A stretch of DNA of 64,000 bases from Antricoccus suffuscus. GTDB taxonomy: Bacteria > Actinomycetota > Actinomycetes > Mycobacteriales > Antricoccaceae. A program made the translations under genes and the position numbers. Shown in pieces: positions 1 through 64,000 of the stretch (positions within the stretch are counted from its first letter, which is position 1; every line of letters begins with the position of its first letter). Location of the stretch: assembly GCF_003003235.1 (NCBI RefSeq), contig NZ_PVUE01000003.1, positions 181,150-245,149 of the forward strand, read 5' to 3'. The notes under the pieces were generated by a model. The model was not told the origin of the DNA, made no database searches, and saw only the letters and a list, made by a program, of their open reading frames with translations.

Positions 1-744
1 CTGTTCGAACGCACCACCCGCAAGGTTGCGTTGACCACCGCCGGCCAGACCTTCCGGGCGGCCGCTTACCGCATCCTCGGGCAGATCGCGACGGCACGCG
101 AAGAACTGACCGACCTCCACGATCTCTCGGCCGGAACGCTCGCGGTGGGGACGGTGCAGACCTTGACCGTGGTCGACCTGCCGGCGGTGCTGGCGCAGTT
201 CAACCAGCGTTACTCCCACATCCGGATCGCATTGCACGAGGCGACCACCGCAGAGCTCGTGCGTTCGGTCCAGGCAGCCGAACTCGATGTCGCGTACGTC
301 GCACTCGATGCCAGTCCGCTCCCGCGAGACCTCACCCTCCTTCGGGGATATGAGGAGGATCTCGCGGTCGTCACGGCGCATGATCATCCGCTGGCGACCC
401 GTGCCGAGACCACGCTTGCCGAACTGGCCGACTACACATTTGTGGAATTCAGTGCCGGCACCGGTCTGCAGACCGTCATCGAGACGCTGTGTGCCGAAGC
501 CGGATTGCACCGGCGTATAGGATTTCGGGCGACCCAGATGGGACAGGTCCTTGCGCTGGTCGGACACGGACTCGGCATTAGCATCGTGCCGAGTTCCATT
601 GCCGAAGGTAGTGGTCTCGCGACTGTGCCCATCGGTCCCGCATCGCCTTCGCGAAAGCTAGCCCTCGTTTCGCGCAGTGCCCGCCCGAGCAACCCGGCCG
701 CACGCGCATTCTTGGAGCTATTAGCGCCCCGAATCTCATCGTAG
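1..744 (+). CDS. LysR-family transcriptional regulator, C-terminal effector-binding domain (5'-truncated by window edge)
   Basis: Reading frame is open from nt 1 and in frame with ORF 31..744. Translation has LysR-type periplasmic-binding-fold features (LAVGTVQTL, FVEFSAGTGL, LALVSRS). The HTH N-terminus lies upstream of the window. Confidence 0.75.
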   Translation: MFERTTRKVALTTAGQTFRAAAYRILGQIATAREELTDLHDLSAGTLAVGTVQTLTVVDLPAVLAQFNQRYSHIRIALHEATTAELVRSVQAAELDVAYVALDASPLPRDLTLLRGYEEDLAVVTAHDHPLATRAETTLAELADYTFVEFSAGTGLQTVIETLCAEAGLHRRIGFRATQMGQVLALVGHGLGISIVPSSIAEGSGLATVPIGPASPSRKLALVSRSARPSNPAARAFLELLAPRISS

Positions 745-787
745 GAACGACGCGCCGCCCGCGGCGATTATGCCTCTGGTGACGGGT

Positions 788-1426
788 TTAAGTGACGGAT
801 GGTCGAACATTAGTGACGGATGGTCGAGCATGAGGCGCCTCACGGACCGGCGCGACAAGGCGATACCAGCGTGACTGACTCAGCCGATCGACGACCAGTA
901 CGGCGCGGCGCCGGAGAAGTGCATAAATCGCCAAGGTAATCAGCGCGCCGGCGACCAGTCCCACGAGGACGTCCGAGGGGTAGTGCACCCCGACGTACAC
1001 GCGCGAGAAGGCCAGCAGCAGCGACAGCAGTGTCGCGATGATGCCGAGCCGGCGGTCGATGAGCCAGAAGCCCGCGGCAAAGGCGCCGGCGATGATGGCG
1101 TGGTCGCTGGGCATGGAGTAGTCCGGGTTGCACGGCAGAAGGGTGGTCATGTGGGGGAGCGCGTTGCAGGGGCGCACCCGACCGATCAGCGGGGAGAGGA
1201 CCTGCGCGTTGAGCCCAACGGCGACGAGGGTCGCGATCCCAGTGAGGACGGCTGCCGCGACGGCGGGCCGTCCAGTAGTACGCCGACGCGCCGACCACCA
1301 CGCGCCGACCAACATGACTGCCAGCAGCACAAGGCCGCCCCACAAGGCGTACGCCGCCATGAAGCCGTGCAGCCAGGTGGTGTTGTCCATGAAGTTGTGT
1401 ACGGCGCGGTAAATAGAAGTGTCCAT
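788..1426 (-). CDS. PAP2-family (type 2 phosphatidic acid phosphatase) membrane phosphatase
   Basis: Signature PAP2 motifs PSDHA and SRVYVGVHYPSDV in a protein with several predicted TM helices. ATG at 1426 lies 12 nt after the response-regulator stop. The C-terminus carries a duplicated heptapeptide (RPSVT..RPSVT) encoded by a 20-bp direct repeat at 791-831. Confidence 0.8.
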   Translation of the reverse strand: MDTSIYRAVHNFMDNTTWLHGFMAAYALWGGLVLLAVMLVGAWWSARRRTTGRPAVAAAVLTGIATLVAVGLNAQVLSPLIGRVRPCNALPHMTTLLPCNPDYSMPSDHAIIAGAFAAGFWLIDRRLGIIATLLSLLLAFSRVYVGVHYPSDVLVGLVAGALITLAIYALLRRRAVLVVDRLSQSRWYRLVAPVREAPHARPSVTNVRPSVT

Positions 1427-1438
1427 GAGGTCCGCCCG

Positions 1439-2131
1439 CTACGCGTGCGCGTTTTGGGGTTTGTCCGCGACCAGCCGATAACCCATTCCGCGCACGGTCT
1501 GCAGTGTCGATAGCTCGTACGGCACGTCGATCTTGCGGCGCAGATATCCGATGTAGACCTCGACCACGTTTTCCGCGCCGTCGTACGCCGGATCCCATAC
1601 GTTGGCGAGGATCTCGCTCTTCGAGACGATGGCACCCTTTTGCCGCATAAGGAAGTGCAGCAGGCCAAACTCCTTGGCGGTCAACGGAATTTCGTCGCCG
1701 TGGCGGGTGACCGAACGGCGCCCAGGGTTGAGGTTGAGCGACCCGATTGTCAATTCGACGGGGCGGGCGGGAGCGCCGCGCCGGATCAACGCGCGCAAAC
1801 GTGCGGTGAGGACCAGGAAGCTAAACGGTTTAGTCAGGTAGTCATCGGCGCCAAGGTCGAAAGCGTCCGTCTGGTCATACTCGCCGTCTTTTGCCGTGAG
1901 CATCATGATCGGTGTCCAGATCTTGCGTTTGCGAATCTCGCGCAGCACGTTGTAGCCGTTGAGCCCGGGCAGCATGATGTCGATGACGATGACGTCGAAG
2001 CGCTCCTCGGTCGCGGCCCAGAGCCCGTCGTTGCCGTTGTGCTCGACGCGTACGACGAACCCCTCGTTGACCAGTCCGCGCCGGATGGTCTCGGCGAGTG
2101 CTTGTTCGTCTTCGATAATCAGCACCCGCAT
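1439..2131 (-). CDS. OmpR/PhoB-family response regulator
   Basis: Receiver domain (MRVLIIEDE ... DVIVIDIMLPGLNG ... MLTAKD) plus winged-helix C-terminus (LTAKEFGLLHFLM ... GMGYRL). ATG at 2131 is preceded by GGAGGAG 6 nt upstream. The 30-aa upstream in-frame extension in the ORF track shows no homology. Confidence 0.85.
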   Translation of the reverse strand: MRVLIIEDEQALAETIRRGLVNEGFVVRVEHNGNDGLWAATEERFDVIVIDIMLPGLNGYNVLREIRKRKIWTPIMMLTAKDGEYDQTDAFDLGADDYLTKPFSFLVLTARLRALIRRGAPARPVELTIGSLNLNPGRRSVTRHGDEIPLTAKEFGLLHFLMRQKGAIVSKSEILANVWDPAYDGAENVVEVYIGYLRRKIDVPYELSTLQTVRGMGYRLVADKPQNAHA

Positions 2132-2217
2132 GCCTAGCTCCTCCGCCGAGTTCGATTCTTGACGGTTCTGATCGTGCCACCGCTGCCTGAGGAAATCCTG
2201 AGAACGTCTCAAAGTGG

Positions 2218-3699
2218 TCATGGTGCGTCGTCTACGGGCAAGGTGAATCGGAACCGGCAGTAGCCTTGGGGCGATTCGGTCGCGACGATCGTGCCGCCAT
2301 GCGCGGTGACGAACTCTGCGGCGATCGCCAGCCCGAGTCCGCTGCTGCCGCTGTCGCGTGAGCGGCTGTCGTCCAGGCGGACGAAACGTTCGAAGATGCG
2401 TGTGCGGTCGGCCCGGGGCACGGCCGGGCCGTCGTTGTCCACGTCCACGGTCGCAATGCCGCCCTCGACCCGGCAGCTGACCCAGATCCGTGAGTTTGCG
2501 TGCCGTTCGGCGTTGTCCAGCAGATTGCGTAGCACCTGCGCGATCCGGGCCCCGTCACATACGACTCGGATTGGTTCGGCGCGTACGACGAACTGTTTGC
2601 TGGATCCGCCGCCGACGGCTCGGGCTTCGTTCTCGATGAGGTCGTCGAGGTCCTGTTCGGTACGCCGCAGGTGCACCTGATGGTCGTCGGCCTTGGCCAG
2701 CGTCAGCAGGTCATCGACCAGGCTCTTCATCCGGCCGGTCTGGCCGAGTAGCACCGGCTGCATGTCGCGCCACGTGTCGCCGGTCTCGTCCGCGATGGCG
2801 ATCTCGAGGGTGGCGTTGAGGGTGGCCAGCGGGCTGCGCAGCTCGTGGCTCGCGTCCGATGCGAAGCGCCGCTGCGCCGCATCGGACTCCTCAAGCCGAG
2901 TCAGCATCGCGTTCATGGTGGTGGCGAGCCGGGCGATCTCATCGGCCGTCGGCGGTACGTCGATACGTTGGCTGAGCCGGGAGCGGCGTACTCCGTCGAC
3001 CTGTTCGCGGATGCGCTCGACCTCGTGCAGCGCCCGTCCGACCAGCAGCCAGGTCAGCCAACCGACCACCAACAGCAACACCGGAATGCCGACCAGTAGG
3101 TAGAGCCCGACGGTGCGCACGGACTGCTTCTGTACGTCGATCTCGGCCATCACGTTGACGGCGTACGCCTTGCCGCCGCTGAGGAATCCGACCGATGTGA
3201 CGACCGGGTCATCCTCGTGAGCGTTGATGTGTGGCGACCCTGCGGGATAGCTGACCGTCTGCCCTGGGGCGGCGGGTGTTTTGACGAGCGAGTGCTCCAG
3301 GTACTCCTCGTGCGCGGCGGCGACGACCTTGTCCTTGGAGGTGACGATCTGCACCTCTTGGCCCTTGTGCGTGAGGTCCTTGGCAAGTGTCGGTACGCCG
3401 GGAACCGTTTCCCCGGCGTACTTGCCGGCGAGGTCTCGTGCGGTAGACACGGTCTGGCTGGTGGCGTCGTTGACCAGAGCCTGCTGGAGCAGGACCAGGA
3501 GCAGAGCGCCGCCGGCAACGAGCGCGAGGAGCACCACCGAGGTGGCGGCCAGGGTAGCTCGGATGCGCACGCCCCATCGTCGGTGGTTGGAGGTGCGGTG
3601 CGGCGAAAGGGGCGCAACCACGGTCTCGTTAGGCTCCGGCGCTACCGTCGCGGGACGGTGCAATAGGCGCCGGAGTCGGTACGGGCGCGGGCGTGTCAA
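2218..3699 (-). CDS. Sensor histidine kinase (two TM helices, periplasmic sensor domain, HAMP, HisKA, HATPase_c)
   Basis: H-box SHELRSPLATL, N-box LLDNAERHA, G-boxes DNDGPAVP and GSSGLGLAIA. Two hydrophobic segments flank a ~130-aa extracytoplasmic domain. Start uncertain (TTG at 3699 or GTG at 3570). Confidence 0.8.
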   Translation of the reverse strand: MTRPRPYRLRRLLHRPATVAPEPNETVVAPLSPHRTSNHRRWGVRIRATLAATSVVLLALVAGGALLLVLLQQALVNDATSQTVSTARDLAGKYAGETVPGVPTLAKDLTHKGQEVQIVTSKDKVVAAAHEEYLEHSLVKTPAAPGQTVSYPAGSPHINAHEDDPVVTSVGFLSGGKAYAVNVMAEIDVQKQSVRTVGLYLLVGIPVLLLVVGWLTWLLVGRALHEVERIREQVDGVRRSRLSQRIDVPPTADEIARLATTMNAMLTRLEESDAAQRRFASDASHELRSPLATLNATLEIAIADETGDTWRDMQPVLLGQTGRMKSLVDDLLTLAKADDHQVHLRRTEQDLDDLIENEARAVGGGSSKQFVVRAEPIRVVCDGARIAQVLRNLLDNAERHANSRIWVSCRVEGGIATVDVDNDGPAVPRADRTRIFERFVRLDDSRSRDSGSSGLGLAIAAEFVTAHGGTIVATESPQGYCRFRFTLPVDDAP

Positions 3700-3831
3700 T
3701 GGTCTGAGCCGTGCGCGCAGGGTACTTATCCGTGTGAGACGGGGGTAGGGGGGAGCTCATACCCAAATAGTGGGTCGTCGGCCTGAGCACGACCTGAGCC
3801 CAGATCGCCTTTGCCGCAGCTGAACACGCTG

Positions 3832-6800
3832 TTATCCCGGTGTGCTACTACCCAATGTGAGGCGACCTGGGGTGGGACGACCCAGCGTGGGACGACCTGG
3901 TGTGAGACGACCCAGTGTGGGACGGACAAACGGGAAGGTGAGGATGGACCGGATTGGCGATCCGGTCAGCAGCATGACGATCCGGTCGACGCCGAGCCCG
4001 AGACCACCGGTCGGTGGCATCCCGGTCTCGATCGCAGTCAGAAATGCCTCGTCGATCTCCATCGCTTCGGGGTCTCCCGCAGCCGCGCGCAACGACTGTT
4101 CGGTCAGCCGTGCTCGCTGGTCGATCGGATCGGTCAGCTCGGAGTACGCAGTGCCCAGTTCCATCCCGAATGCCACCAGGTCCCAGCGCTCAGCCAGTCG
4201 CGGGTCGACGCGATGCGGCCTGGTCAACGGCGAGGTCTCGACCGGGAAGTCGGTGTAGAACGTCGGGGACACAGTGGTCGGCTCGACGCGCCGCTCGTAG
4301 ATCTCGGACACCACTTCACCGGCGCTGGCCCCGTCCGGTACGGCGATGCCCAGGTCGGCGGCGATGCCGGCCACTTCTGCGCGCGGCGTATCAGGGGTAA
4401 TCGAGCGCCCGCAAGCGCGAGAAACGGCGTCGTGCACCGTGACCACCGGCCACTGCCCGGACAGGTCGACGCGCACTTGCTCGCCGGTCTGTGGGTCGGG
4501 ACGGAGTGCCACCGGCGCGCCGTGTACGGCGATGGCGGCCTGCTGGATCAGCTCGGTCGCGAGCTCGCGCATACGGTCGTAGTCGCCGTATGGCAAATAC
4601 GCCTCGAGCGAGGTGAATTCGGGATTGTGGGTCGCGTCGACACCTTCGTTGCGGAAGTTGCGGCCGAGCTCGAAAATCGGTCCCATCCCGCCCACGATGA
4701 GCCGCTTCAAGTAAAGCTCGGGCGCGATGCGCAGCGACAGGTCGATGCCGTACGCGTTGATGTGTGTGCGGAACGGTCGCGCCGACGCGCCACCGTGGAC
4801 CGTCTGCAGGATCGGTGTCTCGACCTCGGCGTACCCCTCGGCGCCAAGGGTGTCGCGCAGCGAGCGTACGGCGCGGCTGCGGTCGGCGAGCAGCGTCCGT
4901 GCCTCCGGGTTGACGATGAGGTCGAGCGATCTCTGACGGGCCCGGCGCTCGGGATCGGTGAGCCCGCTGTGCGCCGGGGGCAGCGGGTGTAACGACTTCG
5001 CGGCCATCGCCCAATCCCGCACGAGCAGAGACCGCTCGCCGGTGCGGCTGTGCGCCATGATCCCGGTGGCGCTTACCAGGTCCCCGCGGTTGACCGTCTG
5101 CGACCACAGTCTCAACAGCGGCCGACCAAGGTCGGCGTCGTTGAGGAGCAACTGCAATAGGGCGCCACCCTCGGTGAGGTGCGCGAAGATCACGCCGCCG
5201 TGGTTGCGGATGCTCAGGACCCGCCCGGTCACACTCAGCTCCGTGCCGATCGGTGCATCGACAAGAGTGTCGAGGGATCCGGTGCGGGGCACGGCCACAG
5301 GGTACGGCGGCATGTGCGCGGCGCGCAGTTCCGCGAGGTCGTCGCGGCGCATCAAATGCTGTTGCGCCAGTCGACGTACCGGGATCGTCGCGGCTAGCGC
5401 GGCCGACTCTTGGGCGGCGACCGTCTCGCCGAACTGCGCGCTGGAAATCTTCTGAGTCAGCGCTCGGCTGGTGCTGGGATCGGGCAGAAACCCCTCCGCG
5501 GCGCCCGCCGCGATCATCACCCTCGGCAGGGACAGCGGCGAGTCGACACAGAGGTAGCGGGGCACCCATTCGGGTCGATACTTCGCGTTGGACCGGTAGA
5601 GCGTCTCGAGCTGGAAGAACCGCGAGAATACCGAGAGCACGCTGTTGTTGAGACGGGTGATGGGCCCGGCGTCGAACTCGTCGGCATCTGCGAACACTCG
5701 GCGGAACATCGCGAAGTTCAGCGAGATCCGTCGTACGCCGTGCGCCGCGGCATCGCCGATCAAGCTCGTCACCATCAACTCGACGAGCCCGTTGGGGCCG
5801 TTCTTGGATCGGCGCATCAGGTCGAGCGAAACCCCGGTGCGGCCCCACGGCACGAACGACAACAGGCCCGCGGGACGGCCATCGGGCGCAGCAGCGACGA
5901 CCATCAGGCACGAGCCGTCGGCCGGGTCGCCGAGCCGGGACAGCGCCATCGAGAAGCCACGCTCGGGTGCGTCACCGCGCCACTGTTCGGCGAGCTCGGC
6001 CAGGTGCCGCAGCTCGTCAGGATCGATGTCGCGGTGCCGGCGGATCGACACGGCGTACCCCTCGCGAGTCAGCCTGCTCACCGCCTGCCGCACCCCCTTC
6101 ATGCCGGGGCCGGTGAGCCGGAAGGTGTCGACGTTGATGATCGCCTCGTCGCCGAGGGGTATCGCGCGCAGGCCGGCGGCGACGTACGCCTCGGCCGCGC
6201 CCTTGCTCGCCGAGAGCACCGCCGGTACCCAGCCGTAGGTGCGCGCCTCGCTCAGCCATGCAGCGATCGCGCTCGGCCACGCCTCGGTCGGCCCGATCGG
6301 GTCCGCCGAGGCGATCGATACGGAGGCCAGCACGCGGTAGGTCACCGATGCCCTGCCGTCTGGAGAGAAGACGACTGCTTTGTCGCGACGGGTAGCAAAG
6401 TAGCCGAGCGAGTCGTCGTGGCCAGTCAGCAACTGGCGACGTACGCGCAGCTCAGCGTCCTCGTCGATGATCCGCAGGGTGCGCGGCGACCGCAGGAACA
6501 CGACCGCTGCCACCAGCATCACGGCGGCCGCAATCCACCCGATAACGTCGGCTACCCACTCCGGGCCGTGAGTGCTCTGTAGAAACAGCCCCTCCTCGTT
6601 GATGCCGAACACCACCCGCAAGCCGAACACGAGATGCTGGCCGAGACTGCCGGGGGACTTCAGGCTCAGAAGTACGGCCAGCAACACGCATGCCGAGAGA
6701 CCGACCGCCAGGATGAGGGCCGTGATCCGCCGGGAACCAGGAGAACGGCGCGCCTGAAATGCCAGCCGGGACCGCCACAGCACCACAATGATGACGATCC

Positions 6801-7248
6801 CGAATATGCCGCTGAACGTCGCGAGGACCTGGCTGCTTCCGCTGCCGAACAGCTGCCCGACGCGCGGTGTCCAGCTGGGCAGTGGCCTGCCGGCGACGTA
6901 CCCAATCCAGATCAGGATCGCACGCAGTACGCCGAGTGCCTGAAAAATCAGCACGATCCAGAGCGCAAACCGTTTGTGGCGAAGGAGCGCCCCCGCGAGC
7001 ACGAAGAGCAGAAGCCCCACAAAGAAGCTCTCGGACATCGGCACGTTGAACAGGCCGAAGAACCGTTCCGGCCAGAAATGTTGGACAAACCCCGCGTGGT
7101 GATGCCAGTAGGTCAGTGACACCAGCGCCGCGAAGGAGTAGACGACCGCGACCCATCGTGCGCACCGATTGGCGGCACTGCTGCCGACTGCCGCAAGGAC
7201 CGGGCGTTGCTGGGTCACATCGAGAAGGTATCCCGTTGCGATGGTCAC
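3832..7248 (-). CDS. lysX: LysX-type bifunctional lysylphosphatidylglycerol synthase (MprF-like membrane and DUF2156 domains) fused to class II lysyl-tRNA synthetase
   Basis: N-terminal polytopic membrane region, then a DUF2156-like aminoacyl-PG synthase domain (GLLSFVPWGRTGVSLDLMRR). C-terminal LysRS has an anticodon-binding OB fold and class II motifs (FRNEGVDATHNPEFTSLEAY, GGLGLGVDRIVMLLTG). Architecture matches M. tuberculosis LysX. GTG start at 7248. Confidence 0.85.
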   Translation of the reverse strand: MTIATGYLLDVTQQRPVLAAVGSSAANRCARWVAVVYSFAALVSLTYWHHHAGFVQHFWPERFFGLFNVPMSESFFVGLLLFVLAGALLRHKRFALWIVLIFQALGVLRAILIWIGYVAGRPLPSWTPRVGQLFGSGSSQVLATFSGIFGIVIIVVLWRSRLAFQARRSPGSRRITALILAVGLSACVLLAVLLSLKSPGSLGQHLVFGLRVVFGINEEGLFLQSTHGPEWVADVIGWIAAAVMLVAAVVFLRSPRTLRIIDEDAELRVRRQLLTGHDDSLGYFATRRDKAVVFSPDGRASVTYRVLASVSIASADPIGPTEAWPSAIAAWLSEARTYGWVPAVLSASKGAAEAYVAAGLRAIPLGDEAIINVDTFRLTGPGMKGVRQAVSRLTREGYAVSIRRHRDIDPDELRHLAELAEQWRGDAPERGFSMALSRLGDPADGSCLMVVAAAPDGRPAGLLSFVPWGRTGVSLDLMRRSKNGPNGLVELMVTSLIGDAAAHGVRRISLNFAMFRRVFADADEFDAGPITRLNNSVLSVFSRFFQLETLYRSNAKYRPEWVPRYLCVDSPLSLPRVMIAAGAAEGFLPDPSTSRALTQKISSAQFGETVAAQESAALAATIPVRRLAQQHLMRRDDLAELRAAHMPPYPVAVPRTGSLDTLVDAPIGTELSVTGRVLSIRNHGGVIFAHLTEGGALLQLLLNDADLGRPLLRLWSQTVNRGDLVSATGIMAHSRTGERSLLVRDWAMAAKSLHPLPPAHSGLTDPERRARQRSLDLIVNPEARTLLADRSRAVRSLRDTLGAEGYAEVETPILQTVHGGASARPFRTHINAYGIDLSLRIAPELYLKRLIVGGMGPIFELGRNFRNEGVDATHNPEFTSLEAYLPYGDYDRMRELATELIQQAAIAVHGAPVALRPDPQTGEQVRVDLSGQWPVVTVHDAVSRACGRSITPDTPRAEVAGIAADLGIAVPDGASAGEVVSEIYERRVEPTTVSPTFYTDFPVETSPLTRPHRVDPRLAERWDLVAFGMELGTAYSELTDPIDQRARLTEQSLRAAAGDPEAMEIDEAFLTAIETGMPPTGGLGLGVDRIVMLLTGSPIRSILTFPFVRPTLGRLTPGRPTLGRPTPGRLTLGSSTPG
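3849..3923. repeat. Five tandem 15-bp repeats (GACCYRGYGTGRGAC) encoding a pentapeptide repeat G-R-(P/L)-T-(L/P) at the extreme C-terminus of LysX
   Basis: Direct reading of the sequence: units at 3864-3878, 3879-3893, 3894-3908 and 3909-3923, plus a degenerate unit at 3849-3863. Confidence 0.7.
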
Positions 7249-7390
7249 GGTCTATATTTGCGCACTAGTTTCTCAGGTAACGCTCAGTTGCCTGCCGACC
7301 GGCATGCGCCACCGCGCTATCAGCTACCCACCGTCGGCCCATCATTTGCGCCTCGCGTCTCCGACCACGGGTTGCCATTAGGATTGCGCC

Positions 7391-7972
7391 GTGGCTGAAC
7401 AGATGTACCTCTTCGAGGCGGACGGCGCCGAACCGGCCGTCGACGATCTCGACGGTCTGCTGTTCGGTCCGGGACACGTCGTCAACCGGTCCGGTACGGC
7501 GCGGGTCTCGGTACTCACCGCGGACGCCTGGCGGGCCGAGGCGCTGGTCACCGCATTCGGCGTACGCGGACTCGGTGGTGAGTACAACGTCAGCCGCGAC
7601 GTCGAGCGTGGCCTGCAGTTCGTCGCGCGAACCGACTTCACCGACGAACTCGCGCCGCTCGCACGCCGATGGTCGCCGGGCGCGGTTCGTAAGAGTTCGC
7701 CGGTCAAGATGACCCCCGCGGCTCTTCGGATCTGGGTGATCGCGGCCGGGCGACCGACCGACTCCGGCTACTTGCTGCCCCTTGCCGCGTCGGAGGAAGT
7801 GCGCTGGTCGGTCTCCGGATCCGCGCTTGCCGGCCTCGGCGTACCTGGAGCGCTGATCGGGGTACGAAGCGGTGAACCGGCGTACCGGATTAGCTCGCAT
7901 AAGCGGCTCTCTCGTCTTGCGGTGCTTGTCGGTGAGCCACCGCCGGACGCTCCGGTGTCCGACTGGCCCTGA
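7391..7972 (+). CDS. Conserved hypothetical protein (actinobacterial, typically found upstream of topA)
   Basis: Protein-like composition, unlike the Arg-rich antisense ORF 7265..7900. Size and position upstream of topA resemble the conserved hypothetical found there in mycobacteria. No recognisable domain. Confidence 0.55.
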   Translation: MAEQMYLFEADGAEPAVDDLDGLLFGPGHVVNRSGTARVSVLTADAWRAEALVTAFGVRGLGGEYNVSRDVERGLQFVARTDFTDELAPLARRWSPGAVRKSSPVKMTPAALRIWVIAAGRPTDSGYLLPLAASEEVRWSVSGSALAGLGVPGALIGVRSGEPAYRISSHKRLSRLAVLVGEPPPDAPVSDWP

Positions 7973-8196
7973 GCGTCGCGGGTCGTCAGAAAGGTCCTGC
8001 GCATCAGTCGCCGACGGGTGCTGGTCGCGTCACGTTTTTATCAACCGTGGCGGGTGGCGAGCGGTGGTGCGAGGCCCCGGCACGTCGTGAAGTGGGGTAG
8101 TTTGCGACAGTTAGTAGTGCTGTCGCGCCGCGATCGACGTACCGAAGTCGGTTGAGCGTGACCGCGTGAGCACGTTTTAGACCACTGGGAGTACCG

Positions 8197-11124
8197 ATTT
8201 CCACCACCGATGCGACAGACGAAGAACTGCAGCTGGGTTCTGACTCAGACGCTGAAGCCGACGGCCTTGCCACTGACACGAGCGGGGACGGCACGACCGC
8301 ACGCCCGAAGAAGTCCCGCGCCAAGGCCCGCGTCGGTGGCAAGAAGCTGGTCATTGTCGAGTCGCCGAAAAAGGCTCAGATGATTGCTGGCTACCTCGGC
8401 GACGATTACATGGTCGAGGCGAGCTACGGGCACATCCGGGATCTGCCCCGCAAGGGCTCACCGATACCCGCGAAGTACAAGGGCGAATCGTGGGCGCGGT
8501 TGGGCGTCGACACGGACAACGGCTTCATGCCGGTGTACGTCGTCGGTCCGGACAAGAAACAGCAGGTCGCGAAGCTCAAGAGTCTTCTGGCGCAGGCCGA
8601 CGAGCTCTACCTCGCCACGGACGAGGACCGCGAAGGGGAGGCCATTGCCTGGCACCTCGCGGAGATCCTCAAGCCAACCGTCCCAGTGCACCGGATGGTG
8701 TTCCACGAGATCACCCCGGCCGCGATCCGGGACGCGATTGCCAACACCCGTGAGCTCAACAACGACATGGTCCAGGCGCAGGAAACTCGCCGGGTCCTAG
8801 ATCGGTTGTACGGCTACGAAGTTTCGCCGGTCCTGTGGCGCAAGGTCGGTCAGGGCCTATCGGCTGGCCGGGTGCAGTCGGTGGCGACGCGCATCATCGT
8901 CGAGCGCGAGCGCTTGCGGATGAAGTTCAAGGCGGCCGACTACTGGAGCGTCAGCGGCGACTTCGCGACAGGGCTTAAAAACGACGATCCGCTCGAGCCA
9001 GGCTCGGTCAAGGCGACCCTCATCAACCTCGACGATCGCCGGGTAGCCGTCGGCCGCGACTTCGACCCCGACACAGGCCTCGCCGCGGCCAGCGTCGTAC
9101 ACCTTGACGAGTCTGGCGCCCGCGGCCTCATCGCGCGCCTCGAGGGTGCGGCATTTGAGGTCACCCGGGTCGATGAGAAGCCATACCGGCGTCGTCCGGC
9201 GGCGCCGTTCATGACCTCCACGCTGCAGCAGGAGGCCGGACGCAAGATGCGCTGGTCGAGCTCGCAGACGATGCGTACGGCGCAGCGACTGTATGAAAAC
9301 GGCTTCATCACCTACATGCGTACCGACTCCACGACGCTGTCGGAAACCGCGTTGAGCGCGGCCCGCAACCAGGCTCGCGAACTGTACGGCGACAAATACG
9401 TCCCGGCCGAGCCCCGCCGTTACCAGCGCAAAGTCAAGAATGCGCAGGAGGCGCACGAGGCGATCCGTCCGGCTGGTGACCAGTTCCGCACACCGGGCCA
9501 GGTGGCGAATCAGATGTCCTCAGACGAGTTCAGGCTCTACGAGATGGTCTGGATGCGCACGATCGCCTCTCAGATGGCCGATGCCGTCGGGCAGACCGTC
9601 TCAATCCGGCTGACGGGCGACTCCAGCACAGGTGAAAAGGCGGAGTTCAGCGCGACCGGTACGACGATCACCTTCCCGGGTTTCCTTCGTGCCTACGTCG
9701 AGTCGAAGGACGAAGACGACAGCAGCGGCAGCGACGACGAAGAGCGCCGGATGCCGAGAGTCGCGAAAGGCCAAGCGCTCACCGCTACGGACCTCACCGC
9801 CAAGGGCCACACGACCCAGCCGCCGGCCCGCTACACCGAACCGAGTCTCGTCAGCGCGTTGGAGGAGCTCGGTATCGGCCGGCCCGCGACGTACGCCTCA
9901 ATCATCCAGACAATCCAAGATCGCGGATATGTATGGAAAAAGGGCTCCGCGCTGATTCCGTCGTTCACAGCGTTTGCCGTCGTCACGCTCCTCGAACGCT
10001 ATTTCACCCGACTTGTCGACTACGACTTCACCGCCCAGGTCGAAGGCGACCTCGACGACATCGCCGATGGCACCCGCAGTCGTGTTGACTGGTTGACGCG
10101 CTTCTACTTCGGCGGCACCGGTGGCGAAGAGGGCGGCATCGCCCAGCTTGGCGGGCTGAAGAAGCTCGTCGCGGACAACCTCGGCGAGATCGACGCCCGC
10201 GGGATCAACTCGATCCCGCTCGAGGGCGGCGTCGTCGTACGCGTCGGCCGCTATGGGCCTTATCTTCAGCAGGGTGCGGACGATGACAGTCGGCGCGCGT
10301 CGGTGCCGGACAATCTGGCGCCCGATGAGCTGACGCCTGAGAAGGTCGAGGAGTTGCTGTCCGCGCCGTCGGGCGACCGGCCGCTCGGCAACGATCCGGA
10401 GTCCGGACAGGAAATCATCGCGAAGTCCGGTCGCTACGGGCCGTATGTCACGACCGTTCCCCCGGAAGACTCCAAGGAGTCCCCGCGGACCGCGAGCCTG
10501 TTCAAGTCGATGGACCTCGACACGATCACGCTTGAGGATGCGCTGAAGCTGCTCCAGATCCCGCGCCTCGTCGGCGCCGATGCCGAAGGCAACGAGATCC
10601 AGGCACTCAATGGTCGCTACGGTCCCTACCTCAAGAAGGGGTCGGACTCGCGCTCGCTGGAGACCGAGGAACAGATCCTCAACATCACGCTTGAAGAGGC
10701 GCTCGCGATCCTCGCCCAGCCGAAGCAGCGCGGGCGGGCGGCCGCGAAACCGCCGCTGCGCGAGATGGGTGACGATCCGGTCAGCGGCGTGAAGATGGTG
10801 GTCAAGGACGGTCGTTTCGGCCCGTATGTCACCGACGGTGAATACAACGCGTCACTGCGCAAGGACGACACGGTCGAGGAGTTGACCGACGAACGCGCGG
10901 CCGAGCTACTCGCCGACCGGCGCGCACGCGGCCCGGCCAAGAAGGCCAAGCGCGCGGCGAAAAAGGCACCCGCGAAGAAGGCGCCGGCGAAGAAAGCCGC
11001 CAAGAAGGCGCCCGCGAAGGCGACTGCTAAGAAGACCACGGCAGCTAAGAAGACCACTGCGACCAAGAAGACCACGGCGAAGAAGACCACCGCAGCGAAG
11101 GCTCCCGCCAAGAAGTCGACCTAG
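8197..11124 (+). CDS. topA: DNA topoisomerase I with C-terminal lysine-rich repeat tail
   Basis: Toprim and Topo IA motifs (SYGHIRDL; catalytic-Tyr region GYITYMRTDS). C-terminal KKAPAKKA / KKTTA repeats are typical of actinobacterial TopA. The conserved N-terminal KKLVIVESPKKAQ is encoded upstream of the first ATG (8380), and there is no in-frame ATG/GTG/TTG back to the stop at 8167. A possible ATT start at 8197 sits 5 nt after GGGAG. Start coordinate uncertain. Confidence 0.85.
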   Translation: MSTTDATDEELQLGSDSDAEADGLATDTSGDGTTARPKKSRAKARVGGKKLVIVESPKKAQMIAGYLGDDYMVEASYGHIRDLPRKGSPIPAKYKGESWARLGVDTDNGFMPVYVVGPDKKQQVAKLKSLLAQADELYLATDEDREGEAIAWHLAEILKPTVPVHRMVFHEITPAAIRDAIANTRELNNDMVQAQETRRVLDRLYGYEVSPVLWRKVGQGLSAGRVQSVATRIIVERERLRMKFKAADYWSVSGDFATGLKNDDPLEPGSVKATLINLDDRRVAVGRDFDPDTGLAAASVVHLDESGARGLIARLEGAAFEVTRVDEKPYRRRPAAPFMTSTLQQEAGRKMRWSSSQTMRTAQRLYENGFITYMRTDSTTLSETALSAARNQARELYGDKYVPAEPRRYQRKVKNAQEAHEAIRPAGDQFRTPGQVANQMSSDEFRLYEMVWMRTIASQMADAVGQTVSIRLTGDSSTGEKAEFSATGTTITFPGFLRAYVESKDEDDSSGSDDEERRMPRVAKGQALTATDLTAKGHTTQPPARYTEPSLVSALEELGIGRPATYASIIQTIQDRGYVWKKGSALIPSFTAFAVVTLLERYFTRLVDYDFTAQVEGDLDDIADGTRSRVDWLTRFYFGGTGGEEGGIAQLGGLKKLVADNLGEIDARGINSIPLEGGVVVRVGRYGPYLQQGADDDSRRASVPDNLAPDELTPEKVEELLSAPSGDRPLGNDPESGQEIIAKSGRYGPYVTTVPPEDSKESPRTASLFKSMDLDTITLEDALKLLQIPRLVGADAEGNEIQALNGRYGPYLKKGSDSRSLETEEQILNITLEEALAILAQPKQRGRAAAKPPLREMGDDPVSGVKMVVKDGRFGPYVTDGEYNASLRKDDTVEELTDERAAELLADRRARGPAKKAKRAAKKAPAKKAPAKKAAKKAPAKATAKKTTAAKKTTATKKTTAKKTTAAKAPAKKST

Positions 11125-11127
11125 GTC

Positions 11128-11901
11128 GTGACCCCGGTCAATGTGGTCGCTCTCGGCGACAGCGTGTCGGAGGGCGTGGGTGACCCGGGCAAGGGTCGTC
11201 TTTTGGGCTGGATCCACCACCTGACAACCGATCCGGAAATCGCGACCGGTCTCAACCTGCCGACCAACTTTGCGCTGACCGGAGCGAAGATCTGCGACGT
11301 ACGCCGTGATCAGCTACCGCAGGCGCGCGCGATGGACGCGGATCTCTACATCTGCGTGATCGGCGTCAACGACGTGATGTCGAGCAGCTTCCGACGATCG
11401 CGGTTCGAGGCCGACTACGACTACGTCATCGACGCATTGATGAACGTAGCTCGCCGCGGTGTACTGACGATGACGCTGCACGACGTAGTTGGAGGCATCC
11501 CGCTTCCGGCAAGCAAGTTGGCCTGTCATCGCGACCGCGCCGAGCAGGCCAACCGCGTGATCGAACGCGTGTCGGCGAAGTACGGCGCGTGGCTGCTCGA
11601 GGCGCGAGACGCGCTGCCCATGCGGGGCAGTGGAATGCTCAGCATCGATCGGTTGCACCCCAACCGGCGTGGTCATCGCTACCTCGCGTCGATGGCCGCC
11701 GCCGAGCTGCACGCCCATGGTGTGGTGCCGCAACCGCCAAAGCTGACGGTCCCGCCGGCGCAGCCGTTGCGCGCTCGTAGTCTCGGTGCGGCCCGTCATG
11801 GGCTGTGGCTCGGGCGCCACCTGACCGCGCCGGTCGTCGATCACGTCTGGTTCAGGGCAGCGCGGCGTACCGACGGGGGATCGCTGACTCCGCTTTCTTA
11901 G
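11128..11901 (+). CDS. SGNH/GDSL-family hydrolase
   Basis: Block I motif VVALGDSVSEG. GTG start 3 nt after the topA stop. 3' end overlaps the convergent AlkZ-like gene by 50 bp. Confidence 0.7.
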   Translation: MTPVNVVALGDSVSEGVGDPGKGRLLGWIHHLTTDPEIATGLNLPTNFALTGAKICDVRRDQLPQARAMDADLYICVIGVNDVMSSSFRRSRFEADYDYVIDALMNVARRGVLTMTLHDVVGGIPLPASKLACHRDRAEQANRVIERVSAKYGAWLLEARDALPMRGSGMLSIDRLHPNRRGHRYLASMAAAELHAHGVVPQPPKLTVPPAQPLRARSLGAARHGLWLGRHLTAPVVDHVWFRAARRTDGGSLTPLS

Positions 11902-12910
11902 TGAAGGTGGTAAACGGCGTCGCGGAGACGGTTGCCTTCTTGCCGCTGCCGTGGCGTTTCCAGGTGCCCACCACTGCGCCGTTGTCGACGACGGACGCCA
12001 TGAACATGCCGTTGTTGCCAGGGACGAGGCGAGGGGCGAACTTGGTCGGTAGGGCCGCGCCGCGGTCTTGATAACCGAGCATGAACTCGTCGAACCCGGG
12101 TAGCAGGAAGACGCCCTTCGCGTTGGCGCTGTGCTCCGCGAGCCGGTCCGGTGTTTGCGGATCCATAAAGTATTCGACGCCGTCGACTTCGACGCGCTCG
12201 AGAAACGGTCGGGCGATCGCGAGTCCGGCCTTGACATCAACCATCAACAGCTTCGTCCACCACGCGAAGTCTTTGACCGTGGCCGGTCCGTGGCTGCGGA
12301 AGTAGCGCAGCGCCCACTCGCCGACCGCTTCGTCGCGATCGAGCCTCCGCGGTCGGCGTACCCATTCGTCGAGCATTACGAGCCGTTGCTCGCCTTTTTG
12401 GAAGGGGCCGAAGCACAGTACGCCGAGCTGCGCGAGCTGGAAGATCAGGCGATAACCTTGCCCGGGCGCGACGACTAGGCCGGCTTCATCCCAAAGGGCG
12501 AGGAGTTCGCTGCGGCGTAGTTGGCCGCCGCCTTCCAGAGCGGTGACGGCCACCTTGCGAGCCTGGTCGATCATCGCATCGTCGATGCCGAGCTCGGCAC
12601 GCCGGGGCGCGGTCGCGATGATCATCCGAGCCGCCGTGAGGCCAAGCATCCAGCCGAGATCTTCGCCTGCGACGAAGTGCAGCGTGCCGCGCATCGGCCA
12701 CGACTTCACGATCTCGCCGGCATCCATTGCCTCATGCACACCGGACCGATCTCGCCCGGCGGTGCGTAGGGCAACTGACGTGACGGCACCGGGATCTTGC
12801 GCCTGGACGGCGGTCATCCATTGCACCGCCTCGCCGGCCGATCCGAAGCCGGGTCCGGCGATGCGTTGCGCGGCTAGCCGAAGTCGCGCGAGGTCTCGTT
12901 GGCTCGTCAT
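11852..12910 (-). CDS. Winged-helix DNA glycosylase of the YcaQ/AlkZ (HTH_42) family
   Basis: Length (~352 aa) and overall pattern match HTH_42 / YcaQ-AlkZ proteins. The N-terminal region has Q-A-Q-D (AVQAQDPG), resembling the catalytic Q-phi-Q motif. Start is ATG 12910 or TTG 12943. Confidence 0.65.
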   Translation of the reverse strand: MTSQRDLARLRLAAQRIAGPGFGSAGEAVQWMTAVQAQDPGAVTSVALRTAGRDRSGVHEAMDAGEIVKSWPMRGTLHFVAGEDLGWMLGLTAARMIIATAPRRAELGIDDAMIDQARKVAVTALEGGGQLRRSELLALWDEAGLVVAPGQGYRLIFQLAQLGVLCFGPFQKGEQRLVMLDEWVRRPRRLDRDEAVGEWALRYFRSHGPATVKDFAWWTKLLMVDVKAGLAIARPFLERVEVDGVEYFMDPQTPDRLAEHSANAKGVFLLPGFDEFMLGYQDRGAALPTKFAPRLVPGNNGMFMASVVDNGAVVGTWKRHGSGKKATVSATPFTTFTKKAESAIPRRYAALP

Positions 12911-12978
12911 CGCCCGACAGTAGTCAACGACCCCGACAAACAACGTGCCACGACCTGTCCGCGCGGTGTAATCGCGCG

Positions 12979-14622
12979 CTATCCCAGGCGGGCGTAGTCG
13001 ATGATCGCCTCGTAGTCGACGTTGCGCAGAGTGCCGAAGCCTGGACCCCAGTCGCCGCCCAGCCGACTATCGATGAATGCTTCGGCGACAACGGTTGGCG
13101 CATGCTCCAGCAGCAGGGCCGCCTGGGTTGCCAACGCGATCTTGGTGACAAGGTAGCGCGCCGTATCGGCTGGGGAGTCCAGCATCGACTCGATGTCGCG
13201 CATCGCCTGGTCCAATGCGGAGTGCGCGCCGGAGACGGTCCGGATCTCGTCCAGGATCGGTTCGATCGTCTTGGGCTCACGGGTGAGGACCCGACCGACA
13301 TCCATCACCATCATGTTGGAGGTACCTTCCCAGATCGCATTCAGCGGCGCTTCGCGGTAGTAGCGCGGCAGCGGGTGTTCCTCGATGTAGCCGTTGCCGC
13401 CGACGCACTGAATCGACTCCTCGACTACCGCGCTTACTCGGCGGCAGTTCCAGTATTTGCTCACCGGTGTCAGAAGCCGGCTCGTCAGCGAGTCCTCCAG
13501 ATCGTGGCCGTCTTCGGCCCGGGCGACCCGGAATCCCAAGTGCGCCGCGCCGGCCCATTCCAGCGCGAGGTCGGCGAGGACCGGTGCCTGGATCGGTAGA
13601 TCGGACAGTCGCTTTCCGAAGGCCCCGCGGTAGTCGTTGTAGAAGAGTGCCTGCGATAGTGCCGCCCGCATCAGGCCGGCCGAACCGACGGCGAAGTCGA
13701 GCCGGGTGTATTCGGACGAGCTGAGGATGGTGCGAATGCCGTGTGCTTCTTCGCCGACCAAAATCGCGTATGCATCGTGATACTCGATCTCCGACGACGC
13801 ATTCGCCCGGTTGCCAAGTTTGTCTTTGAGGCGGTTGATCCGGATTCCGTTGGGGGTGCCGTCGGGTCGCCAGCGCGGCACGAACAGGCACGACGTACCA
13901 CCCTCGGTCTGCGCGACGGTGAGGTAAGCGTCCGACATCGGTGCGCTGCAGAACCATTTGTGGCCGTTCACGATGTATTCCTCGCCGTCTCCGCGCGGCC
14001 CGACGGGGCGGGCGACGGTCACGTTGGCGCGCAAATCGGAGCCGCCCTGTTTCTCGGTCATCGCGTAGGCGATCGTCGCCGCCCGCTTCGTCTCGATTGG
14101 TGCGTACGCCGGGTCGTAGTCATGCGCCGCCACGCGCTCGGCCCACGGCGCGAGCGCCGGATGCGCCCGCAGGATGGGGATCGCGGCGTACGCCATTCCC
14201 ATCGGGCAGGCAGTGCTGCCGTCGACTTGATTCCACAGGTAGGACTGGACCGCGCGCGCGAGATGGGAGCCTTGTTCCTTGCTCGTCCAAGCGAGAGCAT
14301 GGGCGCTGGCGCCGAAGGCCATCGACATGAGCTCGTGGTACGCCGGATGGAACTCGACGACGTCAAGCCGGTTGCCGACTCGGTCGAGGGTGCGCAGCTC
14401 AGGCAGGAAACGCTGAGCGTCGCGGGCCGCTCGAAGGGTGTTCGGATCCCAGACGAGATCGCCCAGGTCGGTGGCGTTGTGCTCCGACCACGGCGCGAAT
14501 CGAGCGAGGACGTCGGTCGCGATCTTGTCTCCGGTAAATGCGTTGACGTTATTGAGGTCGGGAACGAGGTTGGCGGCGCTCTCGCGTGGGCGGGTGAAAT
14601 CGGACTCGGCAGCACTGGTCAT
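12979..14622 (-). CDS. AidB-like acyl-CoA dehydrogenase family protein (putative DNA alkylation response protein)
   Basis: 547 aa. ACAD fold with C-terminal GGNGYIEE ... YYREAPLNAIWEGTSN and an N-terminal ~150-aa extension. Size matches E. coli AidB (541 aa) rather than a FadE. Confidence 0.65.
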   Translation of the reverse strand: MTSAAESDFTRPRESAANLVPDLNNVNAFTGDKIATDVLARFAPWSEHNATDLGDLVWDPNTLRAARDAQRFLPELRTLDRVGNRLDVVEFHPAYHELMSMAFGASAHALAWTSKEQGSHLARAVQSYLWNQVDGSTACPMGMAYAAIPILRAHPALAPWAERVAAHDYDPAYAPIETKRAATIAYAMTEKQGGSDLRANVTVARPVGPRGDGEEYIVNGHKWFCSAPMSDAYLTVAQTEGGTSCLFVPRWRPDGTPNGIRINRLKDKLGNRANASSEIEYHDAYAILVGEEAHGIRTILSSSEYTRLDFAVGSAGLMRAALSQALFYNDYRGAFGKRLSDLPIQAPVLADLALEWAGAAHLGFRVARAEDGHDLEDSLTSRLLTPVSKYWNCRRVSAVVEESIQCVGGNGYIEEHPLPRYYREAPLNAIWEGTSNMMVMDVGRVLTREPKTIEPILDEIRTVSGAHSALDQAMRDIESMLDSPADTARYLVTKIALATQAALLLEHAPTVVAEAFIDSRLGGDWGPGFGTLRNVDYEAIIDYARLG

Positions 14623-14777
14623 TTTTTGGTCCTTTGCTTGGGCTGTTAGTCGACAATGCGCGCCGCGGCGGGTCGGTGGTGATCGCCCGTACGACCTCCA
14701 ATTCGCGTGTGCAGATCGAATCGAGCATCATGATTCATCAGTGGATCAGGATTGATTCCTGACGTCAACGAGCAGTC

Positions 14778-16793
14778 TCATTCGCCGGCGTTCTTGCGCC
14801 GGCCGGCCTTCTTGATCGTGCGAGATGGTGTTTTACGGCTCGCGGGATAGGTCGTGTAGCGACGCCCGGTGGGGCTGATCCAGTCGATGCTGGCGTCGTC
14901 GTTGAGGGTGAGCCGCCACCCGGTCTGGTGTTTCACTCGATGATGTAGCGCGCACAGGCATGCCAGATTATGGTCGGCCGTCGACCCGAGCGGGAACTCC
15001 ACGACATGGTCGAGGTGACAGTACTGCGCCTTGCGTGCGCAGCCCGGGAAGCGGCAGGTCTGGTCCCGGGTGATAACTCGCCGGCGCATGTCGGCTGGTA
15101 TCCGATAGCGGGTTTTGCCGACGTCATAGACGATGCCGGTGACGGGATCGGCGAGGACGCGTCGCCAGCGAGCGTCGCGAGCGAGGTGGCGGGCGAGGTC
15201 GGGGTCGATCGGACCGACTCCGTCGAGGACTGCGGTATGCCGCGCCGCGATTTCGTCGTTCTCGTCGTGCTGATCGCTGTCGTCGGGCACACGTGTCCCT
15301 TCGTCGAAATGGTCGGTTCGATTGGTGCGTGTGCCATTGTCGTCGGGCACAGGTGTCCCGTCGTGCTCGGCGCGATCCCTGCCGGCGAGTAGGTCAACCG
15401 GGATCGTCACGTCCAGATGCACGTCGGGTGGCCTGGGGATTGTGAAGTTGAGTTGCGCGGCCAGCTGCCGGATCATCTCCCACAGTTCACCGACCCGTTG
15501 GACCTCGCTCGGATCGATCAGCGGCAGGATCCGTTCGTTGCCACCCCATAGCGCCCGTCCCAGCCGGTCGGCGTCGTGTTCGGGCTTGTAGAAGGTGAAG
15601 TCTGGCTCGTCATCATCCCGGGCGACGGCTAGCGGTAGCCCACGATAGGGATCCGGCACGTCGTCCTCGGCGCTGCTGTCCGTGCCGGTTGTTGGAGCAA
15701 CGTCAGCATCGCGGCTACCTACTGCGCCGTCTGTGGCATCCGTATCTTTGTCGCCCGCGGCCTCGTCGCTGTCGTCGCAATCGGAGGCGTGGGGATCGGC
15801 GCGCTGAGGGTCGACGTAGCCGTATCCGTAATCGGGCTCCGGTTCGTCGTTGTCGCAGTAATCGGCGTTCTCGGCCGCATCGCCCGGACCCGTGGCAGCG
15901 CCGCCGCCATGGTGGCCGTTAGCGTTGTCGCGGCCATCGGCGTTGCCCGCTGGAGTGGTGAACGCGGCCGGACCCAGCACACAAGTCACGAGCGCATCCG
16001 CGCGCAGCTGGTCGCGGGTGCGCGGGTCGTCCGGGTCCGCGGTATCGGCCAGTGCATCAAGCGCGAGGTCGAGAGCTTTGGCTTGAGCGGCGGGTAGCTC
16101 GCCGAGCAAGTGCGCGACCATCCCATCGGGCATGATGGCGACATAGCGGTCGTCTTCACGGTCTCGTCGTGTTTTGGCCGCAAGCGGTGCGCCGAGCACG
16201 GTGATGATCGCCTCGCGGATTCGCCGAGCCCATGACACGCTCGTATCACCCGCGGCGTGCGGCAGCACCAGCTTCTCTACCGCTTGCTTCTGCTCACGCG
16301 TGAGCGCGTTGGTCTCGGCCAGCAAGATGTTCAACTTTGCCGGCGTCACGCCACTTGCGGCCCGGGTGAGTGCATTGACCGTGTCCGGGAAGTTTTCCCC
16401 GGCGTTCAGGGCCTTGTCCAAGCGTCGACCCGCGGTGCGCAGGCTCAGCCCGCAGTCCGGCGCGTATTCGCTCAAGACAAGTTCGCGGGCATTGAGCCAC
16501 GCGTCACCGCGGTCGGTTGTGCCATCGGTATGTGGTCGGGGTGCGCCCGGGAAGGTGCCTCCGGGAAGCAGGGTGAAGGCGTGCCGGTGAGCGGTAAGCA
16601 AGGCCGTAATTTCGCGGTAGGCCAGCAGCGCCTGCGCGTGTTCGAGAGAAGCGAGCTCGCAGAGCTGATGGTCGAAGACGCGTTCGGAGTAGCTCGACTC
16701 GGGAAGACTGGCCAGGTGGCTAGAGTCGCCACGACTGCCACCGTCGCTGGCGACGGCGCCGCCGGAGAGCGAGGTTTCCTGGGTCGTGGTCAT
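14778..16793 (-). CDS. DUF222 / HNH endonuclease-signature protein (REP13E12-type) with an expanded acidic linker
   Basis: C-terminal HNH motif CRFPGCARKAQYCHLDHVVEF ... NLACLCALHH. The ~100-aa Asp/Glu-rich low-complexity insert is encoded at ~15700-16000. Confidence 0.8.
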   Translation of the reverse strand: MTTTQETSLSGGAVASDGGSRGDSSHLASLPESSYSERVFDHQLCELASLEHAQALLAYREITALLTAHRHAFTLLPGGTFPGAPRPHTDGTTDRGDAWLNARELVLSEYAPDCGLSLRTAGRRLDKALNAGENFPDTVNALTRAASGVTPAKLNILLAETNALTREQKQAVEKLVLPHAAGDTSVSWARRIREAIITVLGAPLAAKTRRDREDDRYVAIMPDGMVAHLLGELPAAQAKALDLALDALADTADPDDPRTRDQLRADALVTCVLGPAAFTTPAGNADGRDNANGHHGGGAATGPGDAAENADYCDNDEPEPDYGYGYVDPQRADPHASDCDDSDEAAGDKDTDATDGAVGSRDADVAPTTGTDSSAEDDVPDPYRGLPLAVARDDDEPDFTFYKPEHDADRLGRALWGGNERILPLIDPSEVQRVGELWEMIRQLAAQLNFTIPRPPDVHLDVTIPVDLLAGRDRAEHDGTPVPDDNGTRTNRTDHFDEGTRVPDDSDQHDENDEIAARHTAVLDGVGPIDPDLARHLARDARWRRVLADPVTGIVYDVGKTRYRIPADMRRRVITRDQTCRFPGCARKAQYCHLDHVVEFPLGSTADHNLACLCALHHRVKHQTGWRLTLNDDASIDWISPTGRRYTTYPASRKTPSRTIKKAGRRKNAGE

Positions 16794-16881
16794 GAATTAA
16801 TCATAGAACATGCGTACGACAAGAATGTTGGCGTTTTTCAGCGCACGTGTTCAGTGCGGTCGCCATCTATTGGTGGGCAAG

Positions 16882-19353
16882 CTATGGAGCGGCGTATCTT
16901 TCGCGGACGGCGAGGCGGCGCTCAAGCTCGTCGGTCATGTCGACGACGGTACGACGCAGCGAACCTTCGAGGCCCTCGGTCTGGATCAGCGCCCGACACT
17001 GGTCCAGCGTGCCCGGTGACAGTGACGTGATCGGAAAGAACCATCCTGCGGCATCGGCCAACACCCATCCGCTGCGGACCGCCACAGTGCCTGGTAACTC
17101 GGCGAAGTAGCGCTCTACGTACGGCTCCGTCAGGGACTCCTGGCCGGTCCGCCACATGGCAGTTCCGGCCGCCTCGAGTTCGTAGTTGGGTACGTCGTCC
17201 TCGCCGGTGAACCGCCGCCACGCCCAATCCTTGGCCTCGGCGTCTGGAAGCGAGGCGACGGCGCGCGTATGTTCGACGATTGCCCGTGCCGTGGAGTCGA
17301 CCTCGAGCGCCTTCGCCAAGTCGTCGCGGTCAGTCTCGCCGAGAACGGCAAGGCGCACCAGGATCCGCCACCGTAGGTCCAGATCGATGCGCAGTCCGGC
17401 CGGCAGCGAGCGTCCCGACAGCCATGCGCGAAGTTTGGCTGGATCTGTCGATGAGCTTGCGGCGGACTGGAAAGCGGATAGTTGCAACGTCGAGTCTGCG
17501 GGCGCATTGTCCAGCAGCGCAAGGCAAGCGCGGTGAATGCGTCCGAGCGCTAGGGGTTGATCGGCCGAAAGCGCGGCGACCTTGCCGATCGCCCACGGCA
17601 TCGTGGCGCCGATCGCGTCGTCGTTGTCCTCGACCGGGATTGCAGCCTCGACGAGTGAGAGCACCTGTGCGGGATCGATGGCTGCGTTGTGGAATGCGCT
17701 GCGTACGCCGTTCCAGACTCCCGCCCGCATCAGTCCGTCCGTGGTTCTCGGGAGCAGTTCGACAAGGGCGTCCACGGTGGTGGCGTCCGGTTGGACGAGC
17801 GCCCAGGTGTCCTCGTGGGGATCGAGTACGACGGCGGCATCCGACGGTGCGGCGTACGGCGTGTCCGGCCCGTCGACGGTGATGGTGTCGATGCGCCAGT
17901 CCTCGCCTGGGGCCGCGACGCCGACCCGTAGGGTGTGCCGGCGATCGGCCGGGTAGTCCGACGGGGGAGTACGCCGTACTGCTCCCGCTGAGCGATCCAG
18001 CGCGAGTGTGTCGGGTCCGGCGGTGCGCAGCCAGCTGCTGGTGAACGTCGAAAGATCCGCGGCGCCGGCTTTCTCCCAGCTGTTGAAAAGATCGTCCATG
18101 GTCGCGTTGCCGAATCGGTGCGTTGTGAAATGGTCGATCGCGCCGCGCATGAACACGTCGTCGCCGATCGCCGTGTTGAGCTGCTTAAGAATGCTCGAGC
18201 CTTTTGTATAAGAGATGCCGTCGAAGTTCTGCAGCGCGGTCGAAGCGTCGGCCGCGCCGTTTCCCGCAACCGGATGAGTGCTTGGCCGCTGGTCGGCGAT
18301 GAGTCCCCATTGGCGTCGGGCGAAGGCATTGTGGGTCCACGCATCTGCGTACTCGGTGACGTCGGCGGTCACTCGATTGCCCATATATTCGGCAAACGAC
18401 TCGTTGAGCCACAAGTCGTCCCACCACTGCGGTGTAACCAGGTTGCCAAACCATTGGTGTGCCATTTCATGGGCTAGCGTCGTCGCACGCCGAATTCGGT
18501 CTCCTCGGGTGACCCGACTGGAGAAGACAAGCGGGTCACGGAAAGTCACGCATCCCGGGTTCTCCATCGCGCCGGCGTTGAACTCCGGGACGAATGCCTG
18601 GTGATAGTCGCCGAACGGGTAGCGAATCCCAAAGAGCCGGTGGTATTCATCGAAGCATTGCCGGGTCATCGTCAAGAGCTCGTCTGCGTCGGTGTCGAGA
18701 TCCTTGGCGATGCTCTGTCGGGCCGAGAGTCCGAGTGGTATTCCGTCATGTTCGTCGCGGATCAGGTAATAGGGCCCCGCGACCAGGGTGACGAAGTACG
18801 TCGACAGCGGCTGACTTTTCGCGAACTCCCACACTCCGGTGGAAACTTGTTCGCCCGGCGCGTTGCCCACGACGATCCAGTCGGGTGGCGCGGTGACGTG
18901 GAACGTGTACGGCGCCTTCAGATCCGGTTGGTCGAAACACGCGAAGATGCTTGGCGCGGCGTCCATGAAGGACATCCCATAGACGTAGTGCCGCCCGTCC
19001 GCCGGATCGACGCTGCGGTGCAGGCCCTCGCCATCGTTGCGGAAGCGCATCACCGCGTCGACGGTCAGCTCGTTCGGTCCGTCGATCGTCTCCAGCGGCA
19101 GCCGGCCGCGATCCAGCAGGTCGGCATCGATAGCTCGACCGTTCAAGCGAATATCGTTGATCCGTAAGGGTTTCAGATCCACGAACGTGCGTCCACCGTG
19201 ACTGTCGAAGCGGACCGTCGTGACCGAGCGGTACGTCGCATCATCGGCGGCGAGGTCCAGCCGCACGTCGTACGACCGCACAGTCAATAGCTCGGATCGG
19301 GCCTGTGCCTCAGTGTGTTGAAGGCTGTAAAAGGGAGCGTCGGTAGTAGCCAC
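16882..19353 (-). CDS. pepN: Aminopeptidase N (M1 family)
   Basis: Zinc motif HEMAHQWFGNLVT ... WLNESFAEY and GAMEN motif (NAGAMENPG). Confidence 0.9.
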   Translation of the reverse strand: MATTDAPFYSLQHTEAQARSELLTVRSYDVRLDLAADDATYRSVTTVRFDSHGGRTFVDLKPLRINDIRLNGRAIDADLLDRGRLPLETIDGPNELTVDAVMRFRNDGEGLHRSVDPADGRHYVYGMSFMDAAPSIFACFDQPDLKAPYTFHVTAPPDWIVVGNAPGEQVSTGVWEFAKSQPLSTYFVTLVAGPYYLIRDEHDGIPLGLSARQSIAKDLDTDADELLTMTRQCFDEYHRLFGIRYPFGDYHQAFVPEFNAGAMENPGCVTFRDPLVFSSRVTRGDRIRRATTLAHEMAHQWFGNLVTPQWWDDLWLNESFAEYMGNRVTADVTEYADAWTHNAFARRQWGLIADQRPSTHPVAGNGAADASTALQNFDGISYTKGSSILKQLNTAIGDDVFMRGAIDHFTTHRFGNATMDDLFNSWEKAGAADLSTFTSSWLRTAGPDTLALDRSAGAVRRTPPSDYPADRRHTLRVGVAAPGEDWRIDTITVDGPDTPYAAPSDAAVVLDPHEDTWALVQPDATTVDALVELLPRTTDGLMRAGVWNGVRSAFHNAAIDPAQVLSLVEAAIPVEDNDDAIGATMPWAIGKVAALSADQPLALGRIHRACLALLDNAPADSTLQLSAFQSAASSSTDPAKLRAWLSGRSLPAGLRIDLDLRWRILVRLAVLGETDRDDLAKALEVDSTARAIVEHTRAVASLPDAEAKDWAWRRFTGEDDVPNYELEAAGTAMWRTGQESLTEPYVERYFAELPGTVAVRSGWVLADAAGWFFPITSLSPGTLDQCRALIQTEGLEGSLRRTVVDMTDELERRLAVRERYAAP

Positions 19354-19362
19354 CCAACCACC

Positions 19363-20145
19363 TTAGTGTCGGATGCGGTGACCAACGGCAAAAAATCGGC
19401 GGAACGGGAAGACCGTGCCGTAGGGGCGGGCGGGGTACGCCGCCCGCAGCCGCGTTCCGAGGTCGTCGAGGAAGTCGGCCGTATCAACGGTAGAAAGGCG
19501 ATCGAGTACGGGTCGCAGCGCCGTACCCTTGACCCATTCGAGCACTGGATCGTCGCCGGGTAGTACTTGGTTGTACGTCGTCTCCCATGTGTCGACCGCG
19601 AGGCCCTCGGCCGCGAAAATGTCGCCATAGCCATCGGGGGTGAGCACGGGATCGTGCCGTAGCGCGAAGTCCGGGCCGAGCGCGGTGGCCCAGCGTTCCT
19701 CGGCGACCACCTCGCGGATGATGCGGTGCGACGGGGCGTCGAAGTTGCCCGGCACCTGGATCGCGAGCCAGCCATCGATCGGCAGATCCGAGGCGATAGC
19801 GGTCAGAATCGTTTCGTGCCCCTCGACCCACTGGTACGCGGCGTTGGAGACCACCACGTCGTACGACGTGCCGGGCATGAAAGTAGTGAGATCGGCCTGC
19901 CGGAAGGTGACCGGATAGTCGCCCGCGGCGGCCTGGGTGAGCATCGTCTCCGAGCTGTCGACCCCTTCGACTGTGGCATTGGGCCACCGATCAGCCAGCG
20001 TCGCAGTCAGCTCGCCGGAGCCGCAGCCCAGGTCGATCACGCGGCCGGGGTCGGCGTCGATCCGGGCGACCAGGTCGAAGAACGGCCGGGACCGGTGGTC
20101 GGCGAAACGACCGTATTGCTGGGGATCCCAACCAAACTTCGCCAT
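19363..20145 (-). CDS. tam: Trans-aconitate 2-methyltransferase
   Basis: SAM-binding motif VIDLGCGSGELT and overall similarity to E. coli Tam. ATG at 20145 with AAGGAGG 8 nt upstream. Confidence 0.8.
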   Translation of the reverse strand: MAKFGWDPQQYGRFADHRSRPFFDLVARIDADPGRVIDLGCGSGELTATLADRWPNATVEGVDSSETMLTQAAAGDYPVTFRQADLTTFMPGTSYDVVVSNAAYQWVEGHETILTAIASDLPIDGWLAIQVPGNFDAPSHRIIREVVAEERWATALGPDFALRHDPVLTPDGYGDIFAAEGLAVDTWETTYNQVLPGDDPVLEWVKGTALRPVLDRLSTVDTADFLDDLGTRLRAAYPARPYGTVFPFRRFFAVGHRIRH

Positions 20146-20232
20146 TGCAGATGCCTCCTTGACGTCCGTCATAGACACTAGCCTCGGCGTACTCCAAACC
20201 GGGCGCCTGTATGGTCCCGCGCGGAGGTACCA

Positions 20233-21582
20233 ATGACAATCGTCGAGTTTGACACCATCGAGCGGCTACTACGGGACGAGGATCTCGCGGGCGTCACCTC
20301 CGTGCTCTCCACGATGTCGGTGGCGGAAATCCTCGCCGCGATGCGCCGGCTGCGATCGAACCGGCAAGCGCTGCTGTACCGGCTGCTCGACAAGGACGTC
20401 GCGATGGCGGTCTTCGAACGGCTCGCACCGGCTGTGCAGACCGAGCTGGTTGCCGGGCTACGCGACGAGGAGCTCGTCAGCCTCGTTGAGGACCTTGACC
20501 CCGACGACCGTGTGCTGTTGTTCGATGAGCTGCCCGCCCAGGTCGCGGATCGTCTGCTGCATGGTCTATCCCCGCAAGAACGTCGCCTGACCACGCCGAT
20601 GCTCGGATACCCGCAGGGGTCGACAGGGCGTCGGATGAGTCCCGAATACGTGCGGGTAAAGCCGACCATGACCGTCGCCGAGACGTTGGACCGCGTACGC
20701 CGGGTCGGGTCGGACGTCGAGACGGTCTACACACTGATGGTGACCGACGAGGTACGTCATCTCGTCGGCGTCGTCGCGCTGGACGACGTCGTGCTTGCCT
20801 CCGAGTCCACCCCGATCGGTGAGATCTACCGAGAGACGGCCAGCGTCACGGCGATCAGCAACGCCGAGGACGCGGCTCGCCTGTGTGCTGACCTCCGGGC
20901 GATCGCGCTACCGGTCGTCGACAGCGAGCAGCGGCTGATCGGGATCTTGTCCATCGACGATGCGTTGACGATCTTGGAGGACGCCGAGTCCGAGGACGCC
21001 GCCCGCGCCGGTGGCGCCGAGCCGCTGCGGCGTCCGTATCTCTCGACACCGATCCATCGCCTGGTTCGCGCGCGAACGGTCTGGCTCCTAGTGCTTGCGG
21101 TGTCGGCGATGCTGACCGTAGGCGTCCTCGAACGGTTCGAGGCGACCCTCGGCGAGGCCGTCGTGCTCGCGCTGTTCATTCCGCTGCTGACTGGCATCGG
21201 TGGCAATACCGGGTCGCAAGCGGCGAGCACGCTCACCCGGGCGCTGGCCGTCGCCGACGTACGACCGGCCGACATCGGTCGGGTCGTCATGCGCGAGGCG
21301 CAGGTCGGGTTGACCATGGGCGCGGTGCTCGGCGCCCTCGGATGGTGCATTGCCACGCCGATCTATGGCGTGGACATCGGCAACATCATCGCCTTGACTT
21401 TGCTCAGCGTCTGCACGATTGCCGCAGTCGTCGGCGGCGCGATGCCGCTGCTGGCCAAGACGCTCCGAGTGGACCCGGCCGTATTCAGCACACCGTTTAT
21501 CAGCACGTTCTGCGATGCGACCGGGCTGCTCATCTACTTCACCATCGCCTCGGCGATCCTTGGGCTCGGTTCGGGCTCGTAG
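20233..21582 (+). CDS. mgtE: Magnesium transporter MgtE
   Basis: MgtE N-domain, tandem CBS domains and C-terminal membrane domain (GIGGNTGSQAAS). Confidence 0.9.
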   Translation: MTIVEFDTIERLLRDEDLAGVTSVLSTMSVAEILAAMRRLRSNRQALLYRLLDKDVAMAVFERLAPAVQTELVAGLRDEELVSLVEDLDPDDRVLLFDELPAQVADRLLHGLSPQERRLTTPMLGYPQGSTGRRMSPEYVRVKPTMTVAETLDRVRRVGSDVETVYTLMVTDEVRHLVGVVALDDVVLASESTPIGEIYRETASVTAISNAEDAARLCADLRAIALPVVDSEQRLIGILSIDDALTILEDAESEDAARAGGAEPLRRPYLSTPIHRLVRARTVWLLVLAVSAMLTVGVLERFEATLGEAVVLALFIPLLTGIGGNTGSQAASTLTRALAVADVRPADIGRVVMREAQVGLTMGAVLGALGWCIATPIYGVDIGNIIALTLLSVCTIAAVVGGAMPLLAKTLRVDPAVFSTPFISTFCDATGLLIYFTIASAILGLGSGS

Positions 21583-21659
21583 ACGCTGTAGAGAAGCTGA
21601 GCAGTCACCACGGTCCGCCTCCTCCTGCGAGGATGGCCGCTAACCTGGACTAGACCAGC

Positions 21660-22349
21660 ATGTCCGTCCTCCTGCTATTACGAAGTGGTTGCATGAATAT
21701 CGACGCGATTCTCACGAGCATCCCAGTGGCTCTCGTGTATGTGTTGGTCGCGTTGTTTGTCGGCGTCGAGAGCCTGGGTATCCCGCTGCCGGGCGAGATA
21801 GTGCTCGTGGCCGCGGCGCTCTTGTCCTCGCACCCGGGCCTCGGTGTGTCGCCAATCTGGGTCGCCGTTGCCGGCATCCTCGGCGCCGCTGTAGGCGACA
21901 GCATCGGATACGGCATCGGGCATCGGTACGGGCGAAGACTTTTCGCGGTGATGGGTCGACGATTCCCCAAGCACGTCAACGATGACACCGTGGCGTACGC
22001 CGAGCACATCTTTCGTCGGTTCGGCGTACTCGCGGTGTTTTTCGGCCGGTTCATCGCGCTGCTGCGGATCTTCGCCGGCCCCCTGGCCGGCATGCTGCGG
22101 ATGCACTACCGCCGTTTCCTCGCGGCCAACATCGCGGGCGCGGTGTGCTGGGCCGGCGGTACGACGCTACTGATCTACCTGCTCGGAACCGTCGCCGACC
22201 GATGGCTCAAGGACTTCTCCTGGGTCGCCCTTCTGATCGCGGTCGTCGTCGGCATCGCCGCGGCGGTCCTACTGCGGCACCGAGTCGAACGCAACATGCA
22301 CGCGTTTATCGAGTCCCGGCGCACCGGGAGCGTCGATCAGGCCGAGTAG
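21660..22349 (+). CDS. DedA / SNARE-associated family membrane protein
   Basis: DedA core (ESLGIPLPGEIVLV ... GDSIGYGIGHRYGRRL). Confidence 0.8.
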   Translation: MSVLLLLRSGCMNIDAILTSIPVALVYVLVALFVGVESLGIPLPGEIVLVAAALLSSHPGLGVSPIWVAVAGILGAAVGDSIGYGIGHRYGRRLFAVMGRRFPKHVNDDTVAYAEHIFRRFGVLAVFFGRFIALLRIFAGPLAGMLRMHYRRFLAANIAGAVCWAGGTTLLIYLLGTVADRWLKDFSWVALLIAVVVGIAAAVLLRHRVERNMHAFIESRRTGSVDQAE

Positions 22350-23158
22350 GTCACGGTGAGGGGCGCGTGGTCGCTCCACCGTTCGGCGTACGTCGTCGCG
22401 CGACCTACCTCCGCGGCGACCGAGCGGTTCGCCAGGCCGCGCGTCGCGAGTTGATAGTCGATCCGCCAGCCGGTGTCGTTGTCGAAGGCCTGACCACGCC
22501 AGGTCCACCAGGTATAGGGACCTGGTCCGATGCCGCCATGCTTGCGACCGAGGTCGACCCATGCGCCGTCGAGTTCTTCGCCGCCGAGCCAGCGGTCGAA
22601 GTAGGCGCGCTCGTCCTCGAGAAATCCGGCCTTGCCGCGGTTGCCGCGCCAGTTCTTCATGTCGACCTCGCGGTGCGCGACATTGAGATCCCCGGTGATG
22701 AGCGCTTCACCTGCGCCACGGGCGGCACGCTGCGCGAACTGGTCCATGCGTACGTGCATCGCGTCCATAAACCGGTACTTGTCCGCTTGCTTCGGGGTGT
22801 CGGCCTCGCCGGTGTGGGTGTACGCCGACACGACCGTCAGCAGACTGTCACCGTCGACGAAGTCAGCCTCGACCCACCGCCCGTCGGTCTCGAACTCACC
22901 GAGCCCGGTCCGGACCTCGAGAGGTTGCCGCCCGGACAGGATGGCGACGCCCGCGCGGCCGGCCTGATCGGACGGCGCGTGTGCGACTTGCATGTCTGCC
23001 AGGGGCGAGTCGCTGAGCGCAGCGGCGAGCTGCTTGTCGTTTGCACGCACCTCCTGCAGGCAGATGATGTGCGGATCACGGTCGGCTAGCCACTTCACTC
23101 CGCCGCGCCGTTGCGCGGCGCGGATTCCGTTGACGTTGGCGGAGATGACGGTGAGCAA
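22337..23158 (-). CDS. xthA: Exodeoxyribonuclease III
   Basis: ExoIII/APE1 motifs (ISANVNGIRAA, ICLQEV, ITGDLNVAHREVD, WSDHAPLTV). Probable TTG start at 23158 with GAAGGA upstream. The longer N-terminal extension in the ORF track is Arg/Pro-rich and was not called as coding. Confidence 0.85.
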   Translation of the reverse strand: MLTVISANVNGIRAAQRRGGVKWLADRDPHIICLQEVRANDKQLAAALSDSPLADMQVAHAPSDQAGRAGVAILSGRQPLEVRTGLGEFETDGRWVEADFVDGDSLLTVVSAYTHTGEADTPKQADKYRFMDAMHVRMDQFAQRAARGAGEALITGDLNVAHREVDMKNWRGNRGKAGFLEDERAYFDRWLGGEELDGAWVDLGRKHGGIGPGPYTWWTWRGQAFDNDTGWRIDYQLATRGLANRSVAAEVGRATTYAERWSDHAPLTVTYSA

Positions 23159-23265
23159 AATTCTGGTCCTTCGTACTGATGTGATGATGCGGGCCGGTAC
23201 GGCGGCGTACGCATTCTTTTCCACTTGTGCAAAAGCGACAACGATACATCTGCGGCGTCGGCAAG

Positions 23266-24165
23266 TCAGCGGTGGTGGGCCAGCCGCGCCAGTGTGGTGG
23301 CCACCTCGTTGGGTCGATAGTCGCGGCGGCTCACCATGCGCAGCAGTCGGCGCAGGTCGAGCCCGTGGACGGGGACCTCGACAAGCCGGCTGTCGGCGAG
23401 TTCGGCCGCGACCGCAAGCTGGCTGATCACCGTGCACCCGGCGCCGGACGCGACGCTGATCTTGACCGCAGCGTTGCTGTCCAGCTCAAGCAGGTCGACG
23501 GCGTCGAGATTGCCGAGCGCACGCTCGAGCACCTCGCGGGTGCCAGAGCCCACCTCGCGGACGACGAGCTGGCTGGCGGCGAGCTCTTTGCGCGTGACGG
23601 CGCTCGCACGACCGGCGAAGGGATGTCCCGGTGCGACCACCAGTCGCAGCTCGTCGCGTCGTACTGTCGTCGCGGTCAGATCGGCTGGTACGCCGGGGGA
23701 CTCGACAAAGCCGACGTCGCAGCTGCTGGCACGGACCGCGTCGATGACGCCCGCGGAGTTCATGACTTCGAGCCGGACCGCGGCGTCGGGCATCGCGGTG
23801 CGCAGCTTCGCGAGCCAGATCGGGACCAGATACTCGGCGATCGTCTGGCTTGCCGCGACTCGTAGTGTGCCGGTGTGCGCCGCGCGCAGGGCCGCCGATC
23901 CGGTCAGGAGTGCCTCGGTGGCCTCAAGCACCCCACGCGCCCATTCGGTGACGACCCGCCCGTTATCGGTGAGGGAAGAACCGCGGGTGCTACGTCGCAA
24001 CAGCTCGACGCCGAGCCGTCGTTCGAGTACGGCGATCCGCTTGCTCGCTGATGGCTGGGTAATGCCTTCCCGGCGGGCGGCCGCGCCGATCGAACCGCAG
24101 TCGGCAATCACCACGAGAAGTCGGATCGCATCGAGGTCCGGTAACGGACGACCCACTTCAGTCAT
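23266..24165 (-). CDS. LysR-family transcriptional regulator
   Basis: N-terminal HTH (LDAIRLLVVIADCGSIGAAARREGITQPSASKRIAVLE) plus substrate-binding domain. Divergent from the metallophosphoesterase gene. Confidence 0.85.
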   Translation of the reverse strand: MTEVGRPLPDLDAIRLLVVIADCGSIGAAARREGITQPSASKRIAVLERRLGVELLRRSTRGSSLTDNGRVVTEWARGVLEATEALLTGSAALRAAHTGTLRVAASQTIAEYLVPIWLAKLRTAMPDAAVRLEVMNSAGVIDAVRASSCDVGFVESPGVPADLTATTVRRDELRLVVAPGHPFAGRASAVTRKELAASQLVVREVGSGTREVLERALGNLDAVDLLELDSNAAVKISVASGAGCTVISQLAVAAELADSRLVEVPVHGLDLRRLLRMVSRRDYRPNEVATTLARLAHHR

Positions 24166-24342
24166 AGCCGAAGTCTATGATGCCGCCCGAGCGATCCGTG
24201 ACGTCGTACCGCTTCCGCGTCGGCGGCTCCGGTGTTTGTGACCGAATTTCAAGCAGGCTAAACGCATCAGTAGCGCTGGGGATCGGCTCGTGGTTGGCCG
24301 TCGCACACAAATGTATGGTTCGGCATCGCTGATGACGAAATC

Positions 24343-24357
24343 TTGCTGTCAAACAGC
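24343..24357. promoter_or_regulatory. Candidate LysR-type operator palindrome TGCTGT-caa-ACAGCA in the divergent LysR / phosphoesterase intergenic region
   Basis: Perfect 6-bp inverted repeat with 3-nt spacer, read directly. Position fits a divergent LysR promoter architecture. Confidence 0.35.
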
Positions 24358-24465
24358 ACACTTGTACGACCCGGTTTGTGAATTCGCCCCCGGATTTCGT
24401 GACTGACGAGCGGGAGACGGCTCGGGTCCGGCGGGGTGACGTGGTGCGCCGTTAGGATTACTGCC

Positions 24466-25956
24466 ATGTCCTCGCGCAGCCTGCGTCGCCGCTCTTCGGC
24501 CCGCCTCCTTCCGCAGCGGCTGGCCGGGATGGGACTCGCGCTCGTCGGCACGGGCCTCGGCATGCGCCTTGCCGGACGCTCCCGTATTAACGTTGGTCCG
24601 GCCGTGCTCGACGTGGCTATTGTCTTCGGCCGCTCCGGCGGTACGACGGTGCGGGTCCCGCCGCTTGGCGAGGCGCGGCTGGCTACCCACAAGGGACCGC
24701 TGCGCGCGGATGCGCGCCTGGTCGGAGTGGACGTGACCGTCGTCAGAGAGTTGATCGGCGCTCAAAAATTCGCGCTCGAACTGCCGCCGTTGACGCCCGC
24801 GCTCGTGAAGACCGCCGCACGTTCCGGTCTCGGTGGGGTAGCCGGCGCGGCAGCGCTTGCCGCGATCACGCGTCGTACCGCCGGATCCGCGCTCACAGCG
24901 ACTATTACGTCGGTGGGGGCGCTGGCCGGAGCCGGTGCCGTCGCGGCCGCGTCACTCGACAAACAGTCCTGGCGTACGCCGCACCTGACCGGGCTGCTGA
25001 CCCGGGCGCCGCAGCTGGTCGGGGACGTAAAGCACATCCCGGCACAGTTCTCTCGGTATCGCAAACAACTATCTGAGATCGCGGCCTCCGTGACTGGCGT
25101 GTTCCGCGGACTCGGGGCGCTCCCCGATGCACCGCCGGATGACGCGATCCGGCTCGTGCACCTCTCCGACATCCATAACAACCCGCTTGCGTATGCCGTC
25201 GCCAAGAGCCTTGTCGCGCAGTACGCCGCCGACGCCGTACTCGACACCGGCGATATCGGGGACTGGGGGACGCCGCAAGAGGCCAAGACATTTGAGGACG
25301 TCGGCACGATCGGCGCGCCGTACGTCTTCGTCAAGGGCAACCACGATTCCGACAAGACCCTTGCCGCACTGCGGAAACACGACAACGTGCGGATCCTTGA
25401 CGGCGGCGCGACGACCGACATCGCGGGGCTCACGATCGCCGGCCAGGCGGACCCCCGCTTTACTCCGGACAAGTCGACCGGTGGCGACCACGTCACGAAA
25501 GACGCGCTTGCGGCGGTCGGTCGCCAGTTCGCCGACACCGTGAAGGGGAGGTCCGTCGACATCGCACTGACGCACGACCCGGTCGTCGCGGCGCAGTTGG
25601 CGGGGCTCGTCCCGCTTGTCCTGGCCGGTCACACGCACAAGCGTGGCGAACGCCGGATCGACGGCACGCTACTGCTCACGCAGGGGTCTAGCGGGGGCGC
25701 CGGCCTGCGCGGCGTACGGCAGGTGCCGCCGGACCCGTTGACAGCGTCGGTCCTGCACATCGACCGAAAACGGCACACACTGGTAGCCGTCGATGAATTC
25801 ACGTTTGGCGGGCTGGGGCGGACCGAAGTGTCCCTGGTACGCCGTACCGCGGCGGACCTCGCACCTCCGGCGTCGGAGGCGACGACGCCAGTCACGCAGA
25901 CGACGGGTCAGACGACGATCATGCAGCCCCCGACCGACCAGACCGACCCGATCTAG
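24466..25956 (+). CDS. Membrane-anchored calcineurin-like metallophosphoesterase
   Basis: Metallophosphoesterase motifs (LVHLSDIHNN, DTGDIGDW, VKGNHD, GHTH). N-terminal hydrophobic segments. Start ATG 24466 or 24436. Confidence 0.7.
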   Translation: MSSRSLRRRSSARLLPQRLAGMGLALVGTGLGMRLAGRSRINVGPAVLDVAIVFGRSGGTTVRVPPLGEARLATHKGPLRADARLVGVDVTVVRELIGAQKFALELPPLTPALVKTAARSGLGGVAGAAALAAITRRTAGSALTATITSVGALAGAGAVAAASLDKQSWRTPHLTGLLTRAPQLVGDVKHIPAQFSRYRKQLSEIAASVTGVFRGLGALPDAPPDDAIRLVHLSDIHNNPLAYAVAKSLVAQYAADAVLDTGDIGDWGTPQEAKTFEDVGTIGAPYVFVKGNHDSDKTLAALRKHDNVRILDGGATTDIAGLTIAGQADPRFTPDKSTGGDHVTKDALAAVGRQFADTVKGRSVDIALTHDPVVAAQLAGLVPLVLAGHTHKRGERRIDGTLLLTQGSSGGAGLRGVRQVPPDPLTASVLHIDRKRHTLVAVDEFTFGGLGRTEVSLVRRTAADLAPPASEATTPVTQTTGQTTIMQPPTDQTDPI

Positions 25957-25968
25957 AGAGGGCACGAC

Positions 25969-28194
25969 ATTCCTTCGTCACGACGCTCCGAGCGCAGCGA
26001 AAGCGCCCTCCGTTCGCTGCTGGGGATCAAGGCATTCCGGCGGATGTGGCTATCCATCGGCGTGTCCAGCCTCGGCGACTGGCTGGCGTTGCTCGCGACG
26101 ATCTCGATGGCGCAGCAACTGACCAACCATCGTTCAGCGGCCGCGCAGGGCGTCGCGATCTCCGGCGTACTGCTCGTGCGTTTGCTGCCGGACCTCCTGC
26201 TCGCCCCCCTCGCCGGGGCGATCGCGGATCGGCTGGATCGCCGTAAGGTCGTGATCATCGGCGAGTGTCTGGCAGGTTTGCTGTATCTGAGCATCGCGAT
26301 CGTCTACGACCTGCGCTACCTCTACGTCGCACAGTTCGTCATCGAGGGGATCGGCCTGTTCACGGTGGCCTCCAAGCAGACGCTGTGGATGTCGACGGTC
26401 ACGAAGGACAAGCTGCCGCTGGGCAACCAGATCCTGATGTTCACCATCTATGGATCGTTCCCGATCGCGGCGGTGGCGTCGGCGCTGTTCTCGACGATCA
26501 ACCGGTTCTTCACCTCGGCTCCTATCGATCCCGCCCTGGCCGATGTGCGGTTTGCGGTGATCCTCGCGCTCGTGATCGACGCGGTCAGCTACTTCGCCTC
26601 GGCCTCGATCATCTACCTCAACCGACGACATTTGTCGCCGCACCCCGAACAACAGTCCAAGCACACGGGCATCTTCGGGCTGATCGCCGAAGGTGCGAAG
26701 TTCGTCTTCGGCGACCGCGTGATCCGCTCGCTCTACATCGGCGTTATCGGTGCGTTCGCGGCCGGCGGTATCACCGTCGGCGTGGCGCAGCTCTACGTCA
26801 ACACGCTCGGCGCGGGTGTCGCCGGCTTCAACATCCTCGTCGGTACGGCCTTCACAGGACTCGCGCTGGGCATGGTGATCGGGCCGCGCGTACTGCCTAG
26901 CTTCTCGCGGCGCCGTGTCTTCGGTACGTCGATCGCCGGCGCCGGCCTGAGCTTGATCGGGATGGCGGTGGTCGGCGACTTCGTACTCGGGCTCGCGTTC
27001 TCGTTCGGGGTCGGCCTCTGCGCCGGTATGGCGTGGATCCTCGGCTACACGATGATCGGCGAAGAGGTCGAGGATCGACTTCGCGGGCGGACCTTCTCAT
27101 TCGTGCAGTCCTCGGCGCGGATTGTGCTCATGATGACCCTGGCCGTCGGGCCGGTGCTCGCGGGCGTGTTCGGCCACTACTCGGTCAACCTTGGCGGCGT
27201 CGAGGTAGCGATCTCGGGCCCCGGCCTGGCGCTCCTACTCGCGGGCGCCGTCGCGCTGCTCATCGGCATGTTCGCCGCACGGCACGTATCCGGCGCCCGG
27301 GACATCCCCGTGCGCGCGTTCCTAGGCCGGATCTTGCTACGCCGAGGCAACCGGCTGATCGCCTCGGCGACCAACACCGGGCTGTTCGTCGTGCTGGAAG
27401 GCGCGGACCTGGAGCGGACCCGCGACTACGCGCAGCGCATCGTCGACCAGTTGCGCTCCGAGGGACGGCCCGTCGTACTGACGGGAGAGCCGACGGCGTC
27501 GCCGTACGGCAAGCGCGTGTCCGATGTCCTGCGCGCACGCGCTGCCGGCACGGAATCGGATCTGGACATTCAGCCGCAGACGGTGGTCTTCTTGGCCGCG
27601 GCCGATCGCGCCGAGCATGTGGGACAGGTGATCCGGCCGGCCCTCGAACGCGGCGATGTAGTCATCTGCGACCGCTATGTCGATACCACGGTCGCGTTCC
27701 TGAGCAGTTCCCACGACGCCGATCCGGAGGCGATCATCCGCCTGTCGGACTGGGGCAATGACGGGCTGCAGCCCGACTTGACGATCGTCCTGGACGAGTC
27801 GGCCGGGCGAGAGGCGATCCGCCACTCGTACCTCAGCCGGGTCCGGGCCAGTGCCGAGGGTTATCGCGTCGTACCCATCCCTGCTGAGACCGCCGCCGAC
27901 GACGCCGAGGAGTCGCGGCCGGACCCATACGACGAGGTCCTTGATCAGGTACGCCGGGCGATGGCGCGCAACTACATGCGGATCGGCCCGCTCGCCGCGC
28001 TGTCCGAACTCGGCTCGCCGGTCGGTGATGAGATCGACGACGATCTCGAGGCCGCGGAGCGCGACGCCCCGGCTGTCGACTCAACGGCCGTTGACCCGCC
28101 GATCGAAGAGGATTCGTCGACCGACGCGCCAGCAGTCCAGCAGACGACAGCGCTGCCCGAAGAGGTCGCTCAGTCTCGTCGGCCCGCCGAGTAG
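25969..28194 (+). CDS. MFS transporter fused to a degenerate (P-loop-less) thymidylate-kinase-like domain with an acidic C-terminal tail
   Basis: 12-TM MFS region (AFRRMWLSIGVSSLGDW ...). The C-terminal ~200 aa align with the adjacent Tmk (FVVLEGADLERTRD vs FISFEGGEGVGKST; DRYVDTTVAFLSS vs DRYADSSLAYQG), but the P-loop glycines/Lys/Ser-Thr are missing. The conserved N-terminus lies upstream of the first ATG (26044) with no canonical in-frame start. A possible ATT start at 25969 follows GAGAGGG. The start coordinate is therefore uncertain. Confidence 0.75.
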   Translation: MPSSRRSERSESALRSLLGIKAFRRMWLSIGVSSLGDWLALLATISMAQQLTNHRSAAAQGVAISGVLLVRLLPDLLLAPLAGAIADRLDRRKVVIIGECLAGLLYLSIAIVYDLRYLYVAQFVIEGIGLFTVASKQTLWMSTVTKDKLPLGNQILMFTIYGSFPIAAVASALFSTINRFFTSAPIDPALADVRFAVILALVIDAVSYFASASIIYLNRRHLSPHPEQQSKHTGIFGLIAEGAKFVFGDRVIRSLYIGVIGAFAAGGITVGVAQLYVNTLGAGVAGFNILVGTAFTGLALGMVIGPRVLPSFSRRRVFGTSIAGAGLSLIGMAVVGDFVLGLAFSFGVGLCAGMAWILGYTMIGEEVEDRLRGRTFSFVQSSARIVLMMTLAVGPVLAGVFGHYSVNLGGVEVAISGPGLALLLAGAVALLIGMFAARHVSGARDIPVRAFLGRILLRRGNRLIASATNTGLFVVLEGADLERTRDYAQRIVDQLRSEGRPVVLTGEPTASPYGKRVSDVLRARAAGTESDLDIQPQTVVFLAAADRAEHVGQVIRPALERGDVVICDRYVDTTVAFLSSSHDADPEAIIRLSDWGNDGLQPDLTIVLDESAGREAIRHSYLSRVRASAEGYRVVPIPAETAADDAEESRPDPYDEVLDQVRRAMARNYMRIGPLAALSELGSPVGDEIDDDLEAAERDAPAVDSTAVDPPIEEDSSTDAPAVQQTTALPEEVAQSRRPAE

Positions 28195-28200
28195 GTTGGT

Positions 28201-28842
28201 GTGGTGCACGGGCTGTTTATCTCATTCGAAGGTGGCGAAGGCGTCGGTAAGTCGACGCAGATCGCCCGTCTCGCCGACCGTCTGCGCGGGCACGGCCACG
28301 AGGTGATCGTCACTCTCGAACCAGGCGGTACGCCGCTGGGCACGGAGCTACGCCGGCTGGTCCTCAACCCGGACGGGCATGTCACCCCCCGCGCCGAGGC
28401 GCTGCTCTATGCCGCGGACCGCGCGCACCACGTCGATACCGTCATCGAACCCGCGCTGGCCGCCGGCAAGGTGGTGATTACCGATCGATACGCCGACTCT
28501 TCGCTTGCCTACCAAGGGGTCGGGCGCGCGCTCGACCCGCAGCAGATGCGGGAGTTGTGCGAATTCGCGGTCGGAGGGCGCTGGCCAGAGGTGACGATCT
28601 TGCTCGATGTCGACCCGATCGTTGGGCTGCGCAGGGCTCGGGGTGACGGCGCCGGTGACCGGATCGAAGCGGAGGGCCTGGAATTCCATAAGGCTGTCCG
28701 CGCAGCGTTTCTCGACCTTGCCGGCCAGGATCCGGACCGGTTCGTGGTCGTCGACGCCTCGGGCAGCCTTGACGAGGTTGCACAACGTGTGCGGGTCGCA
28801 GTCGACCGGCATCTGGAGTCGTTACCGGGTGCGACCCGATGA
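28201..28842 (+). CDS. tmk: Thymidylate kinase
   Basis: Intact P-loop FEGGEGVGKST, DRYADSSLAYQG and LID region. GTG start. 4-bp overlap (ATGA) with holB. Confidence 0.9.
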   Translation: MVHGLFISFEGGEGVGKSTQIARLADRLRGHGHEVIVTLEPGGTPLGTELRRLVLNPDGHVTPRAEALLYAADRAHHVDTVIEPALAAGKVVITDRYADSSLAYQGVGRALDPQQMRELCEFAVGGRWPEVTILLDVDPIVGLRRARGDGAGDRIEAEGLEFHKAVRAAFLDLAGQDPDRFVVVDASGSLDEVAQRVRVAVDRHLESLPGATR

Positions 28843-30047
28843 GCGCGCACATGGAAACCACCGGCGTGTTTGCGCAGCTGGTCGGTCAGGACCGCGCAAT
28901 CGAGGTCTTGACCGCGGCCTCCGCGGCGGCCAAGGAACTCATCGACGGCAGCGGCTCGGGTACGGCGATGACCCACGCGTGGTTGTTCGTCGGGCCGCCG
29001 GGATCGGGCCGCTCGGTCGCGGCGCGTGCCTTCGCGCAGGCGCTGCAGTGCCGCGACGGTGGCTGCGGACACTGCCAGGACTGCCACACGGTCAAGGTCG
29101 GCACGCACCCCGACGTACACGTCGTCATCCCCGAAGGTCTCTCGATCTCGGTCCGCGAAATCCGCGAGATCGTCCGCGTGGCGGCGTTCCATCCGGCCGG
29201 CGGACGTTGGCAGATCGTCATCATCGAGGACGCGGACCGGCTCACCGAAGGCGCGGCCAACGCCCTCCTCAAAGCGATCGAAGAACCCAGTGCGCACACC
29301 GTGTTCTTGCTCTGCGCGCCGACGACGCATCCCGACGATGTTTCGGTGACCATCCGGTCTCGGTGCCGGGTCCTGCCGCTGCGCACACCCCCGGCGGAGG
29401 CGGTCGCCGCCGTCCTGATCGACCGCGACGGGATAGACTCTGAGGCGGCCCATTGGGCGGCGCGGGCCGCGCAGGGTCACGTCGGGCGGGCCAAACGATT
29501 GGCCACTGACGAGGTCGCGAAGCAACGTCGCGCGGCTGTCCTGGCGATCCCGGCGAAGCTCGTCTCGATGGAAGCGTGCCTCAGCGCGGCGGACGACCTC
29601 GTCGGCGCCGCGGAAGCCGATGCCGCGGCGCTGGCCGACGAGCTCGATGCGCCCGAACGTGAGTCGCTGATGCAGTCGCTCGGTGCGGGAGGCACCGGCA
29701 AGGGCACCGGAGCCGCTCCTCGCGGATCGGCCGGAGCAGTCAAGGAGCTCGAACGCAAGCAGAAGGCGCGCGCGACGCGTGTGCAACGTGATGCGCTGGA
29801 CCGGGCGCTGGTCGACCTGACCGGGTTCTACCGCGACGTACTTCTCGTTCATGCAGGCTCCGACGTACCGCTGTCGCATGCCGATCACCAGCAGGAAATC
29901 AACCAGGTCGCGTCCGCCGTCACGCCCGAATGGCTGCTGAAGTCGCTCGATGCGATCGTCGCCGCGCGGCAGTCGCTGGAAACCAACGTTAAACCGCGTA
30001 TCGCGCTCGCCGCGTTGACAACTGGGTTGCGACTGCCACGTCAATAG
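28839..30047 (+). CDS. holB: DNA polymerase III subunit delta'
   Basis: AAA+ clamp-loader motifs (HAWLFVGPPGSGRS; zinc module C-x2-C ... C-x2-C; SRC motif TIRSRCRVL). Confidence 0.9.
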   Translation: MSAHMETTGVFAQLVGQDRAIEVLTAASAAAKELIDGSGSGTAMTHAWLFVGPPGSGRSVAARAFAQALQCRDGGCGHCQDCHTVKVGTHPDVHVVIPEGLSISVREIREIVRVAAFHPAGGRWQIVIIEDADRLTEGAANALLKAIEEPSAHTVFLLCAPTTHPDDVSVTIRSRCRVLPLRTPPAEAVAAVLIDRDGIDSEAAHWAARAAQGHVGRAKRLATDEVAKQRRAAVLAIPAKLVSMEACLSAADDLVGAAEADAAALADELDAPERESLMQSLGAGGTGKGTGAAPRGSAGAVKELERKQKARATRVQRDALDRALVDLTGFYRDVLLVHAGSDVPLSHADHQQEINQVASAVTPEWLLKSLDAIVAARQSLETNVKPRIALAALTTGLRLPRQ

Positions 30048-30051
30048 CGCG

Positions 30052-30936
30052 ATGCGGCCGCTGCCGCGGCCGATCTTCGGTATGGTCGGACCTGTGGGCA
30101 TGCTCTGCGCGGTTAGCTTCACCCGAAACGGTCAGTTGTACTACTACGACCCGGGCGATCTTGACGTGCGAATTGGCGACAAAGTTCTGATCCCCGCCGA
30201 GGACGTCGACGAGGTCGCCGAGGTCATGTGGGCCTCGCAGTGGGTGAGTGAGGAGACCGACGGCTTTCCCAAGCTCGTCGGCCGCGCCGACGAGGTCGAT
30301 ATCGATCGTGCGGGCGTCGTACGTCGGTCCAAGGCGAAAGCGCGGGTTGCCGCCAAACGGCTGATCAAGGCGCACGGTCTGGCGATGAAGTTTGTCGGGG
30401 TAGACGTGGCGGTGCCGCGCGGGGCCAAGAAGCACGACCGGGTCACGGTGTTCTTCTCCGCACCGCACCGGATCGACTTTCGCGCGCTGGTGCGCGATCT
30501 TGGCGCGACGCTGGAGAGCCGCGTCGAGTTGCGCCAGATTTCGGCTCGCGACGAGGCGAAGCTCAGCGGATCGATCGGCAGCTGCGGGCGGGAGCTGTGC
30601 TGTTCGACGTTCCTCAAAGACTTTGAACCCGTCACGTTGCGGATGGCTAAAGACCAGGATCTGCCGATGAACCCGCTGCGAATCTCCGGCGCGTGTGGCA
30701 GGTTGATGTGCTGCTTGAAATACGAGCATCCGCTGTACGAGAAATTCAAGGAAGACGCCCCCGAGATCGGTTCGCGGGTCGACACCGAGCAGGGCAGCGG
30801 TGTCGTGGTCGGGCATAGCGTGCCCAGTGAGTCGGTCGTCGTACGGATGGATGAGGACGGCTCGCGCTGCGCGTGCACGCTGGCCAGTGTCTGCGGCTCG
30901 CGCCAGGAATACGAGGCCCACTACCTCGATCCCTGA
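30052..30936 (+). CDS. PSP1 C-terminal domain protein (YaaT/RicT-like)
   Basis: PSP1 domain with conserved Cys cluster (GSCGRELCCSTF ... CGRLMCCLKYE). Position after holB is conserved. Confidence 0.75.
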   Translation: MRPLPRPIFGMVGPVGMLCAVSFTRNGQLYYYDPGDLDVRIGDKVLIPAEDVDEVAEVMWASQWVSEETDGFPKLVGRADEVDIDRAGVVRRSKAKARVAAKRLIKAHGLAMKFVGVDVAVPRGAKKHDRVTVFFSAPHRIDFRALVRDLGATLESRVELRQISARDEAKLSGSIGSCGRELCCSTFLKDFEPVTLRMAKDQDLPMNPLRISGACGRLMCCLKYEHPLYEKFKEDAPEIGSRVDTEQGSGVVVGHSVPSESVVVRMDEDGSRCACTLASVCGSRQEYEAHYLDP

Positions 30937-31041
30937 GTAGGGACCGGGTAGGCCCGGCGCGACCCCTTCGGCGAAGTCAGCGTGAGGACCAGTTAAGATG
31001 GGACGGTTGTTTTCGGGCGTCCCGAAAACGCGTTGTTTATC

Positions 31042-31114
31042 GCCGCCTTAGCTCAGTCGGTAGAGCGTCTCACTCGTAATGAGAAGGTCTGGAGTTCGAT
31101 TCTCCAAGGCGGCT
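31042..31114 (+). tRNA. tRNA-Thr (anticodon CGT)
   Basis: Manual cloverleaf: acceptor stem GCCGCCT/AGGCGGC, D-arm GCTC-AGTCGGTA-GAGC, anticodon stem TCTCA/TGAGA with loop CTCGTAA, T-arm TGGAG-TTCGATT-CTCCA. 73 nt; CCA not encoded. Confidence 0.9.
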
Positions 31115-31120
31115 CCGCGA

Positions 31121-31157
31121 AAAAGCCCCATCCGGTGATCCGGATGGGGCTTTTGGG
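31121..31157 (+). terminator. Rho-independent terminator after tRNA-Thr
   Basis: Perfect 15-bp stem AAAAGCCCCATCCGG / CCGGATGGGGCTTTT with loop TGAT, followed by TTTGGG. Confidence 0.8.
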
Positions 31158-31217
31158 TGGTGCGGGCGCTCGCGTGAGATCCCGCGGGATTTCGTCAGAC
31201 AGGTCGATCTGCGGTAG

Positions 31218-31373
31218 CTAGCTTTTGACTCTGCGCTTGATGGCGCCGTAGGCGAGCGTAGCCAGGAACAGCACGATCCCGACGATCGCGAGCCAGAGCA
31301 GCCCCTTGACCACAAATCCGAGTACGGCGATTACAAGCCAGACGACCAGCAGTACCACTATCAATGTCAACAT
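31218..31373 (-). CDS. Small hydrophobic membrane protein (51 aa, two TM helices)
   Basis: Only the 3'-terminal 156 nt of ORF 31218..32270 is protein-like (MLTLIVVLLVVWLVIAVLGF ... KRRVKS). The rest of that ORF is an Arg-rich antisense artefact over the SPFH gene. Local GC is lower. Confidence 0.5.
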   Translation of the reverse strand: MLTLIVVLLVVWLVIAVLGFVVKGLLWLAIVGIVLFLATLAYGAIKRRVKS

Positions 31374-31478
31374 TCCAAAACCGTACCTGACCACGGCGTC
31401 GCAGGTACGCCGGATCGCCGCACCCGCCGATAGAGTGTGTGTCGACCGAATCGTCGGTAACACAAGGAGACACGCAAC

Positions 31479-32522
31479 GTGAGCACACCAGGACCGGGTC
31501 AGTTCCCGCCGCCAACCGGACCGGGGCCGTCCGCTCAGCGGCAGCCGCCGGCGCCGCAATACGCGCAGCCTCCGGCTGGGCAATCGCAGTCGCCGGGCCA
31601 GAGCGTTGGTCCCGTCGGGCACGCCGGGGCAAAGGTCGCGGTGACGGAGAAGCATGCGTGGCAGGTCAGTGGGTTCCTTGCGCTGGCCGTTTCTTTGGTG
31701 CTGTTTCTGTTCGCTGCTATCGAGCTGATCTTGGCTATTTCCAATGGTTCGGAAGACAAGAGCGTCGCGGGCAACGTCGCGTTGTGCATCATCGCGTTCA
31801 TCCTGGGACTGCTCCTCGCCCGCCCGTTGATCATCATCCAGCCGGGGCAGGCACGCGTGATCCAGTTCTTCGGCCGTTACGTCGGTACGGCGCGACGCAC
31901 CGGGCTGACCTGGGTGATGCCGTTGACGACGCGCAGGCCGGTATCGATCAAGGTGCACAACTTCGAGACCAGCGCCCTGAAGGTCAACGACGCGGACGGT
32001 AATCCGGTGGACGTCGCGGCGATCGTGGTCTGGCAGGTCGCCGACACCGCGAAGGCGACGTTCGCGGTCGAGGATTATGGCAGCTTTGTCGCCGTACAGG
32101 CGGAGTCGGCCGTGCGACACGTCGCGACCACCCATCCGTACGACGACCCCACGGGCAGCGGTACGTCGCTGCGTGGGTCGACCGATCTGGTGTCTGCGGA
32201 GCTCGCTCGTGAGGTTGCCACGCGGGTGTACGTCGCGGGAGTGCAGATCGTCGAGGTGCGCATCAGCCACCTTGCGTACTCATCCGAGATCGCCCAGGCG
32301 ATGTTGCAGCGGCAGCAGGCCAGCGCGATCGTCGCGGCACGTGAACGGATTGTTGAGGGCGCGGTGGGGATGGTCGAGATGGCCGTCAACCGGCTTGAAG
32401 CCAACAGCGTGGTCACCATGGACAACGAACGCAAATCCGCGATGGTGTCCAACTTGCTGGTCGTCCTCTGCGGCGATCAGAAGGCAACGCCCGTCGTCAA
32501 CACTGGTACTTCGGTTATATAA
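31479..32522 (+). CDS. SPFH / band-7 (stomatin-prohibitin) domain membrane protein with Pro/Gln-rich N-terminus
   Basis: N-terminal low-complexity region ([18 protein letters not shown]), one TM, SPFH core, C-terminal coiled-coil-like region. GTG start with AGGAGA 8 nt upstream. Confidence 0.85.
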
Positions 32523-32531
32523 CGGCACAAT

Positions 32532-33218
32532 TCACGTGACCTCGTCTCCTGATTGAAGCTCGGCGAGACTCGCGGCGTGGTCGCATGTCGCGTCCAGCAG
32601 TGGCAAGTCATGGGACGCGACAAGTACGGCGGCGCCCGCGTCCGCGTGAGCGCGAAGCAGCCGCATGATGACCGCCGTCGTTGGCGCATCGAGCATCGCG
32701 GTGGGTTCGTCGCAGATCAGCACCTTCGGATCGAGCGCTAAGGCACGGGCAAGGCATGCGCGCTGGAGTTGACCGTCGGATACCTGGTGCGGGAGCCGGT
32801 CGAGGAGATCGTCGGACAGTTGGACCTGTTCGGTCAGCTGGGCGACCAGCTCGGCGGTGTCCTTGTGCCTCGGCCGCAGCCGGCCGCGGTCGTGCGACAG
32901 TGGCGCGCAGATGATCTGTCGCAATGTCAGTCGACCATCGGTTGATGAGCGTGGCGACTGGAAGACGATTCCTACCTTGCGACGCACGTCCCGTGGTACG
33001 GCGTAGCCAGCGCCGTTCACGGCGGATCCGTCCAGCGTCACGTTGCCGTGCTCTGGGGCAAGTAACAGCGCAGCCGTCTTCAATAGGGTCGTCTTGCCGC
33101 TGCCGGACGGCGCGTGTACGCCGGTGGTCAGGCGCGCGTGAGCGGTGAGGGTTAGGCCGGCGAACACCGGCCGCGGTTCGCCCGGGTAGCGCACCGCGAG
33201 GTCGTCCAGGACTAGCAT
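32532..33218 (-). CDS. ABC transporter ATP-binding protein (DppF/NikE-like, short form)
   Basis: Walker A GSGKTT, ABC signature LSGGQ-like VSDGQLQR, Walker B LICDEPT. Confidence 0.85.
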   Translation of the reverse strand: MLVLDDLAVRYPGEPRPVFAGLTLTAHARLTTGVHAPSGSGKTTLLKTAALLLAPEHGNVTLDGSAVNGAGYAVPRDVRRKVGIVFQSPRSSTDGRLTLRQIICAPLSHDRGRLRPRHKDTAELVAQLTEQVQLSDDLLDRLPHQVSDGQLQRACLARALALDPKVLICDEPTAMLDAPTTAVIMRLLRAHADAGAAVLVASHDLPLLDATCDHAASLAELQSGDEVT

Positions 33219-34150
33219 CGCGCCGCCGAATCACACGCCACGAGATGATCGGCGCCGACCGCGCTCAGCGAGGCGGCACTGCATGACACACCGACCCGCT
33301 GGTGCCACGGGCACACGGCGGGGTGCGGGTCGACGAGCGAGGACGGGGTACCGGGCGGGGGTATTAGGCCGTTCTCGGGTAGCGCGGCCAGCAACGCGCG
33401 CGTGTAGTCGTGCGCCGGTGCACGCAGTGCGACCCTCGCGGGACCGGTCTCGAGAATCTGTCCGGCGTACATCACGGCGACATGGTCCGCGGCGGCCCGT
33501 GCGGCAACCAGGTCATGAGTAATGAGCACGACGGCGGCACCCCGATTGGCCTGATCGCGCAGTTGTCGTCGGACCAGCGCGGCGGTGTCCGCATCGAGCG
33601 CGGACGTCGGCTCGTCGGCGACCAGGATGGTCGGTTCAAGCGCGCAGGTGAGTGCGATGAGCACTCGCTGTGCCATCCCACCGGATACCTCGTGTGGGTA
33701 ACGCCGCGCCGTTTCCGCGTCCAGCTCGACCGTCCGCAGTAGATGAGCGATATCGATCGGTCGCGCTGGGAACCCATGTATAGCAAGAGACTCGGCCATG
33801 GTCGAGCCGATGGTGCGTACCGGGGTGAGGTGCGTGGCCGCGGACTGCGGGATGAGTCCGACGCCGCGCCCGCGCACGTTGCGCAACTCGGACTCGGTAG
33901 CGGCGAGTACGTCGATGTCCCGGGCGAAGATCGAGCCGCTGGTCTGCGTCCCTGCCGGAAGCAGCCCCATCGCCGCGAGTGCGAGCACGGACTTGCCGCA
34001 GCCGGACTCTCCGACGATCGCGGTAATCGAGCCAGCATGGAACGGCAGGCTGATATCGCGGGCGGGATACACCCAACGCCGTGGTGTACCTGGAAGCGGT
34101 ATTCGGATCGACAGGTCGACGAGCTCCATACCGGTGGCTGCGCTGCTCAT
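33212..34150 (-). CDS. ABC transporter ATP-binding protein (DppD/NikD-like)
   Basis: Walker A GESGCGKS, signature VSGGMAQR, Walker B LVADEPTSALD. ATG 34150 with GGAGGTGA SD. 4-bp overlap with the upstream permease. Confidence 0.85.
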   Translation of the reverse strand: MSSAATGMELVDLSIRIPLPGTPRRWVYPARDISLPFHAGSITAIVGESGCGKSVLALAAMGLLPAGTQTSGSIFARDIDVLAATESELRNVRGRGVGLIPQSAATHLTPVRTIGSTMAESLAIHGFPARPIDIAHLLRTVELDAETARRYPHEVSGGMAQRVLIALTCALEPTILVADEPTSALDADTAALVRRQLRDQANRGAAVVLITHDLVAARAAADHVAVMYAGQILETGPARVALRAPAHDYTRALLAALPENGLIPPPGTPSSLVDPHPAVCPWHQRVGVSCSAASLSAVGADHLVACDSAARC

Positions 34151-35103
34151 CGCGTCACCTCCGCCTCGATCGCGCGCTTCGGAATCGACTTCTCCCGCAG
34201 TCTGCCGCCGAGTCCCGCTACGGCGAGACAGGCCGCGGTGAGAAGCGCTGCCGGAAACACCAGGAGCCACCAGCCGCCACCGAGGATGCCCTCTCTGGCG
34301 TCCTCGAGCAGGGTGCCGAGCGACGGGTCGTTCGGTGGCAGTCCGACGCCGAGAAATGACAGTGCGCTCTCATGCCAGATGGCGTGCGGAAGTGTGAGTA
34401 CGACCGCGAGCAACGCTTGCGGTACGACGGCCGGGATTAAATGGGTGGCCCAGACCTGTCTGCGGGAGGCGCCGGACACGACGGCCGCGGCAACATGCTC
34501 TCGGCCGCGCAGAGACAGGATTTCCGAGCGGACGATGCGCGCGATCTGGGTCCAGTGAGTGATCCCGATTGACGCGACGATAGCCCACCACTGGCCGCGC
34601 CACAGTGACGCGATCACGACGCCCAGCAGCAGGTGAGGAAGTGAGTTGAGTGCGTCGACCGAGCGCATAACGAATTTGTCGACCAGGCCGCCAAACGCGG
34701 CCGCCAAGGTGCCGACCAGTACGCCGAGCACCGTGGAGAGGACTGCGGCCGCAGCGGCGAGGAGCAGCGAGATCCGTAGCGCCTGCGCGCAACGCACGAG
34801 AAGGTCCCGGCCGAGAAGGTCGGTGCCCATGAGATGGGCGCCGGACGGCACCTCGAGATACGCGCCTAGGTCGACGACGCGGGGGTCGGTGTCGCTGAAC
34901 GCAGGAACGACGATGCAGTAGATGCCGAGCACCACCAGAGTGAGCACACAGATCGTGACTGTCCGCCGTCCGGTCGGGCGCTTCTGACGCCGGTCTCGGG
35001 GCCAGCCGGTGACTGTGCGCCACGTGCGATCGGTGACGGTCCGGCCGGCGGCGTGATCGGCCACGTCGTACCGCGGATCTGCGACGGTCTGTTTGTCAGG
35101 CAT
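34147..35103 (-). CDS. ABC transporter permease (DppC/NikC-like)
   Basis: Six TM segments and an EAA-like loop typical of BPD_transp_1 permeases. Confidence 0.85.
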   Translation of the reverse strand: MPDKQTVADPRYDVADHAAGRTVTDRTWRTVTGWPRDRRQKRPTGRRTVTICVLTLVVLGIYCIVVPAFSDTDPRVVDLGAYLEVPSGAHLMGTDLLGRDLLVRCAQALRISLLLAAAAAVLSTVLGVLVGTLAAAFGGLVDKFVMRSVDALNSLPHLLLGVVIASLWRGQWWAIVASIGITHWTQIARIVRSEILSLRGREHVAAAVVSGASRRQVWATHLIPAVVPQALLAVVLTLPHAIWHESALSFLGVGLPPNDPSLGTLLEDAREGILGGGWWLLVFPAALLTAACLAVAGLGGRLREKSIPKRAIEAEVTR

Positions 35104-36133
35104 CGTCGACCCTCGGATCTACCAGCACGTAGAGGGCGTCGGCGAGCAGCGACCCGATGAGCACCATCAGGCAAGTCAGCACCGTGACGGCGGCGAGGAG
35201 CGGGAAGTCGCCGGACACTGCTGCGTCGACGGTCGCCGCGGCGAGGCCGGGCCAGGCGAATACGGTCTCGACGAGGACGGCGCCCGTTACCAGCTCGGGG
35301 AGTCGTGCGCCAATGACCGTGACGAATGGTAGTAACGCTGCGGGAAGCGCGTGGCGCCACACGGTCGTTCGGTCAGGAAGTCCGCGCGCGCGGGCAGCGG
35401 TCACGTGATCCTCGGTGAGGGCGGTGATCACCGACGTACGAATGTTGAGCAACAGCCACGGAACCTGCGAGAGGCCAAGAACCGTTGCGGGAAGGACGAT
35501 ATGGATGGCGATCGAACCCCACGTCGGGTCCGCTCCACCACGCGACACGCCGGCGACTGGCAGCCATCCCAGGGCAAGCGAGAAGACTGCGACCGCGCCC
35601 AGCGCGATGACAAACGGCGGTATTCCCTGGACAAGGTGTGCCAGTCCGGTCGCGAACCTATCGATCGTAGAACCCGGACGACGGGCCGCGCTGACGCCGA
35701 GCACGAGCGAAATCCCTACGCCGAGGGCGATGCCGACACCAGCGAGCATCAGGGTCCACGGGAGCCGCTCTGAAAGCACCTCGGCTACCGGACGGGACAT
35801 CGACCTCGAGTAGCCCCAGTCCCAGTGCAGTACGACGTCGCGCACCCACCGTCCCCAAATCGCGATCCAGGCGTCGTTGATACCCAGCTCCTCGGCGAGC
35901 GCGGCGCGTTGCTCGATGCTTACCCGCTCGAACTTCGCTCCTAGGTACGCCGCGAGCGGGTTGAACGGCGCGATCGATGCGAGCCAGAAGACGACCATCG
36001 ACACGAAAGCCGTGATCGGAAACGCGACCGCGGCACGCCAGCCTGCGAGCTTGGCAGCCTTCGTCCATCGCGCGCGAGATTGCCAACTTGGCGGTGGTTG
36101 AGACGCCTTTTCGGCGGTAGCGAGATCTGACAC
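35096..36133 (-). CDS. ABC transporter permease (DppB/NikB-like)
   Basis: BPD_transp_1 permease architecture. 8-bp overlap with the next permease. Confidence 0.85.
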   Translation of the reverse strand: MSDLATAEKASQPPPSWQSRARWTKAAKLAGWRAAVAFPITAFVSMVVFWLASIAPFNPLAAYLGAKFERVSIEQRAALAEELGINDAWIAIWGRWVRDVVLHWDWGYSRSMSRPVAEVLSERLPWTLMLAGVGIALGVGISLVLGVSAARRPGSTIDRFATGLAHLVQGIPPFVIALGAVAVFSLALGWLPVAGVSRGGADPTWGSIAIHIVLPATVLGLSQVPWLLLNIRTSVITALTEDHVTAARARGLPDRTTVWRHALPAALLPFVTVIGARLPELVTGAVLVETVFAWPGLAAATVDAAVSGDFPLLAAVTVLTCLMVLIGSLLADALYVLVDPRVDDA

Positions 36134-36136
36134 GGA

Positions 36137-37756
36137 CTACTTCTTCGGGGTCCACTTCTCGATGTTGACCCACGGTCCCCACGCCGTACCATGCTCGTGC
36201 GGTTCGAGAATCGTCTGCGTGCCATTCCACGCTTCAGTCACGGATTTCAACTGAACGTAGGTGTGATCGACAAAGACGAGCACGACCATTGAGGGTTCGG
36301 CGAGGTAGATGTCCTGCACCTTCTCGTAAGCCGCGACCCGGTCCTCTGTAGTCAGCGATGTGCGGCCGAGGTCGAGGGCCGCGTCCATGTCGGGATTGGC
36401 GTACTGGCTTGGATTGTCGTAGTAGGCGCCAGCGGCCGGGTAGGAGGAGTGCAGCATGGAGTACAGCTGCGAGTCGACGTCGTACGGAGTGTCGCCGCCG
36501 CCCAGCATCACCGCGTCCTTGTGGATGCGAGGCTCCAGTACGTCGAAGCCTTGACCCTCGATCGACACGTCGAAGCCGGCCTTGAGTGCCTCGGATGCGA
36601 ACGCGGCGGACAGATCCTTACGCAGTCGGTCTTCGGGCTTGTACATAACCGTGAACGCGGCGCGGACGCCGTTCTTGTGCCGAATTCCATCCGATCCCTC
36701 GATCCAGCCCGCCTCGTCGAGCATCGACTTCGCCTTGTCGAGCTCATACGGGAATACTGCGTCTTCGGAGTAATAGTCGACGTACTGTGGCGGAATGAAC
36801 GTCGAAGCGATGCGGCCGTACCCCATCAGCACGCTGTCGAGCATCGCCTGACGGTCGACGGCGAGGTTGAGCGCCATCCGAACTGCCGGGTCGGAGGTGA
36901 CCGGGTTGTCCAGTGGCAGCGAGATTCCGCGCCAGTCGGCGGATGTCGCGGCAATCACGTCGACTGCGTCGGACTTCTTGAAGTTGGCGGCGAGTCGTGG
37001 TGGCAGAACTGAACCGTCGTACTCACCGGCGGTCATCTGCTGAGCGCGAGTGTTGTCGTCGGCGGCCAGAACGTAGGTGACCTTCTTGACTGCGGGTGCC
37101 CCGTCCCGGAATCTGGCGTTGGCGGCGTAGACCAGTTTGCCGTTGGAGAAGGACTCCACGACGTATGGACCGGTCCCGATCGGCTTCTGGTTGAGCGCTG
37201 ACTCCTCGACCTTCTGTCCGGCAACGATCGCGCTCGCCGGTGCGATCCCGACAAGGAGTTTGGTCGGGAATGCGACGTACGGGATATTGAGGGTGAAGAC
37301 CACAGTGGCCGGGTCGGGCGCCTCGATGCCGGCCAGCATGGAGAGGTCGCCGGCGATCGGCGAGGCCGTCGCCGGGTCGATGATCGCCTTGTACGTCGCG
37401 ACCACATCGTCGGCGGTCAGCGGCGTACCGTCGGAAAACGTGACACCCGAGCGAATTTTGACCGTCCAGGTCTTCGCGTCCTCGGACGGCTCCGGTGGAC
37501 TCGCTGCCAGTTGAGGCACAAGGTCCGGCAGGTCGTTCGGCTTTGCCTTGAGGGTGAGCAGTCCCTCGTTGATCTTGCCCATCCCGTTGCTGTCGGCACC
37601 GGCGATCGGGTTGAGCGTTTCGGGGAGGAGCGCGGTGACCAGTGAGAGGGAAGCAGAACGACCGCCGCCGCCGGTCGTCGGCGCAGAACATGCGGCCGCG
37701 GCGAGCGCGGCACCCGCCGTGCCGATGAGGAAGAGTCGTCTGCTGAATTCGGACAC
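36137..37756 (-). CDS. ABC transporter substrate-binding lipoprotein, family 5 (DppA/OppA/NikA-like)
   Basis: Tat-like RRLFLIGTAGAALAAAAC signal with lipobox Cys, followed by a family-5 SBP domain. GTG start with GAAGG SD. Confidence 0.85.
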   Translation of the reverse strand: MSEFSRRLFLIGTAGAALAAAACSAPTTGGGGRSASLSLVTALLPETLNPIAGADSNGMGKINEGLLTLKAKPNDLPDLVPQLAASPPEPSEDAKTWTVKIRSGVTFSDGTPLTADDVVATYKAIIDPATASPIAGDLSMLAGIEAPDPATVVFTLNIPYVAFPTKLLVGIAPASAIVAGQKVEESALNQKPIGTGPYVVESFSNGKLVYAANARFRDGAPAVKKVTYVLAADDNTRAQQMTAGEYDGSVLPPRLAANFKKSDAVDVIAATSADWRGISLPLDNPVTSDPAVRMALNLAVDRQAMLDSVLMGYGRIASTFIPPQYVDYYSEDAVFPYELDKAKSMLDEAGWIEGSDGIRHKNGVRAAFTVMYKPEDRLRKDLSAAFASEALKAGFDVSIEGQGFDVLEPRIHKDAVMLGGGDTPYDVDSQLYSMLHSSYPAAGAYYDNPSQYANPDMDAALDLGRTSLTTEDRVAAYEKVQDIYLAEPSMVVLVFVDHTYVQLKSVTEAWNGTQTILEPHEHGTAWGPWVNIEKWTPKK

Positions 37757-37802
37757 GGGTAGCCTTCAGGTGGGGAGCGAGTGACGGTTTCCGACACTAC
37801 CT

Positions 37803-37828
37803 CACATGTGTTTAACAAGACACATGTC
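37803..37828. promoter_or_regulatory. Candidate ArsR operator: two CACATGTG boxes forming a perfect inverted repeat ACATGTGT-N8-ACACATGT
   Basis: Read directly: 8-bp arms at 37804-37811 and 37820-37827. Each half contains the self-palindrome CACATGTG. The site lies between the divergent ABC importer operon and the arsR-family gene. Confidence 0.6.
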
Positions 37829-37839
37829 GTGCTGGATCG

Positions 37840-38217
37840 TTGGCTGAACGCGAGGATGACGTGAGTGCGGAAAACGAGAGACCAGGCGACATCGCCGCAG
37901 ATGCAGTGAACAGCAGTAGCGCCGCGATAAGCGAATGGGTTGGCACGTTTGAGCTGTTTGCGGATCCGACGCGAATGAAGATTCTCATCGCCGTACATGC
38001 CGCGCCCGAGGCCTCGGTGTCTGAGATCGCCGCGGCTACAGGGATAACCCCTAACACCGTGACGCAGGCCCTCGCGACGCTACAGGGTGCGCACGTAGTT
38101 TCGTGCCGCAAGGACGGCCGCTACCGCCGCTGGCGGCTCAGTGACGATGCGGCGCATCAGGTGTTGCACCACATGAAAGCGCCACACACGCAGCTGCACC
38201 CCGACCACGACACCTGA
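37840..38217 (+). CDS. ArsR/SmtB-family metalloregulator with His-rich C-terminal tail
   Basis: HTH core (LFADPTRMKILIAVHAAPEASVSEIAAATGITPNTVTQALATLQGAHVV). C-terminal HQVLHHMKAPHTQLHPDHD suggests an alpha5/C-terminal-type metal site. TTG or GTG start. Confidence 0.8.
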   Translation: MAEREDDVSAENERPGDIAADAVNSSSAAISEWVGTFELFADPTRMKILIAVHAAPEASVSEIAAATGITPNTVTQALATLQGAHVVSCRKDGRYRRWRLSDDAAHQVLHHMKAPHTQLHPDHDT

Positions 38218-38340
38218 TGCCCGACCGAGCGTCGTGAATTGAGCACGTCAACCGAAGTTTGTCGATGCGCTGCAGGAAAAATTCGGCATCGACCTCTCCG
38301 CTCTCGATGGGATGGAAGCGTCGATCAAAGAACTCCTGCT

Positions 38341-39519
38341 CTAGACGAGCGACCCGATCGGGAGCTCGTCGCCGAACATGTGCGTCGTAAACAGCTCGGC
38401 ACTCGTGTCCTGATCGAACACGACGTGCCCGCTGCCGGTGTTGATGTCCCTGAGCGCACGCTGCAGTGGGGAGTCGAGGCGATGTGCGCTGGCGCCGCTG
38501 CCGGCGACCAGCTCGGTCACGACGCGGCGGCAGACACCGACGACCCACGCCACCGTCCAACGGATACGCACCCGCTCGGCGAGGTCCGGCGGCGGCGCAC
38601 CATCTCGTACGGCGTCCAGCCGCGCGACGGCATCGTCGAAGGCGAGGGTCGCCGCGTGCAGCTCCGCAGTAGCGTGTGCCAGCCGCAGTCGGGCACCGGG
38701 CACGTCGCGCTGCTTCGTGCCGGGCGAGTAGGTCATTACCCGTTCGCTGAGCCGTGCCCGATATGCCTCGAGCACACCCTCGGCGATCCCGAGCAAGGGT
38801 GCGGCGGCGCCCAACGCGAGCACAGGGACCATCGGCCAGCCATATATGGGATCGCCGTACGGCGCCGCCACGGCCGGTCGTGCCTCGCGGATGGTGCCGA
38901 GCCGGAACGCGCGATCTTCGGGAACAAGGAGTTCCGCGGCACTGACGTCATCACTGCCCGTGGCACGCATGCCGTCGGTGTGCCACGTGTCGTGTACGAC
39001 GACGTCCTCGGTGGGCAACAGGAACAGTCGTACGTCCGGTGGTCCGTGACCATCGGGTGGCGGGATCATTCCGCCGGCCATCACCCACGGACCGTGATGT
39101 ACGCCGGTCGCCCACGACCAGCGGCCGGTGAGTCGGTAGCCGTCGCCGTCAGCGACCGCCTTACCGTTCGGCGCAAAAGGCCCTGAGGCCAAGGGCATCG
39201 GGTCGTTGGCGAACAGCTCCCTGACGGTGGCGTCCGGCCACAGCGACAGAATCCACGCGTGCAGGCCGAAGAAGCTCGTTACCCATCCCGTCGAGCCACA
39301 TCCGCGGGCCAGGATGCGCGCGATCATCGTGTGCGTGCGGTAGTCCAGCTGGTGGCCACCGAGCTCCCTAGGCACAAGCGCGCTCAGCAGCTCGGCTTCG
39401 CGAAGATCTGCGATCGTCTCGTCAGGAAGGGTGCGGCCGCGTTCGGCGTCGTCGGCGCGCTTGGCGATGACCGGGACGAGGGAAGCGGCACGGTCGATCA
39501 GTTCGGCTGATGTCGTCAT
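38341..39519 (-). CDS. Acyl-CoA-dehydrogenase-fold flavin-dependent monooxygenase (DszC/HsaA/SfnB-like)
   Basis: ACAD-like fold without the catalytic Glu context of true ACADs. Similar in size and pattern to group D flavin monooxygenases. ATG 39519. Confidence 0.65.
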   Translation of the reverse strand: MTTSAELIDRAASLVPVIAKRADDAERGRTLPDETIADLREAELLSALVPRELGGHQLDYRTHTMIARILARGCGSTGWVTSFFGLHAWILSLWPDATVRELFANDPMPLASGPFAPNGKAVADGDGYRLTGRWSWATGVHHGPWVMAGGMIPPPDGHGPPDVRLFLLPTEDVVVHDTWHTDGMRATGSDDVSAAELLVPEDRAFRLGTIREARPAVAAPYGDPIYGWPMVPVLALGAAAPLLGIAEGVLEAYRARLSERVMTYSPGTKQRDVPGARLRLAHATAELHAATLAFDDAVARLDAVRDGAPPPDLAERVRIRWTVAWVVGVCRRVVTELVAGSGASAHRLDSPLQRALRDINTGSGHVVFDQDTSAELFTTHMFGDELPIGSLV

Positions 39520-39675
39520 GCAATGCAGTGCATCACGGACACGACTCGTCCCACAATGGGCTAGTCGCCGGGACATTTAACAACGCCGATAATGCTCCCA
39601 GAGCCGACCGTCGCCAGTCTCTCAGGCATATTGGGTTCCGTTCTCGCAATACCCGCCGGGACGTGGGAAACTTGA

Positions 39676-40467
39676 ATGATGCTCGACCGGGAATCCAAGA
39701 CCATGGTCGCTGGATTTAGCCGTCCCGCACCAGATGGCCACGATCGGCCGGCGCCGACGTATCGGGAGCACACCGAGGTGGCCCGACCGGATCTCATTCG
39801 CTGCTGGTGGACGCATAGATTGCCGCCGCATAGCGGTGCCTCTCGGATTCTTCCCGATAACTGTGCGGATCTAATTGTCCGGGACGATGGCGCGGCGTGG
39901 CTCGTAGGGCCGGCTACCGGACCAGACCTTTTCGAGCTCGAGGGCCGCTTCAACTTGCGCGCGATCAGGATCAACCCGGCCGCTCTGGCCACGGTGACCC
40001 GACTCGACGCCGACGAGCTCGTGGATCAGCGGCTGGGCTTCGGCGAGATCTTCACGCCGTCCGTGGCGCGGGCCTTGACTGACGCGGTCTGGGCCGTTGA
40101 CGAGCACACCGTACGCCGGATCTTTGCCGACAGGGAAGCGATCCCGTCGCTAGCCGAGGGATTCCGGATGCTTGAGTGTCATCCGGGTCAGGACATCAAC
40201 CGAATCGCCGAGCGGCTCGGGCACTCGCCGCGCAACTTTCGCCGGCTGATGAAAAGGAACGCCGGTCTCGGGCCAAAGACGATCCAGCGAGTGAGCCGGT
40301 TCAGGTCGTTCCTTGATGCGGCCGAGCGTGCCGGTGACGTGGCATCGCTTGCGGGACTGGCATTCGCGGCCGGGTACGTCGACCAAGCGCACCTCACGCG
40401 CGACTCGACTGCGCTGAGCGGTCTCCCTCCGCGGGCACTACTCGTCGAGCGGTCGTCAGGTCGCTAG
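39676..40467 (+). CDS. AraC-family transcriptional regulator
   Basis: C-terminal AraC-type HTH pair (INRIAERLGHSPRNFRRLMKRNAGLGPKTIQRVSRFRSF ... AGYVDQAHLTRD). Confidence 0.75.
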   Translation: MMLDRESKTMVAGFSRPAPDGHDRPAPTYREHTEVARPDLIRCWWTHRLPPHSGASRILPDNCADLIVRDDGAAWLVGPATGPDLFELEGRFNLRAIRINPAALATVTRLDADELVDQRLGFGEIFTPSVARALTDAVWAVDEHTVRRIFADREAIPSLAEGFRMLECHPGQDINRIAERLGHSPRNFRRLMKRNAGLGPKTIQRVSRFRSFLDAAERAGDVASLAGLAFAAGYVDQAHLTRDSTALSGLPPRALLVERSSGR

Positions 40468-40501
40468 TCGACGACGTCGCGATGATTGGCAGGGCACAGA
40501 C

Positions 40502-40973
40502 TCACAAGTCGCGGGTGAGGGTGGCGCTGAGGTGGTGGGTGAGCGGCAGGCCGACCGCGGCCATGCGCACGTCGTACCGCAACACGTCGCCGTCCAGGAT
40601 GAAGTCGCGCTCGGTGGCGGTGACGTCCTTCGCCGTACTGGTGCCGTGCACGACCGTCGATCGCAGCCACACGCCGGACCCATCAAGCGTCCCTTCGAGT
40701 ATCTCCACGATGCCGAACGGGTGCGCGAGGACAACCTCGACCTGGCCGGCCGAGGGCAGCCGCCAGTAGCCGGTCTCGGCATGCATCGGCAGCCCGTCGG
40801 GATTGCGCGTCTTCTGTGCGTAGGCCAGGAATGGCTTGCCGACGTGGCTGAAGGTCACGGACTCGACGTACTCGAACGGCTCAATCGTCGGATACTCGCC
40901 TTGGCCTGGACCGGACCAAGTGCCAAGAAGGTGCCGAAGCGGTTCAATACCTGGATGCAGCTGCGGAGTCATG
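40502..40973 (-). CDS. Nitrobindin / THAP4-like heme-binding beta-barrel (FABP-like, DUF1794) protein
   Basis: Pattern [21 protein letters not shown] ... typical of the nitrobindin family. ATG 40973. The 57-aa N-terminal extension in the ORF track is non-homologous. Confidence 0.6.
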
Positions 40974-41007
40974 ACTCGACTGTCCCACATCGTCGTAGTA
41001 GCGGAGC

Positions 41008-41532
41008 GTGTTGGAAGATAGAAGCATGCCAGAGCAACAAGTCGTCGTACGCCGTGCACACACGCGAGACGTCCCCACCATCCGTCACATCGTCGAACCA
41101 CTTTCGGATGCGCGTGTACTTGTCGCGAAGGAAGCTGTCGCATATTACGAGAGCTTGCAAGAATTTCGTGTCGCCGAAGTCGACGGCGAGATCGCTGGAT
41201 TCGGTGCGCTGCACGTGATGTGGGAAGACCTCGCCGAAGTGCGCACGCTGGCTGTGTCGAAGGATTTTAAGAGCAAGGGCGTTGGCTCGATCCTTCTGGA
41301 GCACTTACTTGACGACGCTCGAGAAATCGGGGTCGACCGGGTCTTCTGCCTGACGTTCGAGATCGAGTTCTTCACCCGGCACGGATTTATGGAGATCGAA
41401 GGTACGCCGGTCGAGCCGGACGTGTACGTCGAACTGCTGCGCTCGCACGACGACGGTGTCGCGGAGTTCCTGGACCTGGCACGGGTCAAGCCCAATACGC
41501 TCGGCAACTCGCGGATGCTGCGCCTGCTGTAA
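41008..41532 (+). CDS. argA: Short-form amino-acid N-acetyltransferase (GNAT), resembling the mycobacterial single-domain N-acetylglutamate synthase ArgA (Rv2747)
   Basis: Recalled similarity to the Rv2747-type short NAGS along the whole length (VVRRA-T-DVP-I, QEF-VAE, GALHV-W-DL-E-RT-AV, RVF-LTFE-EFF-RHGF-EI-GTPV, VAEFLDL-VKPN-LGNSRML). Divergent from the nitrobindin-like gene with a 34-bp gap. Confidence 0.6.
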
Positions 41533-41630
41533 CGCCAACTGCCAGACGCTGTTGCGTCAGACAGCTAATATTGGGTGCTCACGGAGGACTCCGGCGGCGG
41601 GGTCCGGATACCCGACGCACTTGGAGAGAC

Positions 41631-42857
41631 ATGTCTGACGGGCTTGGAAAACAGACTGACTTCGCGCTGGTGGGCGGACGGCTGCTCAGCATGGCCGGCG
41701 AGCCGATCGACGACGCCACGGTGATTATCCGCGGCGGCAAGATCCTGGCGGCGGGTCGGCGTACCAAGACGAAAATACCCCGCGGATTGGCAAACGTCGA
41801 TGCGAAAGGGAAGTGGATCCTGCCCGGATTCGTCGAGCCGCACGCGCACCTCGGCGTACACGAAGAGGGCGAGGGCTGGGCCGGCGACGACACCAACGAG
41901 ATGACCGACCCCAACGGCGCGCGGCTAAGAGCGCTCGACGCGATTAACCCCGATGACGAGGGATTGCGCGATGCGCTCAGCGGCGGCATCACCACCGCCG
42001 TCGTCAAACCGGGCTCCGGCAACCCGATCGGCGGCCAGACCGTCGCGATCAAGACATGGGGACGGATCGTCGACGAGATGGTCCTTAAGGAACCGTGCAG
42101 CGTCAAGAGCGCGCTCGGTGAAAACCCCAAGCGCGTGTACGGCGAGAAGAAGGCGCTCCCGTCGACAAGGCTCGGCGTCGCGGCCGTGATCCGGGACGCG
42201 CTTACCGACGCGCGGGAGTACGCCGACGCGCGGATGCGGAAGAACAGCACTGAAAAGTACGACCCGACAAAGGAAACTCTCGCTCGGGTGCTCAGCGGTG
42301 AGCTTCCGTGGTGCCAGCACACGCATCGCGTGGATGACATCGCGACGGCGATCCGGCTTTCGGAGGAGTTTGGCTACCGGTTGGTGATCAACCACGGCAC
42401 GGAGGCGCACCTGATCGCCAGTTTTATTGCCGAAAAGCAGATCCCGGTCGTCATCGGGCCACTCTTTACGTCTCGTTCCAAAGTCGAGGTACGGCGTCGT
42501 TCGTTGAAGAATCCGGGCCACCTGCAGAAGGCGGGTGTGAAGATCGCGCTCACCACGGACCACCCCGTCGTACCGATCGAGTTCCTCGTCTACCAGGCGG
42601 CGCTCGCGGTAAAAGAAGGTCTCGACCGCGATGAAGCGCTTAAAAGCCTCACGATCAATCCGGCCGAGATGCTCGGACTCGACGATCGAGTCGGCTCGCT
42701 AGAACCCGGTAAGGACGCCGACATCGCGCTGTGGTCGGGGGATCCGCTCGACGTGTACTCGCGCTGCGAGAAGGTGTGGATCGACGGCCGTAACGTCTAC
42801 GAGTACGACTACGAGCGGGACCTGCCGGTCACCGCGAAGCAGTTCGAAAACAGCTAA
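41631..42857 (+). CDS. Amidohydrolase-family metal-dependent hydrolase
   Basis: Metal-binding HxH (VEPHAHLGVHEEG), downstream His/Asp ligands, TIM-barrel amidohydrolase layout. ATG 41631 with GGAGAGA SD. Confidence 0.7.
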   Translation: MSDGLGKQTDFALVGGRLLSMAGEPIDDATVIIRGGKILAAGRRTKTKIPRGLANVDAKGKWILPGFVEPHAHLGVHEEGEGWAGDDTNEMTDPNGARLRALDAINPDDEGLRDALSGGITTAVVKPGSGNPIGGQTVAIKTWGRIVDEMVLKEPCSVKSALGENPKRVYGEKKALPSTRLGVAAVIRDALTDAREYADARMRKNSTEKYDPTKETLARVLSGELPWCQHTHRVDDIATAIRLSEEFGYRLVINHGTEAHLIASFIAEKQIPVVIGPLFTSRSKVEVRRRSLKNPGHLQKAGVKIALTTDHPVVPIEFLVYQAALAVKEGLDRDEALKSLTINPAEMLGLDDRVGSLEPGKDADIALWSGDPLDVYSRCEKVWIDGRNVYEYDYERDLPVTAKQFENS

Positions 42858-42873
42858 GTCCCCGGCGACCTGT

Positions 42874-43284
42874 CTACCAACCGGGTTTGCCGGCAAGCAC
42901 ATTCTTGTGTACGACGTGCTCGGTGTAGAAGCTGAGAAGCGGAATCGTGCCGCACAGGATGACGATGATGGTGCGCTTGAAGTCCCAGCGGCGCTTGATC
43001 GACAACATCACGGCGGTAATGATGAAGATTAGGTAAAGGTAACCGTGCGCGACACCGATGACGGTGACCGGCGTCGGGTTGTTCCCGAAGTATTTGAGCG
43101 GCACCGCGACCAGGATGAGCACCGCCAGCGGTACGCCGACGATCCACGCCATGATCCGGTAGTTGCGCAGCGCCGTCGTGACGGCCATCCGGTCGATGAA
43201 GTTGGTCTTGCGCTTCCGGCGGGCGCCGGCGGGCCGCTTCACGTGGGGTTTCGCGGGCGCGTCGGTTTCGTTTATGTCGGTCAC
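42874..43284 (-). CDS. DUF3817-like small membrane protein
   Basis: Basic N-terminus followed by three hydrophobic helices. GTG 43284 with AGGAAG SD. Confidence 0.5.
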   Translation of the reverse strand: MTDINETDAPAKPHVKRPAGARRKRKTNFIDRMAVTTALRNYRIMAWIVGVPLAVLILVAVPLKYFGNNPTPVTVIGVAHGYLYLIFIITAVMLSIKRRWDFKRTIIVILCGTIPLLSFYTEHVVHKNVLAGKPGW

Positions 43285-43291
43285 GGTCGGA

Positions 43292-43699
43292 TCAAACTTC
43301 CTGTTCCTGTGCGGCTTTTTCGTTGAGCGCGCGGAGATGCTCGTTGTATGCCGCAGTCTCCGGGTCTTCGGGGCCAATGTAGTCCGAATAGTGTGGCCGG
43401 GATGTGATGGCCTTCGGACGTACGTCGTGGATCACGCGCCCCGGATCGGGCTCGTCCCACAGCAGGGCGGGCTCGTTGGCGCCTGGTGGATGGAAGTGCA
43501 TCCAGATCGAGCGGCCCCATCCGTACAGCCCCATCAGCGCGAAGATCGGCCACTGGATCGCGTACAGGATGTTTTGCCAGTCACCGGCGCTCGATTCCGC
43601 CTTGTCGAACTGCCATAGGAATGCAAGCACGCAGACCGCCAAGTAAATGACGCATACGGCGTGCCACGTCAGCCACTTGGAGGTCAGGACGCTACGCAT
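43292..43699 (-). CDS. Hypothetical membrane protein (two TM helices plus acidic C-terminal tail)
   Basis: Protein-like composition. 8-bp spacing to the downstream DUF3817 gene suggests an operon. Confidence 0.5.
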   Translation of the reverse strand: MRSVLTSKWLTWHAVCVIYLAVCVLAFLWQFDKAESSAGDWQNILYAIQWPIFALMGLYGWGRSIWMHFHPPGANEPALLWDEPDPGRVIHDVRPKAITSRPHYSDYIGPEDPETAAYNEHLRALNEKAAQEQEV

Positions 43700-43820
43700 C
43701 AGTCAAGGGTACGTCGGCGTGCCGTGAGCGGCCCTCGCGGTGCACGAGATGCTGGCCGCATTCCGCAGGCGACTTGCCGCGGATCGCGGGGCGAGTTGCC
43801 GTGGATGGTGGGGAACGGGT

Positions 43821-44318
43821 TTAGATGTGCGGGTCGGCCGAGTCCTTGAACGCCTGGACGCACTTCAAGTACTCGGCTTCGGCTTCCGCTGCGCCGACCC
43901 AGTCCGAGCCCTGGACGTGCTTGCCGGGCTCGAGATCTTTGTAATGCTCGAAGAAGTGCTTGATCTCATCGAGTTGGAACTGCGAGACGTCGCCGATGTC
44001 CTTGATGCCGTCCCACCGAACGTCACCGGCTGGCACACACAACAACTTGTCGTCGCCGCCTGCTTCGTCGACCATCTTGTACATCGCGATCGGGCGGGCG
44101 GCGACATAACAGCCGGGAAACAGCGGCTCCGGGAGCAAGACCAGCGCGTCGAGTGGATCGCCGTCGTCCGCGAGAGTTCCGGCGATGTAGCCGTAGTCGG
44201 CGGGGTAGGCCATCGAGGTGTAGAGGTAGCGGTCGAGATGCACCCGGCCGGTGCTGTGGTCGACCTCGTATTTGTTGCGGCTTCCCTTGGGAATCTCAAT
44301 GAGTACGTCGAATTCCAC
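43821..44318 (-). CDS. ppa: Inorganic pyrophosphatase
   Basis: Family I PPase motifs ([14 protein letters not shown] ... DGDPLDALV). GTG 44318 with AGGAGA 7 nt upstream. The long N-terminal extension in the ORF track was rejected. Confidence 0.9.
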
Positions 44319-44507
44319 AGCTATCTCTCCTCGTATGAATGCGCTCGTCGATAAAAGGCACATCGCAAGTGACTTGGGGCCGGGCACACCGAATAGGGCG
44401 CACATCGGGCCCGCTCATTATGCCGTGTCCGGCGTGAGCGGCTGCGGGCCCATCCCGCGCGCCACTACTCTGGTACGTCGAGAGGCCGCACACGACTGAG
44501 GGGCTGG

Positions 44508-45950
44508 ATGAAGACGCCGTCATTTCCTAACGTGGACCCCGTGGTCTGGCGTCGGAAGAACGCCGTGGCACGGGCCTTTATCGTGTTCGGCGCGGTCGTG
44601 CTTGCCGCGGTCCTCGGTGTCGCGGTTGTCGTCGTCGTAGGTCAGGTCACCGGGCCCACGCGCCCGGCCGCCGGCGCCAAGGGCCAGACCAAGCAACTCG
44701 TCACAGAGTTGCCGCCTAACTCCAGCCCGTCACCGGTCCTGGGCCGCCTCGATCCAAACGCCAAAACGCCCTCGACCACGGGCCTGGCGGCCGCGCTTGC
44801 GCCGGCACTAGCCAACCCGGCGCTCGGGAGTACCGCAGCCGTGGTCGTCGACCCGGCGTCGGGTACGACGTTGTTCGACCAGGATGGAACCGCTTCGTTG
44901 CAGCCCGGTTCGACGATGAAGCTATTCACCGCGATCGCGGCCGCGAAAGCGGTCAAGCCTGGCACCCGGTTGACCACGAAGGTCGTCGCCGGTGCCGCGC
45001 CGGGGGAGATCGTGCTGGTGGGAGGCGGCGACCCGACCCTCAGCTCGCAACCGACCTCGACGCTCTACCCGGGTGCGGCCTCGGTCGAGCAGCTGGCCGC
45101 CGCCGTGCGGGCCGCCGGAATCGCGCCGGGCAGCGTCACCAAGGTCACCGTCGACGACGGCGCGTTCGCGGGCCCGCCGCAGGCCGTCGGATGGGGCGCC
45201 GGCGACGCTCCATCGACGTACGCCACACCCATTTACCCCGTCATGGTCGACGCCGGCCGGTTGAGCCCGGAAGACAAGGCCCAGCGCACCGCGAACCCCG
45301 ACCTTGCCGCGGGTACGGCGCTCGCGGCCGCGCTCGGCAGCCCGGGCGCCGTCGTCGGACGCGGTCAGGCCGGTCCGGGGGCAACCCTCCTCGGCAGCGT
45401 CCAGTCGGCGCCGATTGAGGATCTGATTGAGCAGGCGCTCGTCAACTCCGACAACGTGCTCGCCGAGATCCTCGGCCGGCAGGTCGCGATCGCCGAAGGT
45501 GCGCAGCCGTCGTTCACAGGCGCAGTATCGGCGGTCACCAAGGTCGTGCAGGGAATGGGCGTCGACCTGACCGGCTTTGAAGCGCACGACTCCAGCGGAC
45601 TGTCGATGAATGACCGGGCCAGCGCCGGTTCGATCGCTTCCGCGCTTGCTGTGATGGCCAAAGGCGACCAGCCGTTGACCGACGTCGTCGGCTCGGCCCT
45701 TGCGGTCGCTGGCTACAACGGCACGCTCGCGACCCGCTACCTATCGGGTTCGGCGGCCGCCGCCGCGGGAGACGTGCGCGCAAAGACGGGGTCGCTCACG
45801 GCCGTCGATACGCTCGCCGGGACCGTCGTGACCGCCGATGGCCGGCTGCTCATATTTGCGCTGATCTCCAATGGAGCGCCCGCACAGGACCCGGCGAGGG
45901 CGGCGCTGGACGAGGTCGCTGCGACGATGGCCGGGTGCGGGTGCCAATAG
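44508..45950 (+). CDS. dacB: D-alanyl-D-alanine carboxypeptidase / endopeptidase (PBP4, S13 family)
   Basis: Signal peptide / TM, then SxxK (STMKLF), SxN (SDN) and KTG (KTGSL) motifs. Confidence 0.85.
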   Translation: MKTPSFPNVDPVVWRRKNAVARAFIVFGAVVLAAVLGVAVVVVVGQVTGPTRPAAGAKGQTKQLVTELPPNSSPSPVLGRLDPNAKTPSTTGLAAALAPALANPALGSTAAVVVDPASGTTLFDQDGTASLQPGSTMKLFTAIAAAKAVKPGTRLTTKVVAGAAPGEIVLVGGGDPTLSSQPTSTLYPGAASVEQLAAAVRAAGIAPGSVTKVTVDDGAFAGPPQAVGWGAGDAPSTYATPIYPVMVDAGRLSPEDKAQRTANPDLAAGTALAAALGSPGAVVGRGQAGPGATLLGSVQSAPIEDLIEQALVNSDNVLAEILGRQVAIAEGAQPSFTGAVSAVTKVVQGMGVDLTGFEAHDSSGLSMNDRASAGSIASALAVMAKGDQPLTDVVGSALAVAGYNGTLATRYLSGSAAAAAGDVRAKTGSLTAVDTLAGTVVTADGRLLIFALISNGAPAQDPARAALDEVAATMAGCGCQ

Positions 45951-45968
45951 GCACGTAACCTCAGACGT

Positions 45969-47048
45969 ATGAGTTCTGATGCGATGATCGACTGGGATGT
46001 TGCCGCGCGCGCCGGCAAACGGGTAGTGCGTGCCGGACCGGAAGTATCGCTGCACGAGGCTAAATCGGCGGTCGCACAGCTGCGCGAGAGCGCGCTGGCG
46101 GCGGACGCGCACGTCAGCGCGATCACCAAGATCGCGCAGCCGCCGCACACCGCGCCGACCCTGGTGGTCGACCGCGCCGGCTGGATCGACGTCAACAGCG
46201 AGTCAGTGGGCCACCTCATGGCACCGCTGGTCGACAAGCTGGCCAGCGCCAACGCGACATCCGGGGTCGGCAAGCTCGTTGGGTCCAGGGTCACCGGGAC
46301 CGAAGCCGGGGTCGTGCTCGGGTTCCTCGCCAGCCGCGTGCTGGGCCAGTTCGATGTATTCGGGCCCCGCGGCGGTCAGTTGCTACTCGTCGCGCCCAAC
46401 ATCATCGACGCCGAACGCAAGCTCGACGTCAACCCGACCGACTTCCGGCTCTGGGTCTGCCTGCATGAGGTCACGCACCGGCTGCAGTTCACCGCGGTGG
46501 ACTGGATTGGCCAGTACATGCGCACCCAGATTGCCGATCTGGTCGATGCGTCGGACCTCGACTCCGATTCGCTCAAGCAGAAGATCAAGGAAGTCGCCGG
46601 CGAGCTCAAGGACCGCAAACGGTCCGGCGACAGGGAACCGGGCCTCGGCATCGTCTCGCTGGCGCAGTCCCCGCAGCAGCGCGCCATCATCGAACGGATG
46701 ACCGCGGTGATGAGCCTGCTGGAGGGCCACGCCGAATACGTGATGGACGCGGTCGGGCCCTCCGTCGTGCCGTCGGTCGCGGAGATCCGCCGCAAGTTCA
46801 AGCGCCGCAGGGCGGGGCGCTCACCGATCGACCGGGTCTTCCGCAAGCTGCTGGGCCTCGAGGCCAAGATGCGCCAGTACGCCGAGGGGCGCAAGTTCAT
46901 CGACGGCGTCGTCGACGAAGTGGGGATGGACGGGTTCAACCGCGTGTGGGCGACCCCGGACAACCTCCCGACGATGACCGAGTTGCGCGATCCGGCGCTC
47001 TGGGTCAAGCGCGTGCAGCCGCTGGGCATCACGCCCGGCGCCTCCTGA
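45969..47048 (+). CDS. Zinc-dependent metalloprotease family protein (DUF2342-like)
   Basis: HExxH motif LHEVTHRLQF. Conserved position between dacB and tilS. Confidence 0.7.
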   Translation: MSSDAMIDWDVAARAGKRVVRAGPEVSLHEAKSAVAQLRESALAADAHVSAITKIAQPPHTAPTLVVDRAGWIDVNSESVGHLMAPLVDKLASANATSGVGKLVGSRVTGTEAGVVLGFLASRVLGQFDVFGPRGGQLLLVAPNIIDAERKLDVNPTDFRLWVCLHEVTHRLQFTAVDWIGQYMRTQIADLVDASDLDSDSLKQKIKEVAGELKDRKRSGDREPGLGIVSLAQSPQQRAIIERMTAVMSLLEGHAEYVMDAVGPSVVPSVAEIRRKFKRRRAGRSPIDRVFRKLLGLEAKMRQYAEGRKFIDGVVDEVGMDGFNRVWATPDNLPTMTELRDPALWVKRVQPLGITPGAS

Positions 47049-47055
47049 CCAGCCG

Positions 47056-48048
47056 GTGGTCGGGCCTCCGCCCGCGGTCGCGGCCGTCCGGGTCGCCGTA
47101 CGCCGGTGGCTCGAGAATGCCGGCCACGATCAGCCGTATCCGCCCGCCGAATCGTTGTGCGTGGCCGTCTCCGGTGGGGCCGACTCGCTGGCGCTCCTAA
47201 CCGCGACAATCTTCGAGGCGGGCAAACTCGGCCTCGAGGTCGATGCGCTGAGCGTCGACCATCAGCTGCAGGACGGTTCCGCGGCGCGGGCCGCACAAGT
47301 TGCGGACCTGGCTCGGCGGCTTGGCGCTCGCTCGGCGACGGTGTGCACGGTGACCGTCGCGGGGACGTCCAATATCGAGGCGCAGGCACGAACCGCGCGG
47401 TACGCCGCCCTCGCCGCCCAGTCGCACGGCCGCTGGATCCTGCTCGGGCACACCCTCGACGACCAGGCCGAATCGGTGCTGCTCGGCCTCGGTCGGGGCT
47501 CCGGGCCACGGGCGATCGCCGGCATGTCGGCCCACAACTTCCCTTACGGACGGCCGCTTCTGACGGTACGGCGTGCCCAGACGCGCTCGGCCTGCCGCGA
47601 CGAGGGTCTACCGATTTGGGACGATCCGCATAACGACGACCCCCGGTTCACCCGCGTCCGGATCCGAAACGAGGCGCTGCCGCTGCTGGAGGAGATCCTC
47701 GGCGGGGGAGTGGCCGAGGCGCTCGCCACCACCGCCGAATTGCTGCAGCACGATGACCGGGCCGTCGGCGAGCTCGCGCTGAGGGCGCTCGACGTACTTC
47801 GCGCGGATCCGGTGCCGGATATGGCCTCGGCGCTGCGGGCCCGGGCGCTCGCCGACCACCCGGCCGGGCTACGACGCCGGATCATTAAGCTCTGGCTCGA
47901 AAAAGACGGCGGGTTCGGCTCGCTGACCGGCCCGCACATCGCCGCCGTCGACGCGCTGGTCGCCGACTATCACGGCCAGGGTCCGGCGTACTTGCCCGGC
48001 GGTCGGCGCGTGACGCGCACTCGTGAGACGATCAATCTGACGCGCTAG
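47056..48048 (+). CDS. tilS: tRNA(Ile)-lysidine synthetase
   Basis: PP-loop SGGADS (CVAVSGGADSLAL). Confidence 0.85.
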   Translation: MVGPPPAVAAVRVAVRRWLENAGHDQPYPPAESLCVAVSGGADSLALLTATIFEAGKLGLEVDALSVDHQLQDGSAARAAQVADLARRLGARSATVCTVTVAGTSNIEAQARTARYAALAAQSHGRWILLGHTLDDQAESVLLGLGRGSGPRAIAGMSAHNFPYGRPLLTVRRAQTRSACRDEGLPIWDDPHNDDPRFTRVRIRNEALPLLEEILGGGVAEALATTAELLQHDDRAVGELALRALDVLRADPVPDMASALRARALADHPAGLRRRIIKLWLEKDGGFGSLTGPHIAAVDALVADYHGQGPAYLPGGRRVTRTRETINLTR

Positions 48049-48072
48049 CGACCACTTCAGGAAGGCCCGCCC

Positions 48073-48612
48073 GTGTACGACGGCGAAATCGAAAAGGTAC
48101 TGATCTCCGAGGAAGAGATCGTGCAGAAGACCCGTGAGCTCGCGGAGGTGATCGCCGCGGACTACGCCGACAAGGAAGTCCTCATGATCGGGGTCCTCAA
48201 GGGTGCGGTGATGTTCATGTCGGACTTGGCGCGGGCGTTGCCGTTGCCGGTGCAGCTGGAGTTCATGGCGGTCTCGTCGTACGGCTCGTCCACCAGCTCA
48301 AGCGGGATCGTGCGGATTCTGAAGGACCTGGACAAGGACATCACCGGCAAGGACGTGCTGGTCGTCGAGGACATTATCGATTCCGGCCTGACGCTGTCGT
48401 GGCTGCTGAAGAACCTCGGCGCGCGCAACCCATCGTCCATCGAGGTGTGCACGCTACTGCGCAAGCCGGACGCGATCAAGGTCCCGATCGAGGTGAAATA
48501 TCTCGGCTTCGACATCCCCAACGAGTTCGTCGTCGGCTACGGCCTCGACTACGCCGAGCGTTATCGCGACCTGCGCTATATCGGCACGTTGAAACCCGAG
48601 ATCTACTCCTGA
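48073..48612 (+). CDS. hpt: Hypoxanthine-guanine phosphoribosyltransferase
   Basis: PRPP-binding motif [14 protein letters not shown]. Close match to the mycobacterial Hpt pattern. Confidence 0.9.
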
Positions 48613-48810
48613 ATCGCAGCGGCGTAGGTCACGTCGGAACAACAGTCCTCCGTGATGCGTTGGACCTCTGTTACGAGATGCGTACGTTCACGCGTGTAGG
48701 CGCGGGGACGGCGGGTATCGTCGTAACTTCCAGATCTGCGCGTAGCGCTAGGTCAGGCGTGTGTTGGCAGCCAGACTCAGGAGGTACGGACCGCCCCGGT
48801 CCGCGCAAGC

Positions 48811-50970
48811 ATGAAAAATAAGCGTTTCTACAGATCGCCGTGGTTCTTCATCCTCATCGCGGCCGTCATCGCGCTCGTGCTGCCTTCTGTGCTGTCCGGC
48901 GGCGACAGTTACACCAACGTCAAGACGTCGGTGGCTATTGGGCAGCTTCAGGATGGCAACGCCAAATCCGTCAACATCAAGGACAAAGAGCAGTCCCTCG
49001 ACATCATCCTGAAAAAGGCGATCGACCCAACGGGCGACGGCAAGGAAAAAGTCACCAAGATCACCACGTCGTACCCGTCCAGCGCCGGCACGGAGATCTT
49101 CAACGCGGTCCGTGACTCGCAGGGCGACAGTGCGACGGCGTCCAAGAACACCGGTTTCACGACAACGGTGACTCAACAGAGTGTTCTGGTCTCGATGCTG
49201 CTGAGCATCTTGCCGTTCATCATCATCCTCGGGCTGCTGTTCTTCCTCATGAACTCCATGCAGGGTGGCGGCCGTGGCGTGATGCAGTTCGGCAAGAGCA
49301 AAGCCAAGCTGGTCAGTAAAGACATGCCGAAGACGACTTTCGCCGACGTCGCGGGCGCCGATGAGGCACTTGAAGAGCTTGGCGAGCTCAAAGACTTCCT
49401 GGAGAACCCGGCCAAATTTCAGGCGGTCGGCGCGAAGATCCCCAAAGGCGTGCTGCTGTTCGGCCCGCCGGGTACCGGCAAGACGCTGCTCGCGCGCGCC
49501 GTCGCGGGCGAGGCCGGGGTGCCGTTCTACGCAATCTCCGGTTCGGACTTTGTGGAGATGTTCGTCGGTGTCGGCGCCTCTCGTGTGCGTGACCTTTTCG
49601 AGCAGGCCAAGGCCAACGCGCCGGCCATCATCTTCATCGATGAGATCGACGCCGTCGGCCGTCATCGTGGCGCGGGCATGGGCGGCGGTCACGACGAACG
49701 CGAGCAGACCCTCAACCAGATGCTTGTCGAGATGGACGGCTTCGACGTCAAGGGCGGCGTCATCATGATCGCCGCGACCAACCGTCCGGACATCCTCGAC
49801 CCGGCACTGCTGCGCCCCGGTCGGTTTGACCGGCAGATCGCCGTCGACCGGCCCGACCTCGAGGGTCGCAAGGGGATCTTGCGGGTGCACGCCAAGGGCA
49901 AGCCGATGGCGCCCGGCGTCGACCTCGACACCGTCGCGCGTCGTACCCCCGGCTTCACCGGCGCGGACCTCGCCAACGTCATCAACGAGGCCGCTCTCCT
50001 CACGGCGCGCCACGGGAGTACGTCGATTACCAACGAGACTCTCGAAGAGTCGATCGACCGCGTTATCGCCGGCCCAGAACGCAAGGGTCGCGCGATGAGC
50101 GACAAGGAAAAGAAGCTCACGGCATACCACGAAGGCGGACACGCACTCGTCGCGCAGGCGTTGCCGCACTCCGCGCCGGTGCACAAGGTGACGATCCTGC
50201 CGCGTGGCCGCTCGCTCGGGCACACACTGATCCTGCCGACCGAAGACAAATACACCCAGACGCGCTCAGAGATGATCGACAGTCTCGCCTACATGCTCGG
50301 CGGGCGGGCCGCGGAAGAGCTGATCTTCCACGATCCGATGACCGGTGCGGGCAACGACATCGAGAAGGCGACGAGTGTTGCCCGGTCGATGGTGACCGAA
50401 TACGGCATGAGCGCCAAGCTCGGCGCGGTCAAATACGGCAGCAAAGACTCCGAGCCGTTCCTCGGCCGCGAGATGAGCCACTCGCCGGAATACTCGCAGC
50501 AGGTGGCTTCCGTCATCGACTCCGAGGTCCACGAGTTGATCGAGATAGCGCACGATGAGGCCTACGAGATCCTCACCGCCCATCGCGCCGAGCTTGACCA
50601 GATCGTGTTGGAGCTGATGGCAAACGAGACGCTCAGCGCCGATGACATGAACCGGATCTGCATCAATGTCAAGAAACGCTCGCCCATGGCGCCGTACGTC
50701 GGTTCCTCCGACCGGCGTAAACCGTCCAACCAACCGCCGGTACTCACCCCGGCCGAAATGCGGGCGCAGCAGCAGACCAACGGTCACCCGGTCGATGAAC
50801 TCGCCGCTCGCCCAGGCGGCGGCAGGCACAGCGCGGATCTCGACCATACGGTTGAGCTGCCCGCCGTACCACCGCAGTCGGCGACACCGGAAGCCGAACG
50901 CCCGCAACCGCCCGCTCAGGGCACTCGCCCAGCCGACTGGGTCAATCGGCCGCATCCCGGCGAGGCCTAA
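48811..50970 (+). CDS. ftsH: ATP-dependent zinc metalloprotease FtsH
   Basis: Two TM helices, AAA Walker [12 protein letters not shown], protease HEGGHAL motif, C-terminal Pro-rich tail. Confidence 0.95.
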
Positions 50971-51551
50971 TGGACGCGGCGCGCCCGTTCGACCGTGACC
51001 GTGCCATCGCCGCCGTCCGTGAACTGCTGATCGCGATCGGTGAGGACCCGGACCGCGAGGGTTTGCAGCGCACTCCCCAACGTGTCGCTAACGCCTACGC
51101 CGAAATATTCGCCGGTCTGCATAGCGATCCGAGCGAAGTTCTGCAGACCGTCTTCGACGAGGGCCATCAGGAGATGATCCTGGTCCGCGACATCGAGCTC
51201 TACTCGACCTGCGAGCATCACCTCGTTCCCTTCCACGGCGTCGCGCATGTCGGCTACATCCCCGGCGCTGACGGCAGAATCACCGGACTGTCCAAGCTTG
51301 CCCGCCTCGTCGACCTGCTCGCCAAGCGGCCGCAGGTGCAGGAGCGGCTCACCGGCCAGATCGCCGACGTACTGGTCGGCGAGCTCAAACCGCGTGGCGC
51401 GATCGTCGTAATCGAGTGCGAGCACCTGTGCATGGCGATGCGCGGCATCCGCAAGCCCGGTGCACGCACCGTCACGTCCGCCGTGCGCGGCATCTTCCAG
51501 CACAACCTGTCCACTCGAGCCGAGGCGATGAGCCTCATCGTCGGCAGGTAG
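50970..51551 (+). CDS. folE: GTP cyclohydrolase I
   Basis: FolE motifs ([21 protein letters not shown]). 1-nt overlap TAATG with ftsH. Confidence 0.9.
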
Positions 51552-51554
51552 TCG

Positions 51555-52421
51555 GTGCTCACGAGCGCTCCGGCGTCGCCGCCAGCAGGACTACCGGGCG
51601 GGGCGTCTCTCGGTCGGTGCGCGGTCATCGGCGTACTCAACGTCACCTCGGACTCGTTCTCGGACGGCGGCCGCTACCTCGACGAGTCCACGGCGTTGGC
51701 GCACGCCGAGCAGATGTACGCCGACGGCGCCGACATCATCGACGTTGGTGGCGAGTCCACCCGACCCGGTGCGGCCCGGGTCGCCAGCGGCGACGAGGCC
51801 CGGCGCGTGGTGCCGGTGCTCAAAACCCTTGCCGCGCGGGGGATCCCGACCACGGTTGACACCATGCGCGCCGATGTCGCGCGGGCCGCGCTCGATGCGG
51901 GGTGCACCGCGATCAACGACGTATCGGGCGGCCTCGCCGACCCGGACATGCTGCCGGTCGCCGCGGCGTACGACGTGCCGGTGATCCTGATGCACTGGCG
52001 GGCGCACTCGGCCACGATGCGGGACTTCGCGACGTACGAGGACGTCGTACAGGACGTACGCCGCGAGCTGTCGGCGAGGGTCGATGCTGCACTTGCGGCC
52101 GGAGTCAAGCCAGAGCGGATCGCGATCGACCCGGGACTCGGCTTCGCCAAGACCGCCGAGCACAACTGGCAGCTGCTTCGCCGGCTCGATGCGCTGCTGG
52201 AGCTGGGTTATCCGGTGCTTGTCGCCGCGTCACGCAAGTCTTTTCTCGGATCGTTGTTGGCGGCGCCGGACGGCACTCCACGGCCGCCGGACCAACGCGA
52301 AGACGCGACCGCCGCGATCAGCATGATGTCGGCGATGGTAGGCGCCTGGGCCGTGCGGGTGCACAAGGTGCGCCCGTCGATGGACGCGGTCCGGGTCGCG
52401 GCCGCATGGGCGGGCCGATGA
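51555..52421 (+). CDS. folP: Dihydropteroate synthase
   Basis: Pterin-binding motifs (GVLNVTSDSFSDGG, DIIDVGGESTRPG). Confidence 0.9.
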   Translation: MLTSAPASPPAGLPGGASLGRCAVIGVLNVTSDSFSDGGRYLDESTALAHAEQMYADGADIIDVGGESTRPGAARVASGDEARRVVPVLKTLAARGIPTTVDTMRADVARAALDAGCTAINDVSGGLADPDMLPVAAAYDVPVILMHWRAHSATMRDFATYEDVVQDVRRELSARVDAALAAGVKPERIAIDPGLGFAKTAEHNWQLLRRLDALLELGYPVLVAASRKSFLGSLLAAPDGTPRPPDQREDATAAISMMSAMVGAWAVRVHKVRPSMDAVRVAAAWAGR

Positions 52422-52780
52422 GCGACGAGATACGGCTGCGCGGGCTGACGGTCCGTGGCCACCACGGGGTCTTCGATTTCGAACGACGTGACGGGCAGGA
52501 CTTCGTCATCGACTGCACTCTTGGCCTGGACACGTCGGCCGCGGCGCAGACCGACGACGTGTTGCAGACCGTGCACTACGGCGAGCTGGCCGAAGGGCTT
52601 GCCGGCGTGGTGGCCGGTGAGCCATGCAACCTGATCGAGACGCTCGCTCAGCGGTTGCTGGATGTCGCGCTCGGCTACGACCTGGTCGAGTGGGCGGAGA
52701 TCGTCGTGCACAAGCCGTCCGCGCCGATCCCTTTGACGTTTGCCGACGTGGCGGTCGTCGTACGCCGGGAGAAGTCGTGA
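52418..52780 (+). CDS. folB: Dihydroneopterin aldolase
   Basis: 120 aa, MSDEIRLRGLTVRGHHGVFDFE. ATGA overlap with folP. Confidence 0.85.
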   Translation: MSDEIRLRGLTVRGHHGVFDFERRDGQDFVIDCTLGLDTSAAAQTDDVLQTVHYGELAEGLAGVVAGEPCNLIETLAQRLLDVALGYDLVEWAEIVVHKPSAPIPLTFADVAVVVRREKS

Positions 52781-53298
52781 CTCGCGCCGTACTATCCATT
52801 GGCTCCAACATCGGCGACACCATCGGACACCTGCAGTCGGTGCTGACTGCCGCCGGTTCCGCCGTCCGAGCCGTGTCGTCGGTCTATGAGACCGCGCCGT
52901 GGGGCGGGGTCCAGCAAGATCCCTTCCATAACGCGGTTCTGATCGTTGACGACCCGGCCCGCGACGCTTGGCGTTGGCTCGAGTTCGCGCACTCATGTGA
53001 GGATCGAGCCCGCCGCACGAGGGAGGTGCGATGGGGACCGCGCACGCTCGACGTCGACATCGTCGCTGTGTACGACGGTCCCGCCTCGGTCACCAGCGCC
53101 GATCCGACGCTGACCCTGCCGCACCCGCGGGCACACCAACGCGCGTTCGTGCTCGTCCCGTGGGCAGAAATCGAGCCCGCAGCACGGCTGCCTCAGGGCC
53201 CGGTGGCCGAACTTGTCGGCGCACTTGACCTGGCAGACCCGGAGCAACGCGTCGTACGCCGTAGCGACATACACCTTGAGGTGCGTGGTGGCGCGTAA
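52777..53298 (+). CDS. folK: 2-amino-4-hydroxy-6-hydroxymethyldihydropteridine diphosphokinase (HPPK)
   Basis: LSIGSNIGD ... YETAPWG ... WGPRTLDVDIV. GTGA overlap with folB. Confidence 0.85.
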   Translation: MTRAVLSIGSNIGDTIGHLQSVLTAAGSAVRAVSSVYETAPWGGVQQDPFHNAVLIVDDPARDAWRWLEFAHSCEDRARRTREVRWGPRTLDVDIVAVYDGPASVTSADPTLTLPHPRAHQRAFVLVPWAEIEPAARLPQGPVAELVGALDLADPEQRVVRRSDIHLEVRGGA

Positions 53299-53791
53299 GC
53301 AACTCGCGTCGACGAAGGCGTCCACGCTAGCCACGATCGCCGTGGTGGCGGGCTTGTTGAGCTGGGGGTTGGTGCGCAGCTTCTACGGGTCAATCCCTCC
53401 ATTGGACTGGTACGTCCCGCTGTGGTCTGCGATCCTCGCCGCCGCCGAGTTCGTGTTTGGGCGGCAGCTCAAGCGCCGTATCGACCGCGCGCCCGGTACG
53501 ACTCCGCCGGAACCGTTGGTCGCCGCGCGGGCGCTCGCGTTTGCAAAGGCGAGCTCGATCGTGGGGTCACTGCTGGTCGGCGTGTGGGCCGGAGTCGCGA
53601 TATATACCGGTGGGCAGTGGGGCTATCTACAGTCGGCGAAGGCCGACACCGTCGTTGCGGCGTTCGGGTTGCTGTGCTCGGCCGCGCTCGTAGCCGGCGG
53701 CATATTTCTGGAATACGGCTGTCGCACCCCGCCTCAAAAAGACGACGAGGACGACGACGACCCCGACGGCGACTGGTTGACCCACCGCTAG
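53285..53791 (+). CDS. DUF3180-family membrane protein (conserved downstream of folK in actinobacteria)
   Basis: Four hydrophobic helices and an acidic tail (DDEDDDDPD). GTG start overlapping the folK stop. The long N-terminal extension in the ORF track overlaps folK and was rejected. Confidence 0.6.
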   Translation: MVARKQLASTKASTLATIAVVAGLLSWGLVRSFYGSIPPLDWYVPLWSAILAAAEFVFGRQLKRRIDRAPGTTPPEPLVAARALAFAKASSIVGSLLVGVWAGVAIYTGGQWGYLQSAKADTVVAAFGLLCSAALVAGGIFLEYGCRTPPQKDDEDDDDPDGDWLTHR

Positions 53792-53947
53792 CCCCGGTTG
53801 CGCGCAGGTGAAGCACTCACGAATTCGAGGCTTCGCGCCGGCCTTTTATGCCGAATCGCTATGCAATCTCGGATCCGTCAGGCAGTGTGAGCGGATCTGT
53901 TAATGCCCGCCCTACACAAGTTAAGGGCGGATACGGGAGGTCTATCG

Positions 53948-56425
53948 ATGAGGCAAGGCGTGCGCCGGATCGCGAGTGCCGCGGCAGTGGCAGCGTTATC
54001 AACCGGAACAATTTTCGCATTCGGCGCAGGCACGGCGAACGCCGCGACGAATATCGGCGACGGCGTGCTGGATCCCAGCCTTACTGAGGTCAACATCCTC
54101 AACTTCAATGACTTCCACGGTCGTATTGACGAAAACAACGGCGGCGCGACGGGTCTGGCGTTTGCCGATAACGTCAAGACGTCGATGGCGAAGTACGACC
54201 CTGCGAAGACCCTCCTGCTGTCGGACGGTGACAACATCGGCGCGTCGCCATTTACGTCGATGTCCGACGCGGACAACCCGACACTCGCGTACCTCAACGC
54301 GCTGGGAGTCGAAGCGTCCGCGGTCGGTAACCACGAGTTCGACAAAGGGGTCGATGACCTCACCGGGCGTGTGAGCACTGCGGCGGCGTTCCCATACCTG
54401 GCCGCAAACGTCTACGCCAAAGGTACGACGACCCCGATCCTCGACGAGTATGTCGTGATCGAGAAGAACGGCCTGAAGATCGGCGTCATCGGCGCGGTCA
54501 CCCAGGAGACGCCGGCCCTGACCGGCCCCAACGCGACCGGAACGGTCGATTTCGTCGACCCTGTCGACGCGGTCAATCGGGTCGCGGACCAGCTCACCGA
54601 TGGCAACGAGGCCAACGGCGAGGCCGACGTACTCATCGCCGAATACCACGAAGGTGCGGGCGCCGGTACGCCAGAAGGCGCGACGATCGAGCAGGAGGTC
54701 GCACACGGGGGAGCGTTCGCCAAGATCGTCACGCAGACCAGCGCGGCCGTATCGGCGATCTTCACCGGCCATACGCACAAGGAGTACGCCTGGGACGGGC
54801 CCGTCCCAGGCGAGCCCGGCCAGACTCGGCCGATCCTGCAGGCCGCGTCGTACGCGACCTTCCTTGGGCACGTGCAGCTCGGATTCGACGCCAACAAGAA
54901 GCTTGTCCAGTACAAAGTGGAAAACCTGCCCACCAGCACGGTCGACCAGTCGAAACCCGAAGGCCAGCAGACGATGGCCGACTGGAAAGCGAAATACCCG
55001 GCGATCTGGCAGATCATCGACGCCGCAATCCAGAAGGCCGCGATCATCGGCAAGGAACATCTGGGCAACGTCACCGCCGACATCACCACGGCGTACGCCG
55101 CCGGTAAACGCGACGACCGGGCAAGCGAGTCGACGCTGAGCAATCTGATCGCGCAGTCGATGGTCGACGTACTCAACGACCCGGGGCGCAGCGGCGCCGA
55201 CATCGGTCTAATGAATCCGGGCGGCGTGCGTGCGGAGCTGCTGTTTAACGACGGGGCAGACAACACCGGCGACATCACATATGCCGAAGCCGCCGCCGTC
55301 GTACCGTTCGCCAACACGCTGCAGACAATCGAGCTCACCGGCGCGCAGCTCAAGACGGTGCTCGAGCAGCAGTGGCAGACAAACGAGGATGGCACGATTC
55401 CGTCTCGTCCCTACCTGCAGCTCGGGCTCTCAGACAACCTCACCTACACCTATGACCCTGCCGCGACGCAGGGTGCGCACATCACCTCGGTCTCGCTCGA
55501 CGGCGCGCCGCTCGACCTGACCGCGACTTACACCGTTGTCGGATCGTCGTTTCTCATCGGCGGAGGCGACAACTTCCGCGAGGTCGCGGCCGGTCAGAAC
55601 ATGAAGGACTCCGGTCTGATTGACACGGAGTCGTTCGCGACCTGGATCAAAGACAAGGGCACACTGTCACCGTCGTTCAATCGGCACGCGGTCGTCACCA
55701 ATGGGCAGCCGGATGCGGTCACGATCGGCGAGCAGACCAGTTTTGCCGCCTCCGGTCTGGACCTGACTAGCCTCGGCAGCCCCTCGAACACCGAGCTCAC
55801 GGCGTACGTCGGTGACACCGCGGTGGGGATGTTCTCGGTCAGCGAAGGCGCGGCGACGATCGCATTCACGACGCCCGACGGCATCGCCACCGGTCCGGCA
55901 ACGCTCAAGCTGGTCGCGACCCCGTCCAACACCACGGTGACGTTCCCGGTCACGGTCAACGCGGCCACGCCCATCACGCCACCGACAACCGAGCCACCGA
56001 CAACTCAGCCACCGACAACCGAGCCGCCGGCCCCGCAGCCGACCGTCACGGTCGATCACGCCAAGATCGCCCCCGGCTCGAAGATCACCGTCAAGGCCGT
56101 CAACTTCTCCGCGGCAGTCGGATCGATGGCGCAGGTCGAGCTGCATTCCGATCCGGTCACCATCGGTCAGATGTCCGTCGGCAGCGGCGGCTCGGCGACC
56201 GGGGTGTTCACGATCCCGGCAGCTACGACGCGCGGTGCGCACTCGATTGTCGTCACCGCCGGTGGCGTGACCGCATCGGTGCAGATCACGGTGACAGCCT
56301 CGGGCGGCAAGGGTGGCACCCTCGCGAGCACCGGCGCCGACGTCGCGCCGAAGCTTGAGGTGGCCGCGATCATGTTGGTGCTTGGCGGCGGGCTCACTCT
56401 CGCAGGCCGCCGCCGTAACGGCTAG
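53948..56425 (+). CDS. Secreted bifunctional 5'-nucleotidase / metallophosphoesterase with Pro/Thr linker and LAXTG sortase cell-wall anchor
   Basis: Signal peptide (MRQGVRRIASAAAVA ... ANA), metallophos N-domain (NDFHG, GNHEFD, GHTH), 5'-nucleotidase C-domain, PTTEPPTTQPPTTEPP linker, and C-terminal LASTG plus hydrophobic segment plus RRRNG. ATG 53948 preceded by GGGAGG. Confidence 0.85.
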   Translation: MRQGVRRIASAAAVAALSTGTIFAFGAGTANAATNIGDGVLDPSLTEVNILNFNDFHGRIDENNGGATGLAFADNVKTSMAKYDPAKTLLLSDGDNIGASPFTSMSDADNPTLAYLNALGVEASAVGNHEFDKGVDDLTGRVSTAAAFPYLAANVYAKGTTTPILDEYVVIEKNGLKIGVIGAVTQETPALTGPNATGTVDFVDPVDAVNRVADQLTDGNEANGEADVLIAEYHEGAGAGTPEGATIEQEVAHGGAFAKIVTQTSAAVSAIFTGHTHKEYAWDGPVPGEPGQTRPILQAASYATFLGHVQLGFDANKKLVQYKVENLPTSTVDQSKPEGQQTMADWKAKYPAIWQIIDAAIQKAAIIGKEHLGNVTADITTAYAAGKRDDRASESTLSNLIAQSMVDVLNDPGRSGADIGLMNPGGVRAELLFNDGADNTGDITYAEAAAVVPFANTLQTIELTGAQLKTVLEQQWQTNEDGTIPSRPYLQLGLSDNLTYTYDPAATQGAHITSVSLDGAPLDLTATYTVVGSSFLIGGGDNFREVAAGQNMKDSGLIDTESFATWIKDKGTLSPSFNRHAVVTNGQPDAVTIGEQTSFAASGLDLTSLGSPSNTELTAYVGDTAVGMFSVSEGAATIAFTTPDGIATGPATLKLVATPSNTTVTFPVTVNAATPITPPTTEPPTTQPPTTEPPAPQPTVTVDHAKIAPGSKITVKAVNFSAAVGSMAQVELHSDPVTIGQMSVGSGGSATGVFTIPAATTRGAHSIVVTAGGVTASVQITVTASGGKGGTLASTGADVAPKLEVAAIMLVLGGGLTLAGRRRNG

Positions 56426-56440
56426 CCCCAAACGTCAACA

Positions 56441-56480
56441 GGGGCGGCGTTGTTGCGGACTACCGCAACAACGCCGCCCC
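56441..56480. terminator. Bidirectional terminator hairpin (perfect 18-bp stem) between convergent genes
   Basis: GGGGCGGCGTTGTTGCGG-ACTA-CCGCAACAACGCCGCCCC read directly. Sits between the stops at 56425 (+) and 56500 (-). Confidence 0.8.
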
Positions 56481-56499
56481 ACTTGACAGCAGCGAAGGA

Positions 56500-57966
56500 C
56501 TATTCGGCCAGCTCAGGCTGTAGCACTGGACTGCGGCGTATGACTAGACCCACGACCGCCGCGGTTGCCGCGAGCAGGATCGCTCCGGCAAGGAAGGCTG
56601 CATCTGCGCCGGAGACAAACAGCCCGGTTGGGCTCGTGCCCGCTGCCGCGTCGCGGGTCGCGGTACCAAAGACCGTGACGAGAATCGCCAGTCCCAGTGA
56701 TCCGCCGACCTGTTGCGACACGTTGACCAGACCGGACGCCGCGCCACTGTGCTCCGGCTTGACGCCGGCCAGCGCCGCGGAGGTGAGCGGTACGAACGCC
56801 GCCCCGTTGCCGAGCCCGAGCAGCAGCAGCGGACCCAGCACGTCCAGGTAGCCGCTCGAGGCGGACAGCTGCGTCATCCAGAGCATGCTCACCGTGGACA
56901 TCGACGCGCCGACGATCATGACCAGGCGCTCGCCGTACCGCTCGACAAGCACCCGTGCGCTGAGCTGGGAGCCGGAGAACAGCGCGATCGATACCGGCAG
57001 AAAGGCAAGGCCGGTCGCGATCGGGCTGTAATGAAGGATGTCCTGCAGGAACTGTGTCAGGAAGAAGAACATTCCCATCATTCCGGCGGTCATGAGCATT
57101 CTCGCGACGTTGGCGCCAGATCGGGTGCGGCTGGCGAACAGTTGCAGGGGCGTGATCGGCTCCGCCGCCCGCCGTTCGATCACGATGTACGTCGCCAGCA
57201 GCACGACGCCGGCGCCGAATGCGAACAATGTGCTGCTGTCGCTCCACCCGTGCGTCGACGCCTGCACGAACCCAAGCACCAGGCCGGTCATTCCGAGCGT
57301 CGAGGTAATGGCGCCGGACAGATCGAACTTGCCGGGACGTCCGGGTGAGCGCGGCACGATCAGCGATCCGGCGATGACCAACGCGAGGCCGATCGGGACG
57401 TTGACATACATGACCGATCGCCAGGACAGCCACTGGGTGAGCATGCCGCCGGCCAACAGGCCGATGGCCGCGCCGCCGACGGAGATGGCGGTATAGAGAC
57501 CGAGCGCGCGGGTGCGTTCGCGGCCCTCGGCGTACATGCCCATGAGGAGGGCAAGCACGGCCGGCGTTGCAAACGCGGCGCCACCGCCTTGCAGCGCGCG
57601 AGCGGCGATCAGCCACGCCGGCGATGTGGCGAGACCTCCGAGCAGGGAGGCCGCGGTGAAGACCGATACGCCGGTGAGCATGGTACGGCGCCGGCCGAGG
57701 AGATCACCGGTGCGTGCGCCGAGTAGCAGTAGTCCGCCGAAGGTGAGCGTGTAGGCGCTGAGCACCCACGACAGGCCCGACGCGGTGAAGCCGAGTGCGC
57801 TTTGCATGTGCGGGAGCGCGACATTGACGACGGTCATGTCGAGCACGACCATCAGCTGGGTGATGAGGATGACCGCGAGGATCAGCCCGCGACGGGTGAC
57901 GCGTTGGGTGCCGGGTGCGCCGGTGGGCGGACGCGGCGAGATTGTGGATTCTTGCTGAACAGGCAC
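56500..57966 (-). CDS. MFS drug efflux transporter (DHA2 / EmrB-QacA family, 14 TMS)
   Basis: 14 hydrophobic segments and a motif-A-like loop. GTG 57966 with AAGGAG 9 nt upstream. Divergent from the TetR gene. Confidence 0.85.
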   Translation of the reverse strand: MPVQQESTISPRPPTGAPGTQRVTRRGLILAVILITQLMVVLDMTVVNVALPHMQSALGFTASGLSWVLSAYTLTFGGLLLLGARTGDLLGRRRTMLTGVSVFTAASLLGGLATSPAWLIAARALQGGGAAFATPAVLALLMGMYAEGRERTRALGLYTAISVGGAAIGLLAGGMLTQWLSWRSVMYVNVPIGLALVIAGSLIVPRSPGRPGKFDLSGAITSTLGMTGLVLGFVQASTHGWSDSSTLFAFGAGVVLLATYIVIERRAAEPITPLQLFASRTRSGANVARMLMTAGMMGMFFFLTQFLQDILHYSPIATGLAFLPVSIALFSGSQLSARVLVERYGERLVMIVGASMSTVSMLWMTQLSASSGYLDVLGPLLLLGLGNGAAFVPLTSAALAGVKPEHSGAASGLVNVSQQVGGSLGLAILVTVFGTATRDAAAGTSPTGLFVSGADAAFLAGAILLAATAAVVGLVIRRSPVLQPELAE

Positions 57967-58026
57967 GGAGTTAGACTCCTTGGAGTAGATTGATACGAAG
58001 AAACGGAAGGTCCCTCCAGTTACAAT

Positions 58027-58043
58027 ACGGAGGCATCCTCCGT
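58027..58043. promoter_or_regulatory. Candidate TetR operator palindrome ACGGAGG-cat-CCTCCGT
   Basis: Perfect 7-bp inverted repeat centred in the 111-bp divergent MFS / tetR intergenic region. Confidence 0.55.
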
Positions 58044-58077
58044 TTAGCAACACTATTTCCAAGGAGGTTTGTCGCAA

Positions 58078-58673
58078 TGTCTTCCAGCGCCCCGGCTTCG
58101 TCGGGTACGACGGTGAGTGCGACGACCGGCCGGCCGATGCGCGCAGACGCGCGTCGCAACTACGAATTGCTGGTCGAGGCGGCCAAGGCAGTGCTCGTCG
58201 AAAACGACGGCGACGCTCCGCTCGAGGACATCGCGCGTCGAGCAGGCGTCGGGATCGGCACCCTATACCGGCATTTTCCTAAGCGGCTCGATCTTCTCGA
58301 GGCCGTCTACCGCGAGGAAGTCGACGCGCTCGCGCACAGCAAAGACCAGCTGGCCGCGGACGTCTCGCCGTGGGAGGGGCTCGACCGATGGCTGCATCTG
58401 CTCGTCGGTTACGTCGCTACCAAGCGGGTGCTCTTTCAAGAACTCGTCGATGCGATCGGCAAGGAATCCGAGCTGTTGACGCACTCGCGGGCGGTCATGA
58501 TGGATTCGACGGCTGCGATGCTCAAGGCCGCCCAGGATGCCGGCGTCGCACGCGCCGACGTGCGACCGGATGACCTGGTCCGCATTGTCGGTGGCTGCAC
58601 GATGATGCCGCACGTCGCACCGGACCAGCAAGAACGCATGGTGCAGATCGTGCTGGACGGCGTACGCATCTAG
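58078..58673 (+). CDS. TetR-family transcriptional regulator
   Basis: TetR HTH (LEDIARRAGVGIGTLYRHFPKR). ATG 58078 with AAGGAGG SD. Confidence 0.85.
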
Positions 58674-58674
58674 A

Positions 58675-58760
58675 CCCGCGATCCGTCACGTAATTCGCGC
58701 GATCCGTCACTTACGACCCGTGATCCGTCGCTTATGCCCCGTGATCGGTCGCTCCTGTCC
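58675..58760. repeat. Four tandem imperfect ~21-bp direct repeats (consensus CGYGATCCGTCRCTTAYGMC) immediately after the tetR stop
   Basis: Read directly: units at 58675-58697, 58698-58717, 58718-58738 and 58739-58760. Confidence 0.6.
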
Positions 58761-58940
58761 CATGCGTCCGACCTTCGCCGACTTTCAAACGGGCTGACCA
58801 CAGGCGGTACCGCTTCGGCCTACCTCCACCGTCCCGTCACCGATAATCGCCCGCGCGAGTACAAATGTGCCGACCCGCATCAAGGTCCGGACATTCTTGC
58901 TGCGTATCAGCACATTTGTGCGAATGTCGTTCAGCGACCA

Positions 58941-58969
58941 AAAAGCCCCGGGCCTCTAAAGCTCCCGGG
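58941..58969 (-). terminator. Rho-independent terminator for the YceI-like gene
   Basis: On the minus strand: stem CCCGGG / CCCGGG with an 11-nt loop, followed by GCTTTTTGG. Confidence 0.65.
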
Positions 58970-58997
58970 ACTTTCTGTGTAGCTGTATGACGATGCG

Positions 58998-59549
58998 TTA
59001 GGCGTTGGCCTCGACCTTCGCCGGATGAGCCTCGACGTCGAGAGTGATGGTCACCTTGTCGCCGACGACCACCCCGCCGTCTTCCATCGGAATCTGGAAC
59101 TTGATGCCGAAGTCGGAGCGCAGGATCTCGGTGGACGCCTCGAACCCGGCGGTCTCACCCGCCACGCCGCCGAACTCGGTCTTGAGCTCGACCGGCTTGG
59201 TGATTCCGTTGATGGTCAGATCGCCGGTAACCACCCAGTCGTCGCCCTTTGGCGCGATGCTGGTCGACGCGAAGCCGATCGTGTTGTGGTTATCGAGGTC
59301 GAAGAAGTCCGCAGAGCGCAGGTGTCCGTCGCGCTGCTCGTTGCCGGTGTCGACCGACGGGACGTCAATGGTGACCTTGACCGAGGAATCCTCGACCTGG
59401 TCGGCGACGGTGATGGCGCCGGAGAACGTCTTGAACGTGCCCTTCACCTTGCTGACCATCATGTGGCGGACGCTGAAACCGATCGCGGTGTGTGCGGTGT
59501 CGATGTTCCAGACGCCGGGGGTGAGGTTGAGCGTGGATGCTGCGGTCAT
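58998..59549 (-). CDS. YceI-family periplasmic / polyisoprenoid-binding-like protein
   Basis: YceI beta-barrel pattern (WNIDTAHTAIGFSVRHMMVSKVKGTF ... TGDLTINGITKPV). Confidence 0.85.
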   Translation of the reverse strand: MTAASTLNLTPGVWNIDTAHTAIGFSVRHMMVSKVKGTFKTFSGAITVADQVEDSSVKVTIDVPSVDTGNEQRDGHLRSADFFDLDNHNTIGFASTSIAPKGDDWVVTGDLTINGITKPVELKTEFGGVAGETAGFEASTEILRSDFGIKFQIPMEDGGVVVGDKVTITLDVEAHPAKVEANA

Positions 59550-59714
59550 CGTTGAATGCTCCAGTCGGGATTCGGCCCAGGCCTGCCCGGGTCGGGTAAT
59601 TTGTACGTCGGACGGAGGGTGTCGGCTAGTGTTGACCGACTTCGTCCGCGAGGCATGAATTGAAGTTACAACTATTAAGTTGAAATGTCAACCAAAGACA
59701 ACTAGAGTGGTGTC

Positions 59715-60209
59715 ATGACCGAGACCAAATGGCTAAGTTCCGAAGAGCAGCTAGGCTGGCGCGGATTTCTGCTTGCCTCCCGTCTGATCATGGACCAGCT
59801 CAACCGTGAGTTGCAGGACGCGCACGACTTGTCGCTCACTGACTACGCCATACTTGTCCGTCTCAGCGAAGAGCAAGACCACCAACTGCGGATGACCGAG
59901 TTGGCCGCGTCGAGCGGCCTGTCCAAGAGTCGGCTGTCCCACCAGATGAAGCGGCTCGAGCAACGTGGCCTAACATCGCGTTCGGTCTGCCCGGACGATG
60001 CGCGCGGCACCAACGCGGAGCTCACCAAGGCTGGTTACAAGGCATTGCAAGATGCCAGCCACACCCATGTCGCCGGTGTGCGCGAGCACTTGCTTGACCA
60101 TTTCGACCCGGACCAAGTGCGCGAGCTGGCTCGATGGACCGAGGAAGTCGTACATCATCTTGATCAAGATGGAAGGTCCGGGCCGCTGCTGCCGTCCTGT
60201 CAGCCATAG
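59715..60209 (+). CDS. MarR-family transcriptional regulator
   Basis: Winged HTH (LSLTDYAILVRLSEEQDHQLRMTELAASSGLSKSRLSHQMKRLEQRGL). Confidence 0.85.
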   Translation: MTETKWLSSEEQLGWRGFLLASRLIMDQLNRELQDAHDLSLTDYAILVRLSEEQDHQLRMTELAASSGLSKSRLSHQMKRLEQRGLTSRSVCPDDARGTNAELTKAGYKALQDASHTHVAGVREHLLDHFDPDQVRELARWTEEVVHHLDQDGRSGPLLPSCQP

Positions 60210-60224
60210 GGCAAAATCGGTTGC

Positions 60225-60845
60225 ATGCCACAACTGACGCCCACCCGTGCGTGGGAGAGGATGCTCGAAGGTAACGCCCGTTTCGTGAGCGGCGACCCCG
60301 CCCACCCGGATCAGGATGTCGCGAAGCGAGAAGAGCTCACCGGCGGCCAGAATCCGTTCGCCTTGGTGTTTGGCTGCGCCGACTCGCGCGTCGCCGCGGA
60401 GATCATTTTTGACCAGGGCCTCGGCGACCTATTCGTCGTACGCACGGCAGGGCACGTCATCGACCCCGGTGTACTCGGTTCTATCGAGTTCGGTGTCGAA
60501 CTTCTGAATATCCCCCTGATCATCGTTCTCGGGCACGATTCCTGCGGCGCGATTGGTGCAACGCTTGCGACGACCAAATCAGGTGACATGCCTGGCGGCT
60601 TTATCCGCGACATCGTCGAACGAGTGATGCCGAGTGCCATCGCGGCGCGCTCCAAGGCAGGCGGTGCCGAGGTTGGGTCCGAAGAAGTTGTCTCCGAGCA
60701 CGTCATGCAGTCGGCCAAGCTACTCGCAGATCGGTCGCGGATCATCTCCAACGCTATCGATTCCGGGAAACTCGCGATCGTCGGCGCCACATACAAACTG
60801 CATGACGGCGAAGCGCGCGTCGAAGGTGTCGTCGGCAATCTCTGA
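60225..60845 (+). CDS. Beta-class carbonic anhydrase
   Basis: Zinc ligands in CADSR and HDSCGA motifs. Starts 15 nt after the marR stop. Confidence 0.9.
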   Translation: MPQLTPTRAWERMLEGNARFVSGDPAHPDQDVAKREELTGGQNPFALVFGCADSRVAAEIIFDQGLGDLFVVRTAGHVIDPGVLGSIEFGVELLNIPLIIVLGHDSCGAIGATLATTKSGDMPGGFIRDIVERVMPSAIAARSKAGGAEVGSEEVVSEHVMQSAKLLADRSRIISNAIDSGKLAIVGATYKLHDGEARVEGVVGNL

Positions 60846-60860
60846 CCACGACTGTGAGGC

Positions 60861-62069
60861 CTAAGCCTCGATGAGTACGGCGGCTCCTAGCCCGACTCCG
60901 ATACATGCGGCCGCCACGCCGTAGCCACCGCCGCGACGCCGAAGCTCGCGCGCGCAGTCGATGATGACCCGCGGCATCGAGGCGCCCAACGGGTGGCCGA
61001 TCGCGATCGCGCCGCCGTTCGGGTTGACGTCAGTGTCGGCGACCTTGGCCACCTCGGGCATCAATCGCAGGCAAGACAGCACCATCGACGCGAAAGCCTC
61101 GTTGATCTCCCATACTTTGATGTCGGAAGCGGAGAGCGCGGCCTTGTCCAAGAGCTTGCCTATCGCATCGACGGGTGCGATCGAGAACTGATCGGGCCGG
61201 CGAGCCGTCGTCACCGATGCGTGCAGCCTCGCGATCGGCTCCATTCCCTGTGCGGCAGCGGTCTTCTCGTGCATCATCAGCGTCGCGATCGCGCCGTCGT
61301 TGATCGGGGACGAGTTGCCCGCCGTACCGATGCCGTCGTCCGAGAACGCCGGGCGCAGCCGCCGCAACACGTCCATCGAGGTCGCGTCCCGGATCGACTC
61401 GTCTCGCTCGACGAGCCCGTCCCGTGCCTGGATCGGCAGCACGAAGTCGTGATGCAGCTTGTCTCGCCATGCCGCGGCAGCGCGCTGGTGTGAGCGAGTC
61501 GCCCACTCGTCCATCTCGGTGCGGGTGACGCCAAGTTTGACGGCCTCGATTTCTGCGCACCGGCCGAGCGAGGCCACCCACTCACGCGGGAAACGCGGAT
61601 TGACCAGCCGCCAACCGACCGTCGTACCGACGAGATTCATGGCGCGGGGCAACTCCTCGTCGGGCCGGGGAAGGACATACGGCGCACGGCTCATCGACTC
61701 GACACCGCCTGCGATGACGGTATCGAGCTCGCCAACCGCGATCGCTCGCGCGGCTTGGATCATCGCCTCGCCACCAGAACCACAGAGGCGGTTGACCGTC
61801 ACCCCGGGGACGGTGTGCGGCAGGTCCGCGATCAGCGCGGCCATCCGGGCCACGTTGCGGTTGTCTTCGCCCGCTCCATTGGTGTCACCCAGGATGACAT
61901 CGTCGATGCTTGCCGGATCCACATCGTCATTGCGCCGGCAAAGTTCGGCGATCGGCATGGCCGCGAAGTCATCGGTGCGGATATGCGACAGGCCGCCGCG
62001 ATACTTGCCGAACGGCGTGCGCACCGCGTCGATGATCACGGCACTGGACAATGGGAATCGAATAGCCAT
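60861..62069 (-). CDS. Acetyl-CoA C-acyltransferase (thiolase II)
   Basis: Thiolase motifs (VIIDAVRTPFGK, NRLCGSG, GNSSPINDGA, C-terminal GHPLGASMPR and CIGVGLGAA). Confidence 0.9.
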   Translation of the reverse strand: MAIRFPLSSAVIIDAVRTPFGKYRGGLSHIRTDDFAAMPIAELCRRNDDVDPASIDDVILGDTNGAGEDNRNVARMAALIADLPHTVPGVTVNRLCGSGGEAMIQAARAIAVGELDTVIAGGVESMSRAPYVLPRPDEELPRAMNLVGTTVGWRLVNPRFPREWVASLGRCAEIEAVKLGVTRTEMDEWATRSHQRAAAAWRDKLHHDFVLPIQARDGLVERDESIRDATSMDVLRRLRPAFSDDGIGTAGNSSPINDGAIATLMMHEKTAAAQGMEPIARLHASVTTARRPDQFSIAPVDAIGKLLDKAALSASDIKVWEINEAFASMVLSCLRLMPEVAKVADTDVNPNGGAIAIGHPLGASMPRVIIDCARELRRRGGGYGVAAACIGVGLGAAVLIEA

Positions 62070-62097
62070 ACCGCGACGATACAAAGGGGTTCGGAAC

Positions 62098-62601
62098 GTG
62101 ACTGAGGCATCCCAACGACCGGGTCGCCACCCGGCCAGCCACCACTACGAGGCCACGGTTGTGTGGACCGGCAACCGCGGCACCGGCACGTCGGCGTACC
62201 GCGAGTTCGGGCGTGAACACGACATCATCTCCGCGGGACGCCCGACACTCGCCGGCTCCGCAGATCCGGCCTTCCGCGGAGATCCGGAGCGATGGAATCC
62301 GGAGGACTTCCTGGTCGCCGCGCTTGCCGAGTGCCACATGCTGACATTTCTGCACCTCGCGGCGCTCGGCGGCGTGATTGTGACCGAATACGTCGACACC
62401 GCCACCGGAACGATGGAGATGAACAACGACGGTAGCGGGCAGTTCGCCGAGGTGACGCTGCATCCGGTCGTGACCGTGCAGGACGAGTCGATGCGCGAGA
62501 AGGCGATGTCACTGCACCACCCCGCGGGCGAGATGTGTTTCATTGCGCGGTCCGTCAACTTCCCGGTCAACCACGACGGGACCGTGGTCGTTACGTCGTA
62601 A
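62098..62601 (+). CDS. OsmC/Ohr-family peroxiredoxin
   Basis: OsmC pattern with the two conserved Cys contexts (LVAALAECHMLTF ... EMCFIARSVNFPV). GTG 62098 with AAAGGGG SD. Only the 3' part of ORF 61459..62601 is coding. Confidence 0.8.
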   Translation: MTEASQRPGRHPASHHYEATVVWTGNRGTGTSAYREFGREHDIISAGRPTLAGSADPAFRGDPERWNPEDFLVAALAECHMLTFLHLAALGGVIVTEYVDTATGTMEMNNDGSGQFAEVTLHPVVTVQDESMREKAMSLHHPAGEMCFIARSVNFPVNHDGTVVVTS

Positions 62602-63409
62602 TGACGTCGAGCCCCAGGTCGTCCTGAGCGGCCTCCACATAGAGATCGACCTTTTCGCCGGTCGCGGTGTAGACGGCATGCTGATCGAAGTGTGCGTTGA
62701 GCAGTACGACGAGCTCGTCGACCGACTTCGGCGCAGCGGCCTGCTGGGTGAGGGCCCGGGCGATCAGACCGCGACTGTGTTTGGCCATGTGGGATACGAC
62801 CGTGCGTACGCCCGCCTGCTCTCGGAAAACCCGCACCGGGACGTATCGCTTGGTGAGAGTGCCGCTGGGCCTCCACGATGCGGCGTACGTCGAGGACCGG
62901 CAGTCGATGATCAGGCCGCGCGCCGCGGCATCGGTCATCGGCTCGTCGAGCATCGGCTTCCAGAATCTCGCGAGTCCGCCGAGCCTCGGCAGTGACACCG
63001 ACATCGATAGCCGGTACGCCGGAATCCGGTCGGTCAGCCGCACCGCACCCCAGAGTGCCGAGGAGACGACGACCTGCCGGGCGGCGCGTCGTTTAGCGGC
63101 AGGGTCGAGGTCGGCGTACCCGAACGCGTCGAACAGTACGCCGGTATAGACCTTCCAGGCTGGCGCCGCGGGGGCGTCGAGTAGGTCGGCGTTGGCCGCG
63201 ACGAGCTCGCCAAGTCCGGCCGGGACCTTGAGCACCTTCAGTGCGTCTGCGCCGCCGGACACCTCGATGAGCGACTTGGCCACCTCGTGCCGCGCGGATG
63301 TCAGTTCTGGGAACGACAGCGAACTCACATCGACCGGTTTCCCGGTCGATGCTTGGGTTTTACCCTCGGACGGCGGTAGCAAGATCAGCACTGGCCCATC
63401 ATCTCGCAC
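62591..63409 (-). CDS. YaaA-family peroxide stress protein (UPF0246 / DUF328)
   Basis: N-terminal LILLPPSEGKT and overall UPF0246 pattern. Converges on the OsmC gene. Confidence 0.8.
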   Translation of the reverse strand: MRDDGPVLILLPPSEGKTQASTGKPVDVSSLSFPELTSARHEVAKSLIEVSGGADALKVLKVPAGLGELVAANADLLDAPAAPAWKVYTGVLFDAFGYADLDPAAKRRAARQVVVSSALWGAVRLTDRIPAYRLSMSVSLPRLGGLARFWKPMLDEPMTDAAARGLIIDCRSSTYAASWRPSGTLTKRYVPVRVFREQAGVRTVVSHMAKHSRGLIARALTQQAAAPKSVDELVVLLNAHFDQHAVYTATGEKVDLYVEAAQDDLGLDVITT

Positions 63410-63490
63410 CTCCGGCCGTCCGTCACGAATGTCCGGCCGTCCGTCGTGCTGACGTTGTGCTCGGTATCGTCACTGACCGGAATGGTCTAA

Positions 63491-64000
63491 CGTCGTCGCC
63501 ATGGAGATCTCCCCGTCGTCGCGACTCGCCCGTCAACTCGGCTCGGTATTGGAACCGATCGTCGGACAGGTGTACTTCTCGCCCGAAGCACACGCGAACT
63601 ATGTGGCGCTCGGGTTCGACGCCAGCCGCGGAGACGCGAACGGCGTTGCGCTGCCGGACGGTCCGTCGTACTTCGCCAGCCGAGGAAGCGTGCTGGGCCA
63701 GGTCTCCGGCGAGGTGATCGCGGCGGGATTCGGTGTGTTCAGCCCGGCTGTCGTCGTACCGTCGGTGAAACTGGCGTGGACCCGGACCGACGCAGCCACA
63801 ATCCGCGCCGCTCGCGCCGAGGGCGCCCTCGCCCAACTCCGCCGCCTCCTGGGTGAGCACCCCGACGGCACAGACCGTGGACTCGAACTGCTCGCCCGCG
63901 CGGCCGCCGTACTGTCGATCACGGGTCGGCCGATGGCGGCGGGGATCAGGTCTTTGCCGTTACCGTCCGATCCGCTGGCGGCGCTCTGGCACGTGGGCGA
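63491..64000 (+). CDS. Conserved actinobacterial hypothetical protein (3'-truncated by window edge)
   Basis: Open frame from ATG 63491 to the window end with protein-like composition (LEPIVGQVYFSPEAHANYVALGFD ...). No recognised domain. Confidence 0.45.

Follow-up and report, generated by a model that had tools for sequence, protein, structure and literature searches.

In Staphylococcus aureus, the OmpR-family two-component system (TCS) GraRS (ApsRS)-VraFG (mprF, dlt) raises an aminoacyl-lipid synthase and surface-charge modifiers in response to cationic antimicrobials. GraS, whose loop is very short, senses within the membrane and requires a BceAB-type ABC transporter. PhoPQ and PmrAB (BasRS) of Salmonella and E. 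coli combine a periplasmic PDC-type sensor and an OmpR-family regulator with direct repeats at the -35 position and autoregulation. Genes under their control introduce positive charge by Arn-type polyprenyl-phosphate amino-sugar transfer; PAP2-type lipid phosphatases and a Mg2+ P-type ATPase belong to the same regulon. MprAB is an OmpR-family envelope-stress TCS of mycobacteria and corynebacteria. In Streptomyces coelicolor, mprF (sco3397) and its neighbouring esterase gene (sco3396) are fully sigmaE-dependent and vancomycin-induced (PMC6767563), making CseBC-sigmaE an actinobacterial precedent for a stress-induced MprF homologue. In Antricoccus suffuscus, a cluster of lysX, a sensor kinase, a response regulator and a PAP2 phosphatase was examined in a 64-kb window, the whole stretch of DNA that was analysed. 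The cluster and a predicted box that its promoters share point to an undescribed actinobacterial circuit that may remodel the envelope under stress.

All four genes lie on the minus strand, as the original prediction stated, and their identities were established directly with Pfam and NCBIfam models. lysX (3832..7248; 1138 aa at the longest ORF) encodes a bifunctional aminoacyl-lipid synthase/lysyl-tRNA synthetase with tRNA-synt_2_TM, LPG_synthase_C, tRNA_anti-codon and tRNA-synt_2 (class II LysRS) domains, and scores 1414 bits against the LysX equivalog NF002821 (cut-off 742). Its product had been given as lysyl-phosphatidylglycerol (lysyl-PG), which needs correction, since LysX of Corynebacterium and mycobacteria makes lysyl-diacylglycerol (PMC10580965). 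The sensor histidine kinase (2218..3621; longest ORF 2218-3699) consists of TM1, a PAS/PDC-like extracytoplasmic domain, TM2, HAMP, HisKA and HATPase_c. The proposed sensor domain was thus recovered, with about 115-130 aa between the two TM helices and a PAS/PDC-like fold in a model of moderate confidence (pLDDT 74.6). The regulator (1439..2131; longest ORF 1439-2221) is an OmpR/PhoB-family protein of 230 aa with Response_reg and Trans_reg_C domains, and the last gene (788..1426) encodes a PAP2-family membrane phosphatase of 212 aa.

Two features, a conserved N-terminal RRWGVR and conservation in relatives at the nucleotide level, led to GTG 3621 as the inferred start of the kinase; the NCBI annotation places it at 3570. 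Because of this placement the lysX-kinase gap is 210 nt, and the 132 nt reported earlier holds only for the longest ORF (TTG 3699). The other two spacings were right: 86 nt between kinase and regulator, where the regulator ATG 2131 is preceded by GGAGGAG and orthologue alignments begin at the same Met, and 12 nt between the regulator stop and PAP2. A single co-transcribed unit was not borne out, as at least three promoters are predicted.

The cluster promoters share a direct repeat, CTCAG-N6-CTCAG, of which the 64 kb contains exactly three copies where 0.06 would be expected; 0 of 100 shuffled sequences reached three boxes. Box 1 (CTCAGGTAACGCTCAG, 7272..7287, plus strand) is upstream of lysX and inverted relative to it, Box 2 (CTCAGGTCGTGCTCAG, 3783..3798, minus strand) is upstream of the kinase, and Box 3 (CTCAGGATTTCCTCAG, 2187..2202, minus strand) is upstream of regulator-PAP2, in the 86-nt spacer and 55 nt ahead of the regulator ATG. 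With the only boxes of the window at these promoter regions, the clustering exceeds chance, and one candidate operator ties the kinase and regulator to lysX and PAP2 as had been proposed.

The motif was initially spotted by eye in five loci. Loci fetched after its definition contained 21 boxes in 670 kb, compared with 5 in 1.57 Mb of background from LysX loci (P ~2e-14), and three of three further genomes (L174-L176) had a box in RR/PAP2 or DedA/HK intergenic regions. A repeat spacing of 6 gave 27 matches in TCS loci, and spacings of 2-5 and 7-10 gave none. Almost all boxes are intergenic and oriented like the next gene, with a recurrent layout of box, 11-13 nt, TAnnnT, 5-7 nt and start codon, and a usual distance from box to start codon of 23-25 nt in other Actinobacteria. 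An exact or one-mismatch box upstream of the regulator was missing in about half of the orthologues with usable upstream sequence (at least 59% regulator identity, a threshold against other TCSs set after data inspection). Box 2 and Box 3 persist between diverged flanks in relatives at ~87% nucleotide identity, and Box 3 is kept at 18/19 in L093 and L094. Box statistics, box positions and conservation across loci are direct observations, from which binding of the regulator to the box is predicted. Since short G+C-rich repeats are abundant in actinobacterial genomes and gene order differs among lineages, the clustering and the box might be coincidental, or the box a non-regulatory repeat, with the four genes expressed independently. 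The strict 11-bp register, intergenic and co-oriented placement, fixed distance to the start codon, independent validation and cross-genus conservation, from Antricoccus to Arthrobacter, make this highly improbable.

Box 1 occupies the 142-nt divergent region between lysX and a hypothetical gene of 193 aa (7391..7972, plus strand), 23 nt from the lysX GTG. Between box and GTG lie 12 nt, AAATAT (7254..7259, minus strand), which is the predicted -10 element of a leaderless lysX promoter, and 5 nt. This is the layout of co-oriented boxes, and the same box/-10/start spacing is found at about 20 others. Because Box 1 is inverted, unlike some 30 co-oriented boxes, control of lysX by the regulator, and its sign, stay putative. 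The divergent gene has 22 homologues of ~190 aa (36-94% identity) and a GC3 above that of the overlapping antisense ORF 7265-7900; it is a possible alternative or additional target of Box 1, with which it is co-oriented. Its orientation raises another explanation, in which Box 1 serves this gene, lysX merely adjoins, and the TCS controls just itself and PAP2 (and, before its loss, GT2-GtrA), the whole acting in lipid-carrier or bacitracin-type stress.

Neighbourhoods bear on this alternative in both directions. The orthologous TCS is missing from 77 of 80 LysX loci, in its favour; the expected conservation of the neighbourhood fails from the LysX side and appears only when viewed from the TCS. 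A PAP2 of the window type was found at 0 of the 80 loci, and the closest LysX relatives have neither TCS nor PAP2 alongside. At orthologous TCS loci the box precedes PAP2, MprF/LysX, LPG_synthase_TM, DedA and GT2-GtrA/PMT_2 genes. The two Pfam families most frequent among the TCS family's 119 neighbour genes are PAP2 (8) and LPG_synthase_C (6, two of them from LysX-biased loci); a control TCS set (148 neighbours) has neither among its top families. No partners of this TCS family are more constant than PAP2 and DedA, and the best NCBIfam matches of the window PAP2 are undecaprenyl-diphosphatases, at scores far below the equivalog cut-offs (SepP, YbjG); both observations suit a lipid-carrier module. 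However, Box 1 is 104 nt from the divergent gene and lacks the leaderless-target geometry there, which it has, with a well-placed AAATAT, at lysX. The lysX-TCS linkage is retained in the ~87%-identical relative L094, and co-oriented boxes precede LysX or MprF genes in L133, L089 and L174. In L133 a prsW-esterase-lysX operon, which diverges from the orthologous kinase, begins 25 nt after the box. That lysX is a bystander therefore seems doubtful, if still a serious possibility.

Box 2 is homologous to the box preceding GT2-GtrA in L094. The 210-nt lysX-kinase gap contains a predicted promoter and a 43-codon ORF (3629..3760, minus strand; MSSPLPPSHTDKY...RDGSAGA*) that begins 22 nt past Box 2 and stops 7 nt ahead of the kinase GTG. 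Its start aligns with the GT2-GtrA start of L094, and its final codons and stop align with the 3' end of the L093 GtrA, identifying it as what is left of a deleted GT2-GtrA gene, of which a close relative has an intact copy.

The regulator is 70-72% identical to Arthrobacter-type orthologues and has the recognition helix NVVEVYIGYLRRKID. M. tuberculosis PhoP recognises direct repeats of 7 bp that must be 4 bp apart, and five of its six base-contacting residues in helix alpha8 are identical in the A. suffuscus regulator (NVVEsYvsY and NVVEvYigY, respectively; PMC4832192). The predicted site would share this architecture, with a tandem dimer on two 7-bp repeats and a 4-bp spacer between them, and the half-sites TCACAGC (PhoP) and TCTCAGG (A. 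suffuscus) are similar, differing at 2 of 7 positions. Envelope lipids are controlled by PhoP and, we propose, by the A. suffuscus regulator. In contrast, the match is only 154 bits, A. suffuscus-type loci have kinase-first or convergent order, and regulon content differs. Because true orthologues stay 60-74% identical across genera, the two are not orthologous.

Other TCSs share features with the locus. The logic proposed here is that of S. aureus GraRS, but the target is LysX rather than MprF, the phylum differs, and the kinase has a ~120-aa PAS/PDC-like extracytoplasmic domain and no ABC partner within the window. As in the PhoPQ/PmrAB regulon, the box is followed or flanked by GT2(-GtrA)/deacetylase/PMT_2 clusters, PAP2 genes and P-type cation ATPases. 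Unlike that regulon, the pair scores far under the cut-offs of the NCBIfam PhoP, PhoQ-type, PmrA and PmrB models, Actinobacteria lack lipid A, and the box sequence differs. The analogy to PhoPQ/PmrAB or GraRS-MprF drawn in the original prediction is nevertheless reasonable because of the shared box and the enrichment of PAP2 and LPG_synthase_C beside the TCS family. The esterase-LysX/MprF pairing known from S. coelicolor recurs in L057, L088, L089 and L133, whereas sigmaE acts through an ECF sigma-factor promoter instead of a response-regulator box, and the CseB model gives the A. suffuscus regulator 163 bits (cut-off 350). The M. tuberculosis MprA box, two 8-bp direct repeats 3 nt apart, has the 11-bp register of the CTCAG box. 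The C. glutamicum MprA motif TKTTAAGAAM does not resemble it (PMC12113857), and neither the window nor the TCS-family neighbour census shows mprA-mprB-htrA/pepD synteny.

The best NCBIfam models are heavy-metal ones, cztS_silS_copS (201.8 bits, full length) for the kinase and cztR_silR_copR (224 bits) for the regulator, as expected of a CopRS/CusRS-type metal-sensing TCS with unrelated neighbours. Both scores fall under the curated cut-offs (292.55 and 279.2). The CusR box is palindromic, unlike the CTCAG direct repeat. Copper/silver efflux, multicopper oxidase and HMA-domain genes number 0 among the 119 neighbours, and the invariant columns of the sensor domain are Q, G, G, Y and V, whereas His, Met and Cys are not conserved there. 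Metal sensing is accordingly very unlikely.

PAP2 scores 70.9 bits in Pfam (cut-off 27.2) and belongs to a divergent subfamily in which the C1 Lys is absent, C2 is PSDH and C3 is SRVYVGVHYPSD. It is 69% identical to the PAP2 of L092, which starts 13 nt past the regulator gene, so the RR-PAP2 bicistron is conserved there. Because TCS-linked PAP2s fall into at least four distinct subfamilies, PAP2 appears to have been recruited repeatedly. Nothing supported the original claim that PAP2 strips head-group charge; DedA is its recurrent partner in orthologous modules, adjacent to PAP2 in L089, L174, L175 and L095. DedA-PAP2 synteny, as in DedA(UptA)-PAP2(BcrC/PgpB) pairs, is a signature of undecaprenyl-PP dephosphorylation and Und-P flipping (bioRxiv 10.1101/2022.02.03.479048). 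Unlike those pairs, the window has no DedA and its PAP2 is divergent, below the SepP/YbjG cut-offs. No published account of a TCS governing such pairs was found. Polyprenyl-diphosphate recycling is a more likely role than charge removal.

PAP2 could instead feed LysX its acceptor lipid by converting phosphatidic acid to diacylglycerol, or PGP to PG, the two enzymes forming a metabolic pair under one regulator. Diacylglycerol is the LysX substrate in Corynebacterium and mycobacteria (PMC10580965), PAP2 belongs to the phosphatidic-acid-phosphatase superfamily and immediately precedes MprF in L089 and L174, and its closest solved structures, LpxE and PgpB, are multifunctional lipid phosphatases. 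Yet the PAP2 motifs are predicted from the positive-inside rule to lie on the outer face of the membrane, whereas LysX uses cytoplasmic Lys-tRNA. PAP2 also sits beside the TCS without any aminoacyl-lipid synthase in L175, L097 and L103, and co-occurring DedA favours a polyprenyl-PP substrate. Substrate supply to LysX is thus improbable.

The explanation we favour, and consider probable, is an autoregulated OmpR/PhoP-like TCS regulon that remodels the envelope. A regulon is supported because the common box marks the cluster promoters and also lies beside orthologous TCSs; the regulated module proposed originally stands in this form, with its common candidate operator, though not as a single operon or with charge removal by PAP2. 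A tandem dimer of the phosphorylated regulator would recognise the direct repeats (T/C)CTCAG(G/C)-N4-NCTCAG(G/C) in an 11-bp register at the -35 position of promoters that would mostly yield leaderless or short-leader mRNAs. Its local units would be lysX, with the box inverted, the GT2-GtrA remnant followed by the kinase, and regulator plus PAP2. A putative envelope signal at the PAS/PDC-like domain would lead the TCS to amplify itself. LysX would then lysylate lipid (Lys-DAG and/or Lys-PG), and PAP2 would dephosphorylate a lipid on the outer face, most likely polyprenyl diphosphate, recycling the carrier polyprenyl phosphate. This TCS and its box may drive PAP2-MprF-DedA, prsW-esterase-lysX, GT2-GtrA/PMT_2 and related genes in other lineages, and for this reason the TCS family looks like a general actinobacterial regulon for envelope remodelling and lipid-carrier recycling.

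The original prediction read four minus-strand genes at 788–7248, encoding LysX, a histidine kinase, a response regulator and a PAP2 phosphatase, as a regulated membrane-charge-remodelling module. All four genes are genuine, with open reading frames and Pfam/NCBIfam identities in agreement. With corrected boundaries the observation holds, and the interpretation is supported in part: a putative regulon fits the evidence, while a single operon, a conserved gene order and charge removal by PAP2 find no support. LysX (3832–7248, minus strand) has the Pfam domains tRNA-synt_2_TM, LPG_synthase_C, an anticodon-binding OB fold and class II tRNA-synt_2. The TM region, LPG_synthase_C and the class II LysRS all lie within a single polypeptide, which scores 1414.2 bits against the NCBIfam LysX equivalog NF002821 (cut-off 742), residues 24–1111 covering positions 16–1101 of the 1102 in the model. 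The kinase (HAMP-HisKA-HATPase_c in Pfam; minus-strand ORF 2218–3699 at its longest) is 100% identical to Antricoccus suffuscus protein P0001. The regulator (minus-strand ORF 1439–2221 at its longest) is of the OmpR/PhoB family, with Response_reg (PF00072, 95.6 bits) and Trans_reg_C (PF00486, 84.6 bits) domains, and its DVIVIDIMLPG segment aligns with the phospho-acceptor region of PhoP. The PAP2 phosphatase (788–1426, minus strand) matches PF01569 with 70.9 bits (cut-off 27.2).

The regulator start was placed at ATG 2131, which has GGAGGAG 6 nt upstream and is the methionine from which orthologues align. An extended ORF beginning at an ATGA overlap at 2221 was rejected; it would contain one of the sequence boxes described below, a strong Shine-Dalgarno sequence precedes ATG 2131, and orthologues begin MRVL. 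The predicted distances of 86 nt between kinase and regulator and 12 nt between the regulator stop and PAP2 are correct. The lysX-kinase gap of 132 nt, which assumed a TTG start at 3699, was not upheld. Kinase homologues share an N-terminal RRWGVR(K)RAT motif located upstream of the NCBI start (3570), and nucleotide conservation with two ~87–89%-identical metagenomic relatives (L093 and L094) sets in at ...CCTAAC.A.ACCGTGGTTGCGCC. Because of this motif and the onset of conservation, the kinase start was placed at GTG 3621, giving a gap of 210 nt.

An ORF abutting lysX (7265–7900, minus strand, 211 aa), first taken as a gene upstream of lysX, is an antisense artefact with an Arg-rich translation and lower GC3. 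The real gene here is 7391–7972 (+), which encodes a lineage-restricted 193-aa hypothetical protein without a Pfam family but with 22 homologues of about 190 aa, among them P0241 and P0245 (87–94% identical), encoded on contigs of 4–14 kb. Since the minus-strand ORF is spurious, lysX has its own 142-nt divergent upstream region. Beyond the hypothetical gene the cluster is bordered by topA (DNA topoisomerase I, 8380–11124, +), and at the other end by a LysR-family regulator gene, present with its 3' part (31–744, +) and convergent with PAP2. Both cluster-end genes carry short 3' tandem expansions. In lysX a 15-bp repeat of about 5 copies (alternatively 30 bp x 2.1) at 3850–3924 encodes the C-terminal tail LGRLTPGRPTLGRPTPGRLTLGSSTPG; the ~87%-identical L094 stops at FVRPTSG* without the tail. 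In PAP2 a 21-bp duplication at 791–831 encodes RPSVTNV-RPSVT. The window LysX had no 100% match in a collection of 5.8 billion proteins (best 61–63%), whereas the neighbouring kinase was matched. The gene may be missing from the public record or otherwise annotated, for example as a pseudogene.

Conservation of the neighbourhood depends on the gene used as anchor. A profile of the LysX lipid-synthase half, applied to one genome per species, gave 80 LysX loci, each taken with 10-kb flanks and together spanning many actinobacterial genera. tblastn with the window kinase, regulator and PAP2 found a related two-component system (TCS) in only three of them (L019, L029, which is weak, and L057) and a window-type PAP2 in 0/80. 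In the three closest LysX relatives on long contigs (54–63% identity), no TCS and no PAP2 lies downstream. Together the 80 loci and these relatives rule out that LysX generally carries a TCS/PAP2 neighbourhood, so the lysX-kinase-regulator-PAP2 arrangement is not conserved across Actinobacteria when viewed from LysX. In L019, an Amycolatopsis metagenome-assembled genome (MAG), the related kinase-regulator pair (17608–21688) is kinase first, has a 64%-identical regulator and directly follows murT-gatD, the genes for peptidoglycan iso-glutamate amidation, on the same strand; it lies 4 kb from lysX and has no exact box.

With the kinase as anchor the picture is the opposite, and envelope genes recur around the TCS. 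At the Arthrobacter locus L089, where the kinase is 47% and the regulator 70% identical, the genes flanking the TCS encode PAP2, an MprF-type LPG synthase of 866 aa, DedA and another PAP2. The PAP2-MprF-DedA row recurs in Paenarthrobacter (L174), and Paeniglutamicibacter (L175) shows PAP2-DedA. At the MAG locus L176 the TCS is accompanied by DedA, a P-type cation ATPase and a cyclopropane-fatty-acid synthase. At L092 a 62%-identical kinase is followed by a GT2-GtrA polyprenyl-phosphate glycosyltransferase, an ArnT-like PMT_2 glycosyltransferase and DUF347. A regulator-PAP2 bicistron runs convergently towards these genes; its PAP2 is 69% identical to the window PAP2, and its regulator has a clearly orthologous C-terminus. 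A metagenome scan with a profile of the kinase sensor half added 80 loci, which fell into two groups. The first consists of orthologues, mostly in convergent order (HK> <RR), with regulators 60–74% identical; the second is a different family in the order RR>HK>, with regulators about 50–58% identical. Neighbours of the orthologues include PAP2 (L095, L097 and L103), DedA and an LPG_synthase_TM protein (L095), an MprF-like gene (L125) and a prsW-esterase-lysX operon divergent from the kinase (L133).

A Pfam census covered 119 genes within 6 kb of 24 orthologous TCS loci, with 148 neighbours of the other TCS family as control. PAP2 (8) and LPG_synthase_C (6, two from LysX-biased loci) led, followed by GT2, Esterase, PMT_2, DUF347, VTT/DedA and Polysacc_deac_1. 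PepSY and luciferase-like proteins led the control list, from which PAP2 and LPG_synthase_C were absent. Since the TCS-linked PAP2s belong to at least 4 subfamilies, PAP2 appears to have been recruited repeatedly. A search with anti-phage defence models returned nothing relevant. The PF00756 'putative esterase' recurs beside LysX or MprF (L057 8644–10002, L088 541–1419, L089 6215–7522 and L133 7987–9150), and the same esterase-MprF pairing is found in sco3396-sco3397 of S. coelicolor (PMC6767563). The esterase may hydrolyse aminoacyl lipids or serve as a partner enzyme.

When intergenic regions from the first few loci were compared by eye, direct repeats in an 11-bp register emerged: CTCAG-N6-CTCAG, hereafter the box. 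The 64-kb window contains three exact boxes, against 0.06 expected, and 0/100 shuffles reached three. They lie in the lysX upstream region (box 1, 7272–7287, +), the lysX-kinase spacer (box 2, 3783–3798, -) and the kinase-regulator spacer (box 3, 2187–2202, -); the remaining 55 kb of the window has none. Among the TCS loci a spacing of 6 nt alone is enriched, with 27 matches, and spacings of 2–5 and 7–10 nt give 0. Box density is 131/Mb in the discovery loci, 31/Mb in the 81 loci fetched after the box was defined and 76/Mb in the orthologue subset, compared with a background of 3.2/Mb over LysX loci totalling 1.57 Mb (P about 1e-13 to 1e-16). The last three genomes fetched had the box in 3/3, exactly at the predicted places: L174 and L175 have paired boxes of opposite orientation in the divergent region between regulator and PAP2, and L176 has a single box between DedA and the kinase. 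A literature search found no report of this box, and a text search for CTCAGG together with MprA produced nothing useful.

Boxes are nearly always intergenic and in the same orientation as the next gene. The consensus is ctCTCAGg-N3-tNCTCAG and the downstream layout is fixed: box, 11–13 nt, TAnnnT, 5–7 nt, ATG/GTG. The box is thus laid out as a predicted activator site that takes the place of a -35 element, and the mRNAs would be leaderless. Besides the kinase and regulator genes of the TCS, the genes behind boxes include PAP2-MprF, DedA, LPG_synthase_TM, prsW-esterase-lysX, PMT_2, GT2-GtrA, acyltransferase_3, DUF347, ABC components and a P-type cation ATPase. P-type ATPases of the Cation_ATPase_N/C type occur behind a box in L133 (2013–4706) and beside the TCS in L176 (11242–13788), recalling PhoPQ control of mgtA.

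The regulator is a plausible ligand of the box. In M. tuberculosis a tandem dimer of PhoP occupies direct repeats of TCACAGC, whose 4-bp spacer is strict, and the base contacts of PhoP in the crystal structure are made by Asn212, Val213, Glu215, Ser216, Tyr217 and Tyr220 (PMC4832192). The recognition helices are NVVEVYIGYLRRKID in the window regulator and NVVESYVSYLRRKID in PhoP, and 5/6 of the base-contacting residues are identical. The box has the PhoP-like 7+4 architecture, its half-site TCTCAGG differing from TCACAGC at two positions. Because most contact residues and the architecture are shared and the half-sites are similar, the regulator should bind the box. Binding, the direction of control, the signal and the substrates are all inferred.

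A second kinase may act on the same regulator. A. suffuscus has an orphan paralogous kinase, P0006 (68–70% identical), without a nearby regulator (L001, 1–11400; relative L002). It is divergent from a GT2-polysaccharide deacetylase-ABC-PMT_2-(284 aa)-LCP cluster, which resembles Arn/Lgm amino-sugar transfer. Since the same box lies upstream of the orphan kinase, PMT_2 and the 284-aa gene in L001/L002, the arrangement suggests that two kinases feed one regulator.

The signal received by the window kinase was approached through its domains. Pfam finds HAMP, HisKA and HATPase_c, with the H-box SHELRSPL. An AF2 model of moderate confidence shows a TM helix, an alpha/beta domain and a second TM helix, and in the modelled sensor region (pLDDT 74.6) a long helix leads into an alpha/beta domain of five strands. 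Foldseek matches, likewise of moderate confidence, reach a TM-score of 0.58 by target and include extracellular PAS/PDC domains from WalK and KinD. The predicted extracytoplasmic sensor domain is thereby confirmed by the model, at about 120 aa between two TM helices and with a PAS/PDC-like appearance. A heavy-metal TCS was considered, since the kinase scores 201.8 bits against TIGR01386 (CztS/SilS/CopS) and the regulator 224 against TIGR01387 (CztR/SilR/CopR). Both scores fall below the cut-offs (292.55 and 279.2), no His, Met or Cys is conserved in the sensor domain of the homologue alignment, and no metal-resistance families occur among the 119 census neighbours, all of which argues against the metal reading.

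Box positions also bear on the transcription units. The first feature on L094 (~87% nucleotide identity) is the 3' end of lysX, 79 codons long; the box comes next, then, 23 nt on, the start of a GT2-GtrA gene. This gene of 428 codons is followed by the kinase, a conserved box 3 and the regulator start. The window retains box 2 and the promoter/start CCCACTAT(T/C)TG..GGT-ATGAGC of the GT2-GtrA gene, together with its last codons and stop (...DGSAGA*, by comparison with L093), and the gene body is deleted. What is left is a 43-codon ORF (3760–3629, minus strand) whose stop is 7 nt before the kinase GTG. In L094 the GT2-GtrA frame leaves that of L093 after ...GWGITSLA and runs beyond the kinase start (about 1480–1632), probably because this metagenomic contig has an assembly indel or a frameshift. 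The remnant and the comparison with both relatives point to an ancestral cluster lysX / GT2-GtrA-HK / RR-(PAP2). With box 2, the remnant further indicates that the kinase has its own predicted box-dependent promoter and does not depend on lysX read-through. Box 3 is identical at 18/19 positions in L093/L094, with diverged flanks.

The idea of a single lysX-kinase-regulator-PAP2 operon was therefore abandoned, since candidate box-bearing promoters occupy the lysX-kinase and kinase-regulator spacers. Only the regulator-PAP2 (12 nt) and remnant ORF-kinase (7 nt) junctions look translationally coupled. A consensus scan of the junctions found no sigma-70-type promoter and no terminator; it was uninformative, because the promoters appear activator-dependent, without a -35 element. 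Since the scan 3' of lysX found no terminator-like structure or intrinsic terminator, some read-through into the kinase is possible. From its sequence, the cluster is best described as a putative regulon of at least three transcription units. Conservation appears to concern the TCS and its box, accompanied by envelope genes that vary, rather than the order lysX-HK-RR-PAP2.

Box 1 places lysX among the candidate targets. It is 23 nt from the lysX GTG (7248), with AAATAT at -11 to -6, the geometry of the leaderless targets. Its orientation is inverted relative to lysX and matches the divergent hypothetical gene, which starts 104 nt from the box. Because CTCAG and CTGAG differ at the central base alone, an inverted box keeps 8/10 core positions. 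Box 1 could serve for activation in reverse orientation, for repression by promoter occlusion or for control of the divergent gene. Elsewhere a co-oriented box lies 25 nt before prsW-esterase-lysX (L133), and boxes precede PAP2-mprF (L089 and L174), which supports the inclusion of LysX/MprF in the regulon. On balance, these sites make it fairly probable that lysX itself is under control of the TCS.

The LysX product was first assigned as lysyl-PG in M. tuberculosis (PMC2713425). A 2023 study instead found lysyl-diacylglycerol in C. pseudotuberculosis and two mycobacteria, along with strong effects of LysX on cationic-peptide and aminoglycoside resistance (PMC10580965). While the literature disagrees on the lipid (Lys-PG, PMC2713425; Lys-DAG, PMC10580965), the window LysX, judged by its domains, probably lysylates a membrane lipid. 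PAP2 supplying DAG or PG to LysX is a minority possibility.

The window PAP2 was compared with the reference motifs KX6RP, PSGH and SRX5HX3D. Its C3 is intact (SRVYVGVHYPSD), C2 is PSDH with the catalytic His kept, and C1 keeps RP and lacks the Lys; other TCS-linked PAP2s have all three motifs. Charged loops would put the motifs on the outer face. Scores fall below the cut-offs of the undecaprenyl-diphosphatase equivalogs SepP (NF047884, 56 bits; cut-off 250) and YbjG (NF008813, 51.5; 229) and of PgpB (25.2; 261), and these matches are family-level resemblance only. The nearest solved relatives, with weak E-values, are a multifunctional LpxE and B. subtilis PgpB; a PDB sequence search found no close characterised relative of the PAP2 or the regulator. 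The original prediction had assigned PAP2 the removal of negative head-group charge. Since PAP2 and DedA travel together in orthologous modules, and GT2-GtrA/PMT_2 systems also use up polyprenyl phosphate, recycling of polyprenyl diphosphate is favoured instead, and the enzyme is more likely a carrier-lipid phosphatase. In published work the PAP2-DedA pairing marks the dephosphorylation of Und-PP and subsequent flipping of Und-P (10.1101/2022.02.03.479048).

GraRS-MprF, PhoPQ/PmrAB and Streptomyces CseBC-sigmaE come closest in function, and membership in each fails on the features tested. In the CseBC-sigmaE response, mprF (sco3397) is induced together with the adjacent esterase gene (PMC6767563). 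GraRS/BceRS modules have a minimal-loop intramembrane-sensing kinase and an adjacent BceAB-type ABC transporter. The window kinase, in contrast, has its large external domain, no ABC transporter occurs in window 1–12000, and an FtsX-type ABC adjoins the TCS only in L090 and L109. M. tuberculosis PhoP is closest in DNA-site architecture and recognition helix, and shares only the helix residues and the 7+4 arrangement. The regulator is not a PhoPR orthologue: it scores 154 bits to PhoP, the gene order is kinase-first or convergent rather than phoP-phoR, and the box is of the TCTCAGG type rather than TCACAGC. MprAB, with its mprA-mprB-pepD/htrA synteny, is a possible further relative; no HtrA gene lies beside the TCS in the window or the census, and the C. 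glutamicum MprA motif is unlike the box. The link between lysX and a TCS is apparently undescribed, as had been suspected; a literature search found no TCS tied to actinobacterial lysX.

Taken as a whole, and with slightly less than even confidence, the locus may represent a widespread, unnamed actinobacterial TCS that is the counterpart of PhoPQ/PmrAB/GraRS. A PDC-type sensor would signal to a regulator with a PhoP-like helix, and the sites of this regulator, TCTCAGG-N4-NCTCAGG, would occupy the -35 position in leaderless promoters. The system would coordinate lysyl-lipid synthesis (LysX/MprF), polyprenyl-phosphate recycling (PAP2 and DedA) and wall amino-sugar decoration (GT2-GtrA/deacetylase/PMT_2), with the second, orphan kinase paralogue feeding the same regulator in A. 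suffuscus. LysX is a determinant of virulence and of resistance to cationic peptides and aminoglycosides in Corynebacterium and Mycobacterium, and its regulation is essentially undescribed. An operator, a regulator family and a set of co-regulated genes (LysX/MprF, PAP2, DedA and Arn-like GT2/PMT_2) turn this into a testable question. The box is a cheap predictor of the regulon in any actinobacterial genome, and it hints at the physiological setting of PAP2 and DedA paralogues, which are poorly understood.

Follow-up and report, generated by a model that had tools for sequence, protein, structure and literature searches.

We analysed a 64-kb window of the Antricoccus suffuscus genome (the whole stretch of DNA under study) in which two adjacent minus-strand genes encode an AidB/FadE8-family flavoprotein (12979..14622, 547 aa) and, 68 nt further on, an AlkZ-like (AZL-type) HTH_42 DNA-glycosylase homologue (11852..12910, 352 aa from its ATG). 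A check of the open reading frames confirms the shared strand and the spacing described in the initial annotation, which had read the pair as a dedicated operon for the repair of alkylated and crosslinked DNA. The 3′ end of the AlkZ-like gene (alkZ hereafter) overlaps by 50 nt the 3′ end of a convergent gene for a GDSL-family lipase/hydrolase (11128..11901, plus strand; Pfam Lipase_GDSL_2), and topA lies beyond it (8380..11124). On the other side, a DUF222-family gene of 671 aa (14778..16793, minus strand; Pfam DUF222) is located between pepN and the aidB-like gene.

The 547-residue product has the acyl-CoA-dehydrogenase fold and contains an AidB_N domain (PF18158, E 2.8e-45) together with Acyl-CoA_dh_M (PF02770) and Acyl-CoA_dh_1 (PF00441). 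Over 510 residues it has 40% identity with E. coli AidB, and its best PDB matches are a Brucella acyl-CoA dehydrogenase (5ez3, 412 bits) and E. coli AidB itself (3djl, 352 bits). Trp424 of E. coli AidB shapes the substrate pocket and has been cited as setting AidB apart from other acyl-CoA dehydrogenases (PMC3236019). The corresponding residues W431/E432 (codons 13327..13332, minus strand) align with W424/E425 of the E. coli protein, and the alignment continues at low identity through the C-terminal region to residue 520 of 541. The AidB_N domain, the Trp424 equivalent and an alignment that reaches the C-terminal domain identify the protein as a member of the AidB family rather than an ordinary FadE enzyme, as had been proposed. 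[quoted passage not shown] Unlike E. coli AidB, it scores 429.4 bits against the NCBIfam equivalog PRK11561, under the cut-off of 545, and has no Ada-regulon context, with none of ada, alkA, ogt and alkB present in the 64-kb window. Its C-terminal ~100 residues are poorly conserved, as has likewise been reported for Brucella AidB; in a crude comparison, the last 99 residues have a net charge of -8 and a pI of 4.5, where the values for E. coli AidB are +1 and 7.9. Orthologues across Actinobacteria are 70-78% identical to the A. suffuscus protein, whose gene has a Shine-Dalgarno-like AAAGGA upstream of the ATG.

The 352-residue product matches Pfam PF06224 (AlkZ-like) with an E value of 2.2e-54 and a score of 185.8 bits, the gathering cut-off being 25.9. 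The match extends over residues 29-346 and profile positions 1-321 of 329, thus covering the family over its full length. AlkZ from Streptomyces sahachiroi (5uuj) is the sole significant match in a sequence search of the PDB (E 2e-17 for the single-sequence query, 2.5e-32 for a profile query), at 25% identity. An AF2 model (pLDDT 79, pTM 0.77, with the C-terminal ~80 residues at low confidence) displays the AlkZ-type arrangement of tandem winged helices and a C-terminal beta domain. When this model was used for a fold search, 5uuj was again the best match (E 7.5e-12, TM 0.66), followed by AlkX/YcaQ 9zd6 (TM 0.49). Taken together, the Pfam, sequence and fold matches bear out the earlier assignment to the HTH_42 (YcaQ/AlkZ) family. 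An alignment of 25 homologues supports the ATG at 12910 over the TTG at 12943 as the start codon. Most of these proteins begin no more than a few residues from this position, and L10, R11, L12 and Q15 are the same in all. Leaving aside the protein's own entry at 100%, the best 120 database matches are 57-88% identical and come from several actinobacterial orders.

The gap from the aidB-like stop codon to the alkZ ATG spans 68 nt (12911..12978, minus strand). A scan of the gap found no terminator-like site, and no sigma-70-type -35/-10 promoter was found across the region scanned. The predicted RNA fold of the gap is not better than that of shuffled sequence (z -1.05), nor does a hairpin downstream of the aidB stop reach significance, and an Rfam search of the 68 nt gave no match. 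The two genes therefore have the layout expected of an operon in that they share a strand, a short gap and no terminator between them, and for the same reasons transcription may read through from aidB into alkZ in A. suffuscus.

The adjacency is not conserved across genomes. We inspected 80 genomic loci carrying AlkZ-like orthologues (45-64% identical) from Pseudonocardiaceae, Micromonosporaceae, Geodermatophilaceae, Rhodococcus, Tomitella, Georgenia and others. The upstream sequence available reaches at least 2 kb for 74 of them and at least 5 kb for 68. In none of the 80 does an AidB-like gene lie within 8 kb, and the only generic acyl-CoA-dehydrogenase matches around these loci are three weak ones, all several kb off. 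Likewise, none of 33 independent metagenomic loci has an AidB-like neighbour in the flank available, many of these contigs being short. Beyond Geodermatophilaceae, no neighbour family is common to the alkZ-like loci. Conversely, no PF06224 gene lies beside the AidB-like orthologues at three loci in Blastococcus, Nocardia and Pseudonocardia. The Nocardia locus reads TetR, aidB, acyl-CoA ligase, and the contexts of the AidB-like orthologues suggest a link to acyl-CoA metabolism or are unrelated.

Where A. suffuscus has the 68-nt gap, other genes take up 1.6-1.8 kb in close relatives. At locus L081 (AlkZ 86% and AidB 92% identical) the order is aidB, an acyl-CoA-dehydrogenase gene on the opposite strand, a cupin gene and alkZ. 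At L083 (88% and 94%), a HigB-like gene and a gene for a 362-aa HEXXH protein, together a HigB/HigA-like pair, separate aidB from alkZ. At L082 (AlkZ 73%) the gene upstream of alkZ is unrelated, its product resembling by eye the C-terminus of a channel. On the other side of alkZ, L081 retains the order alkZ-GDSL-topA and both L082 and L083 retain alkZ-GDSL, so that by gene order the clade-conserved neighbourhood of alkZ is the GDSL gene and topA. The DUF222 gene is absent at its position in L081, where pepN is followed directly by aidB. Lack of conservation of the pair had been named in advance as grounds for giving up the idea of a dedicated module, and this is the outcome obtained.

Within the gap we identified the sequence TGTCGGGGTCGTTGACTACTGT (12917..12938, minus strand), a PafBC/RecA-NDp-type promoter motif in which TGTCGG forms the -26 element and TACTGT (12917..12922) the -10 hexamer. 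It fits every specified position of the PafBC promoter consensus tGTCgg(N10)tA(N3)T (PMC8635444) and matches the RecA-NDp consensus tTGTCRgtg-8nt-TAnnnT (PMC5656591) with one lower-case mismatch. [quoted passage not shown] The -26 TGTCGG, the 10-nt spacer and the TANNNT -10 are those of mycobacterial PafBC promoters (RecA-NDp or recA P1-type, LexA-independent). Unlike the known PafBC promoters, the A. suffuscus site is a prediction and belongs to a non-mycobacterial actinobacterium. The hexamer is separated from the alkZ ATG by 6 nt (12911..12916), a spacing that corresponds to the layout of leaderless mRNAs and predicts a leaderless, DNA-damage-inducible transcript.

The motif is associated with alkZ and not with aidB. 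It is kept upstream of alkZ in L083 and L082 despite their different upstream genes, and it is absent from the aidB-like gene and from its orthologues in Blastococcus, Nocardia and Pseudonocardia. Among 102 orthologue loci, a strict version occurs at -27/-28 in 6 (p 2e-10) and a loose version at the same position in 29, against a background of 1.9% (p 5e-26). A PafBC-type motif is missing from the majority of orthologue loci, including those of the Pseudonocardiaceae group L001-L005, and in Geodermatophilaceae the -10 reads CANNNT instead of TANNNT. Judged by this motif, the distal gene of the pair appears to have a DNA-damage-responsive promoter of its own, at odds with what is expected of an operon.

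The alternative that best withstands these observations is a real operon specific to this lineage, formed by loss of the intervening genes, in which aidB and alkZ would constitute one alkylation- or crosslink-responsive unit and the PafBC-type promoter would add induction. The compact junction described above fits this proposal, as do the alkylation phenotypes of AidB-family proteins in E. coli and Brucella, where they protect against alkylating agents (PMC3236019), and the DNA binding of M. smegmatis FadE8 (PMC7432924). However, the adjacency occurs at no other locus examined, the nearest relatives carry different inserts including an opposite-strand gene, and the promoter-like element stays with alkZ whatever lies upstream. 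In the crude charge comparison, the acidic C-terminal region of the AidB-like protein also differs from the region with which E. coli AidB binds DNA. We consider a lineage-specific operon unlikely. Far more probable, and the explanation we favor with good confidence, is that these are two independently inherited and independently regulated genes which are neighbours only in the Antricoccus lineage, one of them encoding a predicted damage-inducible AlkZ-like glycosylase. Since the genes adjoin in this lineage only and alkZ apparently has its own promoter, the proposal of a dedicated two-gene repair system does not hold: it is contradicted by the 0/80 and 0/33 counts, the variable junction and the promoter motif in the gap. 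Given the alkylation phenotypes of the AidB family and the DNA binding of FadE8, a loose functional tie between AidB and the glycosylase may exist at the level of 'alkylation stress' (PMC3236019, PMC7432924).

The AlkZ-like protein carries the putative catalytic motif Q36-A37-Q38, followed by the acidic residue D39 (codons 12794..12805, minus strand). Both phmmer and profile alignments place Q36-A37-Q38 on the 'vQaQ' of AlkZ with top posterior probability, that is at the catalytic position Q37/Q39 where AZL enzymes have (Q/H)-phi-Q. This placement upholds the initial suggestion of an AlkZ-type Q-phi-Q rather than a YcaQ-type Q-phi-D motif: the third position is Q38, the aspartate D39 lies one residue beyond, and no similarity to E. 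coli YcaQ is detectable (BLASTP E > 2, hhalign probability 0.2%). Q36, Q38 and D39 are invariant in a 25-sequence alignment, and Q-[A/G]-Q-[D/E] is found in 80 of the 80 orthologue loci. In this subfamily an acidic residue thus always follows the motif, unlike in AlkZ where the residue is a valine. The AZL2 clade of Streptomyces HTH_42 proteins, with the motif H-phi-(S/T)-(D/E) and a location outside clusters (PMC9040887), was compared by description only; Q-A-Q-D resembles it in the acidic fourth position and in the non-cluster location but differs in having Q instead of H at the first position and Q instead of S/T at the third.

A protein of this fold, with its tandem winged helices, could instead bind DNA or act as a regulator without being a glycosylase, as does the HTH_42 domain of Lhr, which is not catalytic; the Lhr C-terminal domain is among the weak fold matches. 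AlkZ is by far the best match in both sequence and fold, and the invariant Q36 and Q38, together with the motif conserved at every locus, argue against the concern that the protein lacks catalytic residues, the Lhr C-terminal domain being without the motif (PMC9040887). We regard a non-glycosylase role as very improbable.

The earlier statement that no biosynthetic gene cluster lies nearby is corroborated by the gene content of the whole window. None of the ~50 genes called in the 64 kb is a biosynthetic gene (PKS, NRPS or terpene); the window instead carries core and housekeeping genes such as lysX, topA, pepN, mgtE, tmk, holB, an ABC peptide transporter, ppa, dacB, tilS, hpt, ftsH, folE and folP. 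A position in or a few kb from a genotoxin cluster, a typical though not defining trait of AZL genes, is therefore not seen here. A function in self-resistance to a genotoxic natural product of a nearby cluster, as for AlkZ, HedH4 and TxnU/LldU, would agree with the AZL-type motif and with the average distance of ~2.3 kb between Streptomyces AZL genes and their cluster (PMC9040887), but it is hardly credible here: the gene lies beside topA in a core region, no biosynthetic genes occur in the 11.8 kb towards one edge of the window or in the 49 kb towards the other, and the orthologues, 45-65% identical, extend across several orders with no cluster-type recurring neighbour, unlike the diverse, multi-copy, cluster-embedded AZLs.

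The A. suffuscus protein thus resembles AlkZ in Pfam family, in sequence and fold and in its aligned motif, and differs from it in its location away from a cluster, its well-conserved clade and its predicted damage-inducible promoter. Based on sequence comparison, the putative glycosylase is a member of a well-conserved actinobacterial subfamily outside biosynthetic clusters, and probably a stand-alone, damage-inducible representative of the AlkZ-like family. With the YQL proteins YcaQ and Acinetobacter AlkX it shares the superfamily fold and a location outside biosynthetic clusters, and by analogy with them it probably has a general role in genome protection. E. coli ycaQ is reported to be constitutive and part of the msbA-lpxK operon (PMC7367128), unlike the A. 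suffuscus gene with its damage-response promoter motif. In the literature searched we found no report of PafBC controlling a stand-alone AlkZ-like glycosylase.

AlkZ and YcaQ hydrolyse the N-glycosidic bond of N7-alkylguanine lesions and interstrand crosslinks. For the two independently inherited genes that we favor, the following model can be proposed. The locus would be a variable junction within a conserved core, with pepN and the aidB-like gene on one side and alkZ, the GDSL hydrolase and topA on the other. Upon DNA damage, the activator PafBC would bind the -26 element within the 68-nt gap, allowing SigA RNA polymerase to start at or beside the alkZ ATG, producing a leaderless mRNA. The glycosylase would then, like AlkZ and YcaQ, hydrolyse this bond in cationic N7-alkylguanine lesions or in interstrand crosslinks, and the resulting abasic sites would enter base excision repair.

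A relaxed version of the promoter pattern has two matches in the 64-kb window, both ending 6 nt before a start codon. The second, TGTCGTACGCATGTTCTATGAT (16800..16821, minus strand), is also a PafBC-type motif and lies ahead of the DUF222 gene, whose ATG is at 16793.

Both genes of the pair are as the initial annotation described them in every detail of ORF, strand and spacing: an aidB-like ORF of 547 aa (12979..14622, - strand; AidB_N, Acyl-CoA_dh_M and Acyl-CoA_dh_1 domains) is followed, across a 68-nt gap (12911..12978), by an alkZ-like ORF of 352 aa (11852..12910, - strand; Pfam PF06224). The A. suffuscus entries P0001 and P0121 in the public databases match both proteins at 100%, and the window has a G+C content of ~65%. 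The annotation had further proposed that the two genes form a dedicated operon for alkylation and crosslink repair. A genome scan, taking one genome per species, recovered 80 loci with alkZ-like orthologues 45-64% identical, distributed over Pseudonocardiaceae, Micromonosporaceae, Geodermatophilaceae, Rhodococcus/Prescottella, Tomitella, Georgenia and others. We searched these loci with the AidB-like protein by tblastn, a test independent of gene calls, and found an AidB-like gene within 8 kb in none of the 80 (upstream sequence reached at least 2 kb in 74 and at least 5 kb in 68). The sole matches were three weak, generic acyl-CoA dehydrogenases (ACADs) at 24-29% identity and several kb away. 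Clustering of the neighbours in the 80 loci, which used GC3-based gene calling and left the alkZ gene uncalled in 19, yielded no neighbouring gene family common beyond Geodermatophilaceae. AidB-like neighbours were also absent from 33 independent metagenomic loci, as far as the available flank extends, many contigs being short; a 34th lies on the same contig as L081, one of the three closest-relative loci, and is not independent.

The order of genes in the closest relatives differs at the junction. L081 (AlkZ 86%, AidB 92%) carries pepN, aidB, an ACAD gene on the opposite strand, a cupin gene, alkZ, a GDSL-hydrolase gene and topA; L083 (AlkZ 88%, AidB 94%) carries aidB, a HigB-like gene, a gene for a 362-aa HEXXH protein and alkZ; and L082 (AlkZ 73%), which is without an AidB-like gene, has an unrelated gene (its product resembling a channel C-terminus by eye) before alkZ and GDSL. 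Different genes thus precede alkZ in all three, marking the upstream region as a variable junction, and on these gene orders the stable alkZ neighbourhood in the Antricoccus clade is GDSL-topA. AidB-like orthologues 70-78% identical have no PF06224 neighbour in the Blastococcus, Nocardia and Pseudonocardia loci, and the Nocardia orthologue sits between a TetR gene and an acyl-CoA ligase gene. With no instance among the 80 genomic or the 33 metagenomic loci and a junction that varies in the closest relatives, the dedicated module is not borne out. The comparative evidence says that the adjacency is a lineage-specific juxtaposition, a chance neighbourhood rather than a two-gene repair operon, and the claim of a dedicated module, which would have amounted to a novel repair system, is to be dropped. 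Read-through co-transcription from aidB into alkZ may still occur in this one strain, but it finds no comparative support.

Several features of these neighbourhoods were recorded alongside. The alkZ-like and GDSL-hydrolase genes are convergent and their 3' ends share 50 nt (11852..11901); the overlap is likewise 50 nt in L081 and is 32 nt in L082. The content of the L083 aidB/alkZ junction (886..2297), a HigB-like toxin gene and then that of the 362-aa protein, whose N-terminal region is HTH-like and which bears a HEXXH metallopeptidase motif (LHELAH), looks like a mobile insert of toxin-antitoxin type. The most frequent neighbour of AlkZ-like genes is a ~148-aa protein encoded just downstream in 14 loci, all Geodermatophilaceae (including L025, L036 and L062), which by eye resembles small, deazaflavin-dependent proteins of nitroreductase type.

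The aidB-like protein does belong to the AidB family, as proposed: it matches Pfam AidB_N (E 2.8e-45) and keeps, as W431, the equivalent of Trp424, the residue cited as marking AidB off from other ACADs (PMC3236019). Among solved structures it is closest to a Brucella ACAD (5ez3) and to E. coli AidB (3djl), and it is 40% identical to the latter over 510 residues. At 429 bits it misses the 545-bit cut-off of PRK11561, the NCBIfam equivalog model for E. coli AidB, and is not an equivalog by that standard. Its last 99 residues, the counterpart of the DNA-binding region of E. coli AidB, show weak conservation and an acidic composition (net -8, pI 4.5, as against net +1, pI 7.9 in E. coli AidB); Brucella AidB shows the same lack of conservation in its C-terminal region, and our assessment of this domain combined the charge comparison with statements in the same study (PMC3236019). 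The characterised actinobacterial homologue, M. smegmatis FadE8, is a weak isovaleryl-CoA dehydrogenase with non-specific DNA binding (PMC7432924). The aidB-like flavoprotein is unexceptional within the AidB/FadE8 family, and nothing ties it to the glycosylase, whether its substrates are alkylating agents or acyl-CoA.

The alkZ-like product matches Pfam PF06224, 'DNA glycosylase AlkZ-like', with E 2.2e-54, and its only significant PDB sequence match is AlkZ (5uuj; E 2e-17 with the single sequence, 2.5e-32 with a profile). Q36-A37-Q38 falls on the AlkZ 'QAQ' with maximal posterior probability in both HMMER alignments, which confirms the Q-phi-Q motif that the annotation had noticed. The codons of Q36-A37-Q38-D39 lie at 12794..12805; Q36, Q38 and D39 are invariant among 25 aligned homologues, and Q-[A/G]-Q-[D/E] is present in 80 of 80 orthologue loci. 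The AlphaFold model (pLDDT 79, with the C-terminal ~80 residues poor) matches the fold of AlkZ first (TM 0.66) and of AlkX/YcaQ second (TM 0.49). Given the published definitions of the HTH_42 subfamilies, Q-phi-D for YQL, (Q/H)-phi-Q for AZL and H-phi-(S/T)-(D/E) for AZL2 (PMC9040887, PMC7367128), the alignment to QAQ makes the protein AZL-type by motif. The fourth motif residue is invariantly acidic in these orthologues and a valine in AlkZ; the acidic residue recalls the AZL2 motif. All genes called in the window are core or housekeeping by Pfam annotation. Among them we found no ada, alkA, ogt or alkB and, as initially noted, no biosynthetic gene cluster, so a self-resistance role, as the AZL motif might suggest, is unlikely and was rejected. 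Assignment to YQL was rejected as well, since neither BLASTP nor profile comparison detected similarity to E. coli YcaQ.

We take the ATG at 12910 to be the right start of the alkZ-like ORF because homologues have their starts at this position and an N-terminal L-R-L..Q is invariant among them. The public model P0001 (321 aa) is 31 residues shorter and would start at Met32; the stretch that it lacks (12818..12910, - strand) is conserved in homologues, with L10, R11, L12 and Q15 invariant. This shorter model would also mask the leaderless geometry of the promoter.

The window, L083 and L082 each have a different gene before alkZ; when aligned, their alkZ-upstream sequences share ~35 conserved nt that run up to the ATG. 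Within these lies a candidate promoter motif, TGTCGGGGTCGTTGACTACTGT (12917..12938, - strand), of the type bound up with PafBC, the activator of the RecA-/LexA-independent actinobacterial DNA-damage response. The motif agrees at all specified positions with the PafBC consensus tGTCgg(N10)tA(N3)T (PMC8635444) and also fits the older RecA-NDp / recA P1 consensus tTGTCRgtg-8nt-TAnnnT (PMC5656591). Between its -10 hexamer, TACTGT, and the alkZ ATG lie 6 nt. A -10 so close to the ATG is reportedly, in the actinobacterial transcription-start maps of Cortes et al. from 2013, the geometry of leaderless mRNAs. The relaxed pattern TGTCR-N11-TANNNT occurs twice in the 64-kb window, about as expected by chance (1.0), and both matches end exactly 6 nt ahead of a start codon, those of alkZ and of a DUF222 gene (16793). 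Of 102 usable loci of glycosylase relatives (genomic, metagenomic and closest-relative), 6 carry the strict motif (p 2e-10; background rate 0.0007 per 95-nt window) and 29 a looser GTC-N12-[T/C]ANNNT form (p 5e-26; background rate 0.019), with motif starts clustering at -27/-28 relative to the start codon.

The aidB-like gene has a Shine-Dalgarno-like AAAGGA, and the PafBC-type motif is absent there and at four distinct AidB-orthologue loci; different regulation of the two genes is thus predicted, with DNA damage expected to induce separate transcription of alkZ from the PafBC-type promoter in the gap. Consensus scans of 11600-15000 found no sigma-70 promoter, and no intrinsic terminator in the gap; no Rfam family matched within 11000-17200. 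Two further candidates were discarded: a partial TTGTCG upstream of aidB (14651..14656), where AAGCAA occupies the place that a -10 hexamer would take, and a hairpin (CGCGCG-loop-CGCGCG) immediately downstream of the aidB stop, considered as an I-shaped terminator, whose fold energy is no better than that of shuffles (z -1.05).

Taken together, the alkZ-like protein is best described as a new, uncharacterised AlkZ-like family member that is conserved, non-cluster and probably PafBC-inducible. It provides a clear example of a well-conserved AZL-type (Q-phi-Q) HTH_42 glycosylase outside a biosynthetic cluster, in a core chromosomal region, and so adds to the YQL/AZL/AZL2 scheme built on Streptomyces; the authors of that scheme asked for gene-neighbourhood surveys outside Streptomyces (PMC9040887). 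If the predicted promoter is confirmed, an AlkZ-like crosslink/alkyl-lesion glycosylase would join the actinobacterial LexA-independent DNA-damage regulon. Tentatively, and with somewhat less than even confidence, we suggest that the AlkZ-like glycosylases of Actinobacteria other than Streptomyces include a separate 'housekeeping' clade, made up of the Q-[A/G]-Q-[D/E] proteins and located outside clusters. In several families (the Antricoccus clade, Rhodococcus/Prescottella, Speluncibacter and Geodermatophilaceae), a leaderless promoter would wire this clade into the PafBC LexA-independent regulon. The aidB adjacency has no part in this reading. If it is true, interstrand crosslinks or bulky alkylguanines would be unhooked by a glycosylase that is induced as part of the actinobacterial damage response, unlike the constitutive E. 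coli YcaQ and unlike the cluster-bound self-resistance AZLs. In the literature searched, the sole co-mention of AidB and YcaQ is unrelated, judged by title, and PafBC and AlkZ co-occur in only one paper, on the Lhr C-terminal domain.

The second motif, TGTCGTACGCATGTTCTATGAT (16800..16821, - strand), ends 6 nt ahead of the ATG of the DUF222-family gene (14778..16793, - strand), which is thus a second predicted leaderless, damage-inducible gene. DUF222 genes belong to the 13E12 repeat family. The gene and its surroundings (~2.3 kb, 14578..16905) are missing between pepN and aidB in L081 and so look like an insertion. Mitomycin-induced genes of M. tuberculosis include five putative HNH endonucleases (PMC8151990).

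The topA ORF (8380..11124, + strand) has a conserved Toprim N-terminus (KKLVIVESPKKAQ) upstream of its first ATG/GTG/TTG (8380). The in-frame stretch (8167..8382, + strand) back to the stop at 8167..8169 offers CTG and ATT codons only, and is 95% identical in protein to L081. The L081 gene model begins farther upstream, at a GTG; in the window the counterpart of that extra piece lies in another frame and is interrupted by stop codons. These observations suggest that topA, an essential gene, has either a non-canonical start codon or a frameshift, or that the sequence contains an error. A 366-aa Endonuclease/Exonuclease/phosphatase-family protein (22337..23437, - strand), encoded about 9.4 kb away from alkZ, has the fold of ExoIII-type AP endonucleases. 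Two tandem thymidylate-kinase-domain genes (26044..28194 and 28201..28842, both + strand) precede holB, the first (716 aa) bearing a fused N-terminal MFS-transporter-like region.

Follow-up and report, generated by a model that had tools for sequence, protein, structure and literature searches.

A putative thymidylate kinase pseudoenzyme fused to an MFS transporter upstream of tmk-holB in Antricoccus suffuscus

In a window of 64,000 nt from Antricoccus suffuscus (GCF_003003235.1 NZ_PVUE01000003.1:181150-245149; all positions are counted from the window start) we identified a gene upstream of tmk and holB that encodes an MFS transporter with a C-terminal thymidylate kinase (Tmk) domain. Judged by its sequence, this fused domain is a catalytically dead Tmk pseudoenzyme. 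Taken together, the results make it probable that the product is a DHA3-type MFS protein with a retained dead Tmk domain, which descends from an ancestral fusion that became redundant, has a structural or regulatory role and is translated from an ATT codon within an operon. The novelty is the dead-domain variant within an MFS-Tmk family that is known from annotation only, as the protein itself is already listed in NCBI as thymidylate kinase / dTMP kinase. The family offers a natural case of an enzyme that would have turned into a pseudoenzyme and been kept for long on a transporter, and since the active state persists in sister lineages both forms can be compared directly.

Table 1. Features of the MFS-pseudoTmk locus (positions in the window)
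Feature	Position	Strand	Remarks
Metallophosphoesterase gene	24436..25956	+	Metallophos and Metallophos_2 matches; stop TAG 25954-25956
Shine-Dalgarno-like GAGAGGG	25956..25962	+	6 nt before ATT 25969; conserved in all four relatives
MFS-pseudoTmk gene, whole	25969..28194	+	741 aa from the putative ATT start; stop 28192-28194
N-terminal extension	25969..26043	+	25 codons from ATT; missing from the GenBank (ATG 26044) and RefSeq (ATC 26026) models
MFS transporter domain	26029..27339	+	residues ~21-457; 12 long helices; motif A GAIADRLDRRK
Pseudo-thymidylate-kinase domain	27373..28011	+	residues ~469-681; PF02223, Tmk-like fold
Degenerate P-loop GADLERTRD	27400..27426	+	replaces GxxGxGK[ST]T; aligned to GGEGVGKST of the adjacent Tmk
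Best-conserved pseudo-domain segment	27595..27645	+	AAADRAEHVGQVIRPAL; corresponds to helix alpha3 of Tmk
Retained DRY, altered downstream pocket	27667..27705	+	CDRYVDTTVAFLS versus TDRYADSSLAYQG of Tmk (alignment)
LID deletion site	27796..27810	+	after LDES; ~22 residues of the real Tmk (VDPIVGLRRARGDGAGDRIEAEGLEFHK) absent
Acidic disordered C-terminal tail	28012..28191	+	60 aa, 17 D+E versus 3 K+R; pLDDT below 50 (AF2)
tmk (genuine dTMP kinase by sequence)	28201..28842	+	P-loop GGEGVGKS, LID and DRY present
holB (DNA polymerase III delta')	28839..30047	+	NF005926, 528 bits; 4-nt overlap with tmk
PSP1-domain gene	30052..30936	+	Pfam PSP1 on its counterparts in L001 and L084; closes the apparent operon
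Terminator-like hairpin and T-rich tract	31008..31030	+	3' of the operon

Architecture of the fusion protein and loss of the kinase motifs

The phosphoesterase, MFS-pseudoTmk, tmk, holB and PSP1 genes form an apparent operon with gaps of 12 nt and 6 nt, an overlap of 4 nt and a gap of 4 nt, followed by the terminator-like hairpin. The metallophosphoesterase gene is probably its first gene; a promoter scan of positions 23800-31500 did not find a sigma-70-like site, which is uninformative for a high-GC actinobacterium. The same metallophosphoesterase gene lies upstream in the related loci L001-L004 and in the Jatrophihabitans loci L011 and L015, and a homologue of the PSP1 gene occupies the same position in related loci. 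The fusion protein is recorded in NCBI as PRZ43139.1 / WP_106348103.1 and WP_272946784.1. The tmk product of the window matches A. suffuscus PRZ43140.1 with 100% identity; the start of that record is placed one codon downstream, at 28204.

The N-terminal half is assigned to the MFS superfamily by profile matches (MFS_1 PF07690, E=5.7e-16, 58.8 bits; MFS_3 PF05977, 28.7 bits), by 12 long helices predicted with pLDDT above 90 (AF2) and by a motif A between TM2 and TM3 whose residues are nearly invariant in 88 homologues. The transporter is of the DHA3 / MFS_3 type, and the Tmk domain is attached to its cytoplasmic C-terminus. MFS transporters match this half at TM 0.7-0.8 in Foldseek, where the nucleoside transporter NupG ranks first (E=3e-8). 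Deducing a substrate from this rank is unjustified, as NorA, VMAT2, SPNS2 and sialin are equal in score.

The original prediction described the C-terminal part as a P-loop-dead Tmk homologue beside a genuine tmk-holB pair, and both pairwise and profile alignments agree with it. The C-terminal 284 aa share 35% identity with the adjacent Tmk over 139 aa (BLASTP, E=9e-25), and bacterial Tmks are matched at E=2e-21 in a phmmer search against PDB sequences. Thymidylate_kin PF02223 is hit with E=3.7e-18 and 66.3 bits against a gathering threshold of 27, which places the domain in this family, with the match spanning residues 492-614 in the 745-aa stop-to-stop frame. The AF2 model predicts the domain with pLDDT above 90, and in Foldseek its fold reaches TM 0.75-0.81 against the Tmks of T. 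thermophilus and P. aeruginosa. However, the fused protein scores 69.3 bits on TIGR00041, under the equivalog cut-off of 83.25, whereas the adjacent Tmk reaches 176.6 bits on this profile and E=3e-49 on PF02223.

Where the P-loop is expected the domain carries GADLERTRD. The window protein keeps only the DRY, the EP motif (TGEPT) and the ADR arginine, with a Thr at the Ser100 position. Its CDRYVDTTVAF aligns to TDRYADSSLAY of the adjacent Tmk, but in the pocket the stacking Tyr is changed to Ala, the Gln of AYQ to Leu and a Tyr to Phe. The proposal that the nucleotide-monophosphate site is retained holds for the three kept motifs of the window protein and fails for these pocket residues and for the DRY, which varies between homologues. 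At the LID, the alignment of the pseudo-domain with a PDB chain skips from chain residue 140 to 166; this deletion had been missed in the original prediction. Compared with canonical Tmk (TIGR00041 / PF02223; P. aeruginosa 4E5U, T. thermophilus 5X7J), the window domain has the same fold (TM ~0.8, 28-32% identity) and shares the EP motif, the ADRxxH helix, PAL and DRY, but it is without the P-loop, the LID and the pocket aromatic, Gln and Tyr, is tethered to a membrane protein and lies under the equivalog cut-off. The protein closes with the long acidic, disordered tail that had also been described before (Table 1), ending in a conserved EEVAQSRRPAE.

The same losses recur throughout the dead clade, with residue roles in the pocket taken from S. 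aureus TMK (Phe66, Arg70, Ser97 and Gln101; PMC10610096) and from human TMPK (PMC8679000). The P-loop is absent in all 120 best homologues, and none of 158 dead-clade sequences has the P-loop Lys (K17). The stacking Tyr70 is Ala in 83 and Ser in 55 of these sequences (138/158), and Gln105 is replaced by His, Leu or Phe, with His in 103/158. Phe, Val or Leu stands at the Tyr104 position. Arg51 is kept in 61/158, and the DRY is variable, with its D in 51/158 and its R in 71/158. The LID is mostly 0-14 aa long, compared with 26-30 aa in active Tmks. In contrast, conservation at these catalytic and pocket sites is ~100% among 111 fused-active and 133 stand-alone Tmks. Canonical binding of dTMP by the pseudo-domain is doubtful because the stacking aromatic, the Gln and the Tyr of the pocket are lost. 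Nevertheless, the window protein may bind some phosphate or nucleotide, given its DRY, EP motif and ADR arginine.

Among the features of a dTMP kinase (EC 2.7.4.9) the domain has the DRY, whereas the P-loop, the LID basic residues, the thymine pocket and a TIGR00041 score above the cut-off are missing. A still-active kinase with an unconventional ATP site, as implied by the NCBI and UniProt names and by the PF02223 score above the gathering threshold, is extremely unlikely: the domain lacks the P-loop Lys/Ser and the LID arginines, falls below the TIGR00041 cut-off, and an intact tmk was present wherever it was looked for. The named dead-domain homologues in the searched databases are all called "dTMP kinase", "thymidylate kinase" or "bifunctional MFS transporter/dTMP kinase". 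The last name describes the MFS-then-Tmk architecture correctly, but the kinase function it implies would be missing, and the label "dTMP kinase" is probably wrong for the window protein and its clade. Such labels could lead metabolic reconstructions to include a spurious Tmk, or a spurious second copy of an essential enzyme.

Distribution and origin of the dead form

MFS-Tmk fusions are not confined to the window. In many Actinobacteria, among them Nanopelagicales, Kineosporiaceae and Streptomycetaceae, a fusion with an intact P-loop immediately precedes holB. The long membrane-fused Tmk that the original prediction had mentioned for some Streptomyces has counterparts in Embleya (1064 aa) and Streptacidiphilus (1201 aa), both with an MFS part and an intact Tmk. 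At 59 of 80 GTDB loci (L025-L083) an MFS part is joined to an intact Tmk, and a search of about 5 kb of flank showed no second tmk. holB is downstream in 58 of the 59, immediately so except in L041 and L082. In abundant freshwater Actinobacteria (acI) and in Streptomycetaceae, the Tmk module next to holB is the MFS-Tmk fusion.

The active fusions of Nanopelagicales/Planktophila, Kineosporiaceae, Embleya and Streptacidiphilus, named "bifunctional MFS transporter/dTMP kinase" in NCBI, have the same MFS_3-type N-terminus as the window protein, with 34-40% identity over the whole length. They also share the FRRMW peptide, motif A and the position of the Tmk fold, and holB usually comes next. They differ in having GGEGxGK[ST], a full LID and all dTMP-pocket residues (111/111), with no second tmk nearby, whereas the window protein is without those motifs and is followed by a separate tmk. 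A search of the literature on MFS-Tmk fusions, SCO3542 and the NCBI name returned only a transcriptomics table entry for SCO3542, and experimental work on any family member was not found there. A transporter joined to a cytoplasmic enzyme is also known from LplT-Aas (lysophospholipid transporter and acyltransferase / acyl-ACP synthetase, NF006386), in which the enzyme acts on the transported substrate. The MFS part matches NF006386 weakly (E=4e-9), but the enzyme family is another one, and the enzyme domain of the window protein appears to be dead.

The arrangement had been regarded as unusual, which the comparison with relatives does not uphold. Dead forms make up one clade with Antricoccus, Cumulibacter, Geodermatophilaceae, Jatrophihabitans and Nakamurella, and in this multi-family clade the dead domain is the rule. 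The 21 loci closest to the window comprise 20 dead forms and one truncated contig (L071). In a neighbour-joining tree without support values, the dead clade (43 leaves, 40 of them dead and 3 truncated or undetectable) is sister to a clade of 71 active forms. A separate active tmk is adjacent in the window and in L001-L004, L006, L011, L015 and L017. A methyltransferase gene stands between the dead fusion and tmk in Jatrophihabitans and in Geodermatophilaceae MAGs, and in Geodermatophilus the tmk belongs to a separate tmk-holB locus that is unlinked from the dead-domain gene.

From this distribution we infer that the ancestor was an actinobacterial MFS-Tmk fusion upstream of holB. In the lineage of the dead clade a separate stand-alone tmk would have come to supply dTMP kinase, and the fused copy would then have lost the P-loop, the LID and most thymine-recognition residues, in this presumed order. 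The fused domain is very probably what became of a Tmk module once a second tmk copy had made it redundant; the stand-alone tmk could have arisen either by duplication of the fused module or by acquisition.

We also considered a single ancestral open reading frame of the form MFS-pTmk-linker-Tmk, of which the acidic tail and the in-frame tmk, separated by the stop plus 2 codons, would be a relic. This candidate was rejected. Two Tmk-like domains in one protein occurred in 0 of the 149 listed 50%-identity representatives, and the methyltransferase gene, read in the wrong frame, accounts for the long open frames that precede tmk in L006, L011, L015 and L017. The shared frame of the MFS-pseudoTmk gene and tmk is a 1-in-3 coincidence.

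Selection on the dead domain and its possible roles

The dN/dS of the pseudo-domain is 0.11-0.18 compared with 0.07-0.12 for the real Tmk. Values are 0.04-0.08 in the MFS domain, 0.07-0.36 in the N-terminal extension and 0.44-0.50 in the acidic tail. The pseudo-domain is under purifying selection and therefore presumably has a non-catalytic job. A relic of tmk duplication had been considered originally; its first half agrees with the very probable derivation from a redundant Tmk module, but its second half, decay, does not fit these rates. That the domain is functionless and drifting to loss, as might be read from the lost catalytic motifs and from the weak Tmk similarity (27-64 bits) in the distant clade members L018 and L020-L024, is very improbable, since dN/dS is near that of the essential Tmk and the domain is kept across several families with invariant residues and a confident fold prediction (pLDDT above 90).

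The best-conserved part of the pseudo-domain is the segment that corresponds to helix alpha3 (conservation fractions 0.8-0.9); D546, R547, H550, P557, A558 and L559 are shared without exception by 18 clade members. Human TMPK contacts thymine and dimerises through helix alpha3 (PMC8679000). Because the conservation peaks in the Tmk dimer interface, a structural or regulatory role, possibly in dimerisation, seems likeliest by analogy with active Tmks. The dead domain would hold the transporter as a dimer, or it would form a cytoplasmic gate or docking surface.

The same helix would also suit a pseudo-Tmk:Tmk heterodimer, in which the domain docks the genuine kinase through the Tmk dimer interface and tethers or regulates it at the membrane. 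Helix alpha3 mediates the obligate dimerisation of Tmks (PMC8679000) and shows the highest conservation within the pseudo-domain, and in the Antricoccus clade the two genes follow each other in the same orientation, 6 nt apart. However, the adjacency is gone in Geodermatophilus and is interrupted by the methyltransferase gene in Jatrophihabitans and Geodermatophilaceae MAGs, and we regard such docking as quite improbable. A nucleotide sensor that gates the MFS part by the thymidylate pool, with dTMP or another phosphorylated ligand, appears distinctly unlikely as well. The E-P motif (TGEPT), ADR arginine, DRY and Thr at the Ser100 position of the window protein, the confidently predicted Tmk-like fold and an operon link to tmk-holB that fits a theme of dTTP supply in Antricoccus would be compatible with it, but the thymine-recognition residues are replaced, the DRY is not conserved across the clade and the Geodermatophilus gene is unlinked from tmk-holB. 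In a broader form, a regulatory pseudoenzyme would couple the transporter to tmk-holB supply by its dimer interface or its remodelled pocket, either by binding Tmk or by sensing a nucleotide. This is speculative and in our view unlikely; if true, it would be the first pseudokinase of NMP-kinase descent described to control a membrane transporter, and initiation at the conserved AUU would limit its amount and tie it to the upstream phosphoesterase.

Start of translation of the MFS-pseudoTmk gene

From the first ATG the open reading frame covers 26044-28194 (716 aa), and the frame is open back to the TAG at 25954-25956. No in-frame ATG, GTG or TTG is found between this TAG and ATG 26044, as the original prediction had stated in proposing a start at ATT 25969. 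The TAG of the metallophosphoesterase gene runs into the MFS gene's ribosome-binding site, and GAGAGGG is the only Shine-Dalgarno match. Calculated against an assumed 16S 3' tail, for which the background mean is -3.6 and -8 is reached at 6.5% of positions, this element has a duplex energy of -9.1 kcal/mol in three sequences (the window, L001 and L002) and of -7.3 in L003, compared with -0.9 to -3.6 kcal/mol before ATC 26026 and ATG 26044. Codons 7-19 of the extension behave as coding sequence, with 6 third-, 2 first- and 0 second-position changes in four relatives. The N-terminal peptide E-S/N-A-L..L..I..FRRMW is conserved family-wide, and a helix is predicted at residues 10-18 (AF2). The start region is identical in an independent assembly of the same organism, and one relative has ATC in place of the ATT start. 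With no canonical start, a spaced Shine-Dalgarno sequence and coding conservation downstream, the region has the marks of a non-AUG start, and ATT 25969 is most likely the start codon.

The other starts are together rather unlikely. ATG 26044, used by GenBank, is the only canonical codon and was picked by gene callers in all four relatives, and ATC 26026, used by RefSeq, is a codon conserved in all four. Both are without a Shine-Dalgarno match, with the weaker duplex energies given above. Moreover, the 19 codons before the ATC show the third-position substitution pattern and are homologous to N-termini of homologues with an ordinary ATG. Readthrough of the phosphoesterase TAG, which had been offered as the second option, would be conceivable in the window, L001 and L002, where this stop is in frame with the MFS gene, but it is excluded in L003, where the upstream stop is a TGA in a different frame and the N-terminal peptide is still conserved; readthrough is thus unlikely. 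In L004 the phosphoesterase stop overlaps the MFS ATG as ATGA, and an ancestral ATG of this kind, overlapping the upstream stop, seems to have been lost to give the ATT start. Translation from the ATT would be driven by GAGAGGG and by coupling to the phosphoesterase gene, whose translation ends 12 nt earlier.

AUU-initiated genes are known from E. coli with infC and pcnB. The window gene resembles them in an Ile-codon start behind a Shine-Dalgarno sequence that is conserved in relatives, but it differs in that no autoregulatory logic is known for it and one relative uses ATC. As GenBank, RefSeq and Prodigal-type models differ on the start, the gene, with its well-supported AUU/AUC initiation, is a useful test case for start-site prediction. 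Initiation at ATT or ATC is normally very inefficient, and a shorter protein from Met26 could also be made.

The degenerate thymidylate kinase domain

MFS-pTmk, the window gene for an MFS transporter with a fused pseudo-Tmk domain (residues numbered from ATT 25969), matched MFS_1, MFS_3 and Thymidylate_kin (E=3.7e-18) in Pfam, and the stand-alone tmk product, identical (100%) to Antricoccus suffuscus PRZ43140.1, matched the full Thymidylate_kin family (E=3e-49). Against the NCBIfam dTMP kinase equivalog TIGR00041 (cut-off 83.25 bits) MFS-pTmk stayed below the cut-off with 69.3 bits versus 176.6 bits for the stand-alone Tmk. The predicted alignment of the C-terminal domain with the adjacent Tmk was recovered (35% identity over 139 residues, E=9e-25), and PDB Tmk sequences matched the domain at E~2e-21. 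Judged by these matches, the Tmk kinship is genuine and far beyond chance.

As originally predicted, GADLERTRD stands where the real Tmk has GGEGVGKST. The LID segment of about 22 residues (…VGLRRARGDGAGDRIEAEGLE… in the real Tmk) is also absent; in the PDB alignment P. aeruginosa Tmk residue 140 jumps to 166. We aligned 158 fused P-loop-minus, 111 fused P-loop-plus and 133 stand-alone Tmk domains to one profile and compared their active-site residues.

Tmk sites (window stand-alone Tmk numbering) in active groups (fused P-loop-plus and stand-alone) and in dead, P-loop-minus fused domains (n=158)
Site	Active groups	Dead domains
K17 (P-loop Lys)	100% conserved	0/158
R51	100% R	R in 61/158
Y/F70 (stacking aromatic)	100% Y or F	A 83, S 55
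D95 (of DRY)	100% D	D in 51/158
R96 (of DRY)	100% R	R 71, H 52, G 33
D99	100% D	D 104, L 47
S100	100% S	T 109, S 39
Y104	~100% Y	F 73, V 29, Y 19, L 19
Q105	~100% Q	H 103
LID region length	26-30 residues	mostly 0-14 residues
E40, P41, D73, R74, H77, P84	conserved	retained in 143-157/158

The prediction of a retained nucleotide-monophosphate site, possibly binding dTMP, held for the DRY motif of the window protein but not for the stacking Tyr, Tyr104 and Gln105, which are replaced by Ala, Phe and Leu. The equivalent residues of S. aureus TMK (Phe66, Arg70, Ser97, Gln101, Arg48 and Tyr100) touch thymine-mimetic ligands (PMC10610096), and in human TMPK dTMP is touched by F72 and R76 of helix alpha3, which is also the dimer interface (PMC8679000). 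Since P-loop, LID and pocket residues are lost, the sequence excludes normal ATP binding and phosphoryl transfer by the pseudo-Tmk domain, and canonical dTMP recognition appears doubtful, beyond the reservation already expressed. The idea that the domain senses a nucleotide is weakened by the eroded binding pocket, although the window protein itself may still do so.

Distribution and history of the fusion

The arrangement had been considered unusual; the dead fusion is, however, clade-wide. The P-loop was missing in all of the best 120 homologues (45-89% identity; Cumulibacter, Geodermatophilus, Blastococcus, Jatrophihabitans, Antricoccus), many of which are named "bifunctional MFS transporter/dTMP kinase" or "dTMP kinase"; such names mislead for dead-domain proteins. 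A GTDB scan with one genome per species returned 80 loci, the 21 most similar to the window comprising 20 P-loop-dead loci and one truncated contig (L071). The other 59 (Nanopelagicales/Planktophila, Kineosporiaceae, Angustibacter, Propionibacteriales and others) encode MFS and an intact Tmk (GGEGxGKS) in one protein, and their fetched flanks show no second tmk; 58 have holB downstream, directly next except in two loci (L041, L082). Of the best 150 representatives at 50% identity, the long ones (850-1400 aa) carry one intact Tmk and a long C-terminal tail, and those of Embleya (1064 aa), Streptacidiphilus (1201 aa) and Aquipuribacter bear out the suggested Streptomyces-type long membrane-fused Tmk.

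On neighbour joining of 176 MFS-domain sequences, the window-related dead forms build one clade of 43 leaves (40 dead, 3 truncated or undetectable), sister to a clade holding 71 active forms. A few further P-loop-less fusions fall outside this clade and seem independent, among them a separate second group in the tree (P0145 and P0150 from a Pseudonocardia MAG cluster, P0165, P0176), which suggests that the fused kinase was inactivated more than once. A separate intact tmk was present at every place examined in the dead clade: directly after the dead fusion in the Antricoccus clade, behind a Methyltransf_23 gene in Jatrophihabitans and two Geodermatophilaceae MAGs, and with holB at a different locus in Geodermatophilus. 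The simplest history, in an order that we infer, would be that an ancestral MFS-Tmk fusion adjoined holB, a stand-alone tmk arose, and the fused copy then dropped catalysis, yet stayed. We found no paper describing the MFS-Tmk fusion family; its dead form, apparently undescribed, is a widespread pseudoenzyme variant within an annotation-only family. The original observation is confirmed, with LID loss and the clade-wide distribution added, and its interpretation is partly supported.

In Jatrophihabitans, Geodermatophilaceae and Geodermatophilus the gene after the dead-domain MFS gene encodes a SAM methyltransferase of Methyltransf_23 type; it was found neither in Antricoccus clade loci nor in active-fusion loci. 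Two of these genes (L011, L015) have a Cys-rich stretch (VCCVC…CxRC) in the translated 5' end. In three uncultured Actinomycetota MAGs (L018, L023, L024) the Tmk remnant of the MFS gene is very degenerate; holB is 1-2 kb downstream, and no recognisable tmk adjoins it.

Selection, predicted structure and possible role

Between the window and three relatives (L001-L003; protein identity 82-89%) dN/dS was 0.11-0.18 for the pseudo-Tmk domain versus 0.07-0.12 for the real Tmk, 0.04-0.08 for the MFS domain and 0.44-0.50 for the acidic tail. The pseudo-Tmk domain is therefore not decaying, and the proposed relic of tmk duplication is unsupported in so far as it implies decay. In the AF2 model (88-sequence alignment; mean pLDDT 86, pTM 0.77) a low-confidence linker (459-468) joins 12 long MFS helices to a Tmk-like domain predicted with confidence (469-681), and the acidic tail (682-741) is disordered, as anticipated. 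Foldseek aligned the domain, at TM 0.75-0.81, to the Tmks of T. thermophilus and P. aeruginosa.

The MFS domain is conserved and probably functional, as its motif A is nearly invariant among homologues. NupG was the top Foldseek match of the transporter, with no significant lead over unrelated MFS transporters, and was rejected as a guide to the substrate. We infer that the pseudo-Tmk domain acts structurally or in regulation. Because helix alpha3 joins active Tmks into dimers, the ancestral fusion, too, was presumably a dimer; this helix (AADRAEHV..VIRPAL) is the most conserved pseudo-Tmk stretch within the clade, which by analogy suggests that the dead domain still dimerises. We favour pairing with itself, but it could also pair with free Tmk.

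The last 11 codons encode (V/I)EEVAQxRRPAE, conserved in the window and among its closest relatives in P0001 and P0002, with P0003 ending in …RQRSE; outside it the tail evolves fast (dN/dS ~0.45-0.5). It may be a short linear motif.

Gene row and translation start

Features of the gene row and related loci
Feature	Position	Strand	Remark
Metallophosphoesterase gene	24436-25956	+	
MFS-pTmk ORF	open from TAG 25954-25956 to 28194	+	first ATG 26044
(V/I)EEVAQxRRPAE	28159-28191		C-terminus of MFS-pTmk
tmk	28201-28842	+	
holB	28839-30047	+	
PSP1-domain gene	30052-30936	+	
Terminator-like hairpin	31008-31030		3' of PSP1-domain gene
Methyltransf_23-type gene	L011, L015, L006, L017		between MFS-pTmk and tmk
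Methyltransf_23-type gene	L005:7127-7978
Methyltransf_23-type gene	L018:8657-9574

The genes are closely packed on the + strand: 12 nt (TAG to ATT) and 6 nt lie between the first three, tmk and holB overlap by 4 nt, and 4 nt separate holB from the PSP1-domain gene. No ATG, GTG or TTG occurs between TAG 25954 and ATG 26044 in the window, nor in the corresponding stretch of L001 and L003; the sole candidate in L002 is a TTG within Leu-Leu, where the other three read CTG. An ATT (ATC in L001) lies six nt past GAGAGG(G) in all four, with a predicted Shine-Dalgarno pairing to an assumed 16S 3' tail of -9.1 kcal/mol (-7.3 in L003), against -0.9 to -3.6 before ATC 26026 and ATG 26044 and a background mean of -3.6 (-8 being reached at 6.5% of positions). 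Codons 7-19 from ATT (SERSESALRSLLG) vary at 6 third, 2 first and 0 second positions. The peptide is homologous to N-termini of distant homologues with ordinary upstream ATG starts, AF2 places it as a helix ahead of TM1, and an independent Logan assembly has an identical start region. Pairing, codon pattern and conservation thus argue for the predicted initiation at ATT 25969; the alternative that ribosomes read through the phosphoesterase stop is unlikely, as L003 has TGA there, in a different frame. AUU and AUC are poor initiators, and the non-canonical start is conserved.

Therefore, both NCBI records, which lack the conserved N-terminal 19-25 residues, are probably truncated: the GenBank model by 25 residues (PRZ43139.1/WP_106348103.1, "thymidylate kinase", 716 aa, start ATG 26044) and the RefSeq model by 19 (WP_272946784.1, "dTMP kinase", 722 aa, beginning MKAFRRMW, start ATC 26026). 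In an Antricoccus sp. MAG (L004) the MFS gene ATG (L004:4983) overlaps the phosphoesterase stop as ATGA, which looks like an ancestral translational-coupling state replaced in the A. suffuscus subclade by TAG-12 nt-ATT. This overlap and the loss of such an ATG in the subclade suggest that termination-reinitiation coupling now occurs at ATT.

MFS-pTmk and tmk share one frame, separated by TAG and two codons (28192-28203; 9 nt in L003). Readthrough of this stop would yield an MFS-pTmk-Tmk fusion protein; the common frame is probably a coincidence. The metallophosphoesterase, whose long N-terminal half is hydrophobic, is probably anchored in the membrane; its synteny with the MFS gene is restricted to Antricoccus and Jatrophihabitans.
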